From Leucoraja erinacea (lineage: Eukaryota): 64,000 nucleotides of DNA. This document shows, one piece after another, positions 1 to 64,000 of this stretch. Where the stretch lies: positions 19,158,001 to 19,222,000 of the forward strand of contig NC_073400.1 of the NCBI RefSeq assembly GCF_028641065.1, read 5' to 3'. Position numbers and translations under genes: made by a program. The notes beneath the pieces were generated by a model that made no database searches, was not told the DNA's origin, and saw nothing but the letters and a program-made list of their open reading frames with translations. Numbering within the stretch: the first letter of the stretch is position 1; the number at the start of each line of letters is the position of its first letter.

Positions 1-1038
1 TGCCCCAAGCGCTTCTACACGGCCAGCGAGCTGCGGGTGCACGGGCGCACCCACACCGGCGAGCGCCCGTACTGCTGCCCGCTCTGCGGCAAGTCCTTCT
101 ACCGCTCAGGCGACCTCTCCAAGCACCGGCGTACCCACACCGGGGTGAAGCCCTTCGCCTGCACCCACTGCCCCAAGCGCTACTACACCTCCAGCGAGCT
201 GGGCGTGCACGGGCGCACCCACACTGGCGAGAAACCCTTCCGCTGCCCGCTCTGTTCCAAGGGCTTCTACACGGCCAGCGTGCTGGCCAAGCATCGGCTG
301 ACGCACGCTGCCACACCCGGGGGCCTCTTCCAGTGCCGCCTGTGCCCCCAGCGCTGCCCCAGTGCTGCCCGCCTGCGCCTGCACGAGCGGCAGCACTCGG
401 GTGAGCCCACCTTCCAGTGTGGCGTGTGCCAGCGCCGCTTCTACACAGCCGGCGGCCTGAGCAAGCACCAGAACGTGCACGGGCCAGAGGCAGCCATGGC
501 CGACCAGCTGGCCAGAGCTGCGGCCCAGCGACTGGCAGACGCCCGCACCCAGCAGTTGGCGGCTGATGCCCAGCGCCAGCTGCAGGAGGTACGGGCCCAG
601 CAACTGGCAACGGGCACACAGCGGCTGGCAGAGACCCCAGCCCCTTCCACCACCCCCACTGCCCCGGCCCTCTTCGAGTGCGGCATGTGCAAGAGGGGCT
701 TCGGCTCATGGCCGGAGCTGCTGGCCCACCAGCCCCAACACGAGGGAGAGCGGGCGGTGCAGTGCGCCGCCTGCCGCCAGCTGTTTGTGGCACCGGCGGT
801 GGGTGAGGGGCCGGCGGCCGGTGATGAGGACTCACATTGCCCCCTCTGTCGTGGCCACCTCTCCAGCTTCGACATCGCTGGCTTCGGCCTGGGCCTGGGC
901 CTCTCCAACTTTGAGCTCTGCCTGCAGGGAGCCTTCCCCGCACCCCCCAGCTGGGACGGGCAGGGGGGAGCCGACCTGTGCAGCCAGGGGGCACTCTCTC
1001 ATCCCTCCACTTGGCAGGGAGGGGCAGGAGGGCAGTAG
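1..1038 (+). CDS. 3' part of a multi-C2H2 zinc-finger protein (terminal exon, open at window start)
   Basis: Frame 1 is open from base 1 (CPKRFYTASELRVHGRTHTGERPY...) to TAG at 1036-1038. It has six tandem C-x2-C-x12-H-x3-H fingers (first one partial) with TGERPY/TGVKPF/TGEKPF linkers and a further finger CGMC...HQPQH. Confidence 0.93.
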   Translation, partial: CPKRFYTASELRVHGRTHTGERPYCCPLCGKSFYRSGDLSKHRRTHTGVKPFACTHCPKRYYTSSELGVHGRTHTGEKPFRCPLCSKGFYTASVLAKHRLTHAATPGGLFQCRLCPQRCPSAARLRLHERQHSGEPTFQCGVCQRRFYTAGGLSKHQNVHGPEAAMADQLARAAAQRLADARTQQLAADAQRQLQEVRAQQLATGTQRLAETPAPSTTPTAPALFECGMCKRGFGSWPELLAHQPQHEGERAVQCAACRQLFVAPAVGEGPAAGDEDSHCPLCRGHLSSFDIAGFGLGLGLSNFELCLQGAFPAPPSWDGQGGADLCSQGALSHPSTWQGGAGGQ

Positions 1039-1129
1039 CTGGGAGGACCCGTGAGGCTCCCTCCCCCTCCTCCCACCAGTTGCCAAACTCCCGACAATCC
1101 AAACCACCAGCCGGGTGTGTAGTGGGCAC

Positions 1130-1550
1130 AGTCATTGAGGGCAGTGAGGCGGGGGTGAGGGCAGGGAGAGAGATGGGAGGAGTGGCAGAGTGACAGAGAG
1201 AATGGAAATGAGGCAGAGGATGATAAGGAGTGATTGAGGGAGCGATAGAGAACGAGTGAATGAGACGGTGAAGCTGAATGTTGCAGAGAGGATGAATGAG
1301 GCAGGGCGATAGAGAGAGCGAGAGAGTGATTGAATCAGAGGGGGAGAGTTCTAGAGAGAGGCTGAGTGTGAATGAAGCCGTGGTGGAGAAGTGAGGGGGA
1401 GAGAACGAATAAAGAGGGTGATTGAGGGAATGGAGCGAGAATGAACAGGAAATAGGAAGAGTGAGCGGAGAGGAGAGTGAATGCATAGGGCGAGAGAGAG
1501 AGTGTGGGACAGAAGGAATGAGTGAGAGTGTGGGATGAGTGGGACTGTCG
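1130..1550 (+). repeat. Purine-rich (GA) low-complexity tract downstream of the ZNF stop; candidate polyA signals AATAAA ~1408 and ATTAAA ~1727
   Basis: Direct base composition. The polyA assignment is tentative. Confidence 0.5.
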
Positions 1551-2039
1551 CCCATGTTGTGAAGTTACTGCCTCCAGATCCCCTTGCCATGCCCCTCCCT
1601 CCAGCTCGCCCTCGAATGCCTCTTCCCAGGTCAGCCCCCGGGTCAGGGGGTGAGGGTGGGCCACACTACCTCCACCGATCAATCGCCCTTTAGCATGGCA
1701 CCGCTGTTCTCCTCTGTATAATGTGAATTAAAACAGTACGTGATGACACAAAGACTGGAGTGGTGTTTCTGTGGGGAAGGTGGTGGACGCAGAGACACAG
1801 TGATCTCAGCCAAGGGGAGTGAAAAGGGGCAAGGTTTGGTCGAGGGAATTAAGTGTGATGTGGGGTGTGGGAAGAGAAGGGGGTTTTCTGGGGATGTAGA
1901 CAGGGTGAAGGAGGGGGCAGGACAGGGCAGATGGGGAAATGTGATCCCATCTGTAGCAGAAGGAAATGGAAAAAAAGCTGGAGGAAGTTTTAGACGGAGA
2001 GAGACGGGACAAGGTTGGGATGGAGAGGGAGCCGAGTCC

Positions 2040-2660
2040 CTGGGCACCTCTCACTGGACATTCCCCTGCAGGAAGAGCAGCAGTCAGGAGGGGGACGGTC
2101 TGTGGGCCTTCACTGCGAGAGGGGTTGAGTCCACGAGTTGAGATGTCTCGCTCCAATTATCCAGGGCCCAGGGAGAGACCACAGCTGGAATAGTGTGGAC
2201 AGGTCTGGGCTCCCCACAGGAGGGAGGTTCAGGTGAGGGAGGGAGTGCAGCAAAGAGTCACCGGATCGATTCCCGGGAACGGGGGGGTTTGGCCCAGGAG
2301 GTGAGAGGAAGCAGACTGGGACTGTCCTCTCTGGAGTTTAGAAGAACGAGAGGAGATCTCACTGAAACCTCCAAACTCCTTCCAGGGCTCGACAGGGTGG
2401 GTGTGGGGATGTCGTTTCCCCCTGAGTGAGGGGTCTGTCGTTCTGGGCAGAGACGGGGAGAAATGTCTCTCCCACGGGGGGGAGTTTTGGAATTCTCTCC
2501 CCCAGAGGCTGTGGGGACTCAGTGGTGAGGAGATTCAGGACAGGTTTGGGATTGTTGAAGAAATCAAGGGATGTGGGGTCAGTGAGGGAAGAGTGCGACT
2601 GGGGTAAAATAATCAGCCGTGCGGTGATGGAGTAGGAACAATGGCCTCTCCTGCATTTGT
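2040..2660 (+). mobile_element. Degenerate, GC-shifted CR1 LINE 3' portion
   Basis: Contains recognisable CR1 motifs gagaccacagctggaatagtgtggacag (RPHLEYCVQ-like) and tctctggagtttagaagaacgagaggagatctc (SLEFRRTRGDL). Confidence 0.7.
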
Positions 2661-3460
2661 CCTTAGCTCGTTGTTGGAAACGGCTGCAGAGGTTGAAAAC
2701 CTGAAATAAAGGTGGGTACACAGCGGGTTGGGCAGCATCTGTGGTGAGACAACCAGAGAGACGGTTTCAAAGACAGTGATCAGGACAAGCAAAAGCATTG
2801 GAAGTCACAGAAGGGAGAAATGAATGAGCTGAGGAGAGATAGCACAGGTGGTGGTGGTGGTGCTGGCTGGGAGAGAGAGCCAGGATTATATAATAATCAA
2901 TATAGCACATTTTTTCAGCAACTATTGACCCCAAAAGCTTCACATAATTACATTACATTTACACACAGGCAAAGGTGGGTGAAGTGTCTAGGACACACAC
3001 AGAGCAATTCCCGGCAAGCCGAACACTTAGCCATTGCGCCACTGTCGTCTTATAGTCACTGAGCCTATTTAGCCCATCGAGTCTGCTAGCTCACAGAGCA
3101 ATCCCAATCCACTCACTTCCTTCCCTGTAACCCATCATCTGCACACTCCTATCAACCCCCCCCCCCCCCCCCCCCCAAGATTCTACCCCTCACCCATACA
3201 TGAGGAATAATTCACAGCAGACAATTAACCTACCTGCTGTCTGTGGGATGTGGGGGGAAACCGGAGCATCCAGGAGATCACAGAGAGGATTGTGTAAACT
3301 CCATACAGACAGTGCTGGGTGCCGGTATTGAACCCTGGTCTCTGGAGCTGAGCCTGCATTTATTTTTCTGACGGAGCGGAGAATGAGGGTGGGTGGAATG
3401 TGACATCTTGCTGCCTTTGCAGACTGCGGCACGGTGGTGACGAATCATCTTTGCTCACAC

Positions 3461-3690
3461 GGCAGCACAGTGGCGCAGGTGGTAGAGCTGATGTCTCACA
3501 GTGCCAGAGACCAGGGTTCCTTCCTGACCTCGGGGTGCTATCTGTGTGGAGTTTGCACATTCTCCCTGTGTCCACGTGGGCTTCCTCGGTGCTCGGGTTC
3601 CCTCCCACATCCCACAGATGTGTGGGTCTGTGGATGAATTGCCCCTAGTATGTTGGGAATGGATATGAACGTGGGATAACAGGAAACTGG
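3461..3690 (+). mobile_element. tRNA-derived V-SINE (HE1-like)
   Basis: Head ggcagcacagtggcgcaggtggtagagc...ccagggttc followed by the conserved core tgtgtggagtttgcacattctccctgtg. Confidence 0.75.
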
Positions 3691-3699
3691 CAAGGATTC

Positions 3700-4160
3700 T
3701 GAAGGAGAAGATGTAAATGTATTTGGATAGATGGGTGCTAATTAGGGATAGTCAGCATAGTTTTGTACGTAGAAGATCATGTTCCAACGAATCTAAATAA
3801 CTGAAAAGGATGACGAGGGCAAATGTATAGATATTGACTAAATGGACTTCAGCAACACTTTTGATAAGGTTCCACGTGGGAGGCTGCTCTGGGCAGTTAG
3901 ATCACAAGAGATCCAGGGAGAGCTAGCCAACTGGATAGAGAATTGGCTTCATGGAAGGAAGCAGAGGGTGATAATGGAAGGTTGTTTTTCAGCCTGGTGG
4001 CCTAAGCCTAGTGGTATGCCTCAGGGATTGGTACAGAGTCCATTGCAAAGATTTGGCATGATTAGTAAGTTTGCATATGACATTAAAATGCATGGTATCA
4101 CAGATAGTTATTAAAAATTACACAGGCGCAAATGGACTAAGGAATGGCTAATGGAGTTTA
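3700..4160 (+). mobile_element. CR1 LINE reverse-transcriptase fragment
   Basis: Translates as MDFSNTFDKVPRGRLL...WIENWL...GMPQG, with stops. Confidence 0.85.
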
Positions 4161-4164
4161 GAAC

Positions 4165-5800
4165 ATGGAATACAGCACAAGGACAGTTTCTTCAGTCCAC
4201 AATGCCTGTACTGAACATGATGCCAAGACCAAATCTTATCTGCCTGCAAAAAATTCATAATTAATTCCCTGCATACCCGTGTGCCTATCCAAAAACAAAC
4301 CATTGTATCTGCCTCAATCACCGCCCCCAGCAGCATATTCCAGGTACTCACCATCCTCTGTAAAATCTTGATTTGCACATTTCCTTCAAACTTTACCCCT
4401 CACGTGAAAGCTGTGTCCCCCCCCACCCCTAGTATTTGATTTTTCCATCCTGGGGAAAAGGATCTGACTGACCACCCTATCAATGTCTCATATTTTTATA
4501 TACTTCTAGCAGTTTTATATACTTCTCACATCCTCTGGTGTTCCAGAAAAAACAACCAAAGCCTGTCCAAAGTCTCCCTGTAGCCAATACTGCTTAATCC
4601 AGGCTACATTCTGGTAAACCTCCTCTGCACATTTTCGAAAGCCTCTACGTCCTTCCTATAATGGGACGACCAGAACTGTAAAACTAGAAATGCAGCCAAA
4701 CCAAGCTACATCATGTCTTCCGGATTCTTATACTAAGTGCAGGCAAGCTTATTATATACCTTACCATTCAATATACTGGTGTTGCCACTTTCAGAGAGGT
4801 ATGGACTTGGACACAAAAATCTCCCTGTACAACACTACTGTTAAGGGTCAGGCCATTAATTGTATATTTTCCCGTTATATTTGATCTTCCAAAGTGCAAC
4901 AACTCACACTTGCCCGGATTTAACTCCATCGACCATTTCTCCATTCCTTTCCACAGCTGATCTATAACTCTCTGTATATTTTGAGCTTCCTCACAGTCTG
5001 CAATCCCAGTAATGGTAATGTCATCTGCAAACTTACTAACCGACCCATCTACATTTATGTCCAAGTCATTTATCACAAACAGCAGAGGTCCCAGCACAGA
5101 TCCCTGCAGAACTCCACTGGTCATAGACCACCGGATTATTGTCCTTCCACCAGAACCCTCTGTTTTCTATCAGTAAACCAGTTCTGAATCTGTACAACCC
5201 AGCCACTGTTCATCTCATGCATCTTAATCTGGATCAGCCTATCATGGGCGAGTTAATCAAATGTCTTACTAAAATCCATGTAGACAACATTCACCACCTA
5301 CCCGCACTGATCACCTTTGTCGCCTCCTTAAAAAAACTATCAAGTTAGTAAGACATAACCTGCCTTGTACAAAGTCATGCTGATTGTCCATAATTATCCC
5401 ATTCTCGTCCACATGGAAGTAAATCCTATCATGGAGAATCCTCTCCAGTAGCTTCCCCATTACTGATGTGAGACTCACTGGTTTATAATACCTTGGAATA
5501 TCTCCAGTTCTCCAGGCCCTTGTCTGTTGCTAGAGAAGACACAAAGATCTTCTTCAAGGCTCCCACAATCTCCTCTCCTGCCTCTCGCAATAACCTGGGA
5601 TAGAATCCAAGGTTCTGGGGATTTATCCACCTTAATGCTCTTTAAAAGCCCCAACACCGCTTCCTTAATCTCAAACTGGCCTTGTATATTAGCATTCCCC
5701 ACACTGATCTCACTATGCCCTTCTCCTTGGTGGAAACAAATGCAAAGTATTTGTTTAGTGCCTCGCCTACATCCCCAGACTCACAGCACAAATTCCCTCT
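4165..5800 (-). mobile_element. CR1 LINE ORF2 3' half (degenerate)
   Basis: Minus-strand SGVLQGSVLGPLLF..INDLD..SKFADD and IKVDKSP motifs. Confidence 0.85.
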
Positions 5801-6354
5801 CTACTTGAATGGTTCAACCAACCCTTGTTTATAAAGTAGGTATAAAATACTCAGTGATTTTATTTAATCCGTCAAGCAAGAGCCATATTATGGCCCCTTT
5901 TGGCCCTTCTAGTCACACGAGTACTTTCCTCCTTTCTTTATATGACTCAAAGGCCCTGTCTGTCCAAAGGCCCTGTCTGTCCAAAGGCCCCTATCCTCTT
6001 AAACTTTGCATGCACTTCCTTTTTCATTTTGACCAAATTTTGCAAACTAGTTTGGATTGGACTTGATCGCATCTTGGGAAATTGAGAGGGGCAAGTGGCC
6101 GGTGAGGGCAAGTTGGGCCGTCGGGCCTGTTTCCATGCTGTATGTCTTTGCCTCTATTAAAACATATATACAATATACAAAACAAGAACAGTGCAAACAG
6201 TTGTTCCCAGCTGTATCAGGCAACTGAATCAGCCTATCACAACCAGAGAGCAGTCCTGTGATTTAACATCGACCTCTTTGGTGACCCACAACTATCCTTG
6301 ATCCGACTTTGCTGGCTTTACCTTGCACTAAATGTTATTCCCGTATCATGTATC

Positions 6355-7118
6355 TACAGTGCCCTCCATAATGTTTGGGCCAAAGAACCATCATTTATTT
6401 ATTTGCCTTTAAGAAGGAACTGCAGATGCTGGAAAATCGAAGGTACACAAAAATGCTGGAGAAACTCAGCGGGTGCAGCAGCATCCATGGAGCGAAGGAA
6501 ATAGGCAACGTTTCAGCCCGAAACGTTGCCTATTTCCTTCGCTCCATAGATGCTGCTGCACTGCTGAGTTTCTCCAGCATTTTTGTGTACCATTTATTTA
6601 TTTGCCTCTGTACTCCACAAATTGAGATTTGTAACAGAAAAAAAATCACATGTGGTTAAAGTGCAGATTGTCAGATTTTAATAAAGGCCATTTTAACATA
6701 TTTTGGTTTCACCATGGAGAAATTGCAGCAGTGTTCATACAGTCCCCCCATTTCAGGGCACCATAATGTTTGGGACACAGCAACGTCATGTAAATAAAAG
6801 TAGTCATGTTTAGTATTCTGTTGCATATCCTTTGCATGCAATGACTGCTTGAAGTCTGCGATTCATGGACATCACCAGTTGCTGGGTGTCTTCTCTGGTG
6901 ATGCTCTGCCAGGCCTGTATTACGGCCATCTTTAACTTATGCTTGTTTTGGGGGCTAGTCCCCTTCAGTTTTCTCTTCAGCATATAAAAAGCATGCTCAA
7001 TTGAGTTCAGATCGGGTGATTGACCATTCAAGAATTGATCATTTTTTAGCTTTGAAAAACTCCTTTGTTGCTTTAGCGGTATGTTTGGGATCAATGTCTT
7101 GCTGTAGAATGAACCATC
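6355..7118 (-). mobile_element. Tc1/mariner transposon, 3' part with terminal inverted repeat
   Basis: TIR tacagtgccctccataatgtttgg at 6355. Transposase motifs FILQQDIDPKHTAKATKEFF and QSPDLNSIEHAF. Confidence 0.9.
6409..6590. mobile_element. Penelope-terminal-repeat-derived fold-back insertion with 17-bp target-site duplication
   Basis: Inverted arms 6443-6514 and 6520-6590. TSD catttatttatttgcct at 6392-6408 and 6591-6607. Confidence 0.85.
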
Positions 7119-7357
7119 GGCTACGGGTGCTGTCTGTACGGAGTTTATATGTTCTCCCTGTGACCACGTGGGTTTTCTCCAGGTGCTTTGGTTTCCTCAC
7201 ACACTCCAAAGACGTACAGGTTTGTAGGAAATTGCCTCGGTAAAATTGCAAATTGTCCCTAGTTGGTGTAGAATAGTGTTAGTGTGCAGGGATTGTAGGT
7301 AGTGTGGATTCGGTGGGCCGAAGGGCCTGTTTCCATGTATCTCTAAACTAAACTAAA
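7118..7357 (+). mobile_element. 5'-truncated V-SINE
   Basis: Core gtctgtacggagttt... and tail gggccgaagggcctgtttcc...(ctaaa)n. Confidence 0.8.
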
Positions 7358-7359
7358 CA

Positions 7360-8030
7360 ACCACTCTCCTCGACTGCAGAAGGAGGAGTTGCCATCAACC
7401 TGTCTGGAGTTGGCACAATTCCCTCTTGCCTTTTGTACACCTTTGAGGATGGAAAAACCTCTGGATGTTCTTCTTGGTCACTTCCCACCAGAATGTCGGG
7501 GAGTCGAAGAAGGGCTTCAAGGTTCTCCAACCTGCGTAGTCCCTCTTTAGCCCCTCAATGTTCTCCAGGGTCAGCAGCTTCACATTTAACTTCCACATAC
7601 CTCTGCTTGCCTTCTGGTCCTCCTGTTGGTGACAGGAAGCCTGAACAAGGCAGTGGTCAGAGGAACAATGGTAAGTCTAACCCTGATGGCCTTCGATGTG
7701 AAGAGTAAGTCTATCCGGGACTGGGCTAAACTATCTGGCCTCAATCAGGTGAATCGCAGCTGAGATCCGTCGAAGGGTTGCTGAAGACTTCGCACAGCTT
7801 TGCATCCTTGACTAGATCCATCAGGAGCGTGGAAATGTCCAGTCTGTTGTTGGCGCCGCTGGATCATCCCGCCGCATGGATGAAGCAGTTGATGTCACCG
7901 TCCGGAACATCGCCAACAGCGGTGAGAACTGCTGGAGAATGGCACGCTGCTCTCTCCACATGGGCCAGGCATACACATTGATCAGCTGGAGTGGAGAGCT
8001 GCATTACGTTACCTTAATGTACATCCATCA
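7360..8030 (-). mobile_element. Tx1/L1-clade LINE ORF2 fragment
   Basis: Minus-strand WKLNVKLL...WWEVTKKNIQRFF, typical of the post-endonuclease region of L1/Tx1 ORF2. Confidence 0.65.
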
Positions 8031-9564
8031 CGAGGAGGATCCGTCCCCCCCCCCCCCCCCCCCACCAGTGTAGTTCAGGGAAATATCATTGTACCAGGGG
8101 CCCTTGCTACTCATGCCCCCCTGGGGTGATATCCCTTTTCTCGTTCGAGGGGAGGCTCCACCACTGTGCAGCAGCGGAAGGACCTTAGACTGTGGTCCCC
8201 CACTGAGCCCTGGTGATGGCTGCACCAAGCTTCAGTGCATCCATCAGTACCTACTCCTGCAGTCTAGAGCGGGCCTGTCAGCAACATACTCTGACAGACA
8301 ACTCGCTCTGTTGGGAGATTAACAAGGTTCGGGCAGACCAAAGAGCCTCTTCAACCGAGTTTATCACCTTCCAGCACCATAGTTTTACAATGTGGAAACA
8401 GGCCCTCCAGCCCACACCAGCCATGATATCCCATCTGCAGTAGTCCCACTTGCCTATGTTTGGCTCATATCCCTCCAAACCTATCCTCTCCATGTCCCTG
8501 TCTAAATGTTTCTTAAACGTTGCGTCAAATACCTCCTCTAGAAGCTCCTTCCATACACCCACCCCTCTCAGTGTGAAAATGTTACCCCTCAGATAACACT
8601 TGATGTCCCTCTCCCATTAGTCCCTGGGAACAGTCCATAAATCAGAGAATGGTGCTTCTTGGTCGGCATGGGTCAGTTGTGCGTGTGTCCGTACTGTATG
8701 ATATTTTAGGTGCAACCCGTCTCATTTCAGAGCAATGGCCACATCCTTTCCCACAATGCCACGCTGCGAGGAAAGCGCTCTACCGATTGAATGGGGCAAG
8801 CAGTGCCTGTGCAGACCAGCTGATGCCGGGAGCCATTTGCAGACTTTCCTTTCTTTTATTCCCTCTGGGTTGCGCTGGGATCATTGGTACAAGGAGTCGC
8901 TGGTTGCAAGGACGGGCTTTGCTTGCTAAATCAAAGCACAAGTGGTGGGGTTGGGAGAAGGGGCGATTGGAGCGGTAGATAGCGGAGTGAGGGCAGGACA
9001 AAGGAGGACGGCAGGAAGCCCGCGGCCGGGGGGGGGGGTAAATGCTGCATCTCGCCGGCTGCAAGCTGCTGCAAGCGGCGGGTGCTGCCCACTCTCGCAC
9101 TCCCATGCACGGCCGCAATCACACTCCGGCCATAGCTCTCCGGCAGCCGCACGGTCCGCATTGCAGGCGCACTAATGCAGCTAGGGGGCGGATACCAATA
9201 CAGGACTAATCCATGGACACTAGTGAAGGGACACATACCCAGACAGGCGGCGAACACTAATGCAGGGCACTCACACTTTTGCAGAGGGTGGATTAGATAC
9301 ACGGCAGGGACGCTAATGCAGGGGGGGAGGGGGGACACCAATGCAACGGTCGCGTGAGCTGAGTTGCAAGTACAAGTGGGTGTAACGCTAATGTCGGGCA
9401 GGCGCACTAATGCAGAAACCAGTTGCACTAATGCATGGGACCGTTGCAAATCCAGGGCAGGCATACCAGTGCAGGGAGGGACAGCAATGTAGGGCAAGCA
9501 CGCCAAACCCAAAGCACACTGACCTTTCTGTCCTCGGCATCCTCCAGTGTCAGTGAGGCTAAAC

Positions 9565-11063
9565 GCTATTTTTTTCTTTTCATTCTAGGGTCTTATTTCT
9601 TTTCTTTACTTCCTTCTCTAACTTCTTCCCTAAGGGGTTATCTTCTCCCAACACTTTCCTGCACCTTCACGATTCTTGCTTACTTTCCTTACTTCTTTTA
9701 TTTCTATCTTTTTTAAAGCTCAAAAAATGAAGTGGTACAACATGATGTAATAAGATATATGCGATGTATTAATGTAATTAACTGTACTGCTAATAAAAAA
9801 TAAATAAAAAGAATCAATATTTTAAATATCTTCAAATTCGTGATTATCTGAAAAAATACACAAAAGACTATCATAATATGCCTACAGACTTACTGGATGA
9901 AGCAATGAAGACAAAGGCGGAATGAGCGAATCTAATATCGTACTTATATAACATCATCTTAAACATAGAAATACCCACAACTGATGGAATTAGAAGAGAC
10001 TGGGAACAAGAATTAGCTATACAAATTTCAAAAGAGAGCTGGGATAATCACTACAGGTGCATAAATGTTCGATCAACGTACGACATACTCTCATCCAATT
10101 CAAAACATTACATAGACTATATTATTCAAAAACTAAAATAAATAAACTCTTCCCTAATGTCTCATCCATCTGTGATAAATGTATGTGTCAAGAAGCTACC
10201 CTAGCGCATTCTTTTGTTTTTTGTACAAAAATCCAAAAATTCTGGAATGAAATATTTGACATCTTTACAAAATTAATTAAAATAAAACTGGTACCAAAAC
10301 CAAAATGGATCATTTTTGGAATATCAGAAGGTAACCCTGAACTAAACGTGTTTCAGAAGAATCTACTCAATTACGGGCTAATAATGGGAAAAAAGCTCAT
10401 ACTTAAATTCTGGAAAAATGCGCCTACACCAACAATAAAAATGTGGATATCAAGTATGTTTGAAACACTACATCTGGAAGAGATGAGATTCCTCTTAGCA
10501 GGCAAACCAGACCACTTCCAAAATACGTGGTCTACGTTTTTGGAACTATTANNNNNNNNNNNNNNNNNNNNNNNNNNNNNNNNNNNNNNNNNNNNNNNNN
10601 NNNNNNNNNNNNNNNNNNNNNNNNNNNNNNNNNNNNNNNNNNNNNNNNNNNNNNNNNNNNNNNNNNNNNNNNNNNNNNNNNNNNNNNNNNNNNNNNNNNN
10701 NGGGGGGTAAAAAAAAAAACAAACAACAAAAACAGACTTGGTTGGTAGTCCCCTTTCTGCGGAGTTTAATGTTATAATAGAGCGATTGTTTCTCCTTTCT
10801 TTTTCATTTTCTTGGGTCTACTTTCTTTCTTTACTTCCTTCTCTAACTTCTTTTCTAAGGGGCTTTCTTTTCTTAACACTCTCCTGCACCTTCACGACTC
10901 TTGCGCACTTTCCTTACTTTCTTTACTTCTATCTTTTTTTTTAAAGCTAAAAAAATGAAGCGGTACAAAAAAATGTATTAAGACATATGTGTTGTGTATT
11001 ATTGTAACTTACCGTACTTCTAATAAAAATAAAATAAAATTAAATAAAATTAAAAAAATAAAA
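9565..11063 (+). mobile_element. Two head-to-tail L1-clade LINE 3' ends
   Basis: ORF 10057: LIQFKTLHRLYYS...CDKC...ATLAHSFVFC (C-terminal Cys/His domain of L1 ORF2). Homologous 3'UTR with A-rich tail at ~9570-9810 and ~10790-11063. Confidence 0.8.
10552..10701. other. Assembly gap (N run)
   Basis: Run of N. Confidence 1.
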
Positions 11064-11274
11064 ATTCTTGCTCTGCTTCAGCACAACAAAATATAGTAGG
11101 CATGAATACAGAACAGATCAGTGTGTCCATATACCATTATATAAATATATACACACATGAATAAATAAACGGATAAAGTGCAAATAAACAGATAATGGTC
11201 TATTAATGTTCAGAGCAACAGGCAGGGTGGGAGATTGCTCCCACTGCCCCATTCTCCCCACAGCCCTGATCAAT

Positions 11275-11628
11275 CCCACAGGATTATTGGAACACCGCTA
11301 CCAGCCTTGGAGGGCATCTACCACACACGGTGCCTCAGGAAGGCCGTCAGCATCCATAAAGACTACTCACACCCTTGTAATGGACTGTTCGAACTACTTC
11401 CCTCCGGCAGACGTTACAAGGCCTTCTACGCCCGAACCTCCAGACTCAGAAACAGCTTTATTCCCAGAGCTATAGCGGCTCTGAACCGGCCCTGCTGAGT
11501 GCCCCCCATCCCCCCTGGACTGTCTTTCTCGGATGGTCACGTCACACAGCTTATTTATTTTACTTTTCTTTACATCGGTTGGAAGCTGCATACTAAATCT
11601 CGTTGCACTGATGTGCAATGACAATAAC

Positions 11629-11715
<87 letters not shown>
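11275..11715 (+). mobile_element. Rex1/Babar-type LINE 3' end with (TAT)n tail
   Basis: IIGTPLPALEGIYHTRCLRKA...LFELLPSGRRY...RLRNSFIPRAI. (TAT)n microsatellite at ~11628-11715. Confidence 0.85.
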
Positions 11716-11716
<1 letters not shown>

Positions 11717-11769
11717 ATCCCACGGCAAAGTGGCAAAAAAGGGGGCTTTTCCTCGTTGGCTGCCTGCGA

Positions 11770-11866
11770 CAAGCAGCGTTCAACAGGGTTCAGTGCTGGG
11801 GTTGCTATTCGTCACGTTGCATATCATTGAAGGCTTTGTGGCTACATTTGCAGACGATACGAAGCT

Positions 11867-11928
<62 letters not shown>

Positions 11929-12725
11929 GGGGGGGAGGGTAGGGCAAGCAGAGACCCTGCAAAATGACTTGGACAGGTTGGGAGAGTGGGTAAAGAAGTG
12001 GCAGATGGAATGCACCAAGCAAGTGTGGTGTCATGCATTTTGGTAGTAGGAATAAAGGCGTTAGCTATTATTTTCTAAATGGGGAGAGAATTCAGAAATC
12101 GAAGGCGCAAAAGGACTTGGGAGTACAGGTGCAGGTTGCAAACAAATGAATTTACAAGTCAAATCAGTAGTAAAGAAGGCAAATGCAATGCTAGCATTTA
12201 TTTCGATGGGACTAGAATATAAAAAGAGGGATTTAATGCTGAGGCTTCAAAAGGCACTATTCAACACATTTGAGTATTGAGTAGTTTTGGTCATATCTTA
12301 GGAAGGATGTACTGGCATTGAAGAAGATCCAGAGGTTTATGAGAATGATCCCAGAGATGATTGACATAATTATTGGCACTGGGACTTTACTCTCTGGTAT
12401 GTTTAGAGAGAATGTTTCCACTAGTGGGAGAGTCTTGGACCAGAGGACGCAGTCACAGAATAAAAGGACATACCTTTCGAAACGAGATGAGGAGGAATAT
12501 TTTTCTGTGAATCTGTGGAATTAATTGCCACTGAAGGCTGTGGAGGCCAGGTCAATGGATATTTTTAAAGCGGATATGAACACATTTTTGATTAGTACTA
12601 GGGGTTGAGTGTTAGGGGTTATGGGGAGAAGGCAGGAGAATGGGGTTGAGAGGGAAAGCCAGATCACCCATGATTGAACGGCGGAGTAGACTTGATGGAC
12701 CAAATGGCCTAATTCTGCTCCTGTA
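11770..12725 (+). mobile_element. CR1 LINE 3' region (degenerate)
   Basis: QGSVLGLLLF...FADDTKLGG followed by a CR1 3' end (...aatggcctaattctgctcctgta). Confidence 0.8.
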
Positions 12726-13169
12726 ACCCGACTGCCCCACTCTCACCACATCCCTAATTAATCCAATGACTCAATGATACTTTATTGTCACATGTACCTC
12801 GGTGCAGTGAAATGTTTCGTTTTGCATACAACCCGTTTCAAAAGCAAGCCAATCCCAAATACTATTCCCACTGCCCCGCTCCCCCCGCAGCGCTCTTTAG
12901 CAAATCTCAAACCAACTGTACAGCCCTGCATGAATCTCGCGATTCCACTCTCTCCCCACAATCCAGTCTCACCGCCCTTGCGGCTCTCTCTCGCAGGGTC
13001 AGCCTCTCCTGTATGTCCGGGCCCCAGGCTGAGGGAGGCGGCGATGAAGAGGGAGCCAGGCTGGGGAGCAGCGGCGGTGGGGGGTTGAGGAGGCCGGTGC
13101 CGCCCGGGGTTTCTCTCCTGCACCACTGCTTCCACACCGTCGGTAAACTACGGCGGCACAAGCGCGCCC

Positions 13170-13262
13170 ATCTGCCCGCGCCCCCCGCACACCTGCCCGC
13201 GCCCCCGCACGCCTGCCCGCGCCCCCCGCACGCCTGCCCGCGCCCCCGCACGCCTGCCCGCG
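13170..13262. repeat. GC-rich minisatellite, ~20-bp unit cctgcccgcgccccccgcacg, about 4.5 copies
   Basis: Direct tandem repetition. Confidence 0.9.
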
Positions 13263-13848
13263 TCCCCTCCTCCCTGATGGAGGTGGGACTTGGTTTGCCT
13301 GAAAGGAAAATGTGATCCCATTCTACCGGAGTGGGGGAGGGGTGCTTCCAGAGGTCGGGGGGGGGGGGGGGGTGGTGGGGTGGGGGGAGGAGGGAGAGGC
13401 TGCTCCAGAGGGGGAGGTCTGGAAGGGATGGGGGTTGGGAGGAGGAGAGGAACAAGGGTGTTGGAGTTAGTGATGATTGGATGAAGTGGGGGTTTGCACG
13501 GGCGTTGGGCTGGAGGGGGGTGGGGGGGGGGGGGTGGGGGTGAGGTGAGGTGGGTGGTTTTTGAAGGGGGAGGGGTTGTTTGGGAAGGGAGGGGGGGGGG
13601 TCATTTGGCGGGGGAGGGTGGTCGGGGGGGGGGGGCAGGTTGGAGGGTGAGGGTGGTCTGTAGGGGAGATGCTGGGGGTGGTTTGGAGGGGGGGTGGTCT
13701 GCGGAGGGAGGTCTGTAGGGGGGGAGGGGTGGCTTGGAGAGGAGGGGTTGTTTGGAGGGGGGGTGCTGGTGCTGTGGGTAGGGGTGGTTTGGAGGGGGCG
13801 AGGCGGAGTCAGACAATAACAGCAACACCGGGACACAATCTGCCTGTT

Positions 13849-14022
13849 TTATTCCGGCTCATTCCCACTTTCCAGTCGGCCGTGGGGCTTGTCCACGCGG
13901 ATCTCCCGGTGCCCCGGACATCCTGGGAAAAGCCAGTGAAGGGAGGAGTTCAGAGAGATCCGGCCTGAGCTGTGGGGAAAGCGTTCCCGGTCCGGCTGCC
14001 AGGGTTGGTGGGGACTCGTCGC
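13849..14022 (-). CDS. IGSF11-like putative terminal (cytoplasmic) exon
   Basis: ctctctccacag acceptor, then ATSPHQPWQPDRERF...ESGNEPE*. The stop TAA lies within an AATAAA. The reading frame is uncertain. Confidence 0.55.
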   Translation of the reverse strand, partial: ATSPHQPWQPDRERFPHSSGRISLNSSLHWLFPGCPGHREIRVDKPHGRLESGNEPE

Positions 14023-17000
14023 CTGTGGAGAGAGGGGAGCGAGTGTCAATGGGGGGGTGCGAGGGTGGGGAAGGGTCGGGTCGGAGGGGGGGGGGGGGGG
14101 GGTCGGGGGGGGGAGGGGGAGGGGGGGGGGGGTAAGGGTAGAGACCACCAGGGGAGGGGGGGAGGGTCAGCCCGGGGGAGGGGTAGTTGAGTGGGGGAGG
14201 ACCGTGGAGTGCCGTGGCCGGACTGACCTGCGCTGCTGCTGCCCGGCGCCCAGGCCGCTGTCCGGCCCCCTTGGAGTGCAGCCAGAGGCCAAGCCCAAAC
14301 AGGGTGAGGATAATCACAGCCATGGCCAGCGTGATGCCAATGCCCGCCGCCATGCCGCCCGCACTCTCCTGGGCTGGGTGAGGATGGCACAGAACAATCC
14401 CAATTATCCTCCCTGTTCAAATCACAACAATCCCGACCCACTCCCACTGTCTAATCCCAACGGTCCCGACCCAACTCCCACACACTCCACTGTGCACAAT
14501 TCCATTACATCCCAGTAGGAATGGTTTTGGGAGGAGGGCAACACTCACATATCTCCAGTGTCAGTGCCATTGAGCATGATTCTGAGGCCAAGACGTTGGA
14601 GGCGATGCAGAGATACACACCAGGACTGTCCACCGAGAGGGTCTGAATGAGCAGAGTCCCCGGAGAAGCTGCAGGGGAGATATCAGCGGGTCAGAAACAG
14701 AGTGGAGCTCCCTCTACACTTGCCCCGGCACACACTCCCAGGGCACAAATAGTGGCGCAGCGGTAGAGTTGCTGACTCACAGCGGCAGAGACGCGGCGGA
14801 TTCGATCTTGTCTGCACGGGGTTTGGATATTCTCTTTGTGACCGCGTGGGTTTTCTCCGGGATCTCGTTTCCCTCCACACTACAAAGACGTCCAGGGTTG
14901 TAAATTAATCGGCTTGGTATAAATGCAAATAGTCGCTAGTGTGTGTAGAATAGCGTTACTTATTGTGCGGGGATCGGTGGTCAGCTCGGACTCGGTGGGT
15001 CGAAGGGCCTATGTCCGTGCTGTATCTCTAAACTAAACTGAACCTTCCTCTACACGGCCCCGTCACACACTCCCGGGGCACGGGTCAAACACAAGGGAAA
15101 GGTGAGGCCCCCTCTACACGGCGCCGTCACACACTCACTGTGAGAGGAGTTGAGGATCTGGTTCCCGCTGGACTCCACTTTCCACCAGTTGTACGTCGGC
15201 TCGGGATTGCCACTGGACGAGTTACAGGTGAGGAGCATCGTGGCCCCGAGTTGTTCCTCGCCCCTCATCGCGCACTGAGGCGGGGAGGGGGCCTCTGGGA
15301 AGCACAGGCCAAAGATGAAACCCACCGCCTCCTCCACCCGATCCCCACCCATCTCACTCCTAATCACCCCCCGTCTACCTGCACTGCTCCCTCGCCTTTT
15401 CTCACTCCCTCCCTCACTGTCCCTGTCTATCTGCCTCTCTCCATCTCTCTCCGACTCTTCACTCTTCCACCTGCCCACATCCTCATTCCTCCCAATCAGC
15501 TACGCTCCTCTCCCTTTAGTCATTGTCCATTATTTACTGCATGCCCTTTCCACATTTTCTCTCCCTGAACCCTCCCCCTGTATATCCCTCAAAACCACTC
15601 CTCGCCATATATCTGTAGAAACCTATTTTGAAATCAGAAATTACAGCAGGATCTTGAGCAGCTGAGTAAGTGGCATGATAAATGGCTAATGCAGATAAGT
15701 GCAAGGTGTTACATTATGAAAAATCAAACCAGGGAAGGATCTTCACAGATAATACAGAGCTCTAGGGGGTGTTGCAGCGCAGATTTAGGAGTGTGATACG
15801 TATTTCCGTGAATATGGCAACGCAGTAGACAGGGTGGTTGAGAAGACGATTGGCCATTGGCCTTCATCGGTCAGGGTATCGAGTATCAAAGTAGGTATGT
15901 TATGTTACAGTTGTACAATATTGGTTAGGCAGCATTTGGAGTTTAATGTTCAGGTTTGAGCACTCTGCTATTGGGAGGATGTTGTTAATGCAGAGAAGAT
16001 TTACAAGGATTTTATCAAGACTCGAGGGTCTGAGATATAGGGATAAATTGGCCTGGCTAGGACTTTATACCTTGGAGCACAGGAGGCTGATGTTACAGGG
16101 TAGGGGTGTGTAAAACAATGAGAGGGATAAATGGGATGAATGCGCATTCTTTTACCCAGAGTAAGAAAATCAAGTGCCAGAGAACATGTTTAAGGTGAGA
16201 GGGGAAAGATTTAATAGGGACATGACGGGCAACCTTTTCACACAGAGGGTGGTGGGCATATGGAACGAGCTGACAGATGAGGTATGTTTAAGGAGGAACT
16301 GCAAATGTTGGAAAATCGAAGGTAGACAAAAATGCTGGAGAAGCTCAGCGGGTGAGGCAGCATCTGTGGAGCGAAGGAAATAGGCAACTTTCGGGTTGAG
16401 ACCCTTCTTCAGACAGGTGAGATAGTTGACGCAGATACGTTTAACAACATTTAAATATATTTGAACAGTACGCGCAGAGGAAAGATTTATGGGAATACGA
16501 GGTAAAGGCCAGATGGGACTAGCATAGATACGTAATCATAGATGATGACATGGACAAGTTGGGCCGAAGGGCCTGTTTTGTTCTGTGTGACTATGACTAT
16601 GAAAGGCATACTTGTACCCAGTTCTACAGTTGAACCCAGTTTATTTTGTATACTTCAATAATAATACCCCTCAGCCAGCTACACGCCCAAGAACAAAGTA
16701 TATAATTGCAGTCGGTAAATATGCAATAGATCCCGGCGAACCTGTATTACACTCTTCTTAAATAACTGTATAACCGGTCCTCCCCTTCCCCCGGCTCTCT
16801 TCCATTCTGCTCTCAGTCCCTCTCCCCTCCCTCCACCTTTTCCGCGTTCTTCCTCCGTCCCCGCACCTCAACAGTACACCCTCTCTTTCCCCCTCTCTCC
16901 GCTCTCACTCTCACCCACCCCCTCTCCCCATCCTCTTCCCCTTCCTATCCACCCCTCCTCTGTTATGCTTCTCGCTCCATTCCCACTCTGACCCCCCCCC

Positions 17001-18374
17001 CCACTCTCCACTCCACAACAACCTCATCCTTCCCATCCCCATCATCCTCTCCCCGCCTCCCCATCATCTCCCTCCTCCCCTTGTTCAGCTGCCTTCCTTG
17101 CCCCCCCCCCTCCGACCATTCCTGCTCCCCCCCCCCCCCTCTCCCCCCAACTCTCTCCTTCGTCGCACTCCCCGTTCCGCCCCGTCCCCCTCACCACCTT
17201 ATTTCCCCTCCCATCCCTCCTACCCCATCTCCCCCTCCCTTCTCCCCTTCACTCTCCCACTCCCCTTTCTCCCACTTCCTCTTTCCCACTCCACCCTTCC
17301 CACCCCCCTCCCTCTCCATTCTCCCGCCCTATTTATTCCTCCCCTCTCTTATTCCCCCGCCCCCCCCCTCCCCCCACTTCCTCCTTCACCCAATACCCCC
17401 CCCCTTCTCCTCACCGCCTCCCCCCCCCCCCCTCAAGCCCCCTCATTCATCCCCCTCTCCCGCCGGCCCCCCGGGCCGCACCCAGCACGTTGAGCCGGAC
17501 GGTATGGATGCGGGGTTGGGTGCAGGCGGGCCGGGTTGACGGTGATACACTGGTACAGACCGGCATCGTCCCGCTGCGCGCCCTCGATCACCACGCTGCC
17601 GCTGCGCCTGGGGGTCGCCCACGAACTTTGTCCGCGCCCCCGTGCCCCAGGGACTGGCGGTGACCGTCCCGCCCTGGTACAGTATCACCTGCGGGCAGAG
17701 ACACGGCCTTCAGTCCCGAGTGTTGGGGGGGGGGGGGGGGGGGGGACCGGGGGGGAGGGGGGAGGGTTAAAAGGTGAGGGGGCAAGACCGGGTGAGGAGG
17801 GTAGTTAAAGGGGGAGGGGACCGAGAGTTAATGGGGGAGGAGACAGGGGGGGGGGGGGGGTGAAAGGGGAAGGGGAGGGTTGGGGTTAGACCGAAGGGGG
17901 GGGGGGCTAAAGCGGATGGGGAAGAAGGATTAAATAGGTGGGGAAGTTAAAGTGTGAGGGCAATGAAGGGGGTTCTAGACCGGTAGGGGATCAGATTGTG
18001 TGGGGTATTTATGTGTGAGGGTGGGATTAGTGTAGGTGTGGTAGTCCGCGGCAGGGAAGGCCCGAGCATTGTGAAGGTGAGCCTCATACAGTAGGAGCCG
18101 GCGGACTTTGTCACTTTGTCAGCGCCGGAGATGGCCGCTGTTTGTATACCTTGGGTCTTGCAAGCAAAGAATGTCACTGTGCCTTGTCACATGTGACAAT
18201 AAAGATTCCATACCTGTGTGGGGCGTCCATCACCAGCTGTCGCCGTTAAACTCCAGACGATGGACAGTCTGGAGACATCCCGGGCATTGGCAATGTCACA
18301 GGGCAGCTTCGCGTTCAAACCCAGCAGGACAGAGACGGAGACGTCGCCAGCGGCCCAAGCACAGAGGTCCAGCA
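13849..18374 (-). CDS. CTX-family Ig cell-adhesion protein, IGSF11(BT-IgSF)-like (V + C2 + TM + tail); 5' signal exon not located
   Basis: GT-AG exons on the minus strand: 18374-18214, 17688-17482, 15294-15139, 14668-14549, 14373-14228, 14022-13849. Peptide motifs QVILYQGG, DDAGLYQC, PSPPQC..G....G..LLTC.S..G.P.PTY.W.K and GVYLCIASN match my recollection of IGSF11. The split-domain exon phases are CTX-like. Confidence 0.8.
14228..14373 (-). CDS. IGSF11-like transmembrane exon
   Basis: cccag|SQESAGGMAAGIGITLAMAVIILTLFGLGLWLHSKGAGQRPGRRAAAAQ|gtcagt. Confidence 0.8.
14549..14668 (-). CDS. IGSF11-like exon, second half of C2 domain
   Basis: tgcag|TSPGTLLIQTLSVDSPGVYLCIASNVLASESCSMALTLEI|gtgagt; 120 bp, phase 1-1. 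Confidence 0.85.
14741..15042 (+). mobile_element. Full-length V-SINE in the IGSF11-like intron
   Basis: tRNA-like head (gtggcgcagcggtagagttgc...gattcgatc), conserved core and (ctaaa)n tail. Confidence 0.85.
15139..15294 (-). CDS. IGSF11-like exon, first half of C2 domain
   Basis: cccag|EAPSPPQCAMRGEEQLGATMLLTCNSSSGNPEPTYNWWKVESSGNQILNSSH|gtgagt; 156 bp, phase 1-1. Confidence 0.85.
15640..16600 (+). mobile_element. CR1 LINE 3' region with a nested Penelope-derived short repeat (~16287-16415)
   Basis: FKVRGERFNRD..GNLFTQRVVGIWNEL. Nested element aggaactgcaaatgttggaaaatcgaagg...cccttcttcagac. Confidence 0.75.
17482..17688 (-). CDS. IGSF11-like exon, second half of V domain (two apparent +1 frameshifts)
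   Basis: cgcag|VILYQGGTVTASP..RTKFVGDP / RRSGSVVIEGAQRDDAGLYQCITVNP.. / RIHTVRLNVL|gtgcgg. Confidence 0.8.
18214..18374 (-). CDS. IGSF11-like exon, first half of V domain
   Basis: ttcag|...(V)LDLCAWAAGDVSVSVLLGLNAKLPCDIANARDVSRLSIVWSLTATAGDGRPTQ|gtatgg; phase 1-0. Confidence 0.8.
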
Positions 18375-18585
18375 CTGAACACACAGTGAAGCAATCAACC
18401 GCCGTACTGTGACCCGCTCCCAGGGATCAGACCCCAGCATATGGTCCACTCCTGGAGATCTGTCATTCTAGATCTAAACATCCGATCCCCTTGATTCGAC
18501 CCCAGCCCGTGACCCACTCGTGTAGACTTTCGAGACAGCGCGGAAACAGGTCATTCGGCCCACCGAGTCCGGGCCGACCCACGAT

Positions 18586-19025
18586 AACATAGAAACATAG
18601 AAAATAGGTGCTGGAGTAGGCCATTCGGCCCTTCGAGCCAGCATCGCCATTCAATATGATCATGGCTGATCATCCAAAATCAGTATCCCATTCCTGCTTT
18701 CTCCCCGTATCCATTGATTCCGTTAGCCCAAATAGCTATATATAACTCTTTCTTGAAAACATTCCCTGAATTTGCCTCCACTGTCTTCCGTGGCAAAGAA
18801 TTCCACAGATTCACAACTCTCCGGTTAAAACGTTTTTCCTCGTCTCAGTCCTAAATGGCCTACCCCTTATCCTTAAACTGTGACCCCTGGCTCTGGACTC
18901 CCTCCCCCAAACATCGGGAGCATTTTTCCTGCATCTAGTCTGTCCAATACCTTAAGAATTTTATATGCGTCTATAAGATTCCTTCTCATCCTTCTAAATT
19001 CCAGTGAATATAATCCCAGTCAATT
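18586..19025 (-). mobile_element. CR1 LINE 3' end
   Basis: (catagaaa)n tail and taggccattcggcccttcgagcc terminal motif in reverse orientation. Confidence 0.85.
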
Positions 19026-19439
19026 CAGTCAATTCATTCGACCCGAAAAGACCCCCATTCCTTCTCTCCAGCGATGCTGCCTGTCCCACTGAGTTACTCC
19101 AGCATTTTGTGTCTGTCTGGTGTAAACCAGCATACTCAGTTCCTTCCTTCACATTGCGTGTTCGGAATCAAATGGAGCTACCCCAGGTAGCCAACGCAGA
19201 GTATTTCTTGCCCGAGATCAGGCCAGTATGTCCCACTCACGCCCTCCCTAACCTTGAACAATATCCTACACACTATCCTACACACTGGGGACAATTTACA
19301 ATTAACAGAAGTCAATTAACCTACAAACCTCTATGTTTTTGGAGTACGGAGGGAAATCAGGAGAAAACCTACACTGCCACAGGGAGAACGTACAAACTCC
19401 GTACACATAACCCCCGTAGTCAGGACCGAATCCGTCTTG

Positions 19440-20025
19440 GGCTCTGGTGAGACCACATCTGGAGTATTGTGTACAGTTTTGGTCACCTAATTTGAGGAAG
19501 GACATCCTTGTGATTGAGGCAGTGCAGCGTCGGTTCACGAGATTGATCCCTGGGATGGCGGGACTGTCATATGAGGAAAGTTTGAAAAGACTAGGCTTGT
19601 ATTCACTGGAGTTTAGAAGGATGAGGGGGTTCTTATAGAAACATATAAAATTATAAAAGGACTGGACAAGCTCGATGCAGGAAAAAAATTCCCAATGTTG
19701 GGCGAGTCCAGAAACAGGGGGGCACAGTCTTAGATAAATGGGATACCTCATTTCTCACCTCATTTAAGACTGAGGTGAGAAAAAACTTTTTCACCCAGAG
19801 AGTTGTGAATTTATGGAATTCTCTGCCACAGAGGGCAGTGGAGGCCAAGTCACTGAATGGATTTAAGAGAGAGTTCGATAGAGCTCTAGGGGCTAGTGGA
19901 GTCAAGGGGTATGGGGAGAAGGCAAACACGGGTTATTGATAGGGGACGTTCAACCATAATCGCAATAAATGGCGGTGCTGGCTCGAAGGGCCGAATGGCC
20001 TCCTCCTGCACCTAGTTTCTATGCC
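19440..20025 (+). mobile_element. CR1 LINE 3' end
   Basis: [36 protein letters not shown] with a terminal ctcgaagggccgaatggcct. Confidence 0.9.
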
Positions 20026-20219
20026 TCTGGCGCTCTCTAAAGATAGCAACTCTTCCACGGTACTGCCTTTTTTGTTGTTGTTGCTAATCTCTCATTAATT
20101 AGTCGCTTCTATTTCAACCCACCCCTGGGGAGTTATTCTATATATAAACTCCCAAACCCATGTCGCAACGTCATGACATTTCGCTTAGGTTGCATGAGGA
20201 TTACTGCATCGGGATTCCA

Positions 20220-20446
20220 GTCCTCCCGGCTGGACTATTGCAACTCACTTCTCCTTGGCATCAGCTCCACCTACATCAACCGACTCCAACTGGTCCAGAA
20301 CGCAGCCGCCCGACTCATCACCCACACCAAATCCTGGCATCACATCACTCCAGTCCTCAAACAACTCCACTGGCTTCCCATCTCCCACCGGATCACCTAC
20401 AAAATCCTGATCCTCACCTACAAAGCCCTCCACCATCTGCCCCCCC

Positions 20447-20481
<35 letters not shown>

Positions 20482-20920
20482 ACTGACCCTCCTCTCCCCC
20501 CTACCAACCCTCACGGTCCCTCAGATCCACATCAGCCGGTTTCCTCTCCATCCCCTAATCCAACCTCCACATTTTTGGGGACAGAGCCTTCTCCACGGCA
20601 GCTCCCAGGCTCTGGAACTCCCTCCCTCAACTGATCCGCAATTCCGTGTCCCTCACCATCTTCCAGTCCCGCCTCAAGACTCATCTCTTCACCTCTGCCC
20701 ATCCTTAGCCCCACGTCCCCCCTCCCTTTTCATCTGTGCATTAATTGCCTCATATTGTGTTTTGAATTGTATTCTGTCTTTACTTTGTGTACTAGTCATG
20801 TCTCTACTATTTATTTCATTACCCTCACATGTTTTTCCTCTACCTGCTAAATTTTTGTAAGGTGTCCTTGAGATTCTTGAAAGGCGCCCATAAATAAAAT
20901 TTTGTATTATTATTATTATT
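20220..20920 (+). mobile_element. L2 LINE 3' end with (TAT)n tail
   Basis: SRLDYCNSLL...LQLVQNAAARL...HITPVLKQLHWLP. Confidence 0.9.
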
Positions 20921-22239
20921 ACTTTGTGTAGATCTGGTCATCCGATTACAGGAAGGGTGTGCTGGCTTTGGAATGGGTGTAGACGAGGTTTACCAGAAAA
21001 CTGCCTGGATTAGGCAGTCAGTACCCGCTATCAGGAAAGGTTGGACAGACATGGATTGTTTTGCCTGCAGTGTTGGAGGGTGAAGGGAGACCTGATAGAA
21101 GGACATAACATTTGAGAGGTAGACAGTTAGAACCTTTTCTCCCCAAAGGTTAAAAAGGTTACAAATACTAGATGGTAATACCATACTGTTGGAGGGGGGA
21201 ATATTTAAAGAATGTGCGGAGGGCGGGGGGGGGGGGGGGGGGTGAATCCTGGAGCGTGCTGGCAAGGTGGCGCGGAAGCGGACACAACAGTGGTGTTTTA
21301 AGCAGAGGGGATTTAGAAACATAGAAAATAGGTGCGGGAGTAGGCCATTCGGCCCTTCGAGCCAGCACCGTCATTCAATGTGATCATGGCTGATCATCCC
21401 CAATCAGTACCCCGTTCCAGCCTTCTCCCCATATCCCCTGACTCCGCTATTTTTAAGAGCCCTATCTAGCTCTCTCTTGAAAGCATCCAGAGAACATGCC
21501 TCCGCCGCCCTCTGAGGCAGTGTTTCCTCGTCTCCGATCTAAATGGCTTACTCATTATTCTTAAATATGTGATCATGGTTGATCATCCAAAATCAGTACC
21601 CCGCTCCTGCTTTCTCCCCATATCCATTGATTCCGTTAGCCCCAAGAGCTATATCTACCTCTCTCTTGAATACATCCAGTGAATTGGCCTCCACTGCCTT
21701 CTGTGGCAGAGAATTCCACAAAGTTTGGGTTAGGCTGCATGTGGAGTATTATTTAATTTAACTTTGCGCCGTGTTTGGCACAGGTATTGTGGGCCGAACG
21801 GTCTGTCCCTGTGCTGTTCTATGTTATAAACCCCCTGATTAGAAAGTGGGGTAACATAGAAGTAGTGTGGAGGGGGTGAATATTCCGCGTGTTCACATAC
21901 TGTGTTCTCTAAACTAAACTAATTGGATACCAGTGTGCCACCAAGTCCTGGCGAGCTCTAACCCCCACCCCCAGCCTGAATCCCTGGATCAGACCGCAGC
22001 TCCCAGCTAATTTCCCGGAGTGTTGATGGGAATGCCTCTGTGGAATCTGCGGTGTCCCCCTCTCGGTCCCTCTGCTTGTCTCCCGCCTGACTGCCCAAAT
22101 ACAGACAGCCACTGTCATGTCGTGACCAACTCACAAACTTTCTCAGCACAGGGCTGTGAACCAGCTTTCTCTCTCCCCCCCCCCCCCCCCCCCCCCCCCC
22201 CTCATTCTCTCTCTTTTGTTTTATTTCTCTCTGCACCAA

Positions 22240-22870
22240 CCCCACATCCCTCGATTCCTCAACATCTCAAACCCCAGCGATCTGTCCTGAATATCCTCAG
22301 TGACCGAGTCCCGAATCCTCTGTTGAAGAGAATTCCAAAGATCTCCCTTGTGGGGGGGGGGGGGGGGGGGGGGGGGACATGTCTTCCAGTCTCTCCCCTG
22401 AACGGTCGACGGTCGACTCTGAGACGGGGACCCCTGGTTCCAGACACGAAGGGGGGGAAGGGAAAAATGTCCGGCCGGGGGGAAACCCTCCCCCACACCC
22501 ACCCGGTGGGGCCCTGCCAAGGAGTTTTGAAGGTTTCAGTGAGATCTCCTCTCGTTCTTCTAAACTCCAGAGAGGACGGTCCCCAAATCTGCTTCCTCTC
22601 ACCTCCTGGGACAAACCCCCCCATCCCGGGAATCGATCCAGTGACCTTTTGCTGCACTCCCTCCCTCCCTCACGTGAGCCTCCCACGGGTGGGGAGCCCA
22701 GACCTGTCCACAATATTCCAGGTGTGGTCTCCCCCGGGCCCCGGATAAATGGAGGGAGACGTCTCAACTCCTGGACTCAACCACTGTCGTGGTGAAAGCC
22801 CAAGGACCGTCCCCCCCTCTCCTGACTGCTGCTCTTCCTGCAGGGAAACGTCCAGAGAGTGGTGTCCAGG
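22240..22870 (-). mobile_element. GC-shifted CR1 relic, inverted homologue of 2040-2600
   Basis: The reverse complement matches cctgcaggaagagcagcagtcaggag...gtggacaggtctgggctcccc. Confidence 0.7.
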
Positions 22871-22874
22871 GACC

Positions 22875-22911
<37 letters not shown>

Positions 22912-24014
22912 ACCCCCCCCCTCCGTCCCACCACACCAACACCGTTCCGTCTCTCTCTGTCTGTATCTGGGGTCAGTAGATCAGAGACTCCCTCTCCCTA
23001 AACCGCTCCCGCTCCCATTCCATCTCTCTCTCTTTTCTCTCTTATCGTATGCCTCGCTCATTCAATCTCTCTTGTCATACATTTGTGTGTTGTTCTGCCC
23101 TGCCCCTGCCTCCCTCTTTCCTGTCTCCCTTCCCCTTCCTCACCCGTCTCCCTCCCCCACCTACCCCCGTACCTTCCGCACCCCCACTCCCTTCCTCACC
23201 CCCACTCCCTTTCCCAAGCCTCTCCCTCCCTACCCCTCTTCCCTCCCCACCCCTCTTCCTCCCCACCCCTCTCTCCCTCCTCACCCCTCTCCCCTCCGCA
23301 CTCCTCTGTTCCTCACCACCCAGCTCTCCTCTATCCCCCTCTCCATCCTCCCTCCCCTCTCTCCCTCTCCATCCCCACCCCTCTCTCCCTCTCCCCTCTC
23401 CTCTCATCCTCACCACCCATCCTCTCGTTATCCCTCTCTCCATCCCCACCCCCCCCTCCCCCCCCCCCCCCCCCCAACAACCCCCCACCAACACCGTTCT
23501 CTCCCTACCCCACCCATCTCTGTCCCACACGGACCTTGGAGACCGTGCAGAATCCCGCTCCAGACCAGGAGACACATCGGATGCCGTCCCATTGTGGAGA
23601 GGCTGGGCTTGTTCTGAGTGCCTCTGTGAATCAGGCAACAGCCCCTCCCCTCCACCCCTCGACTCTCCTCTTAGTCCTCCCTCCTCTCCCATGCCCTCCA
23701 CTCACGCTCTCTGCTCAACAACTCTGTTGCTCTCTCTGCATCATCGCTCCGTCTCCTGTGCCCTCTGGAACATAAGAGGCTGAGTGAGGAGTGACCATCC
23801 AGGGGTTTATAAAATCATGAGGGTTGTACAAGTCTTTTCACCAGGGAAGGGGAGTTTAAAACCAGAGGACACTGGGTTAAAGCGAGAAGGGGAAGATTTA
23901 AAAGAGAACTGATGGGAAACATTTCCACACTGCGGGCATGGGTGTGTGGAACAGCTGCCTGAGGAGGTGGCAGATTGCATCTCCCCCTCCCCCCCCCCTC
24001 CTCCGCCACTAACA

Positions 24015-24260
24015 CATTTTACACACAGAGAGTGGTGAATCTCTGGAATTCTCTGCCACAGAAGGTAGTTGAGGCCAGTTCGTTGGCTATATTTAAGAGG
24101 GAGTTAGATGTGGCCCTTGTGGCTAATGGGATCAGGGGGTATGGAGAGAAGGCAGGTACAGAATACTGAGTTGGATGATCAGCCATGATCATATTGAATG
24201 GCGGTGCAGGCTCGAAGGGCCGAATGGCCTACTCCTGCACCTATTTTCTATGTTTCTATG
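24015..24260 (+). mobile_element. CR1 3' end at the left boundary of the TSTD1 duplication
   Basis: TQRVVNLWNSLPQ with a (tttctatg)n tail. Confidence 0.9.
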
Positions 24261-24794
24261 TAACACACTTTAGCTCATGTTGCACCACATCCTTTCACCT
24301 GTATGTAATGTCGCCGCATACATTCTGTCCATATCCGCAATCCCTCCAGCCCGACCTCCCCCTCTGTGTAACCAGCTCCCTCTTCATGTCATAGACACAA
24401 AATGCTGGAGCGGCTCAGTCAGAAGTCTGAAGAAGGGTCTCGACCCGAAACGTCACCCGCACATTCTCGCCAGACATGCTGCCCGTCCCGCTAAGTTTCT
24501 CCAGCGTTTTGTGTCTATCTTCGGTGTAAACAAGCATCTGCAGTTCCTTCCTACCGTGTACCTCTCCTCTGCTCAGAAAGCCCCGGCAGCCCCTCCCTAT
24601 CTATAACCCCCCCCAGCACCTAAACCGCTCACTATCTATAATCCCCTCCAGCACCCAACCGGCTAACCCCACTTTATCTCTAATCCCCTCCAGCATCTAA
24701 CCCCCACCCTACAGTATCTCTAGCCTCATCTACCCCTATCTCTTGCCGTCACCCGACATTCCTCTCTTTCTATGCTGTTTGGTTGGGTTGCTAG

Positions 24795-24880
24795 GTACAT
24801 TCCGATCCGCCCCGCCTCTTGCTCGGCTGAATCAAGTGATTCAGAGTCTTTGGACTTCCCTTCGTCAGTGTGTGGTGGCA
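24795..24880 (+). promoter_or_regulatory. Candidate TSTD1 proximal promoter (GC box ccgccccgcc ~24807); duplicate at ~31560-31640
   Basis: Sp1-type motif ~70 bp upstream of the ATG. Confidence 0.45.
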
Positions 24881-26663
24881 ATGGGTTCGACAGGTGAGGC
24901 TCCTTCACACATGCGATGCCCCGGCCCTGCCTCACTGTGTGGGGACCTCTGGGCTGGGGAGGGGAAAAGGAGAGGAGGTGGATGGAAGAGGGGGGGGTGA
25001 GGGGGGGGGGGGGGGGGGGAGGGGGGGGGGGGGGGGGGTGAGAGAGGGGGAATGGGAGGGGGGGGGGGGAGGCAGAGGCGCCAGCAATGGCTGCATCGCC
25101 AACAGCCTGTCTGCCCCTTCCTTCTTTATCGTGTTGATAGCACGCGTTAAATGCATGTTGTTTGTGTTCTTTAGCTTGTGGCTTATTGAGCGTGGGCGGG
25201 GTTGGGGGAAACTTGTTTTTAATATTTTACCCTTTACGGAGATGCGACGCGGATTTACACCGTGGAGCTCCAAGCTGCGGGCGCTGCGACCGCCCCGACG
25301 GATGGTTCGACTGCCCCGACCGCGGGGAAATAAAGACGAAGATGATTGGACTTTATTGCCCTCCATCACAGTGAGGAATGTGGGGAATCTGCTGTGGTGG
25401 ATGTTTATGTTAAATTTGATGTAGTTGTGTGTCGGGGTTTTTTTGGATGGCTGTATGGTAATTCGCAATATCACTGTACCTTAATTGGCACACGTGACAA
25501 TAAAATACCTTTGAATGGGAGAGGGGTAAGGGCTGAAAGGGAATGTGAATATCACGTTGACTGATCTTGTTTGTCTTTTCGCTCCCCCTCTCTCTCCCCT
25601 CCCTCGTCATCCTCTCTTTCTCCCCCTCTCTCCCCATTTTACTCCACTTTCTCACCCCCTCCCTCCCTCCCTCTCCCCATTTCTCTACCCTGTCCTTTCT
25701 TTCCCTCTCCCTTCCTCGCTTCCATTTCCCACTCTCTCTTGCCCCCTCACTCCTCCAACCCTCGCCCCCTCCCTCCTTCACTCTTCCCACCCTCACTCCC
25801 CCTTCCCTCGTCCCTTGCTCACTCCATCGCTTGTCTCTCACTCCATCGCACCCTCTCCCTCGTTCCCCTCCCTCCCTCGCTCCCCGCCCCCCCCCTTCTT
25901 CTGTCACTCCTCCCTTCCTTGCTTCTTGCTCCCCCGACCCCCCCCCCCCCCCATGAGCTGTTGCCCCACTGCCCACAGCGAGCGAGATTACTTGTGAACA
26001 GCTGGAGAGAATGATGGTGGATGGCAGAGTGACCATCTTCGATGTCCGTAACCCGGACGAGCTGGAAAACGGCAGGATCGTTGGATCTGTCAACATTCCA
26101 GGTGCAGAGATCGGGAGAGGGTTTAACTGAGTGGGTTAAACGAGAATGGGTGGAGGGATGAAACGTGATACCAGTCCTGGCCTCTGGCGACAGAAGCTCG
26201 GGCGTGGGTGAGTGGTTGAGATCGTGGGCAGGATTACCTGCTGCCTCCTCTCCGTGCCGTGTGAGTGCAGCTGGAAGAGGCGGTATTAACCCCTCCTCTG
26301 CCTCTCCCCTGCAGTCGACAAGGTGAAGGATGCCTTCTCACTGGACGCGGAGAACTTCCAGGACCAGTTTGGGGCGGAGAAGCCGAAACTGGAATCGATG
26401 GTCGTGTTTTACTGCAAGGCGGGGCGCCGAGGGAACACGGCCGTGACGATCGCCCGGGATCTGGGCTACACCAGGTGGGTGGTTCGAGCGAGGGGGAGCC
26501 CTCCTACCCCGTCCCGTCACTGACACACTCCCGGGGCGAAGCTCCGTCTACACGGTCCCGTCACACACTCCAGGGGCATTTAGTGTTGTGTTCTCTACAT
26601 TGTTCTCTATTTAGGGCCGTGAATGTAATTGGTGGTTTCCAGAAGTGGACTGGCGAAGACTAG
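24881..26663 (+). CDS. TSTD1: Thiosulfate:glutathione sulfurtransferase / single-domain rhodanese, copy 1 (114 aa)
   Basis: Exons 24881-24893, 25979-26101, 26315-26474, 26615-26663, all GT-AG and in frame (345 nt): MGSTASEITCEQLERMMVDGRVTIFDVRNPDELENGRIVGSVNIPVDKVKDAFSLDAENFQDQFGAEKPKLESMVVFYCKAGRRGNTAVTIARDLGYTRAVNVIGGFQKWTGED*. The FDVR, NIP, AEKPKLE, VFYC.. and LGYT motifs match TSTD1, and F11R lies adjacent as in mammals. Confidence 0.93.
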
Positions 26664-26789
26664 GCTGTGTGGGCGGAACGTGAGGATGTTTCCCTGACTG
26701 CATCGTCCGTGGCAACGGCTCACTGGAACCAGGAAACTGACAAAGGATTAAAACTTGCTCAGGGACAGGGTGTGAGTGTACTTCATGTG

Positions 26790-27100
26790 TAGGAATTTAG
26801 GGTTGAGGGTTGGTGTAGGGTTCTAGGCTTAGGGGGTGGAGATTTAGTGGTTGCGAGTTGGTGGCTGTTCCAGGCTTGGGGTAAAGGTTTAAGGGTTGGG
26901 CGCTTTGCCAGGATTTAGGGTGAAAGGGTGTTGGCGGTGCCAGTGTTTAGGGGTGAAGGGTTGGCAGTGCCAGGGTGTAGGGTTTGAAGATTGGCAGTGC
27001 CAGGATATAGGGTTTGAATATTGCCAGTGCCAGGATATAGGGTTTAAAGATTGGCAATGCCGGGGTTTAGGGGTTCGAGGCTGGCTCAGGGGTTAGGGGT
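26790..27100 (+). repeat. Degenerate TTTAGGG-rich tract plus 30-bp tandem repeat (ttggcagtgccaggatatagggtttgaaga); duplicate at ~33570-33845
   Basis: Direct tandem repetition. Copy number differs between the duplicates. Confidence 0.8.
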
Positions 27101-27621
27101 GAAGAGTTGATCCCAGTTTCACATTTGGGAGAGATCGCCTTCCATTTAAAGATGAAACACACGAGTCTGCAGATGCTGGAATCTGGAGCAAGGCGTGACC
27201 TGCTGGAGGAAGGCAGCGAGAGGAGATGCAGTTTCCCAACGGGAGCGTCAGTGTTTATGAATGGAGGGGTTGGTGGTGGGGACTGGGTGAGAGCTCACAG
27301 GCGGGTGGGGGTGAGGCTCAGGCCATAGTTGTGGCGTCTTTGAACGGTGGGATAGGTTGGGGCTGAGTGGCCTCCTGAGGATAATACTGGCGCCAGAACG
27401 AATGGAGGATGATCGGCAGTGCAGCGCAGACGGAGAGCATTCTCCCACGTCGCCGGCATCACAGTTAGACAGGACGGCGATCGCTCGGGTGGGGTTGGGG
27501 GGGGAGTGGGGGCTTTCTGCACCTGGTGGTGCGCGGCTGAAATAAACGCGAGCTTAGGATGTTAATAAAAACCGAACATTGTGTGCAAACACCCATGGTT
27601 TCGACTTATCTCGTCGTTTAA

Positions 27622-27897
27622 TTCTTAAGGGGTTGGACAGGCTAGATGCAGGAAGATTGTTCCCGATGTTGGGGAAGTCCAGGACAAGGGGTCACAGCTT
27701 AAGGATAAGGGGCGAAATCCTTTAAAACCGAGATGAGAATAACTTTTTTCACACAGAGAGTGGAGAATCTCTGGAACTCTCTGCCGCAGAGGGTCGTCGA
27801 GGCCAGTTCATTGGCTATATTTAAGAGGGAGTTAGATGTGGCCCTTGTGGCTAAGGGGATCAGAGGGTATGGAGAGAAGGCAGGTACGGGATACTGA
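27622..27897 (+). mobile_element. Tail-less CR1 fragment occupying a deletion breakpoint
   Basis: ttcttaaggggttggacaggctagatgcagg...ggatactga joins A1 directly to B1. Confidence 0.85.
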
Positions 27898-29159
27898 CCA
27901 CCCCGGGGTCAGCGCTGTCCGGCCACAGCCATCCACCACTCACCCTCCCCCTGTTCGGCCGCACTGTCACGGGCTGTAGGTCGGCAGCGCCCACACATTG
28001 GGCCGGGTGGAGCTGGACCGCGGACACACGGGAACGAAAACCCGGCAATGTCCCCGTCAGCTGCAGCAGAGTTGGGGGACAGTCTGGTCCCTCAGCCCAC
28101 CCAGTCACTGACCGCGCTGCACCGGCACTGGCACCCCGACCCCCACACCGGCACCCTGACCCCCCCCCCCCCCCCCCCCCCCCCCCGGCCGTTGGGACAG
28201 ACAGCTCGAGGTGAGACTGGGGTGGGTAGGGGCAGTCAACGCTTCACGTCAGTACTCTGCACTAACTCCAAGAGTGGAGGAGGGGAGCGTGGGAGTGGGA
28301 GGGGGGAGTGTGCGGTGGGAGGGGACAGTTTGGGATGGGGGGAGGTGGGGGAGCGTGGGAAGATGGGAATGAAGGGAGTGTGGGGGGGGGGTGGGGGGGG
28401 GTGTGGGGAGCAGGAGGAGGTGCGGGTTGGAAGGTGGGAAGTGGAACCAGATGAGGGATGAGGAAGTGAAGGGCAGATGGAAGCAGACTGGTGAGAGGGG
28501 GGGGGGGGGGGGGGGGGAGCAGAACGTCAACACAGGGAGAGAACTGCGGGGTAGAGCAGTGGGAGCAGGAAAATAACACAAGGACGTGGGTGGAAACCCG
28601 CTCCCTCTCGCTCACCCCCCCCCCCCCCCCCCCCCCCCCCACACCCCGCATTCCCGGAAAGCCCCAGAGTTATGCCCTCCTGGTCACGCGTGGGACTGCA
28701 AGTGAAGGGATTTTGCGCAGAACGCAAATGCTGGAGTAACAGCGAGTCAGGCGGCATCTCTCGAGAACGTGGATAGGTGGCGTTTCTTCAGCCCGAAGAT
28801 GGGGCCCGATCCGAATCGTCGCCGAACTACGTCCAGAGACGCTGTCTGACCCGCTCAGTTACTCCAGCGCTCTGTGATCATCTCCCACCAGACTCCACTC
28901 ATTACCTCCTTCCCCATTCTCTCTATTCCGACTCATTCCTTCCTATCTCGACTCCCCTCTGCTCCCTAGACGGACCCACTGTATCCCTCCCTCTCTCTCC
29001 CCCGACTCCTCCCCTCTCTGTCCCAACCCCCGCCCTCTCTTTAGCCCAAATCTCCCATGCCCCTCCTCGTGCGCGTATATATATATATAGAAACATAGAA
29101 ACATAGAAATTAGGTGCAGGAGTAGGCCATTCGGCCCTTCGAGCCTGCACCGATATATA

Positions 29160-29190
<31 letters not shown>

Positions 29191-29614
29191 TTGATCTGTA
29201 TATATGTGAGTATACACATACTGAACTTTTTTTTCTCGTCTATTATTTTGTATTATGTTTATATATCCGGTTGTGGTGTTGAAAGTAACTTGTGACAATA
29301 AAACACTGTCTGAAGAAGGGTCTCGACCCAAAACGTCGCTCATTCCTTCGCTTCATAGATGCTGCTTTTATTTGTGTCTACTTTCGATTTTTCCAGCATC
29401 TGCGGCCAAAGATCATCTCTGTCTGCAGCTAAGATGCTGGAGCAAGAGGTTCCTTCTAAAACATCCAATCAGCTGGGAGATTCCAACATTCTCTTTGTTG
29501 AGCCACCAATCAATCCAGACCGACGTCATTTGTTGATGGGCTGAGGGCCAATCAGCAACAAGCGTTGACCGGTGCCTTGGCCAACAGAGGCCAATCCGTT
29601 TGGGTCTTGCGGTT

Positions 29615-30700
29615 GATCATACAATCAGCTACACTTCTTCCCACCCTGCTTCCTGTAAGGACCCCATCCCCTACTCCCAATTCCTCCGTCTACGCCGCGA
29701 CTGCTCCCAGGATGAGGTGTTCCGCACCAGGGTATTGGAGATGTCCTCATTCTTCAGGGAACAAGAGTTCCCCTCTTCTACCATAGATGAGGCTCTCACC
29801 AGGGTCTCTTCTATACCCCGCGACTCTGCTCTCACTCCCCATCCCCCCCACTCGCAACAAGGGCCGAGTCCCCCTTGTCCTCACCTTCCACCCTACCAGC
29901 CGTCATGTACAACAAATAATCCTCCGTCATTTTCGCCACCTCCAACGTGATCCCACCACTTGCCACATCTTCCCATCTCCTCCCCTGTTTGCTTTCTGCA
30001 GAGACCGCTCCCTCCGTAACTCCCTGGTCAATTTGTCCCTTCCTTCCCAAACCACCCCCTCTCCGGGCACTTTCCATTACAACAGCAAGAAATGCTACAC
30101 TTGTCGCTTTACCTCCCCCCTTGGCTCCATTCAAGGACCCAAGCAGTCTTCCCAGGTGCAGCAGAGGTTCACCTGCACCTCCCCCGACCTCATCTATTAC
30201 ATCCGCTGCTCTAGATGTCAGCTGCTCTACATCGGTGAGACCAAGCGTAGGCTTGGCGATCGCTTTGCCAAACGCCTCTGCTCGGTTTGCAATAACCAGC
30301 CTGATCTCCCGGTGGCTCAGCACTTCAACTCCCCCTCCCATTCTGAATCCGACCTTTCTGTCCTCGGCCTCCTCCATGGCCAGAGTGAGGACCACCGTAA
30401 ATTGGAGGATCAGCATCTCATATTTCGCTTTGGCAGTTTGCACCCCAGCGGTATGAACATTGAGTTCTCCAATTTCAGGTAGTCCCTACTTTCTCCTCCC
30501 CTTCTCAGCTCTCCCTCAGCCCACCGGCTCCTTCTCTTCCTTTGTTCCTCCCACCCCACCCTTACATCAGTCTGAAGAGGGGTTTCAGCCCGAAATGTTG
30601 CCTATTTCCTTCGCTCCATAGATGCTGCCTCACCCACTGAGTTTCTCCAGCATTTTTGTCTACCTTTGATTTTCTAGCATCTGCAGTTCCTTCTTAAAGA
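29615..30700 (+). mobile_element. Penelope-like retroelement 3' part (RT thumb + GIY-YIG endonuclease + terminal repeat), frameshifted
   Basis: YTSSHPASCKDPIPYSQFLRLRR; IYYIRCSRCQLLYIGETKRRLGDRF; SLHPSGMN. Confidence 0.9.
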
Positions 30701-30714
30701 TCTAATCACAACAA

Positions 30715-31057
30715 AATTCTTAAGGGGTTGGACAGGCTAGATGCAGGAAGATTATTCCCGATGTTGGGGAAGTCCAGAACAGGGGGTCACAGTTTAAGGA
30801 TAAGGGGGAAGTCTTTCCGGACCGAGATGAGAAAATCATTTTTTACACAGAGTGGTGAATCTGTGAAAATCTCTGCCACAGAAGGTAGTTGAGGCCAGTT
30901 TATTGGCTATATTTAAGAGGCTCAAGGGATCAGGGGTATGGAGAGAAGGCAGGTACAGGATACTGAGTTGGATGATCAGCCATGATCATTTTGAATGGCG
31001 GTGCAGGCTCGAAGGGCCGAATGGCCTACTCCTGCACCTATTTACTATGTTTCTATG
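30715..31057 (+). mobile_element. Chimeric CR1 3' end at the duplication junction
   Basis: The body shares a diagnostic deletion with the 40066-40410 copy, but the 3' flank matches the 24015-24260 copy. Confidence 0.85.
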
Positions 31058-31639
31058 TAACACACTTTAGCTCATGTTGCACCACATCCTTTCACCTTAT
31101 GTAATGTCGCCGCATACATTCTGTCCATATCCGCAATCCCTCCAGCCCGACCTCTCCCTCTGTGTAACCAGCTCCCTCTTCATGTCATAGACACAAAATG
31201 CTGGAGCGGCTCAGTCAGAAGTCTGAAGAAGGGTCTCGACCCGAAACGTCACCCGCACATTCTCGCCAGAGATGCTGCCCGTCCCGCTAAGTTTCTCCAG
31301 CGTTTTGTGTCTATCTTCGGTGTAAACAGGCATCTGCAGTTCCTTCCTACCGTGTACCTCTCCTCTGCTCAGAAACCCCCGGCAGCCCCTCACTATCTAT
31401 AACCCCCTCCAGCACCCAACCGCTAACCCCACTTTATCTCTAATCCCCTCCAGCATCTAACCCCCACCCTACAGTATCTCTAGCCTCATCTACCCCTATC
31501 TCTTGCCGTCACCCGACATTCCTCTCTTTCTAAGCTGTTTGGTTGGGTTGCTAGGTACATTCCGATCCGCCCCGCCTCTTGTCGGCTGAATCAAGTGATT
31601 CAGAGTCTTTGGACTTCCCTTCGTCAGTGTGTGGTGGCA

Positions 31640-33438
31640 ATGGGTTCGACAGGTGAGGCTCCTTCACCCATGCGATGCCCCGGCCCTGCCTCACTGTGTG
31701 GGGGCCTCTGGGCTGGGGAGGGGAAAAGGAGAGGTGGATAGAAGAGGGGGGGGGGGGGGGGGAGGGGGGGGGGGGGGGAGGAGAGGGGTGAGGGGGAGAG
31801 GGAGGGGGGGAGGAGAGAGGGGGAATGGGAGGGGGGGAGGGAGGGAGAGGCGCCAGCAATGGCTGCATCGCCAACAGCCTGTCTGCCCCTTCCTTCTTTA
31901 TCGTGTTGATAGCACGCGTTAAATGCATGTTGTTTGTGTTCTTTAGCTTGTGGCTTATTGAGCGTGGGCGGGGTTGGGGGAAACTTGTTTTTAATATTTT
32001 ACCCTTTACGGAGATGCGATGCGGATTTACACCGTGGAGCTCCAAGCTGCGGGCGCTGCGACCGCCCCGACGGATGGTTCGACTGCCCCGACCGCGGGGA
32101 AATAAAGACGAAGATGATTGGACTTTATTGCCCTCCATCACAGTGAGGAATGTGGGGAATCTGCTGTGGTGGATGTTTATGTTAAATTTGATGTAGTTGT
32201 GTGTCGGGTTTTTTTGGATGGCTGTATGGTAATTCGCAATATCACTGTACCTTAATTGGCACACGTGACAATAAAATACCTTTGAATGGGAGAGGGGTAA
32301 GGGCTGAAAGGGAATGTGAATATCACGTTGACTGATCTTGTTTGTCTTTTTTCTCCCCCTCTCTCTCCCCTCCCTCGTCATCCTCTCTTTCTCCCCCTCT
32401 CTCCCCATTTTACTCCACTTTCTCACCCCCTCCCTCCCTCTCCCCATTTCTCTACCCTGTCCTTTCTTTCCCTCTCCCTTCCTCGCTTCCATTTCCCACT
32501 CTCTCTTGCCCCCTCACTCCTCCAACCCTCGCCCCCTCCCTCCTTCACTCTTCCCACCCTCACTCCCCTTCCCTCGTCCCTTGCTCACTCCATCGCTTGC
32601 CTCTCACTCCATCGCACCCTCTCCCTCGTTCCCCTCCCTCCCTCGCCTCCCCCGCCCCCCCCCCCTCTTCTGCACTCCCCCCTTTCTTGCTCCCCCCTAT
32701 CCCCCGATCCCCCCCCCCCCCACCCCCCTGAGCTGTTGCCCCACTGCCCACAGCGAGCGAGATTACTTGTGAACAGCTGGAGAGAATGATGGTGGATGGC
32801 AGAGTGACCATCTTCGATGTCCGTAACCCGGACGAGCTGGAAAACGGCAGGATCGTTGGATCTGTCAACATTCCAGGTGCAGAGATCGGGAGAGGGTTTA
32901 ACTGAGTGGGTTAAACGAGAATGGGTGGAGGGGTGAAACGTGATACCAGTCCTGGCCTCTGGCGACAGAAGCTCGGGCGTGGGTGAGTGGTTGAGATCGT
33001 GGGCAGGATTACCTGCTGCCTCCTCTCCGTGCCGTGTGAGTGCAGCTGGAAGAGGCGGTATTAACCCCTCCTCTGCCTCTCCCCTGCAGTCGACAAGGTG
33101 AAGGATGCCTTCTCACTGGACGCGGAGAACTTCCAGGACCAGTTTGGGGCGGAGAAGCCGAAACTGGAATCGATGCTGGTGTTTTACTGCAGGGCGGGGC
33201 GCCGAGGGAACACGGCCGTGACGATCGCCCGGGATCTGGGCTACACCAGGTGGGTGGTCCGAGCGAGGGGGAGCCCTCCTACCCCGTCCCGTCACTGACA
33301 CACTCCCGGGGTGAAGCTCCGTCTACACGGTCCCGTCACACACTCCAGGGGCATTTAGTGCTGTGTTCTCTACATTGTTCTCTATTTAGGGCCGTGAATG
33401 TAATTGGTGGTTTCCAGAAGTGGACTGGCGAAGACTAG
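31640..33438 (+). CDS. TSTD1: Thiosulfate:glutathione sulfurtransferase / single-domain rhodanese, copy 2 (114 aa)
   Basis: Exons 31640-31652, 32754-32876, 33090-33249, 33390-33438. Intact, with active-site region MLVFYCRAGRR. Confidence 0.93.
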
Positions 33439-36400
33439 GCTGTGAGGGCGGAACGTGAGGATGTTTCCCTGATTGCATCGTCCGTGGCAACGGCTCACTG
33501 GAACCAGGAAACTGACAAAGGATTAAAACTTGCTCAGGGACAGGGTGTGAGTGTACTTCATGTGTAGGAATTTAGGGTTGAGGGTTGGTGTAGGGTTCTA
33601 GGCTTAGGGGGTGGAGATTTAGTGGTTGCGAGTTGGTGGCTGTTCTAGGCTTGGGGTAAAGGTTTAAGGGTTGGGCGCTTTGCCAGGATTTAGGGTGAAA
33701 GGGTGTTGGCAATGCCAGGGTATAGGGTTTGAAGATTGGCAGTGCCAGGATATAGGGTTTGAAGATTGACAGTGCCAGGATATTGGGTTTAAAGATTGGC
33801 AATGCCGGGGTTTAGGGGTTCGAGGCTGGCTCAGGGGCTAGAGGTGAAGAGTTGATCCCAGTTTCACGTTTGGGAGAGATCACCTTCCGTTTAAAGATGA
33901 AACACACGAGTCTGCAGATGCTGGAATCTGGAGCAAGGCGTGACCTGCTGGAGGAAGGCAGCGAGAGGAGATGCAGTTTCCCAACGGGAGCGTCAGTGTT
34001 TATGAATGGAGGGGTTGGTGATGGGGAGTGGGTGAGAGCTCACAGGCGGGTGGGGGTGAGGCTCAGGCCATAGATGTGGCGTCTTTGAACGGTGGGATAG
34101 GTTGGGGCTGAGTGGCCTCCTGCGGATAATACTGGCGCCAGAACGAATGGAGGATGGTCGGCAGTGCAGCGCAGACGGAGAGCATTCTCCGACGTCGCCG
34201 GCATCACTGTTAGACAGGACGGCGATCGCTCGGGTGGGGTTGGGGGGGAGTGGGGGCTTTCTGCACCTGGTGGTGCGCGGCTGAAATAAACGCGAGCTTA
34301 GGATGTTAATAAAAACCGAACATTGTGTGCAAACACCCATGGTTTCGACTTATCTCGTCGTTTAACAGGTTGGAGGGAGGGGACTGGTAAGAGGAGAGGG
34401 AGGGAGTGAAGCTGAAAGAGGGAGAGAGAAAAAAAGTAAGAATGTCAGGGAAAGTGAAGGGGGAGGGCAGAGCAAGTGTGAGTGAAAGGAGCGTCAGTGA
34501 AGGAGAAGTGTAGTGAGCGAGGGAGAGTGAGAGTCGGAGAAAAAGCGAAAGCGAGTGACAACGTGAGGGGGAGAGAGGGGCCGCATTTAGAGTATAATAT
34601 TCAGCTTTTGCCACTCTGTTATATGAAGTATGCCATTAAACTGGAAAGGGCGCAGAGAAGATTTACGAGGGTGTTGCCAGGTCTCAAGGTCCTGATCTAC
34701 AGGGAGATGTTGTGCAGAATTGGATTTTATCCTTTGGAGCGCGCGGATGAAGGATGATGTTATAGAGGTGTATAAGATAACGAGGGGAATAGATGGGATG
34801 AATGCAGAGTATTTTACTCAGAATAGGGGAATGAAGAACCAGAGGACACAGGTTTCAGGCGAGGGGGGGAAATGTTAATAGGAACCTGAGGGGAAACGTG
34901 TTCACACAGAGGGTGAATGATATATGGTATAAGCAGCCAGAGGAGGTAGTTGGGATAGACATGGACAGGTACAGGGATAGTAAGGGATGAGAGTGGGGGT
35001 AAATGGGATTAGTTTAGATGGGGTGCCTTGGTGGCATGGATGAGTTGGGCTGAAGGGCCTGTTTTGGTGCTGAGATTCTATGGCTCTGAGAGAGAGGGAT
35101 GGAGAGTGAGAACTAATGGGAAAGAGCGAGACGGAATGAGAGAAAGGACACGGGAGGTAGAGTGCATTGATGAGGTAGTGATAAAGGGGAGAGAGGAGGA
35201 GGGAGAAAGAATGAGAATGCTCAACTGGGGTAAGGCCAACTTTGAGGGTATGAGAGAAGGTGTCGATCAAGTTGACTGGTGCAGGTTATTAGAAGGGAAA
35301 GGAACATCGGCCAAGTGGGATGTTTTTAAAAGTGTACTGAAGAAAGCTCAGGCTGTGTACGTCCCTGCTAGAGTGAAGAGCAAATTGCATGTAAATAGAT
35401 TTTATTTATTGAAATCATATTCCATGTCGCTCTTCCAGGCAGATGCTAACTGCATTTCGTTGTCTCTGTACTGTACACTGACAATGACAATTAAAGTTGA
35501 ATCTGAATCTGAATCTGAATCTGAATCTGAATTAAAGCAGGCAAACGTAAGGAAGCTTGGCTGATGATGGAAATTGAGACGTTAGTGAAAAACAAGGAGT
35601 TGAGGGAGCATCACCTGATATTATGCCTCTGCCAGAAGAATTTCGGCGGGTGGCACAGTCCCACCATGCCGGTCTCCTCTCCCTTGACTCCCGGCCACTG
35701 ACTGAGGCGTTTTCTCCTGGCAGGTGAGAGTTAGCTCTGATTGATGGGCCGAAGGGCCTGCTTGCCTGCTGTAGCACAATGTGGCCCACTGACCACCTCA
35801 GTCCCTCCAGCACCGTCAGCTTTGCATTGGACTCAGGAAGAGGTCCCCTCAGTCCAAGGTCTTCCTTCGCCAATGGGAACAATGGGACCCTGGACCATGC
35901 CCATTCCCCGGGCGCGGCAACCAGTCACAACGCAAAACACTCCGACCTTCTCCTGCCTCCTCTGATCAGATCGAACCAACCTCCGCTCCATGTCTGCCAA
36001 TCTATTATAGAGTCATTCAACATGGAAACAGGCCCTTCAGCCCAACTTGCCCACACCGACCAACATGTCCCATCTACACTTGTCTCACCTGCCTGCATCT
36101 GACCCATATACCTCTAAACCTGGCCTGTCCATGTTCCTGTCTAAATATTTCTTAAAACATTGCAATAGTACCTGCCTCGTCTACCTCTTCCGGCAGCCCG
36201 TTCTATACACCCTCCACACTTTTTGTAAAAAAAAAAAATCACCCCTCACGCCCTATTAAGTCTCTCCCTCCACCCCCTCACCTGTGTCTCCTGGTTCTCA
36301 ATCCCACTACTTTGGACTTTCGAGACCCGATCTACTGCTCTCGTGAATTTGTACACCAAAGACTTGTTTCAGCCCCTCAAGTCCTGCCAACTTCCTCGTA

Positions 36401-37990
36401 AATCTTCTCTGAACCCTTTCCAGCTCAACAACATTTTCCCCATAACATGGTGCCCGAAACTCAACACGATGCTCTAAACATGGCCTCACCAATGTCTTAT
36501 TTAACTGCAACATGACCTCCCCACTTCTATACGCAATATTTTGAAGAAGGAACTGCAGATGCTAGAAAATCGAAGGTAGACAAAAATGCTGGAGGAACTC
36601 AGCGGTTGAGGCAGCATCTATGGAGCGAAGGAAATAGGATACGTTTCGGGTCGAATAAGGGTTTGAAGAAGGGTTTCGACCCAAAATGTTGCCTATTTCC
36701 TTTCTTGACCCTATCAACCTGTGATGCCACTTTCAAGGAACTACTGCATGTACCTGCACTCCTGGATCCCTCTGCTCTACAATACTCCCCAGAGGCCTAC
36801 CATCCACTGTGCAGATCCAGCCTATGGGGGGTAAATGTTTGTGTCCGGTGACTGAGCGCTCTGAACCAAATGCTCTAGTATCTTTGCTCTGAAGCCGAGC
36901 ACTGTATAAGCGGCCGAAGGAGCGCATCCCCCGGGACAGCCCGCACTCTCCACCCCGGGGTCAGCGCTGTCCGGCCACAGCCATCCACCACTCACCCTCC
37001 CCCTGTTCGGCCGCACTGTCACGGGCTGTAGGTCGGCAGCGCCCACACATTGGGCCGGGTGGAGCTGGACCGCGGACACACGGGAACGAAAACCCGGCAA
37101 TGTCCCCGTCAGCTGCAGCAGAGTTGGGGGACAGTCTGGTCCCTCAGCCCACCCAGTCACTGACCGTGCTGCACCGGCACTGGCACCCCGACCCCTACAC
37201 CGGCACCCTGACCCCCCCCCCCCCCCCCCCTGTTCGGCCGCGGGGACAGACGGCCGAGGTCCGCGAGTGTGGAACAATCAGCCTGGAGTCCGGAGCTGGG
37301 CAGAAGATGGGCCTGCTGTACTGGCAACCATAATAAGCGCTTACCTGACGTTCACCGTTTGTGCTCCAGAAGGCGTTGTATGGCAACAGTACGGGTCACG
37401 GGTTGTGACCTCGACTGCCGTGCAACCTCCCTATTAAATTCCATCAACAATTCTGGAAACATCAGGCCTATCGATCAAGACCCTGCTGCAAGTTTTTTTA
37501 TATCCATCTTAAATATCTACAATATCACCCACCTTTTGAGTCATCTGCAAACGTTTGTGCAAGAGCACTTGGACGATTCAACTTCTGCCATACTTGTGTG
37601 GTCATCTTATGACAATGAGACTGGGGTGGGTAGGGGCAGTCAACGCTTCACGTCAGTACTCTGCACTAACTCCAAGAGTGGAGGAGGGGAGCGCGGGAGT
37701 GGGAGGGGGGAGTGTGCGGTGGGAGGGGGGGGGAGTGGGATGGGGGGTGGTGGGGGAGCGTGGGAAGATGGGAATGGGGAGTGTGGGGGGGGGGGGGGGG
37801 GGGGGGGGGAGCAGGAGGAGGTGCGGATTGGAAGGTGGGAAGTGGAACCAGATGAGGGACGAGGAAGTGAAGGGCAGATGGAAGCAGACTGGTGAGAGGG
37901 GAGGGGGGGGTGGAGCAGAACGTGAGCACAGGGAGAGAACTGCGGGGTAGAGCAGTGGGAGCAGGAAAATAACACAAGGAACGCGGGTGG

Positions 37991-38027
<37 letters not shown>

Positions 38028-38974
38028 ACCCACCCCGCATTCCGGAAAGCCCAGAGTTATGCCCCTCCTGGTCACGCGTGGGACTGCAAGTGAAGGGATT
38101 TTGCGCAGAACGCAAATGCTGGAGTAACAGCGAGTCAGGCGGCATCTCTCGAGAACGTGGATAGGTGGCGTTTCTTCAGCCCGAAGATGGGGCCCGATCC
38201 GAATCGTCGCCGAACTACGTCCAGAGACGCTGTCTGACCCGCTCAGTTACTCCAGCGCTCTGTGATCATCTCCCACCAGACTCCACTCATTACCTCCTTC
38301 CCCCTTCTCTCTATCCCGACTCATTCCTTCCTATCTCGACTCCTCCTCTTTTATAGCTTCGCTATAAGATCTTTGCCCTAGACCCACTGTATCCCTCCCT
38401 CTCTCTACCCCGACTCCTCCCCTCTCTGTCCCAACCCCCGCCCTCTCATTATCCCAAATCTCCCATGCCCCTCCTCATGCGCGTATATACATATATATAT
38501 ACATACACACACATACATATATTTGATCTGTATATATGTGAGTATACACATACTGAACTTTTTTTTCTCGTCTATTATTTTGTACTATGTTTATATATCC
38601 GGTTGTGGTGCTGCAAGTAACTTGTGACAATAAAACACTGTCTGAAGAAGGGTCTCGATCCAAAACGTCGCCCATTCTTTCTCTCCATAGATGCTGCCTC
38701 ACTCCCTGAGTTACTCCAGCTTTTATTTGTGTCTACTTTCGATTTTTCCAGCATCTGCGGCCAAAGATCATCTCTGTCTGCAGCTAAGATGCTGGAGCAA
38801 GAGGTTCCTTCTAAAACATCCAATCAGCTGGGAGATTCCAACGTTCTCTTTGTTGAGCCACCAATCAATCCAGGCCGACGTCATTTGTTGATGGGCTGAG
38901 AGCCAATCAGCAGCAAGCGTTGACCGGTGCCTTGGCCAACAGAGACCAATCCGCTTGGGTCTTGCGGTTGATCA

Positions 38975-40050
38975 TACAATCAGCTACACTTCTTCCCACC
39001 CTGCTTCCTGTAAGGACCCCATCCCCTACTCCCAATTCCTCCGTCTACGCCGCATCTGCTCCCAGGATGAGGTGTTCCGCACCAGGGTATTGGAGATGTC
39101 CTCATTCTTCAGGGAACAGGAGTTCCCCTCTTCTACAATAGATGTGGCTCTCACCAGGGTCTCTTCTATACCCCGCGACTCTGCTCTCACTCCCCATCCC
39201 CCCCACTCGCAACAAGGGCCGAGTCCCCCTTGTCCTCACCTTCCACCCTACCAGCCGTCATGTACAACAAATAATCCTCCGTCATATTCACCACCTCCAA
39301 CGTGACCCCACCACTCGCCACATCTTCCCATCTCCTCCCCTGTTTGCTTTCCGCAGAGACCGCTCCCTCCGTAACTCCCTGGTCAATTTGTCCCTTCCTT
39401 CCCAAACCACCCCCTCTCCGGGCACTTTCCCTTACAACCGCAAGAAATGCTACACTTGTTGCTTTACCTCCCCCCTTGGCTCCATTCAAGGCCCCAAGCA
39501 GTCTTTCCAGGTGCAGCAGAGGTTCACCTGCACCTCCCCCGACCTCATCTATTACATCCGCTGCTCTAGATGTCAGCTGCTCTACATCGGTGAGACCAAG
39601 CGTAGGCTTGGCGATCGCTTTGCCAAACGCCTCTGCTCGGTTTGCAATAACCAACCTGATCTCCCGGTGGCTCAGCACTTCAACTCCCCCTCCCATTCTG
39701 AATCCGACCTTTCTGTCCTCGGCCTCCTCCATGGCCAGAGTGAGGACCACCGTAAATTGGAGGAGCAGCACCTCATATCTCGCTTTGGCAGTTTGCACCC
39801 CAGCGGTACATTGACTTCTCCAATTTCAGGTAGTCCCTACTTTCTCCTCCCCTTCTCAGCTCTCCCTCAGCCCACGGGTTCCTTCTCTTCCTTTCTTCCT
39901 CCCACCTCACCCTCACATCAGTCTGAAGAGGGGTTTCAGCCCGAAATGTTGCCTATTTTCTTCGCTCCATAGATGCTGCCTCACCCACTGAGTTTCTCCA
40001 GCATTTTTGTCTACCTTTGATTATCTAGCATCTGCAGTTCCTTCTTAAAG
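38975..40050 (+). mobile_element. Penelope-like retroelement, duplicated copy
   Basis: Same motifs as 29615-30700. Confidence 0.9.
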
Positions 40051-40065
40051 ATCTAATCACAACCA

Positions 40066-40410
40066 AATTCTTAAGGGGTTGGACAGGCTAGATGCAGGAA
40101 GATTATTCCCGATGTTGGGGAAGTCCAGAACAAGGGGTCACAGTTTAAGGATAAGGGGGAAGTCTTTCCGGACCGAGAATGGAAAAAATCATTTTTTACA
40201 CAGAGTGGTGAATCTGTGAAAATCTCTGCCAGAGAAGGTAGTTGAGAACAGTTTATTGGCTATATTTAAGAGGCTCAAGGGATCAAGTGTATGGAGAGAA
40301 GGCAGGTACAGGATACTGAGTTGGATGATCAGCCATGATCATTTTGAATGGCGGTGCAGGCTCGAAGGGGCGAATGGCCTACTCCTGCACCTATTGTCTA
40401 TGTTTCTATG
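40066..40410 (+). mobile_element. CR1 3' end at the right boundary of the duplication
   Basis: CR1 terminal motif and (tttctatg)n tail. Confidence 0.9.
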
Positions 40411-40424
40411 TTTCTAAGTTTTTG

Positions 40425-40755
40425 TAGACCGGAACCAATCAGCTGCTGGATCTGCCCCGCCGCAGCTGTCCAATCACAGCCTTTCTCCACTGACGGTCGG
40501 CGCTTGGCCAGCTAATCATCGTCGAGCTGCTACTTCTGGCGAATCACAGCCTCCCCCTCCCGCAGAGCGGCAGCTCTAGCGGCCAATTGACCGAGTCCTG
40601 TGGGAGGCCGACCAATGGGAAGCAGGCAGGAAGTGTAGGCAGCCAATGGGACAGGGGTTACCTGGGCAGGTGAGGGCGGGGCTTGGGTCAGGTGTGGCCG
40701 CGAGGGGGACGTTGCCCTCATTGGCGCCGCGTCCTTGTCTGCTGCCTGCAACAAG
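40425..40755 (+). promoter_or_regulatory. F11R proximal promoter: multiple CCAAT boxes, Ets site, GC box
   Basis: CCAAT at ~40435, 40470, 40583, 40612, 40643 and ATTGG ~40720; caggaagtg ~40627; gggcggggc ~40674. CpG-rich and directly 5' of the ATG. Confidence 0.7.
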
Positions 40756-40801
40756 ATGGCTTCCCCTTGGCTTGTTTTGCTGGTTCTCCTGGGGGGACAA
40801 G
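40756..40801 (+). CDS. F11R: F11R exon 1 (signal peptide MASPWLVLLVLLGGQ)
   Basis: Kozak aagATGg; donor gtgagt; phase 1. Confidence 0.85.
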
Positions 40802-43800
40802 GTGAGTTCCTGCTGAGTCCTAGGTACACAAAAAAGCTGGAGAAACTCCATAGATTTCGTTGTCTCTGTACTGTACACTGACAATGATAATTAAAATTGA
40901 ATCTGAATCTGAATAGATGCTGCTGCACCCGCTGAGTTTCTCCAGCTTTTTTGTGTACCTTCGATTTTCCAGCATCTGCAGTTCCTCCTTAAACTCCTGC
41001 TGAGGCCTACTGGGACCAGGAACTGTGAGGTAAAGGGTGGGGATGTTGGGGTTTGGGGTTTGTACTGGGTTCAGGGGCTATGGGGTGAAGAAGTTTGTAC
41101 TGGGATCAAGGGCTGAGTTTTGGGCTGTGGGATGCACGGGTTAGTATTGGGCTGTGGGGATTGAGTCTCAGGGACATTAGGAAGTGGGACGGTGACCCCT
41201 TCGTATGGGTTTCGTTTCAGTCTGGTTTCTGTAACCGCCGTGGATTGCAGGAAGTGTGCGCGTTGGGAAGTCGGCAGCGGCTCCAGTTTCGGTGAAACGA
41301 TGACACAGTGGGGTTCCTGGTTCCTCGGGGGGGAAGGCGGGCAGGACAAGGGTGGAGCGACAACGCTCGACAACAGTTCTCACACCGGGCTTAAGGCGAG
41401 TGCGAGATTGCCGGCAGGGAGATTCGGCCAATCTCCCACCACCAACCCAACCCCCTCTCCGAAACCAACTCGCTCTCCCTTTGTGCACCTAGCACTTTCT
41501 ATCCGAGCCCTACCCTCCCCCATTCCCGTCCTCCTCTTCCGGTCTCTCTCCTCTCCTGCTCTCCCCCTCTCCATCTCTCTCCCACCCCCTTCCCCTCTCT
41601 ATCTCTCCGCCCCCTCCCTCTCTCCTTCCTCTCTTTCTCCTTCCTCTACCACTCTCTCCGTCTACTTCCTCTACCTCTCCCTTCTCTCCCTCCTCTCCCT
41701 CTCCTTAACTCTCCTTCTCTGTGTCTCCCCTTCCCCTCTCTCTCTCTCCCCATCCCTCACCCTTTCCTCACTCTCTCCTCCCCTCTCTATCACCCTCTTC
41801 CTCTCGCTCTCCTTCTCTCTCCCTCCACTCTCTTTCTCCTTCCACCCTCTCTCTTTCTCCCTCCGCCTCTCCCCATCGCTCTCTGCCCCTTCTCTCATTC
41901 TTTCCATCCCCCTCACTCTCCTACCCATCTTTCTCTCACTCTCTCCATCCTTCCTCTATCAAATCCACATCCCCCTCTCTCTCGTACCATGTCTGTCCCT
42001 CACCCCGTTAGTCAGTCATCTGCTACTCTGACTCGAGTTTACAATTCTGATATCCCTTGTTTACCAAAGTTCAATGCCAATCATTCCATGTTATCAATGT
42101 ACAACACTAGTAGATTAAAACACAATGTGTGTAAATATTAACTGTAGGTTATTTCTGACCACATTTGTTACAGTGACAGGTTTGCAGTAATTAAAAACTG
42201 CTTGCTCCCAGTTTGTGGGCGAAGGCCGATTGCTGTGGCTGGGGCAGCAGGCTGGGGCCCTATCTATGTGTTAGTGGGTCAGGGCCTGTGGCTGAGGCAG
42301 CAGCCTGCAGCCCGGTCTAATCCGCGCTGGGCTGTGAGGCTGAGCGCCATCTTCCCAAGCAGCAGGCATCATTCTTGTGGGATAGCAGGACCGTGACGAC
42401 CCCTCATTGAGGCCAGTTGCATCCAGGGGCGACCGTGTGATGTCCCCCCTTGACTCCTCCAGCCCTGGGGTCTCACCCCTACAGAGCTGGTGGGTGCACC
42501 GGTTTACTTTAGAGTTTCAGCGTGGAAACAGGCCCTGCGACCCACCGAGTCTGCGCCGACCAGCACTGTTTTACACCTTAGGGACAATTTTCAATTTTAC
42601 TGACACCTATTAACCTATAAACCTGCACGTCTTTGGAGCGTGGGTGGAAACCGGAGCAGCCGGAGAAAACCCACGCGGAGATCGTACAAACTCCGTGCAG
42701 ATAGCACCCATAGTCAGGATCGAACCTGGGTCTCTGGCACTGTGAGGGTGCAACTCTACCACTGTGCAATGAGAGGGCATCAATGAGGTGTGGGCGAGCG
42801 CCTGGTCAACGCGGGTCAGTCCTCCCAAAACACCGCTCAGCTCAGCCCCCATCCCCCCCCCCGTCCCACCACTGCCCCCCTCCCGTCATTGGTCATCCCC
42901 CCACCGTCACATCCCACAACACCCCCCCCCCACTGGTCCTCCCACACCATCACTGGTCCTCCCATGGGACCCACACAGCCCCTCCACCCCTCACTGGTCC
43001 TCCCCCTGGTTAAACACCCTGGTTAATTCATCCCTTCGCATCCAAACCACCCCCTCCCCAGGTACTTTCCCCGGCAACCACAGAGGATGCAACACCTGTC
43101 CCGATACCTACTCCGTCCAAGGACCCCTCTCTCTGACTATCAGTCCGAAGAAGGGTCTCAAACCGAAACGTCACCCATTCCTTTTCTCCGTAAATGCTGC
43201 TTGTCCCACTGAATCACTCCAGCATTTTGTGTCTATCTTCCGTGTAAACCAGTATTTGCAGTTCCTTCCTGCACGTTTCATCCGCTGGAGGAACTCAGTG
43301 GGCAGGGTCCCGACCTGAAATTTCATCTGTCCATTTCCCTCCATCCACGCTACCTGGACCGCTGTTCCTCCAGCACGTTGTTTCTTGTTCCAGATTCCAG
43401 CATCTGCAGTCTTTTGAGTGTCCAGACTCTTCGCTCTTGCATCTCTCAGTACCTGCAATGTCCGTGTAAATGTTTTCCACACCCTCTCTAGCTTAATCAC
43501 ACTTAACCAGTTTATGCACTGATCAGAACTGCTCATATTAAACAGGGGTGTAATGCTGAGGCTCTATAAGGCACTGAGAAGGCCCGCATTTGGAATATTC
43601 TGAGCAATTTTGGGCACCATATCTGAGGAAGGAGAGGGTCCAGCGGAGGTTTAAAAGAATGATCTGGGGAATGACAATGATGACTAGGTTAACCTATGAT
43701 GAGCGGTTGTCGGCACTGGGCCTGTACTCGTTGGAGTTTACAAGAATGAAGGGGGGACCTCATTGTAACATAGAGAATAGTGAAAGGCTTGGATAGAGTG

Positions 43801-46800
43801 GACGTGGAGAGGATGTTTGCACTAGTGGGAGAGTCTAGGACTAGAGGTCATAGCCTCAGAATTAAAGGACGTTCTTTTAGGAAGGAGATGCGAAGGAATG
43901 TATTTAGTCAGAGTATGATGAATCTGTGGAATTAATTGCAGAAGGCTGTAGAGGCCAAGTCAGTGGATATTCTTAAAGCAGAGATAGATAGATTCTTGAT
44001 TAGTACAGGTGTCAGAGGTTATGGGGAGAAGGCAGGAGTAAGGAGTTTGGAGGGAGAGATAGATCAGCCATGATTGAATGGTGGAGTAGATTTGATGAGC
44101 CAAATTCTACTCCTATTCCTTATGAACCTTCTCTTCGAACTTGCCCGAGTTAAACTTCATCTGCCATACCTTTGCCCACAATCTAAATCCTTCTGTCACC
44201 TTAGACAGCCATCTTTGTTGTGCATCACCTCACACTAATAGTCATTCACAAAGTTGTTGAGGGTGCCACCTACATTCTTATACAAATCATTCATATAGAT
44301 GACAAGCAATAGTGGACCCAGCAGTGACCCCATGTGAATGCCTGTGGTCACAGGCCAATAGTCTGCGGCTGTTTACAACCCAGCGGTATGAATATTGATA
44401 TCTCTAACTTCAAGTAACCCTTGTTTTCCCTGGGTCCCTGCCCCTCCCCCAGCCTAGTTCTCTGACTCGTTTCACTGTCCTTCTGATTAATTTTACTGTG
44501 CGTGCCTCATTGTGACTTTCCCCTCAGCTAATGTAGAACCATTCTACATTTCCTTGATCACCGTCTGCTTTAATCTGTTGTTTTCACACCTTGCCCCTCC
44601 CTAGCTCTAGACTTCCTCTCCCCTGACTCTCAGTCTGATGAAGGATCTCGACCCGAAGCGTCAGCTATTCCTTCTTTCCAGAGATGCTGCCGGTCCCGCT
44701 GAGTTACTCCAGCACTTAGTGTCTGACTTTAATTACAAGAATAGTACATTCCACTGAGGCAATACACAAAGTGAGTCACCACTTTTCAACCACCATCTTG
44801 TATCTCTCAATTTCAAAGTTGTTAAAAATGTTTCTGAGTCTTCACCTGAAGTGTCCTGGTGGTGCCTCTGGGGTGGAGGGGCATGCTGGGCCTGACCAGG
44901 CAACATTGCCGAACCCCTGCCGTTATGTCGAATACACATACTCAGCCTGGCAGTGGCACCCGATCGAATCTAATCCCCGCGGGGGCTGCTGCAGGGTCTC
45001 CAACAGGCCACTCCATCAATGCAACAATGCGGGCACATCCACCCCCTTCAGCCTCTGTGCCTCGGGGCATCGCCCACGACCAACCTCAACACCCAGCGCC
45101 TCTCAGCCCACAGGAGGTGAGCTGCCAGCCCCCTCATCGACAGCACTCCCCTGCTGGGGTGTCAGTTTCAGTGGCCCAGTCCTGGGTTTCGGTGTGTGGG
45201 TGTGTGTGAGTGCGAGTGGGTAGGTGTGCAAATGGGTGTGTGTGTTAGTGGGAGGGTGAATTTTGTAAATGCCCAGTTAAAGCCATTAGATCTGTGGAAC
45301 TCGTTAACAGAGTACAGACTTGGTGACCTGTTTCCAAATGTTTGTGTTAGCTTAAGAATACTGTTAACAGTTCCAGCAACAGCAGCTTCTGCAGAGAGGT
45401 CATTTAGCAAACGCAAGCTGATTAAGAATTAATTAATGTCTCAGGAATGTCGTGTGGATTTGGCCAGGCTAAGTATTGAATCAAACATTGCCAGAACAAT
45501 AGATTTTCATGCTGTGATTCGAAATCTTTCACAAAAAAAGGACAGGAAAGCTCTTTATTTAAAGTAAATACTAAGCATATCTACCTTCTTTTAGATTTTA
45601 CTAATAATGATGTATTCTGATGATCTGATCTACATTGAAATATAAAGGGAAGTTCAATGTGAATTCTTTCTCCTTATCTGTATTGTAGGATAAACAAGGA
45701 TGTTCAAAACAAATGTGCTTCATTCTTTCTGATCCCTTTATTTATATTTATCATGGAGGGAAGTATAGGAGCATCAGGCCTCAAATGCAGAAAATCAGCA
45801 GAGCGCTCCATTCCACCCCTCTCTCATCTTCCTTTTTGCTTCTCGAGCTACAGCTCATGGCATCAAACTGTAGTGGATAAAAACAGGATGACTAGTGGAG
45901 AAGGGAAGGGGGCCCGAAAGAAACTTTGTACCCACTGATAAAATTCCTCGCAGAAGCCCTGGTCTGTCCGGTGCTCTGGGAGAGAGAGAGACGGGACAAT
46001 GACCAGAGATGTAAGAGGGTTGGCTTGCAGGGAAAGAGATTGTGAAATCGGAGTTGTGTGTCTGGTTTTGCAGAGAGCGAGGGACAGCGTGGGCGTGAGA
46101 TGTGGCTCCACAATAGTTAATGCTCACCTTAGTCTTGTGATCAGGAAATTCTTGTTCAGCTGCATTCCTGAGGGTGTGGCTTTCAGGGAGAGAGAAAGAG
46201 AGCAAGGGAGGGAGGGAGAGAGAGGGAGGGACTGAGAGGGGAGGAATATCACAGCATGAATCTTCTGTCAGCACATTCCCAGTCAGTGTACACGTATCCC
46301 TTTGTGTGAGAGAGAGAGAGGGAGACACCTGTCTGTGTCCCTCCGTAAGTCCCTGGTCAATTCGTCCCTTTCTACCCAAACCACCCCCTCCCCGGGTAAT
46401 TTCCCCTGAAACCGCTGGAAATGCTACACTTGTCACTTTACCTCCAGCTTCGACTCCATCCAAGAATCAGTCTTTCCAGGTGAGGCAGAGGTTCACCTGC
46501 ATCTCCTCCAGCCTCATCAACTGCATCCGCTGTTCCAGGCGCCAACTTCTCCACAATGGCAAGGCCAAGCGCAAGCTCGGCGATCGCTTCGCCCAACACC
46601 TCCACTCAGTTCGTATTAAGCAACCCGATCTCCCGGTTGCTCAGCACTTCAACTACCCTTCCCATTCCCAATCTGACTTTTCTGTCCTGGGCCTCATCCA
46701 TTGAGTGAGGCCCAGTGCAAATTGGAGAAACAGCACCTAATATTTCGGTTTGGTAGTTTACACCCCGGCGGTATGAACGTTGACTTCTCTAATTTTAGAT

Positions 46801-49800
46801 AGCGCTTGCTTTGTCCCTCCTTCTCCTCCCCTTCCCAGCTCTCCCACAAAGCCTACTGTCTCTGCCTCTTCCTTTCTTCCCCCCCCCTCCCTACCTGACA
46901 TCAGTCAGAAGAAGGGTCTCGACCTGAAACATCACCTATTCCTTCTCCCCATAGATGCTGCCTCACCCGCTGAGATTCTCCAGCATTTTGTGTCTACCAG
47001 TCAGTGTACAGATAACCTCCTGAGAGACAGAGAGAGAGAGAGACACACACACCAGTCGATGTGCAGATATCCTCCTGAGAGAGGGACAAGTCAGTTACAG
47101 AAATCCCCTGAAAGAGAGGGACTGTGAGACACCGCTGTTGTGTACAGATTGGGTATTGAGTACGTGTGTTTTGGTCCCAGAGAGACGTGGGCTGAGGGAT
47201 ATTGTTATTGTTTTCTTGTTGTCACGTATACAGCGAGAGGTGGAACAACACTGGTTTGCGTGCTACCGAGGCACAACATGTGTGCCATCCTATCATGAAT
47301 GAGTGCAACAATGACAAATGGTGCACAATGTAGTGTTGTAGCTGCAACACAAATGCAGATCAAGCAGGAGGCACAGGGCCATGATGAGGTTGGGAATTAT
47401 GGGAATATGATTGGGAATACATCCCTGGCATATGAGAGGCCCATTCAATAGTAAGATATGGGTGGGAAGATCTGTCCTTGGATCTGGTGGCACATGTTGG
47501 AGTTTTTGTATATTGTGCCTGATGAGCGAGGGGGGGAAACGAGACAGTGTCAGGAGTGTGAGTGGCCCCTGATTATGTTGATTGCTCTCCTGAGGCAGTG
47601 TGGTGTTGCTGGAGTGTGTGGGCTGGGGGTGGAGAGAGGCAGCCTTCTGTCACGGACTTTGCCTCACCCACACTCTGCCAGTCCGTGCAGTCGGAGCCGG
47701 AGTTGTTGCCAGACCAGGTTGGAATGCATCTTGAGAGGATGCTTTCTCTGGTTTAGTTTAGAGGTGCAGCATGGATGCACCAAGTCCATGCTAACCAGAG
47801 ATCCCCGCGCATTAATGCTAGCCTACAAACACCAGAGACATTTTACCATTTTACCAAGCCAATAAACCTACAAATGGCATTCGTGTGTGGGAGGAAACCA
47901 GTGCACCCAGAGAAAACCCACTCGGGTCACAGGGGGAACATACAAACTCCATATAGACTGCACATGTAATCAGAATTGAACCCTGGTCTCTGGCGCCGTA
48001 AGGCAGCAACTCTACCGCTGTACCTCCATGCTGCCCCATGCAATTGGTAATTGGAGAATCCCTCGTCTTATGAGGAAGCAGAAATATTGGTGGGTACTCT
48101 GGCTGTTTGTTGGACCCGTACCAATGGTTGGTGATATTTATAGCAAGTTTATATTCAACTATCTCTACTTTGGCACCATTGGTGCAGTCTGGGTCTGGGT
48201 CTGGAGTCCACCTGCTTCCTGCACTGTCACCAGCTCCTTGGTTTGGATGATATTGAGGGACAGGTTATTGTTTTGACACCATGATACTAAACGCTCAGTC
48301 TCATTCCTGGGATGTCAGGACTTTCATATGAAGAAAGACTGGATAGACTCGGCTTGTACGCGCTAGAATTTGGACGATTGAGGGGGGGTCTTGTGGTAAA
48401 GGGTAAAGCAGTGGATGTTGTCTATATGGACTTCAGTAAGGCCTTTGACAAGGTTCCTCATGGAAGGTTGGTTAAGATGGTTCAATTGTTGGGTATTAAT
48501 GGTGGAGTAGCAAGATGGATTCAACAGTGGCTGAATGGGAGATGCCAGAGAGTAATGGTGGATGGCTGTTTGTCAGGTTGGCGGTCGGTGACTAATGGGG
48601 TGCCACAGGGATCTGTGTTGGGTCCACTGTTGTTTGTCATGTACATCAATGATCTGGATGATGGTGTGGTAAATTGGATTAGTAAGTATGCAGATGATAC
48701 TAAGATAGGTGGTGTTGTGGATAATGAAGTAGATTTTCAAAGTCTACAGAGAGATTTAGGCCATTTGGAAGAGTGGTCTGAAAGATGGCTGATGGAGTTT
48801 AATGCTGATAAGTGTGAGGTGCTACATCTTGGCAGGACAAATCAAAATAGGACGTACATGGTAAATGGTAGTGATTTGAAGAATGCAGTTGAACAGAGGG
48901 ATCTAGGAATAACTGTGCACAGTTCCCTGAAGGTGGAATCTCATGTAGGTAGGGTGGTAAAGAAAGCTTTTGGTGTGCTGGCCTTTATAAATCAGAGCAT
49001 TGAGTATAGAAGTTGGGATGTAATGTTAAAATTGTACAAGGCATTGGTGAGGCCAATTCTGGAGTATGGTGTACAATTTTGGTCGCCTAATTATATGAAG
49101 GATGTCAACAAAATAGAGAGAGTACAGAGGAGATTTACTAGAATGTTGCCTGGGCTTCAGCAACTAAGTTACAGAGAAAGGTTGAACAAGTTAGGTCTAT
49201 TCTTTGGAGTGCAGAAGGTTAAGGGGGGGGGGGGGGGGGGGGGACTTGATAGAGGTCTTTAAAATGATGAGAGGGATAGGCAGAGTTGACGTGGATAAGC
49301 TTTTCCCATTAATGGTAGGGAAGATTCAAACAAGAGGACATGGCTTGAGAATTAATGGACAGACATTTAGGGGTAACATGAGGGGGAACTTCTTTACTCA
49401 GAGAGTGGTAGCGGTGTGGAATGAGCTTCCAGTGGAAGTGGTGGAGGCAGGTTCGATTTTATCATTTAAAAATAAATTGGATAGGTATATGGTCGGGAAA
49501 GGAATGGAGGGTTATGGTTTGAGTGCAAATAGATGGGACTAGGGGAGAATCAGTGTTCGGCACGGACTAGAACGGCCGAGATGGCCTGTTTCCGTGCAAT
49601 AATTGTTATATGGTTATATCCTTATAGAAACTTACAAAATTCTTAAGAAGTTGGACAGGCTAGATTCAGGAAGATTGTTCCCGAAGTTGGGGAAGTCCAG
49701 AACAAGGGGTCACAGTTTAAGGATAAGGGGGAAATCTTTTAGGACCGAGATGAGAAAAACATTTTTCACATAGAGAGTGGTGAATCTCGGGAATTCTCCG

Positions 49801-51018
49801 CCACAGAAGGTAGTTGAGGCCAGTTCATTGGCTATATTTAAGAGGGAGTTAGATGTGGTCCTTGTGGTTAAAGGGATCAGGTGGTATGAAGAGAAGGCAG
49901 GTACAGGATACTGAGTTGGATGATCATCCATGATCAGCATAGGCGGTGCATGCTCGAAGGGCCGAATGGCCTACTCCTGCCCCAATTTTTCTATGTTTCT
50001 ATTCATGCAATTTGTCTCATCGTTCTTCAATATCCAGCCTCCACAGTCGTGCATCTGATAATTTCCAAATTTACCATATGTAGAGTAGAATTTAGCCACA
50101 CTGTGTATAGATATCCCCCTGATTGAGGGAGAGAGGGACTGAAAGACACCAGTCGGTGTACAGATATCCCCATGATCGAGAGAGAAGACTGAGAGACACC
50201 GATCATGTACAGATTATGTATTGAGAAGCTTTTTGTCACGCACTGTCCCTCACCCACACTCTGCAAGTCCGTGCACTCTGGGCCAGAGCTGCTGCCATAC
50301 CAGGTTGTGATGCATCTTGAGAGGATGCTTTCTCTGGTTTGGTTTAGTTTAGAGATCTTGTGCGGAGTCCGTGCCAACCAGTGATCCCCGCACATTAACA
50401 CTATATTACACACATTAAGGACAATTTCCAATTTTACCATGCCAATAAACCTACAAACTGTATGTCTTTGGAGTGTGTGATGAAACCGGAGCACCCGGAG
50501 AAAACCCACGCAGGTAACAGGGAGAACGCACATACTCCATATAGACAGCTCCCGCAGTCGGGTTCAAACCCGTGTCTCTGGTTACTGTAAGACAGCAACT
50601 CTACCGCTGCACCACCATGCTGCCACCTGCACCGTGGTGCATCTGTAGCAATCAGTAATTGGACGATCCTTCGTCTTATGAGGAAGCAGAAGTATTGGTG
50701 GGTGGCTATTTGTTGGTGATATTTATAGCAAGCAACTTGAAACTTTCAACTATCTCTATTTCAGCACCATTGATGCAGTCTGGGTCTGGAGTCCACCTGC
50801 TTCCTGCACTGTCACCGGCTCCTTGGTTTGGATGATATTGAGGGACAGGTTATTGTTTTGACACCATGATACTAAACACTCTGTCTCATTCCTGTACTTT
50901 GTCTCATTATTCTTCAATATCCAGCCCTCCACGGTTGTCATATTTAGAGCTGTTAATTTTCAAATTATTTAGAGCATAATTTGGCCACAGAGTGTGTGTA
51001 TAAATATATATATATCTC

Positions 51019-51049
<31 letters not shown>

Positions 51050-54000
51050 ATCTCTGGATTAAAGTAATAGATGATGTTTTGGGTCGAGTTCCTTTGGTGT
51101 ACAGATATCCCCCTGTGAAAGGGACTGGGAGACTCCAGTCAGGATACAGAAATAAAGGTTTGGGGTGATTTGTGACCCTTGGCTGACGTGCTGTGTCTTT
51201 CACAGTGTCTTTGAGTGGATCCTACCAAGTGACGACCCGCTCGCCTAAAGTGAGCGTGCGAGCTGGAGCAGGTAAAGGAAGTGTGGGTCACTGTACACTG
51301 GCCACATGCCCACCAATCCCCTCCTCGACACTGCCTCTCACACCCGCTCTCGCCCCCTCCGCGCCCCTTCCTCCATGTTGCCTCTCACCCCCTCCATTCC
51401 TGCTTCTGGCCTTGCTCCTGTAACACGATGCACACAGGTTGTGAGTCACTGCCCCACGCCGCCCCTCATCGCTATCCCTCCAGCGGTCTCCCCCTCGATG
51501 CTTCCTCCTGCAGCGCCCTCTCTCTCTCGGCTCCGCAGCTGCATCTGCCCCCCCATGGCAGCGCTTTGACACCCCCCCCCCCCCCCCGTCTCCCGTCTCC
51601 CTGCAGTCCCCCAAACCACCCCTCCCATGGCAGCCATCCCCCTCTCCGGTGCCCTCAACCCTCCCCGCCTCCGCCCCCCTCAACCCTCACCCCCTCCTCA
51701 TGCGGGCCCCTCCCTGTGGTGCTGATGCCTGGCTCTGCCCCCAGCTGCCGACCTGTACTGTCAGTACTCTGCCGACTTTGGGGACCCCCGCGTGGAGTGG
51801 AAGTTCAAAGACCTGGAAGGATCCTTCCGTCTCGTCTACTACAACAAGCAGATCACTGGTAGGTCAGACCATCACCCCCCCCCCCCCCCCCCCCGTGTCT
51901 CACCTCCCCCTATCTCAGATATGATATGATATGATATAGCTGGGACTACGGAGATGTGGCTTGAGGGTGAACAAAGCTAAGTGCTCAACATGCAGAGGTA
52001 TTCAATTTTCAGGAAGGATATATAGAAAGGAAGAGGAGGTGGGGTGGCATTGCTGGTTAAAGAGGAGATTAATGCAATAGCAAGGAGTGACATCAGTTTG
52101 GATGCTGTAGAATCAGTATGCGTAGAACTGTGAAATAACCAAGGGCAGAAAACGCTTGTTGGAGTTGTGTACAGACCAGCACACAGCAGTAGGGAGGTTG
52201 GGGATAGCATCAAGCAGGAAATTAGAGATGCGTGTAGCAGAGCTACAGCAGTTATCATGGGTGACTTGAATCTATATATAGATTGGTCTAACCAAATTGG
52301 CAACAACAGTTTTCTAAGCCAATATGTAGAGGAACCAACTAGAGGGCAGGCCATGCTAGACTGGGTATTGTGTAATGAGGAAGGATTTGTTAGCATTTAA
52401 TGTTTAAGAAGGAACTGCAGATGCTGGAAAATCGAAGGTAGACAAAAGTGCTGGAGAAACTCAGCGGGTGCAGCAGCATCCATGGAGCGAAGGAAATAGG
52501 CAACGTTTCGGGCCGAAACACCCTTCTTCTTTAGTTAGCAACTTTGTTGTGCAAAGCCCCTTGGGTAACAATGACCATAATATACTTTATGACCATCATA
52601 TTTTGATGGTATGAGACAAGAATTGGCTACGATGGACTGGTAAATGATACTTAAAGGATTGATTGTGGATAAGCAATGGCAAAGATTTAAAAATCGCATG
52701 GACGAATTACAACAATTCATCCCTATCTGGCTTAAAAAAATAAAACTGGGAAGGCGGCTCAACTGTGGCTAACGACGGAAATTAGAGATAATGTTAAATC
52801 CAAGGAAGAAACATAAATTGGCCAGAGGAAGCAACAAACCGGAGGACTGGGAGAAACTTAGAGGATGAAACGAGTAGAGTGGATAAGGGAGATGTGGTGG
52901 ATCTGGACTTTCAAAAAGCCTTTCACAAGGTCCCACATGAGAGAATAGTATAAAAAATGGTATTGGGGGTAGGGTATTGGAACTTAATAGAGAACTGGTT
53001 GGCAGACAGGAAGCAAAGAGTAGGAATTGACGGGAATGGCAGGCAGTGACTAGTGGGGTGCTGCAAGGCTCAGTGCTGGGACCCCAGTTATTTACAATAT
53101 ATATTAACCATTTAGGTGAGAGAATTAAATGTGACATCTGCAAGTTTGCGAATGACACAAAGCTGGGTGGCAGTGTGAGCTGCGAGGAGGATTGCTATGA
53201 GGCAGCAGAGTCGTTTTGATAGGTTGGATGAGTGGGCACATGCAACGTAATGTGGATAAATGTGGCGTTATCCATTTTGGTGGCAAGAACCGGCAGGCAG
53301 ATTATTACCTGAATGGTACTAGAATAGGCAAAGGGGAGGTGCAACATGACCTGGGTGTCCTTGTACATCGGTCACTGAAAGTAAGCATGCAGGTACAGGA
53401 GGCAGTGAAGAAAGCCGCTGTCATGTTGACCATCATAGCGATTGGACAGGCAAGATGCAGAAAAAATGTTATCGCTGTTGGGGAAGTCCAAAACCAGGGG
53501 TCACAAGTGAAGAATACGGGGTAGGACATTTAGGACTGAGATGAGGAAAAACGTTTCCACCCAGCCAGTTGTGAATTTGTGTAATTCTCTGCCACAGATG
53601 GCAGTGGGGGCCAACTGACAGGATGTTTTCAAGAGAGAGATAGATTTCTTAGTGCTAATGGAGTTTAGAGATATGGGGGGGAAGCAGGAACGGGGGTACT
53701 GAGTTTGGATGATCTTGCACCTATTTCCGATGTTTCTATGTCTCCCCTCTCCCTGTCTCTCCGTGCAGACACTTACCAGGGCCGTGTAGACTTCTCTCCC
53801 GCTGCTCTCCACTTTGTGAAGACTCAAGCGACAGACAGCGGTGAATACAGCTGTGAGGCGACCACACCCGACGGGGAATACACCGACACCGTCAAGGTCG
53901 AGCTCGTCGTGCAGGGTGAGGGGAACGTCGGGCGGGGGGGGGGGGGGGTGGCTGGGGGGGGTGGACGGGGTATCTGCGTCGGGGGGGGGGATAAAGTGTA

Positions 54001-57000
54001 GGCAAGTTGGAGGAGAGTGGGGGGGGAGGTGGGGCCAAATAGTGAGAGGGAGGTGAATGTGGGGACAGGTGGAGAAGGAGAGGAGGAGGGTGGGGGAGGG
54101 GGGGGGTGAGACGGGGAGCGACGGGGCGAGGAGTGATGAGACGGGGGGTGTGAGGGGAGGGGATGGTGACGGGTGGAGGGGAGAGGGCGGACATGCTCTC
54201 TGGATGGTGTGTCTCACTGCCTGTCCCTCCCCTCTCTCTGCAGTCCCCCCCGGGCAGCCCACGGCCAATGTGCCCTCCTCGGTGGTCAAGGGCAGCATGG
54301 TACAGCTGCAGTGCACGGAGACCACGGGCTACCCACCGCCCACCTTCCGCTGGTACCGCAACAACGTGTTGATGCCCGAGAAATCAGCTGCAAGTGCCAG
54401 CTTCCGCAACTCCACCTTCACCATCCAGCCTGGCACGGGGAGCTGGTGAGTGCCCCCCATTGGAGGGGGAGGGGGAGGGGGTAGGGTGGGTTGTTTTTGG
54501 ATGGCGAGGGCTGTCGGGGTTAGAGGGCAGTGGAGGGAGGGAGATTGTTGGATGGCCGGTGGTGGGGGGGCAAAAAGAGAGGGGTGGGGAGCGGAGGGTA
54601 AAGGGGTAGGAGGGAGTGGTGGGGGGGGGGGGCGTTTTGTAGGGACGGGGGGATTGGGGAGGAAGGGAGGGTGAGGTGTGGGTGGGAGAGGGATATCAAT
54701 GGCTAGGGATGGTGGGGGCAGTGGGAGTGGGAAAGGGGATGATGATGGTGGTGGTGGTGGGGTTATTGGTTGACAAGGGGTGGCGGGTGGTGGGAGATGG
54801 ACGAGTGTTGGGCACAGGGCGGGCGTGGGTTGGATCAGATGGGGGGAAGGGGAGTGAGTGGTGAGGTCTGTAACTGACATGTTGCCCTTCCTGTCCCTGA
54901 CCCCAAGACCTTCGACCCAGTGAAATCAGGCAGACAATGGTGAATACATGTGTGAAGCCAGCAATGGGGTGGGGCCACCCACCAAGAGCTCCCCCCTCAG
55001 CCTGCAAGTGTGTAAGTGACACTCCCATCCCCACCGCCATTCCCTCTCTAGAACAGCCTACTGCTGTCTGGTACTCCCCCTACCGCTCTGTCCCCTCCAA
55101 CCCACCTCCGACCCCCCCCCCCCCCCCCCCCCCCCCAGCCTGCTGCTGCCTGTGTGTACTAGTCTACAGCGAGGGGCTGAATGGCCTGACGGTTACCTGT
55201 CTCCTGCCACCTGTATAGATGAAAGCAACGTGGGGGGCATCGTTGCCGGAGTGATCGTGGCCCTCATCATCCTGGCCCTCATCGGCGTCGCCATCTGGTT
55301 CGCCTATCGCAAGGGATACCTGGGACGTAAGTACCACATCAGCTATCCCTAACCCCTCCCCTTTCCATTCCCGGTCCTTCCCCCTTTCCAGTTCCTTCTC
55401 CCATGTCCCCCCCCCCCCCCCCCCCCCCGGCGAGGGCTGACTGGAACTTGTGCTAATACTCACCCATGGAGGGAGCGGGGGTAGTGTGGGTTTGGGGTGG
55501 AGGGAGGTTTTTGGGTTGAGGGAGTGGGTGTATAGGGTGGAGGGAGGGAATGTTGAAGATGGGGGGGGGGGGGGGGGGGGGGGAGGTGGTGGGATTGAAT
55601 CCTCTCTGACTCTAATCTCTCCTCTTTTTGTCCACTCGTACAGGGAAAACAAGGTAAGGTGTCATCTCTGTAATCCCTCTGGATTTGTACCCACCCCACA
55701 TTCTGTAATCCCCCCCCCCCCCCATCACCATAACCCCTCTCCCTCCCTATCTCCCTGTAAACCACCCCCCCCCCCCCCCCCCATTCTCTCTATAATCTTA
55801 CCTCTTGTCTTTAACCCTCCCTGTCTGTTACCCCCCCCCCCCCTTTACTCAAACTCCTCATTCTGTGACCCTCTCCAGTCCCTGTACCCCCTTACTCTCT
55901 CTCTGTAAACCCCCTTGTTCGCAAGCCCCTCGCCTTCTGTAATCCCCTCTGGCCCCTAGTCCTTGACACCTACACCCCCACATATCTGTCCCCCCCTGCT
56001 CTGAGTGTGACAATGCTCTCTCTCCCTTTAGCGACAAGCCGAAGGTGATCTACAGCCAGCCGCCCGCAGACACGACCGACGATGTAAGCGGGGGATGGGC
56101 AAGTGGCTGGGCTGGTGGGGGGGTTCGGGGTTCGGGGGGGGGTTGGGGTTGAGTGGGGGGGTTCGGGGGGGGGGGGGGGGGCCTCATGGTGAAGCATTGT
56201 GGGGAGATGGAGTTGGTGTGTGCCTTCCTACTTGCTGTCTCCCCATGCCCTTCACACACACACACCGTGTACCCACCCACACTCCCCGTGCCTTCCCACA
56301 TAACCCCGCTTACTACCTCCCTGCCCATCCTCGCTTGCCCCCCAATCACCCCCCTCGCCCCTCCTAGGCCACGTGTAGAGACAATGGCATTGGTTCATTT
56401 TGGGATAAAATTGGACGGTGATCCGAATGGACTATTCCTGTACTGTAGAAATGAGGACGTTGCCAGGACTCGAGGGCTGGTGTAAAACGGAGAGTGGTTG
56501 GGCAGGGTAGGATTGTATTCTTTGCAGCACGAGAAAATGAGGAGTGATCTTAGAGGTCTTGAAGATCATGAGGGGAATAGACAGCATAAATGCACAGAGG
56601 TTTTTACCCAGGGTAGAGGAATCAGAACAAGAGGACATAGGTATAATGTAAGAGGGGAAAGATTTAATATGGACCTGAGGGGCAACTTTTTTTACACAGA
56701 GGGTTGTGGGTATTTGTAACGAACTGCCAGAGGTGGAAGTTGAGGTAGCTATTATAACATTTAAAAGACATTTGGACAGGCACATAGATCAGAAAGGTTG
56801 AGAGGGATATGGGTCAAATGTAGGTGAATGGGATCGGGTTAGCTGGGGCATCTTGGTCAGCGTGGACAAGTTGGGCCAAGGGGCAAGTTTCCATGTTTTA
56901 GTTTCAGTTTAGTGATATAGTGAGGAAACAGGTCATTTTGGCCCACCAGGTCCGCGCCGACCAACTAGTTCTTATGTTATTCCAGTTTTGCAACCTATAC

Positions 57001-57419
57001 ACCAGGGATAATTTACAGAAGGCAATTAATCTATAAACCTGCATGTCTTTGGAGTGTGGGAGGAAACCAGAGCACTTAGAGAAAGCAACATGGTGACGGA
57101 GAACATACAAACTCCATACAGACAGCACCCCGAGTCAGGATCGAACCCGGGTCTCTGGCACTGTAAGGCAGCAACTCTACCGCTGCGTCTCTGTTGACTG
57201 GATTTATCTCTGAACATACTTGACCCCATCCTATCTCTTATCCAACAAACAGTCTGAAGAGGGGTCTCGACCCGGAACGTCACCCTTTCCTTCTCTCCAA
57301 AGATGTTGCCTGTCTCGCTAAGTTACAACTATTTGTGTCTATAAACAGTCTAACTCGCTCTTTTTCATTCCCTATTTAATCAGGGTGACTTCAGACAGAA
57401 ATCTTCGTTTGTTGTTTGA
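40756..57419 (+). CDS. F11R: Junctional adhesion molecule A (JAM-A), 10 coding exons
   Basis: Exons 40756-40801, 51206-51271, 51745-51858, 53769-53915, 54244-54445, 54908-55011, 55219-55326, 55644-55653, 56032-56083, 57384-57419. Contains a signal peptide, the PRVEWKF dimerisation motif, DSGEYSC, a TM segment ending ...IWFAYRKGY, KVIYSQP and the PDZ-binding end FRQKSSFVV*. Two 1-bp indels in exons 5 and 6. Confidence 0.93.
42510..42767 (-). mobile_element. V-SINE (further minus-strand copies at ~19200-19435, 47750-48025, 50335-50620, 56897-57187, 59845-60150)
   Basis: Reverse complement of the tRNA-like head and conserved core. Confidence 0.8.
43540..44125 (+). mobile_element. CR1 LINE 3' end
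   Basis: EYSEQFWAPYLRK...[17 protein letters not shown]. Confidence 0.85.
45255..45570 (+). mobile_element. hAT transposase C-terminal dimerisation-domain relic
   Basis: LFPNVCVSLRILLTVPATAASAERSFSKRKLIKN*...LARLSIE. Confidence 0.8.
46335..46997 (+). mobile_element. Penelope-like GIY-YIG fragment with terminal repeat
   Basis: SFQVRQRFTCISSSLINCIRCSRRQLLHNGKAKRKLGDRF...VAQHFN. Confidence 0.85.
48311..50000 (+). mobile_element. Nested CR1 LINEs (a young RT-bearing copy ~48393-49620 inside another CR1 3' end)
   Basis: VDVVYMDFSKAFDKVPH...GVPQGSVLGPLLF..YINDL..KYADDTK. The outer element resumes at cttatagaaacttac ~49621. Confidence 0.9.
51206..51271 (+). CDS. F11R: F11R exon 2
   Basis: cacag|VSLSGSYQVTTRSPKVSVRAGA|gtaaag. 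Confidence 0.85.
51745..51858 (+). CDS. F11R: F11R exon 3
   Basis: AADLYCQYSADFGDPRVEWKFKDLEGSFRLVYYNKQIT|gtaggt. Confidence 0.92.
51940..53740 (+). mobile_element. Internally deleted CR1 LINE (endonuclease to 3' end) in F11R intron 3
   Basis: GVVYRP..VIMGDLN; QGSVLGPQLF..KFANDTKLGG. Confidence 0.85.
53769..53915 (+). CDS. F11R: F11R exon 4
   Basis: DTYQGRVDFSPAALHFVKTQATDSGEYSCEATTPDGEYTDTVKVELVVQ|gtgagg. Confidence 0.92.
54244..54445 (+). CDS. F11R: F11R exon 5 (apparently 1 nt short near the 3' end)
   Basis: VPPGQPTANVPSSVVKGSMVQLQCTETTGYPPPTFRWYRNNVLMP...NSTFTIQPGTG(EL)|gtgagt. Confidence 0.9.
54908..55011 (+). CDS. F11R: F11R exon 6 (apparently 1 nt extra)
   Basis: TFDPV.. / ADNGEYMCEASNGVGPPTKSSPLSLQV|gtaagt. 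Confidence 0.9.
55219..55326 (+). CDS. F11R: F11R exon 7 (transmembrane)
   Basis: YESNVGGIVAGVIVALIILALIGVAIWFAYRKGYLG|gtaagt. Confidence 0.92.
55644..55653 (+). CDS. F11R: F11R exon 8 (10-nt micro-exon)
   Basis: Pyrimidine tract, then tacag|GGAAAACAAG|gtaagg. It is required to join the phase 1 end of exon 7 to the phase 2 start of exon 9. Confidence 0.8.
56032..56083 (+). CDS. F11R: F11R exon 9
   Basis: SDKPKVIYSQPPADTTDD|gtaagc. Confidence 0.9.
57384..57419 (+). CDS. F11R: F11R exon 10 coding part
   Basis: atcag|GDFRQKSSFVV*. Confidence 0.92.
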   Translation, partial: GDFRQKSSFVV

Positions 57420-57821
57420 ATCATTCGTGGATTTCTTTGAACATGTTATTTGTGAAGAACTGAGGATAGAAGAAAGTTTCATTGAGCGCACTGCGGTTTT
57501 TATATTTTAATATATCATGGTTTTTGGAATCATCTGTTTCTCTACTTTTGTACTTGAATTGACATCGTGGAGGGAGCCCTGTGTAACTAGCCCGGGCCCT
57601 GGGCGTGTGTGACAGGACAATGCAAGGAGAAGCTTCACTCTGTGTCTGTCCCCTGGGGACTCTGTGGACTGACGGTGTGCGAGTGGGGTTTACGTTGCAA
57701 CGGGATGGGGATGGGCTTGCACTCGTCACTGGGAGTCACGAGATGGGTTATCACCAAATCTGTTCAGCGCTCTTCCCACCCTCGCTCCTCTCTCAACACC
57801 CTTGTCCTGCAGCAATAATTG

Positions 57822-57827
57822 AATAAA
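57822..57827 (+). terminator. F11R polyadenylation signal AATAAA
   Basis: Located ~400 nt after the stop and followed by a GT-rich element (tgtgctctgtgttgtggtgtt). Confidence 0.7.
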
Positions 57828-58329
57828 GTGTTCCTTATCTCTATCAGCGTTGTGCTCTGTGTTGTGGTGTTCGTAGATGCTGCCCTGTATCCATCGCCAG
57901 TTGAGGGGACAGGGCAGAGGTGAGCCTAGGGTCAGTGTCATTCCCTCACTCCCTGCTGTATCCTCCCTACTTGCGTGCCGCCCTCACTTCCCCCAAATAA
58001 GATAGGGGCCATTTGCCCCATGGGTGTCTCTCCTGTTCTATTCTATTCTATTCTGGTTACCCCTGGGTGTAGCCAATCCCCCGCGGTGCCCAGCGGTCCC
58101 GGAACCCCTCCGTGGTGCCTGTGGACACCGTGTGTTCTTTAGGGGCACCTGGGCATGGAAGAAGGGCAGCCAGTCGGCTCAGGCAGTGCCCTTGTCTGCC
58201 TGTCATTGTGATTCATGAATGGGCAACTTGGCCAGGTTGAGGACCATCCCAACCAAGACATACTCTGACCAACCAACCACCCTCTGGCTGCCTAAAGATT
58301 AGGATTGCCAAAATACAAGGAACATCACT

Positions 58330-59342
58330 TTCAAACATTCAAATGGGGCGAAGCATTCTCTCAGCTGCTGGTCCCTGAGGGAAGGTACTAAATTACCCTA
58401 AGGTGCTAAATGAGAATACAGCAAATTACAGCTGTGTTACTCAGGTGCCTGAGTTAATTGGGATCGATGGTTATTAGGAAAATCTACAGCTGATCAGCAT
58501 TCAGAGCAACCACAGTTCTGGAAAAAGGTCTTGTGCGCATATGAGACGAAGATTAACATATCAGAGTGATGGCAAGAGCATAGTATGGCGAGAAGGAACT
58601 GCCCAAGATCCAAAGCATGCCACCTCATCTGTGAAACACAGTGGTGGGGAGTGTTATGGCCTAGGCATGTATGGCTGCTGAAGGTGCTGGCTCACTTATC
58701 TTCATTGATGATACAACTGCTAATGGTAATAGCATAATGAATTCTAATGTGCATAGACACACCCTATCTGCTCAAGTTCAAACAAATGCTTCAAAACTCA
58801 TTGGCCAGCGGTTCATTCTGCAGCAAGACTGATCTCAAACATACTGCGAAAGCAACAAATGAATTTTTCAAAGCTAAAAAAATGGCCAAGTCAATCACCC
58901 GATCGGAACCTAATTGAGCATGCTTTTTATATGCTGAAGAGAAAACTGAAGCGGACTAGCCCCCAAAACAAGCATAAACATAACCACAGGCCTGGCAGAG
59001 CATCACCAGTGAAAACACTCAGCAACTGGTGATGTCCATGAATCGCAGACTTCAAGCAGTTATTGCATGCAAAGGAAATGCAACAAAATACTAAACATGA
59101 CTACTTTAATTTACATAACATTGCTGTGTCCCAAATATTATGGTGCCCTGAAATGGGGGGGGGGGACTATGTAATTACTGCTGTAATTTCTACATGGTGA
59201 AAACAAAATGTATAAAAATGGCCTTTATTAAAATCTCACAAAGTGCACTTTAACCATTTCTATTACAAATCTCAAATTCTGGATTGCAGAGGCAAATAAA
59301 TAAATGATGGGTCTTTGTCCCAAACGTTATGGAGGGTACTCT
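58330..59342 (+). mobile_element. Tc1/mariner transposon relic, same family as 6355-7118
   Basis: SSVKHSGG..MA.ACMAAEG; FILQQD; SPDRNLIEHAF; terminal cccaaacgttatggagggtact. Confidence 0.88.
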
Positions 59343-59344
59343 AC

Positions 59345-60890
59345 TATGCCAGCCTTCACAGTGGAAGACACCAGCAATATGCCAGTCAGGGGGCAGTAGT
59401 TAGTGGAGTTGCTATTACCAAGGAGAAGGCTTAGGAAGGTGAAAGTACTGAAGGTGGAAAAGTCACTTGGACTGGGTTCTGAAAGATAGCTTTAGAGATT
59501 ATGGAGGGATTAGTAGTAATCTTTCAAGAATCACTAGAGTCAGGAGTGGTCCCAGAGGACTGGAAAATTGCAAATGCTACTCCACGAGGCAAAAGATATG
59601 TGTACGAAGGAACTGCAGATGCTGGTTTAAACCGAAGATAGACACAGAAAACTGGAGTAACTCAGCGGGGAAGAGAAGTCCCGGTCTGAAGAAGGGTCTT
59701 AACCCGAAACGTCACTCATTCCTTCTCTCCAGAGATGCTGCCTGGCCTGCTCGGTTACTCCAGCTTTTTGTATTCATCCTCAAGGCAAAGGCTTTGCTGG
59801 TTAGCCTGACTTCAGTGGTAGGTAAGATTTTAGAGTCCATTATTAAGTTTAGTTCAGAGATACAGCACGGAAACAGGCCTTTCAGCCCACTGTTCACACC
59901 GACCAGCGATCCCTGCACATGAATGCTATCCTACACACACACTAGGGACAATTGACACTTATACCAAGCCAATGAACCTACAAACCTAGATGCCTTTGGA
60001 GTGTGGGAGGAAACTGGTGATCTCGGAGAAAACCCACACAGTCACGGGGAGAATGTACAAACTCCATACAGAAAGCTCCCTTAGTCTGGATCGAACCTGG
60101 GCCTGCGGTGGTGCAAGGGCTGCAAGGCAGCAAATCTACCCCTGCGCCACCATGAAGGATGAGGTTTCTGACTACATAGAAGCACATGATAAAATGGGCC
60201 AAAGTCAGCATGGTTTTGTGGAGAGATCTTACCTGACAAGTGTTGGAATTCTTTGAGGAATTAGCAGGATTGACATAGGAGAGTCAGTGGATGTAGTTTA
60301 CCTGGATTTTCAGGCTTTTGAGAAGGCGCATCATGAGGTTGCTAAAGAACAGAGACAGAGAGACCTGGGTGTCCTTGTACACCAATCACTGAATGTTGGC
60401 GTGCAGGTACAGCAGACAGTGAAGAAAGCTATTGGAATGTTGGCTTTCATAACAAGAGAGATTTCAGTATAGGAGTAAAGAGGTTCTTCTGCAGTTGTAT
60501 AGGGCTCTGATGAGACCACATTTGGAGTATTGTGTACAGTTTTGGTCTCCTAATTTGAGGAAGGACATCTTTGTGATTCAGGCAGTTCAGCGTAGGTTCA
60601 CGAGTTTAATCCCTGGGATGGCGGGACTGTCATATGAGGAAAGATTGAAAAGACTAGGCTTATATTCACTGGAGTTTAGAAGGATGAGGGGATCTTATAG
60701 AAACATATAAAATTATTAAAGCGCTGGACAAGCTAGATGCAGGAAAAACGTTCCCAATGTTGGGCGAGTTCAGAACCCAGGGGTATTAGAATAAAGGGGA
60801 GGTCATTTAAGACTGAGGTGAGAAAAAACGTTTCCACCCAGAGAGTTGTGAATTTTTGGAATTCCCTGCCACAGAGGGTAGTGGAGACCA
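59345..60890 (+). mobile_element. Fragmented CR1 LINE with nested Penelope-derived repeat and V-SINE
   Basis: VPEDWKIAN; LTSVVGKILESII; [18 protein letters not shown]. Confidence 0.85.
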
Positions 60891-61804
60891 AGTCTTTGTG
60901 AGGGTGAAGGAGAGAGGGGGTGTAGGGAAGTAGGGAAGTGGGGGAGAGCAGGGCAGGGGGGAGGGGAGGGAGGGAGAAGGGGGGGGGGGGGTCGGGAGAA
61001 GGAGGAATAGAACACACTACTTACTCCTCAAACCCCCTCCCCACACTCTCCTGTCCCCTCCCTTCCCCCACATTCACCTATTTCGTATCTCCTCCCCCTC
61101 CCACCATCCCCCCTTCTCCTGCCCCACAATCTACCCCAACCCTTCCCTCCCACCCACCTTCCCTCCATCTCTCTCCCCACTTCCCCATCAATCCCTTCCC
61201 TCCCTCACTGTCTCTCTCCCTCCCGCTATCCCCTCCTCCACCTACCCCCTCCTCCCCTATCCCTCCCCATCTATCCACCCTATCTCCATCTCTCTCCCCC
61301 CCAATCCCCTCCTCCTCTCTCTCTCCCCTCTCTCTCCCCCACACTACCTCTCTCCCCTCCCTCCCCCCCCTGCCCCCCCCCCCCTCCCCTCTCTCCTCCC
61401 TCCCCCCCTCTCCTCCCCCCCCCCACCCCCCTGCCCTCCCCCCCTCCACCCTCCTTCCCCCCCCCCCCCCCCCCCCCCCCCTCCCCCCCCCCCTGCCTCT
61501 CTGCCCATCCCAGCGTGTTCGGGAGGCGCTGATGCGGCAGATCGGCGGCGGGCGGACGATCGAGCGGGCCGGGGCGGGGAGGTGTTGACGCCGGCTGGTG
61601 GTGCATTGGAGCTGCCGCTGCCGCTGCCGGGTAGGAGGGTGCGGTCTGTGCCCGCACACTCGCTGCGTTATTGGCAGCCTCGCCTCTCCGCCCCTCCCTG
61701 ATCTTCCTCCAGCCCGCACCAGCATCGAGCGGCTGCCGGCGACGGAGCGACCGCTGTTCAGCACCAAGGACAGAGAAGGGACGGGACGGGCGCTGCCTGC
61801 CGCA

Positions 61805-61886
61805 ATGTTGCTGCGGATCCTCGCCCTGACTTGCCGGCTGCTGCCGCTGGCTCTCGGCAACTTCCAACTCGACAGCGGCCTCGAAG
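61805..61886 (+). CDS. Putative first coding exon (signal peptide) of an unidentified secreted or membrane protein gene
   Basis: gcaATG MLLRILALTCRLLPLALGNFQLDSGLE G|gtaaga (82 nt, phase 1) inside a CpG island at ~61510-61940. Confidence 0.6.
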
Positions 61887-61964
61887 GTAAGAGCAGCGGC
61901 CCCGCCGCCGCCACTGTGTCGCTCGGCCGCCCGGACATAACTACTGGGATGTCCATATAGGCGA

Positions 61965-62335
61965 GCACACATAGACATAGAGACTGAAATACACAGGCAC
62001 ACACACAAACCCTCACAGACATAGATAGAGATACAATCAAACACACACACACACAAACACAAACACATATAAACAGAAATACACACACACAGTACAGACA
62101 CAAACAGACAGAGATGCAATCAAATGCACGCACAGATAGACACACTGAGAGACAGCCACATACGCAGACGGAGAGACACACACACACACACACACAAATA
62201 CACAGACAGAAACACACAAAAGAGACACGCACAGATAAAGAGACGCAAACATACACAGGCAAAGATAGACAGGCACAAAGACACACGGACACAGAATGAC
62301 ACCGACACAAAGGCGGACACAGGGGAGACACACAC
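61965..62335. repeat. (CA)/(GACA)-rich low-complexity tract; GT-rich counterpart from ~62570 to the window end
   Basis: Direct composition. Confidence 0.85.
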
Positions 62336-62758
62336 CCTTCGCCGCGCCCGGTGCAGTGTGATTTAGGAGGGCGCTGCAGCAATGGCTGCCGTCGCTGCTG
62401 GGTCGGGGTCCGGGCGTCGGCACTTGTTTACCGAGCAGCCCTGTCTCTCTGACACTAAACCCTTGTTGTCGCCAAATGCTGCAGCGAATGGCGTCAGCGA
62501 GCAGTCCGCTCTCTGCACAGTCGGCAGCCAGTCTTTGTTAAGGATCTGATGATGAGAAGCGTGATGGTGGGTTAGAGAGAGGCGCTGTGTGAGCGTGTGT
62601 GTGAGAGAGGGGCTGTGTGTTTGTGTTTGTTGTGTGCGTGTGAGAGGGGCTGTGTGTGAGTGAGAGAGAGTGAGGGGGATTGTTCGTGAGAGAGGAGGAT
62701 TGTGTGTGTGAGAATGGCTGTGGCATGAGACGGGTTGTGTATGTAAAGGGTGGCATCG

Positions 62759-62925
62759 NNNNNNNNNNNNNNNNNNNNNNNNNNNNNNNNNNNNNNNNNN
62801 NNNNNNNNNNNNNNNNNNNNNNNNNNNNNNNNNNNNNNNNNNNNNNNNNNNNNNNNNNNNNNNNNNNNNNNNNNNNNNNNNNNNNNNNNNNNNNNNNNNN
62901 NNNNNNNNNNNNNNNNNNNNNNNNN
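62759..62925. other. Assembly gap (N run)
   Basis: Run of N. Confidence 1.
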
Positions 62926-64000
62926 AAGAGGGATTATGTGTGCTGTGTTAAAGAGGGATTGTTTATGTTAGAGGATTCTTTGTGTGTGTGTGTTTTATGG
63001 AGAGATTTTGAAATGTGTGTGTGTGTGTGGTAGTTCAGAGGGATTTTGTGTGTTGTATTAGAGAGGGAATGAGAGGTGTTTGTTCCACTGGAATTGTGAA
63101 GTGTTTTGTTACAGGGGGGGGGGGGGGGTGTGTGTGTGTGTTGGAGTGGGACTGTCAGAGTATGTGCACAGACGGCTGTGAAGGCCAAGTCATTTGGTGC
63201 TTTAGGCAGAGATTGACAGATCATTGATCAGTAAGAGTGTCAGGGTTATAGGGAGAAGGCAGGAGAATGGGGTTGAGAGGGAAAGATAGATCAACCATGA
63301 TTGAATTGCAGAAGAGACTTGATGGGCCAAATGGCCTGATTTTGCTCCTTTGACTTAGGAACATGTTAGAGGAGGAGTGAGTGTGTGTGAGAGTGTGTGT
63401 TGGAGAACGATTGTGTGTGTTCAGGAGTTATGTGTGTATTTGAGGGGTATGGTGTGTGTGTGTGTTGGAGGAGCGTTGTACGTGTGTTAGATAGGAATGA
63501 TATGTGTTGGTGAGGGATTGTGTGTGTTAGTAGGGGGTCTGTGTGTGTTACATATGGATGGTGTGTGTTTTTATTTTTGTTAGAGGGGTTGTTTGTATGT
63601 TTGTCTATTGGAGGAGGTTGTGTGCTGGGTTGCAGGGGAGTTGTGTGTGCTAGATGGGGGACTGTGTGTGTGCATTAGAGGCAGATGGTATGCGCTAGAG
63701 GCTTTGTGTGTGTGTTTGTTTTTGTTAGAAGTGATTTTGTGTCAGTTAGAGGGGATTGTGTGTGTCAGAGGGGATCGTGTGTGTTAAAGGGGTTCTGTGT
63801 GTATTTGAGGGGTATGGGTGTGTGTGCGTGTGTGTGTGGTGGGGGGGAGGGTTGTGTGTGAGTTAGAGGGGGATTGTATGTGTGTGTGTTGGAGAGCAAG
63901 TGAGTGTGTGCCGGAGGGGGAATGTGTATGTGAGCGTGTCTTTGTTGGGGAGGGATTGTGTGTGTTAGTGGGGGACTGCGTGTTTTTATCAGAGGGGAAT

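What the first reader, a model, noticed from the sequence alone, without database searches (positions are those of the whole stretch)
24015..40410. TSTD1 tandem duplication with a chimeric CR1 junction, pointing to unequal crossover between LINE ends
Seen: the order is CR1a-A1-B1-CR1j-A2-X-B2-CR1b. The junction element (30715-31057) has the left flank and internal markers of CR1b (deletion giving atttaagaggctcaaggg; cattttgaatgg), but the right flank of CR1a (taacacactttagctc). Established: this chimeric signature is what non-allelic homologous recombination between direct repeats leaves. Inference: a ~9.3-kb unit containing the whole TSTD1 gene was duplicated this way, giving two intact genes.
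Basis: partly seen in the sequence, partly recalled or inferred. Interest (0 to 1): 0.7.

Follow-up and report, generated by a model that had tools for sequence, protein, structure and literature searches.

The report
Retrotransposon-joined tandem TSTD1 duplication in skate
A skate chromosome carries two intact, side-by-side copies of a small sulfur-handling enzyme gene (TSTD1) joined by a hybrid retrotransposon fragment; it is likely a real duplication, probably carried by only some chromosomes and made by recombination between two repeats, which is an ordinary kind of event.

Summary
Observation confirmed. Two intact four-exon TSTD1 copies (114 aa; V75/K80 versus L75/R80) lie in tandem. The element between them matches CR1b up to 31016 and CR1a from 30991, which gives a 26-bp junction window. 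Both diagnostic markers occur exactly twice in the 2.19-Gb genome. Corrections: copy 1 is 6.8 kb, not 9.3 kb, because it lost 2.6 kb, now filled by an unnoticed fourth CR1 piece; and the homology is too short to call classical NAHR established. The proteins are identical to little-skate RefSeq proteins. Copy divergence (1.4-2.4%) is close to the species' reported heterozygosity (1.6%), so a false haplotype duplication was a serious rival. In the best DNA run, copy-1 versus copy-2-type alleles run about 1:2, and the spacer missing from copy 1 is itself heterozygous. That fits three gene copies, not two or four. Two related organisms look single-copy. Best reading: a real, probably polymorphic, repeat-mediated duplication that likely joined two existing alleles. 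No contig bridged the junction, depth data are noisy, and copy-2 expression was not seen. Ordinary kind of event.

The parts
24017..24260 (+). CR1a: 5'-truncated LINE 3' end, flanked by a 7-bp target-site duplication (24010-24016, 24261-24267); left recombination substrate
   Evidence: the CR1 family name rests on recalled motif likeness, not on a repeat library
24261..27621 (+). A1: first copy of the gene-bearing segment
24881..26663 (+). TSTD1 copy 1; coding exons 24881-24893, 25979-26101, 26315-26474, 26615-26663; 114 aa, V75/C79/K80; same sequence as XP_055510627.1
   Evidence: introns 2 and 3 spliced in 3 of 3 RNA-type runs laid
27620..27897 (+). CR1m: separate CR1 fragment, cut at both ends, no tail, standing where X (2584 bp) is missing from copy 1; begins about 50 bp after the last AATAAA (27564)
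27898..30714 (+). B1: first copy of the spacer; lacks 356 bp and 23 bp of B2, carries a 76-bp reverse CR1 tail (29077-29152), a CCAAT cluster (29465-29591) and a GIY-YIG-bearing retroelement piece
30715..31057 (+). CR1j: chimeric junction element, CR1b-type 5' part and CR1a-type end
30991..31016 (+). 26-bp junction window identical in CR1a, CR1j and CR1b (outer bound 30991-31057 if CR1b's later differences are private)
31058..34365 (+). A2: second copy of the gene-bearing segment
31640..33438 (+). TSTD1 copy 2; coding exons 31640-31652, 32754-32876, 33090-33249, 33390-33438; 114 aa, L75/C79/R80; same sequence as XP_055510628.1
34366..36949 (+). X: ancestral spacer, present only behind copy 2; joined to A in runs X1 and X15; heterozygous at 34543/34546 in X1
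36950..40065 (+). B2: second (ancestral-length) copy of the spacer
40066..40416 (+). CR1b: LINE 3' end with a private 22-bp deletion; right recombination substrate, just upstream of the JAM-A/F11R-like gene

Best explanation
Two intact TSTD1 genes lie in tandem around a hybrid CR1 element, and they likely form a real, probably polymorphic duplication made when the 3' ends of two CR1 repeats 9.35 kb apart mis-paired, probably between the two homologous chromosomes, so that two already different alleles were placed side by side. Shown: the chimeric element, the 26-bp shared window, two open genes, and an ancestral state with X and the 356-bp piece present. Inferred from depth: three gene copies in run X1, that is one duplicated and one single-copy chromosome. 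Inferred from divergence and allele reshuffling: the 1.4-2.4% difference is largely old allelic difference and not the age of the duplication. Not resolved: meiotic unequal crossover versus a homology-guided template switch. The likely effect is at most extra dosage of a thiosulfate sulfurtransferase; copy 2 sits behind a new upstream neighbourhood and its expression is untested.
For: Chimera markers each occur 2 times genome-wide. CR1a keeps a 7-bp target-site duplication, so the shared right flank is CR1a's own site. No assembly gap between the copies. Run X1, copy-1: copy-2-type allele depths at 3 of 3 sites where both are listed: 11.3:22.3, 9.9:26.4, 6.1:11.1; pooled 27 of 87, p=0.0005 against 1:1 and p=0.73 against 1:2 (depths treated as counts). 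X, absent from copy 1, shows two alleles in X1 (13.7 of 24.6 at 34543/34546) and has no close second copy among the 20 candidates scored, so three haplotypes are needed. A three-copy model fits 11 selected depths (chi2 10.2, df 10), while two-haplotype (27.5, df 9) and four-copy (28.0, df 10) models do not; it stays best on 20 rows (log-likelihood -83.5 vs -99.6 and -91.6). Organisms B and D show A and X at similar depth (69 vs 57-68; 32-46 vs 36-45), and the 90% protein cluster holds two little-skate proteins but one thorny-skate sequence. For allele capture: species heterozygosity is 1.56-1.6% (PMC10115646, passages); over 570 bp the copies differ at 8 sites but each differs from organism B at 6; RNA contigs of other samples reshuffle the variants (L75+K80 on a copy-1-like UTR in X11, V75+K80 on another UTR in X5).
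Against: No listed contig bridges B1-CR1j-A2, or any copy-1-only join (A1-CR1m, CR1m-B1, the 356-bp deletion); the piece tables were cut. The copy count rests on one run, whose sample may not be the assembled animal or even one animal. With all 20 rows the depths are 4- to 5.6-fold overdispersed, which shrinks the margin to about 4 and 2 log units. One X site does not fit 1:1 (35707: 10.1 of 35.4). Four structural changes lie in copy 1's spacer, and B is more diverged than A (58/2420 vs 39/2868, p=0.005), which also fits an older duplication with later decay or conversion. Contig bubble-popping can create the reshuffled RNA haplotypes.
Confidence: 0.62

Rival explanations
1. Real but old duplication from one allele: the copies diverged afterwards, copy 1's spacer decayed, gene conversion kept A more alike than B, and single-copy chromosomes arise by secondary collapse (or the duplication is fixed).
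For: Loss of X, loss of 356 bp, loss of 23 bp and a CR1 tail insertion are all in copy 1's spacer, and X and the 356 bp are ancestral. A is less diverged than B (p=0.005; non-CpG sites p=0.04). Copy-copy distance exceeds the distance to organism B over 570 bp. X1's collapsed contig carries copy-1 states at 33259-33646 and copy-2 states further 3', as a collapse product could.
Against: The four-copy model fits X1 badly. Organisms B and D look single-copy although B is as close to each copy as the copies are to each other. Organism A transcripts share variants with organism B (26902, 26934), which points to deep allelic variation. Heterozygosity alone covers most of the divergence.
Confidence: 0.2
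2. False heterotype duplication: the assembler placed the animal's two alleles in tandem and joined them through the CR1 end.
For: Copy divergence is about the species' heterozygosity. False heterotype duplications favour heterozygous regions and can be joined by wrong gap filling (PMC9516828, passages); a published little-skate assembly used noisy long reads and gap filling. Copy-1-specific contigs sit at about single-allele depth, and the junction was not bridged.
Against: Allele depths are about 1:2, not 1:1. X would be hemizygous but shows two alleles. Shared A depth (26-35) exceeds flank depth (4-25) in X1. There is no gap between the copies. The join is base-exact and in register inside a 26-bp window, which an overlap assembler has little reason to produce (inference). 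The same paper notes allele-specific true tandem duplications with haploid depth in one contig.
Confidence: 0.15

Closest known systems
Transposable-element-mediated rearrangements by homology (TEMR-HR; Alu/Alu and L1/L1), PMC9675761 (passages read)
   Same: Two same-direction elements flank the segment; the junction rebuilds one chimeric element in register; the 26-bp window is near the reported medians (17 bp for TEMR-HR, 34 bp for LINE-1); the size lies inside the 93 bp-25 kb range.
   Different: The substrates are short CR1-type 3' ends in a cartilaginous fish, and the product holds a whole gene whose copies differ by 1.4-2.4%.
Heterogeneous gene duplications, e.g. in insecticide-resistant mosquitoes, PMC6121789 (abstract read)
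   Same: Two different versions of one locus on one chromosome, apparently still polymorphic.
   Different: No known selective agent or overdominance here; the two protein changes are conservative; allelic origin is inferred.
Human TSTD1, single-domain rhodanese (PDB 6BEV; PMC10135228, passages read)
   Same: One Rhodanese domain; best PDB hit 6BEV at E=7e-23; four exons; DxR and CxxGxR motifs; 114 vs 115 aa; a JAM-A/F11R-like neighbour (the human neighbourhood is recalled).
   Different: Loop CKAGRR / CRAGRR versus human CQMGKR; two copies here; activity not tested.
False heterotype duplication, PMC9516828 (passages read)
   Same: Tandem copies at allele-level divergence, annotated as two '-like' genes.
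   Different: No gap between the copies, 1:2 allele depth, and a heterozygous spacer that needs a third haplotype.

Membership tests
TEMR-HR (repeat-mediated rearrangement) | Related elements in direct orientation at both breakpoints | tested here: met
   CR1a and CR1b both on +, 247-column alignment with 18 mismatches and 3 gaps
TEMR-HR (repeat-mediated rearrangement) | Junction rebuilds one chimeric element in register | tested here: met
   three-way alignment; each marker 2 times genome-wide
TEMR-HR (repeat-mediated rearrangement) | Homology of 5 bp or more at the junction | tested here: met
   26 bp, 30991-31016
TEMR-HR (repeat-mediated rearrangement) | Junction confirmed in reads or by PCR | tested here: inconclusive
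   only contigs could be laid; none listed bridges the junction
Classical NAHR | More than 100 bp of perfect identity between the substrates (PMC9675761) | tested here: not met
   longest perfect CR1a-CR1b run today is 30 bp; the last 67 bp are near-identical
False heterotype duplication | Both copies at single-allele depth (1:1) | tested here: not met
   27 of 87 pooled, p=0.0005 against 1:1; one run, noisy depths
False heterotype duplication | Assembly gap between the copies | tested here: not met
   no N between 10702 and 62758; a filled gap would not show
False heterotype duplication | Discordant or missing read pairs across the join | not testable with these tools
   no raw DNA reads among the 24 runs listed
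Heterogeneous (two-allele) duplication | Both versions also segregate as single-copy alleles | tested here: inconclusive
   reshuffled variants in RNA contigs X5 and X11 and a third haplotype in X1; copy number of those samples unknown
Heterogeneous (two-allele) duplication | Heterozygote advantage of the two versions | not testable with these tools
   no phenotype or population data
TSTD1 single-domain rhodanese | One Rhodanese domain with catalytic CxxGxR loop and DxR motif | tested here: met
   PF00581 at E=4.6e-19 and 1.6e-18; motifs visible; motif names from PMC10135228
TSTD1 single-domain rhodanese | Four-exon gene, closest to human TSTD1 | tested here: met
   best of 18 PDB matches for copy 1 is 6BEV
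TSTD1 single-domain rhodanese | Thiosulfate sulfurtransferase activity | not testable with these tools
   needs an assay
CR1 LINE | 3' end of a CR1-clade element (end of ORF2, 3' UTR, short-unit tail) | tested here: inconclusive
   very high-copy family; loose ends continue into further LINE sequence; 8-bp-unit tail; an RT frame lies nearby. No repeat library was available; clade name is recalled likeness

The most novel reading that the evidence does not exclude
A still-segregating Haldane-type heterogeneous duplication in a cartilaginous fish: CR1 mis-pairing locked two old TSTD1 alleles together. All three coding differences are amino-acid-changing and lie in or beside the catalytic loop (V75L, K80R). 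R80 is shared with thorny skate and K80 with two other related organisms, so balancing selection on sulfur or sulfide handling may have kept both alleles and may favour the duplicate.
Probability: 0.07. Interest if true: 0.65.

Novelty: new member of a known kind. Interest (0 to 1): 0.3.

Why it matters
If real, it is a base-resolved example of a short CR1-type repeat pair duplicating a whole gene in a cartilaginous fish, the counterpart of Alu/Alu rearrangements in people. It also warns that in a genome with about 1.6% heterozygosity the divergence between tandem copies cannot date a duplication or tell a true one from a false one, and that the two annotated little-skate TSTD1-like genes may be a copy-number variant and not a species trait. 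One search for TSTD1+skate+duplication found 0 papers, and one for CR1+ectopic recombination+gene duplication+chimeric+LINE listed 4 papers whose titles are reviews or overviews (listing only). The library lacks most subscription papers. The mechanism itself is well known.

Tried and rejected
Direct test of the junction: both lays were on contigs only. Repeats swamped the 18.5-kb lay (417 difference rows and 725,896 pieces not shown). In the 3.1-kb lay no listed X1 piece covered 27264-27575 or the A1-CR1m join (8,721 pieces not shown); holes prove nothing. No holder was on record as RNA; three RNA-guess runs were laid and all three are spliced. None of the three shows G at 26417 (R80), but contigs drop variants, so this is no evidence that copy 2 is silent. 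Run X13 (organism C) was too low and patchy to count copies. CR1j as an independent insertion of a deletion-bearing subfamily: rejected, the marker occurs only twice. X as an insertion in copy 2: rejected, A joins X in organism D. Fixed four-copy state in X1: disfavoured. The depth fit used 11 rows that I selected; one search added the other 11 X1 rows that I read off and fits all models worse. A search for a USF1-type bHLH gene upstream found nothing (Pfam on 97 plus-strand frames; recalled motifs); short exons could be missed. PMC13343379 (2 passages) gave nothing to confirm the CR1 name. Translating window:49622-49915 in one frame was uninformative. Two look-ups of earlier findings were empty. 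No supplements were read.
Full report
1. Anatomy. A self-comparison and pairwise alignments show two long direct repeats in 24-40.4 kb. A1 (24261-27621) matches A2 (31058-34365) with 57 substitutions in 3280 columns. B1 (27898-30714) matches B2 (36950-40065) with 71 in 2702. Outside low-complexity sequence the figures are 39/2868 (1.4%) and 58/2420 (2.4%). The order is CR1a-A1-CR1m-B1-CR1j-A2-X-B2-CR1b. Copy 1 is therefore 6797 bp and copy 2 is 9353 bp. There is no N between 10702 and 62758.

2. The junction is a true chimera. CR1j has CR1b's left flank, its 22-bp deletion and T30990, and CR1a's right flank. A 25-mer across the deletion occurs 2 times in the 2.19-Gb genome and a 24-mer across tail plus flank occurs 2 times, each time only at the expected pair. 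CR1a has a 7-bp target-site duplication, so that flank is its own insertion site. CR1j is identical to CR1b over 30936-31016 and to CR1a over 30991-31043, leaving a 26-bp window identical in all three. If CR1b's later differences are private, the switch can lie anywhere up to 31057. The name CR1 is recalled likeness; no repeat library was on hand.

3. The genes. Each A holds four coding exons with GT-AG introns and an open 114-aa frame. A DNA search of the genome with exons 2-4 gives only these two full matches. The proteins have the same sequences as little skate XP_055510627.1 and XP_055510628.1. Both are single Rhodanese domains, and the best of 18 PDB matches is human TSTD1, 6BEV. Human TSTD1 is a four-exon, 115-aa thiosulfate sulfurtransferase, and loop composition is thought to set specificity (PMC10135228, passages). 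The three coding differences all change amino acids: V75L (two bases) and K80R, next to catalytic C79. Thorny skate has L75/R80; organisms B and D and a Logan protein have L75/K80; human has Q and yeast A at the K/R position, so it is tolerant. The downstream gene is JAM-A/F11R-like, the neighbour in human too (recalled).

4. Real or assembly error? A little-skate specimen was reported at 1.56-1.6% heterozygosity, in an assembly built from noisy long reads with gap filling (PMC10115646, passages). Copy divergence is of that size, so a false heterotype duplication (PMC9516828, passages) had to be tested. Whether run X1 is the assembled animal is not known. In X1 both alleles are listed at three A sites, with copy-1: copy-2-type depths 11.3:22.3, 9.9:26.4 and 6.1:11.1. 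Pooled as counts this is 27 of 87: p=0.0005 against 1:1, p=0.73 against 1:2. X, which copy 1 lacks, shows two alleles at 34543/34546 (13.7 of 24.6), and no close second copy of that stretch came up among 20 candidates. Two haplotypes cannot give this. On 11 rows that I selected, three copies fit (chi2 10.2, df 10), two haplotypes (27.5, df 9) and four copies (28.0, df 10) do not. On 20 rows three copies remain best (log-likelihood -83.5 vs -99.6 and -91.6), but depths are 4- to 5.6-fold overdispersed, and site 35707 (10.1 of 35.4) does not fit. Against: no listed contig bridges the junction or any copy-1-only join, the tables were cut, and this is one run. I put a real duplication at about 0.8.

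5. Related organisms. In organism B the collapsed A contig (depth 69.2) matches X contigs (56.9-67.9). In organism D, A (32-46), X (36-45), B (40) and flank (47) are alike, and one contig bridges A-X. Organisms C and D hold the 356-bp piece that B1 lacks. They look single-copy and show that copy 1 carries the derived losses. The 90% protein cluster has 4 members: two little-skate proteins, one thorny-skate sequence and one Logan fragment.

6. Transcripts. 3 of 3 RNA-type runs laid show both downstream introns spliced. X3's 1071-base contig follows copy 1 at 21 of 21 exonic or UTR substitutions that separate the copies and at the 30-bp indel, with one private difference, so the copy-1 haplotype exists and is transcribed in another sample. 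X5 has V75/K80 on a different 3' UTR, X11 has L75/K80 on a copy-1-like UTR, and both share variants with organism B (26902; X5 also 26934). None shows R80; contigs drop variants, so copy-2 expression is open.

7. Mechanism. Shown: an in-register switch from CR1b to CR1a inside short homology. This is the pattern of homology-driven transposable-element-mediated rearrangements, whose junction homology is mostly under 40 bp and below the >100 bp quoted for classical NAHR (PMC9675761, passages). Inferred: the exchange was between homologous chromosomes, because copies made recently from one chromatid would be near-identical, whereas these differ at the level of alleles, differ from each other (8 of 570 bp) as much as from organism B (6 of 570), and their variants are reshuffled in other samples. 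That makes unequal crossover the simplest reading and gives a heterogeneous duplication in the sense of PMC6121789 (abstract). A homology-guided template switch between homologs is not excluded. The rival is an old duplication with later decay: four structural changes sit in copy 1's spacer and B is more diverged than A (p=0.005; non-CpG p=0.04). CR1m, tailless and paired with a 2.6-kb loss, resembles endonuclease-independent LINE insertions associated with target deletions (PMC1920257, abstract); an ordinary insertion followed by a deletion fits as well.

8. Consequence. Both copies keep the ATG exon, about 600 bp upstream of it and the AATAAA signals. Copy 2 lost everything upstream of CR1a's end and instead follows B1, which holds a CCAAT cluster whose twin lies in front of the F11R-like gene. 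A possible splice acceptor at 24867-24868 could mean an upstream non-coding exon outside the unit; this is untested. The likely effect is extra dosage or none.

9. Verdict. Observation confirmed; interpretation partly supported. A new member of a known kind. One paper search for TSTD1+skate+duplication found nothing; earlier scan notes were empty. Interest 0.3.

Noticed in passing
window 27620-27897: Tailless CR1 fragment replacing 2584 bp in copy 1, with a 2-bp overlap at its left join; it starts at the same point of the element as CR1b although it is a different copy (no 22-bp deletion, 90% like the copy at 49638-49914).
   Followed up: partly
window 29077-29152: 76-bp insertion, mostly a reverse-strand CR1 tail, inside an AT microsatellite of B1 and absent from B2.
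   Followed up: partly
window about 29640-30570 and 39000-39920: Retroelement piece with a GIY-YIG-type motif at 30228 and 39583, probably Penelope-like (recalled; no Pfam hit). It and CR1b separate two CCAAT clusters in front of the F11R-like gene.
   Followed up: partly
window 29465-29591, 38820-38946, 40435-40643: Clusters of 4, 4 and 5 CCAAT boxes; the duplication puts one cluster about 2 kb upstream of TSTD1 copy 2.
   Followed up: no
window 24867-24868: Pyrimidine run plus AG just upstream of the ATG exon; may be a splice acceptor for a non-coding first exon.
   Followed up: no
window 40756 to about 55350, + strand: JAM-A/F11R-like gene: signal-peptide-like first exon read by eye, Ig exons at 53669-54446 and a transmembrane-like exon near 55020-55349.
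   Followed up: partly
window 1-1035, + strand: Open frame with several C2H2 zinc fingers, running off the window start.
   Followed up: no
window 6591-7115 and 58810-59306: Two inverted copies (84%) of an element with a weak DDE_3 hit (58757-59029); also a hAT dimerisation hit at 45121-45429 and an RT frame at 48291-49259.
   Followed up: no
window 35707: Run X1 shows an alternative allele at 10.1 of depth 35.4 in X, which does not fit the 1:1 split seen at 34543/34546; overlapping contigs may explain it.
   Followed up: no
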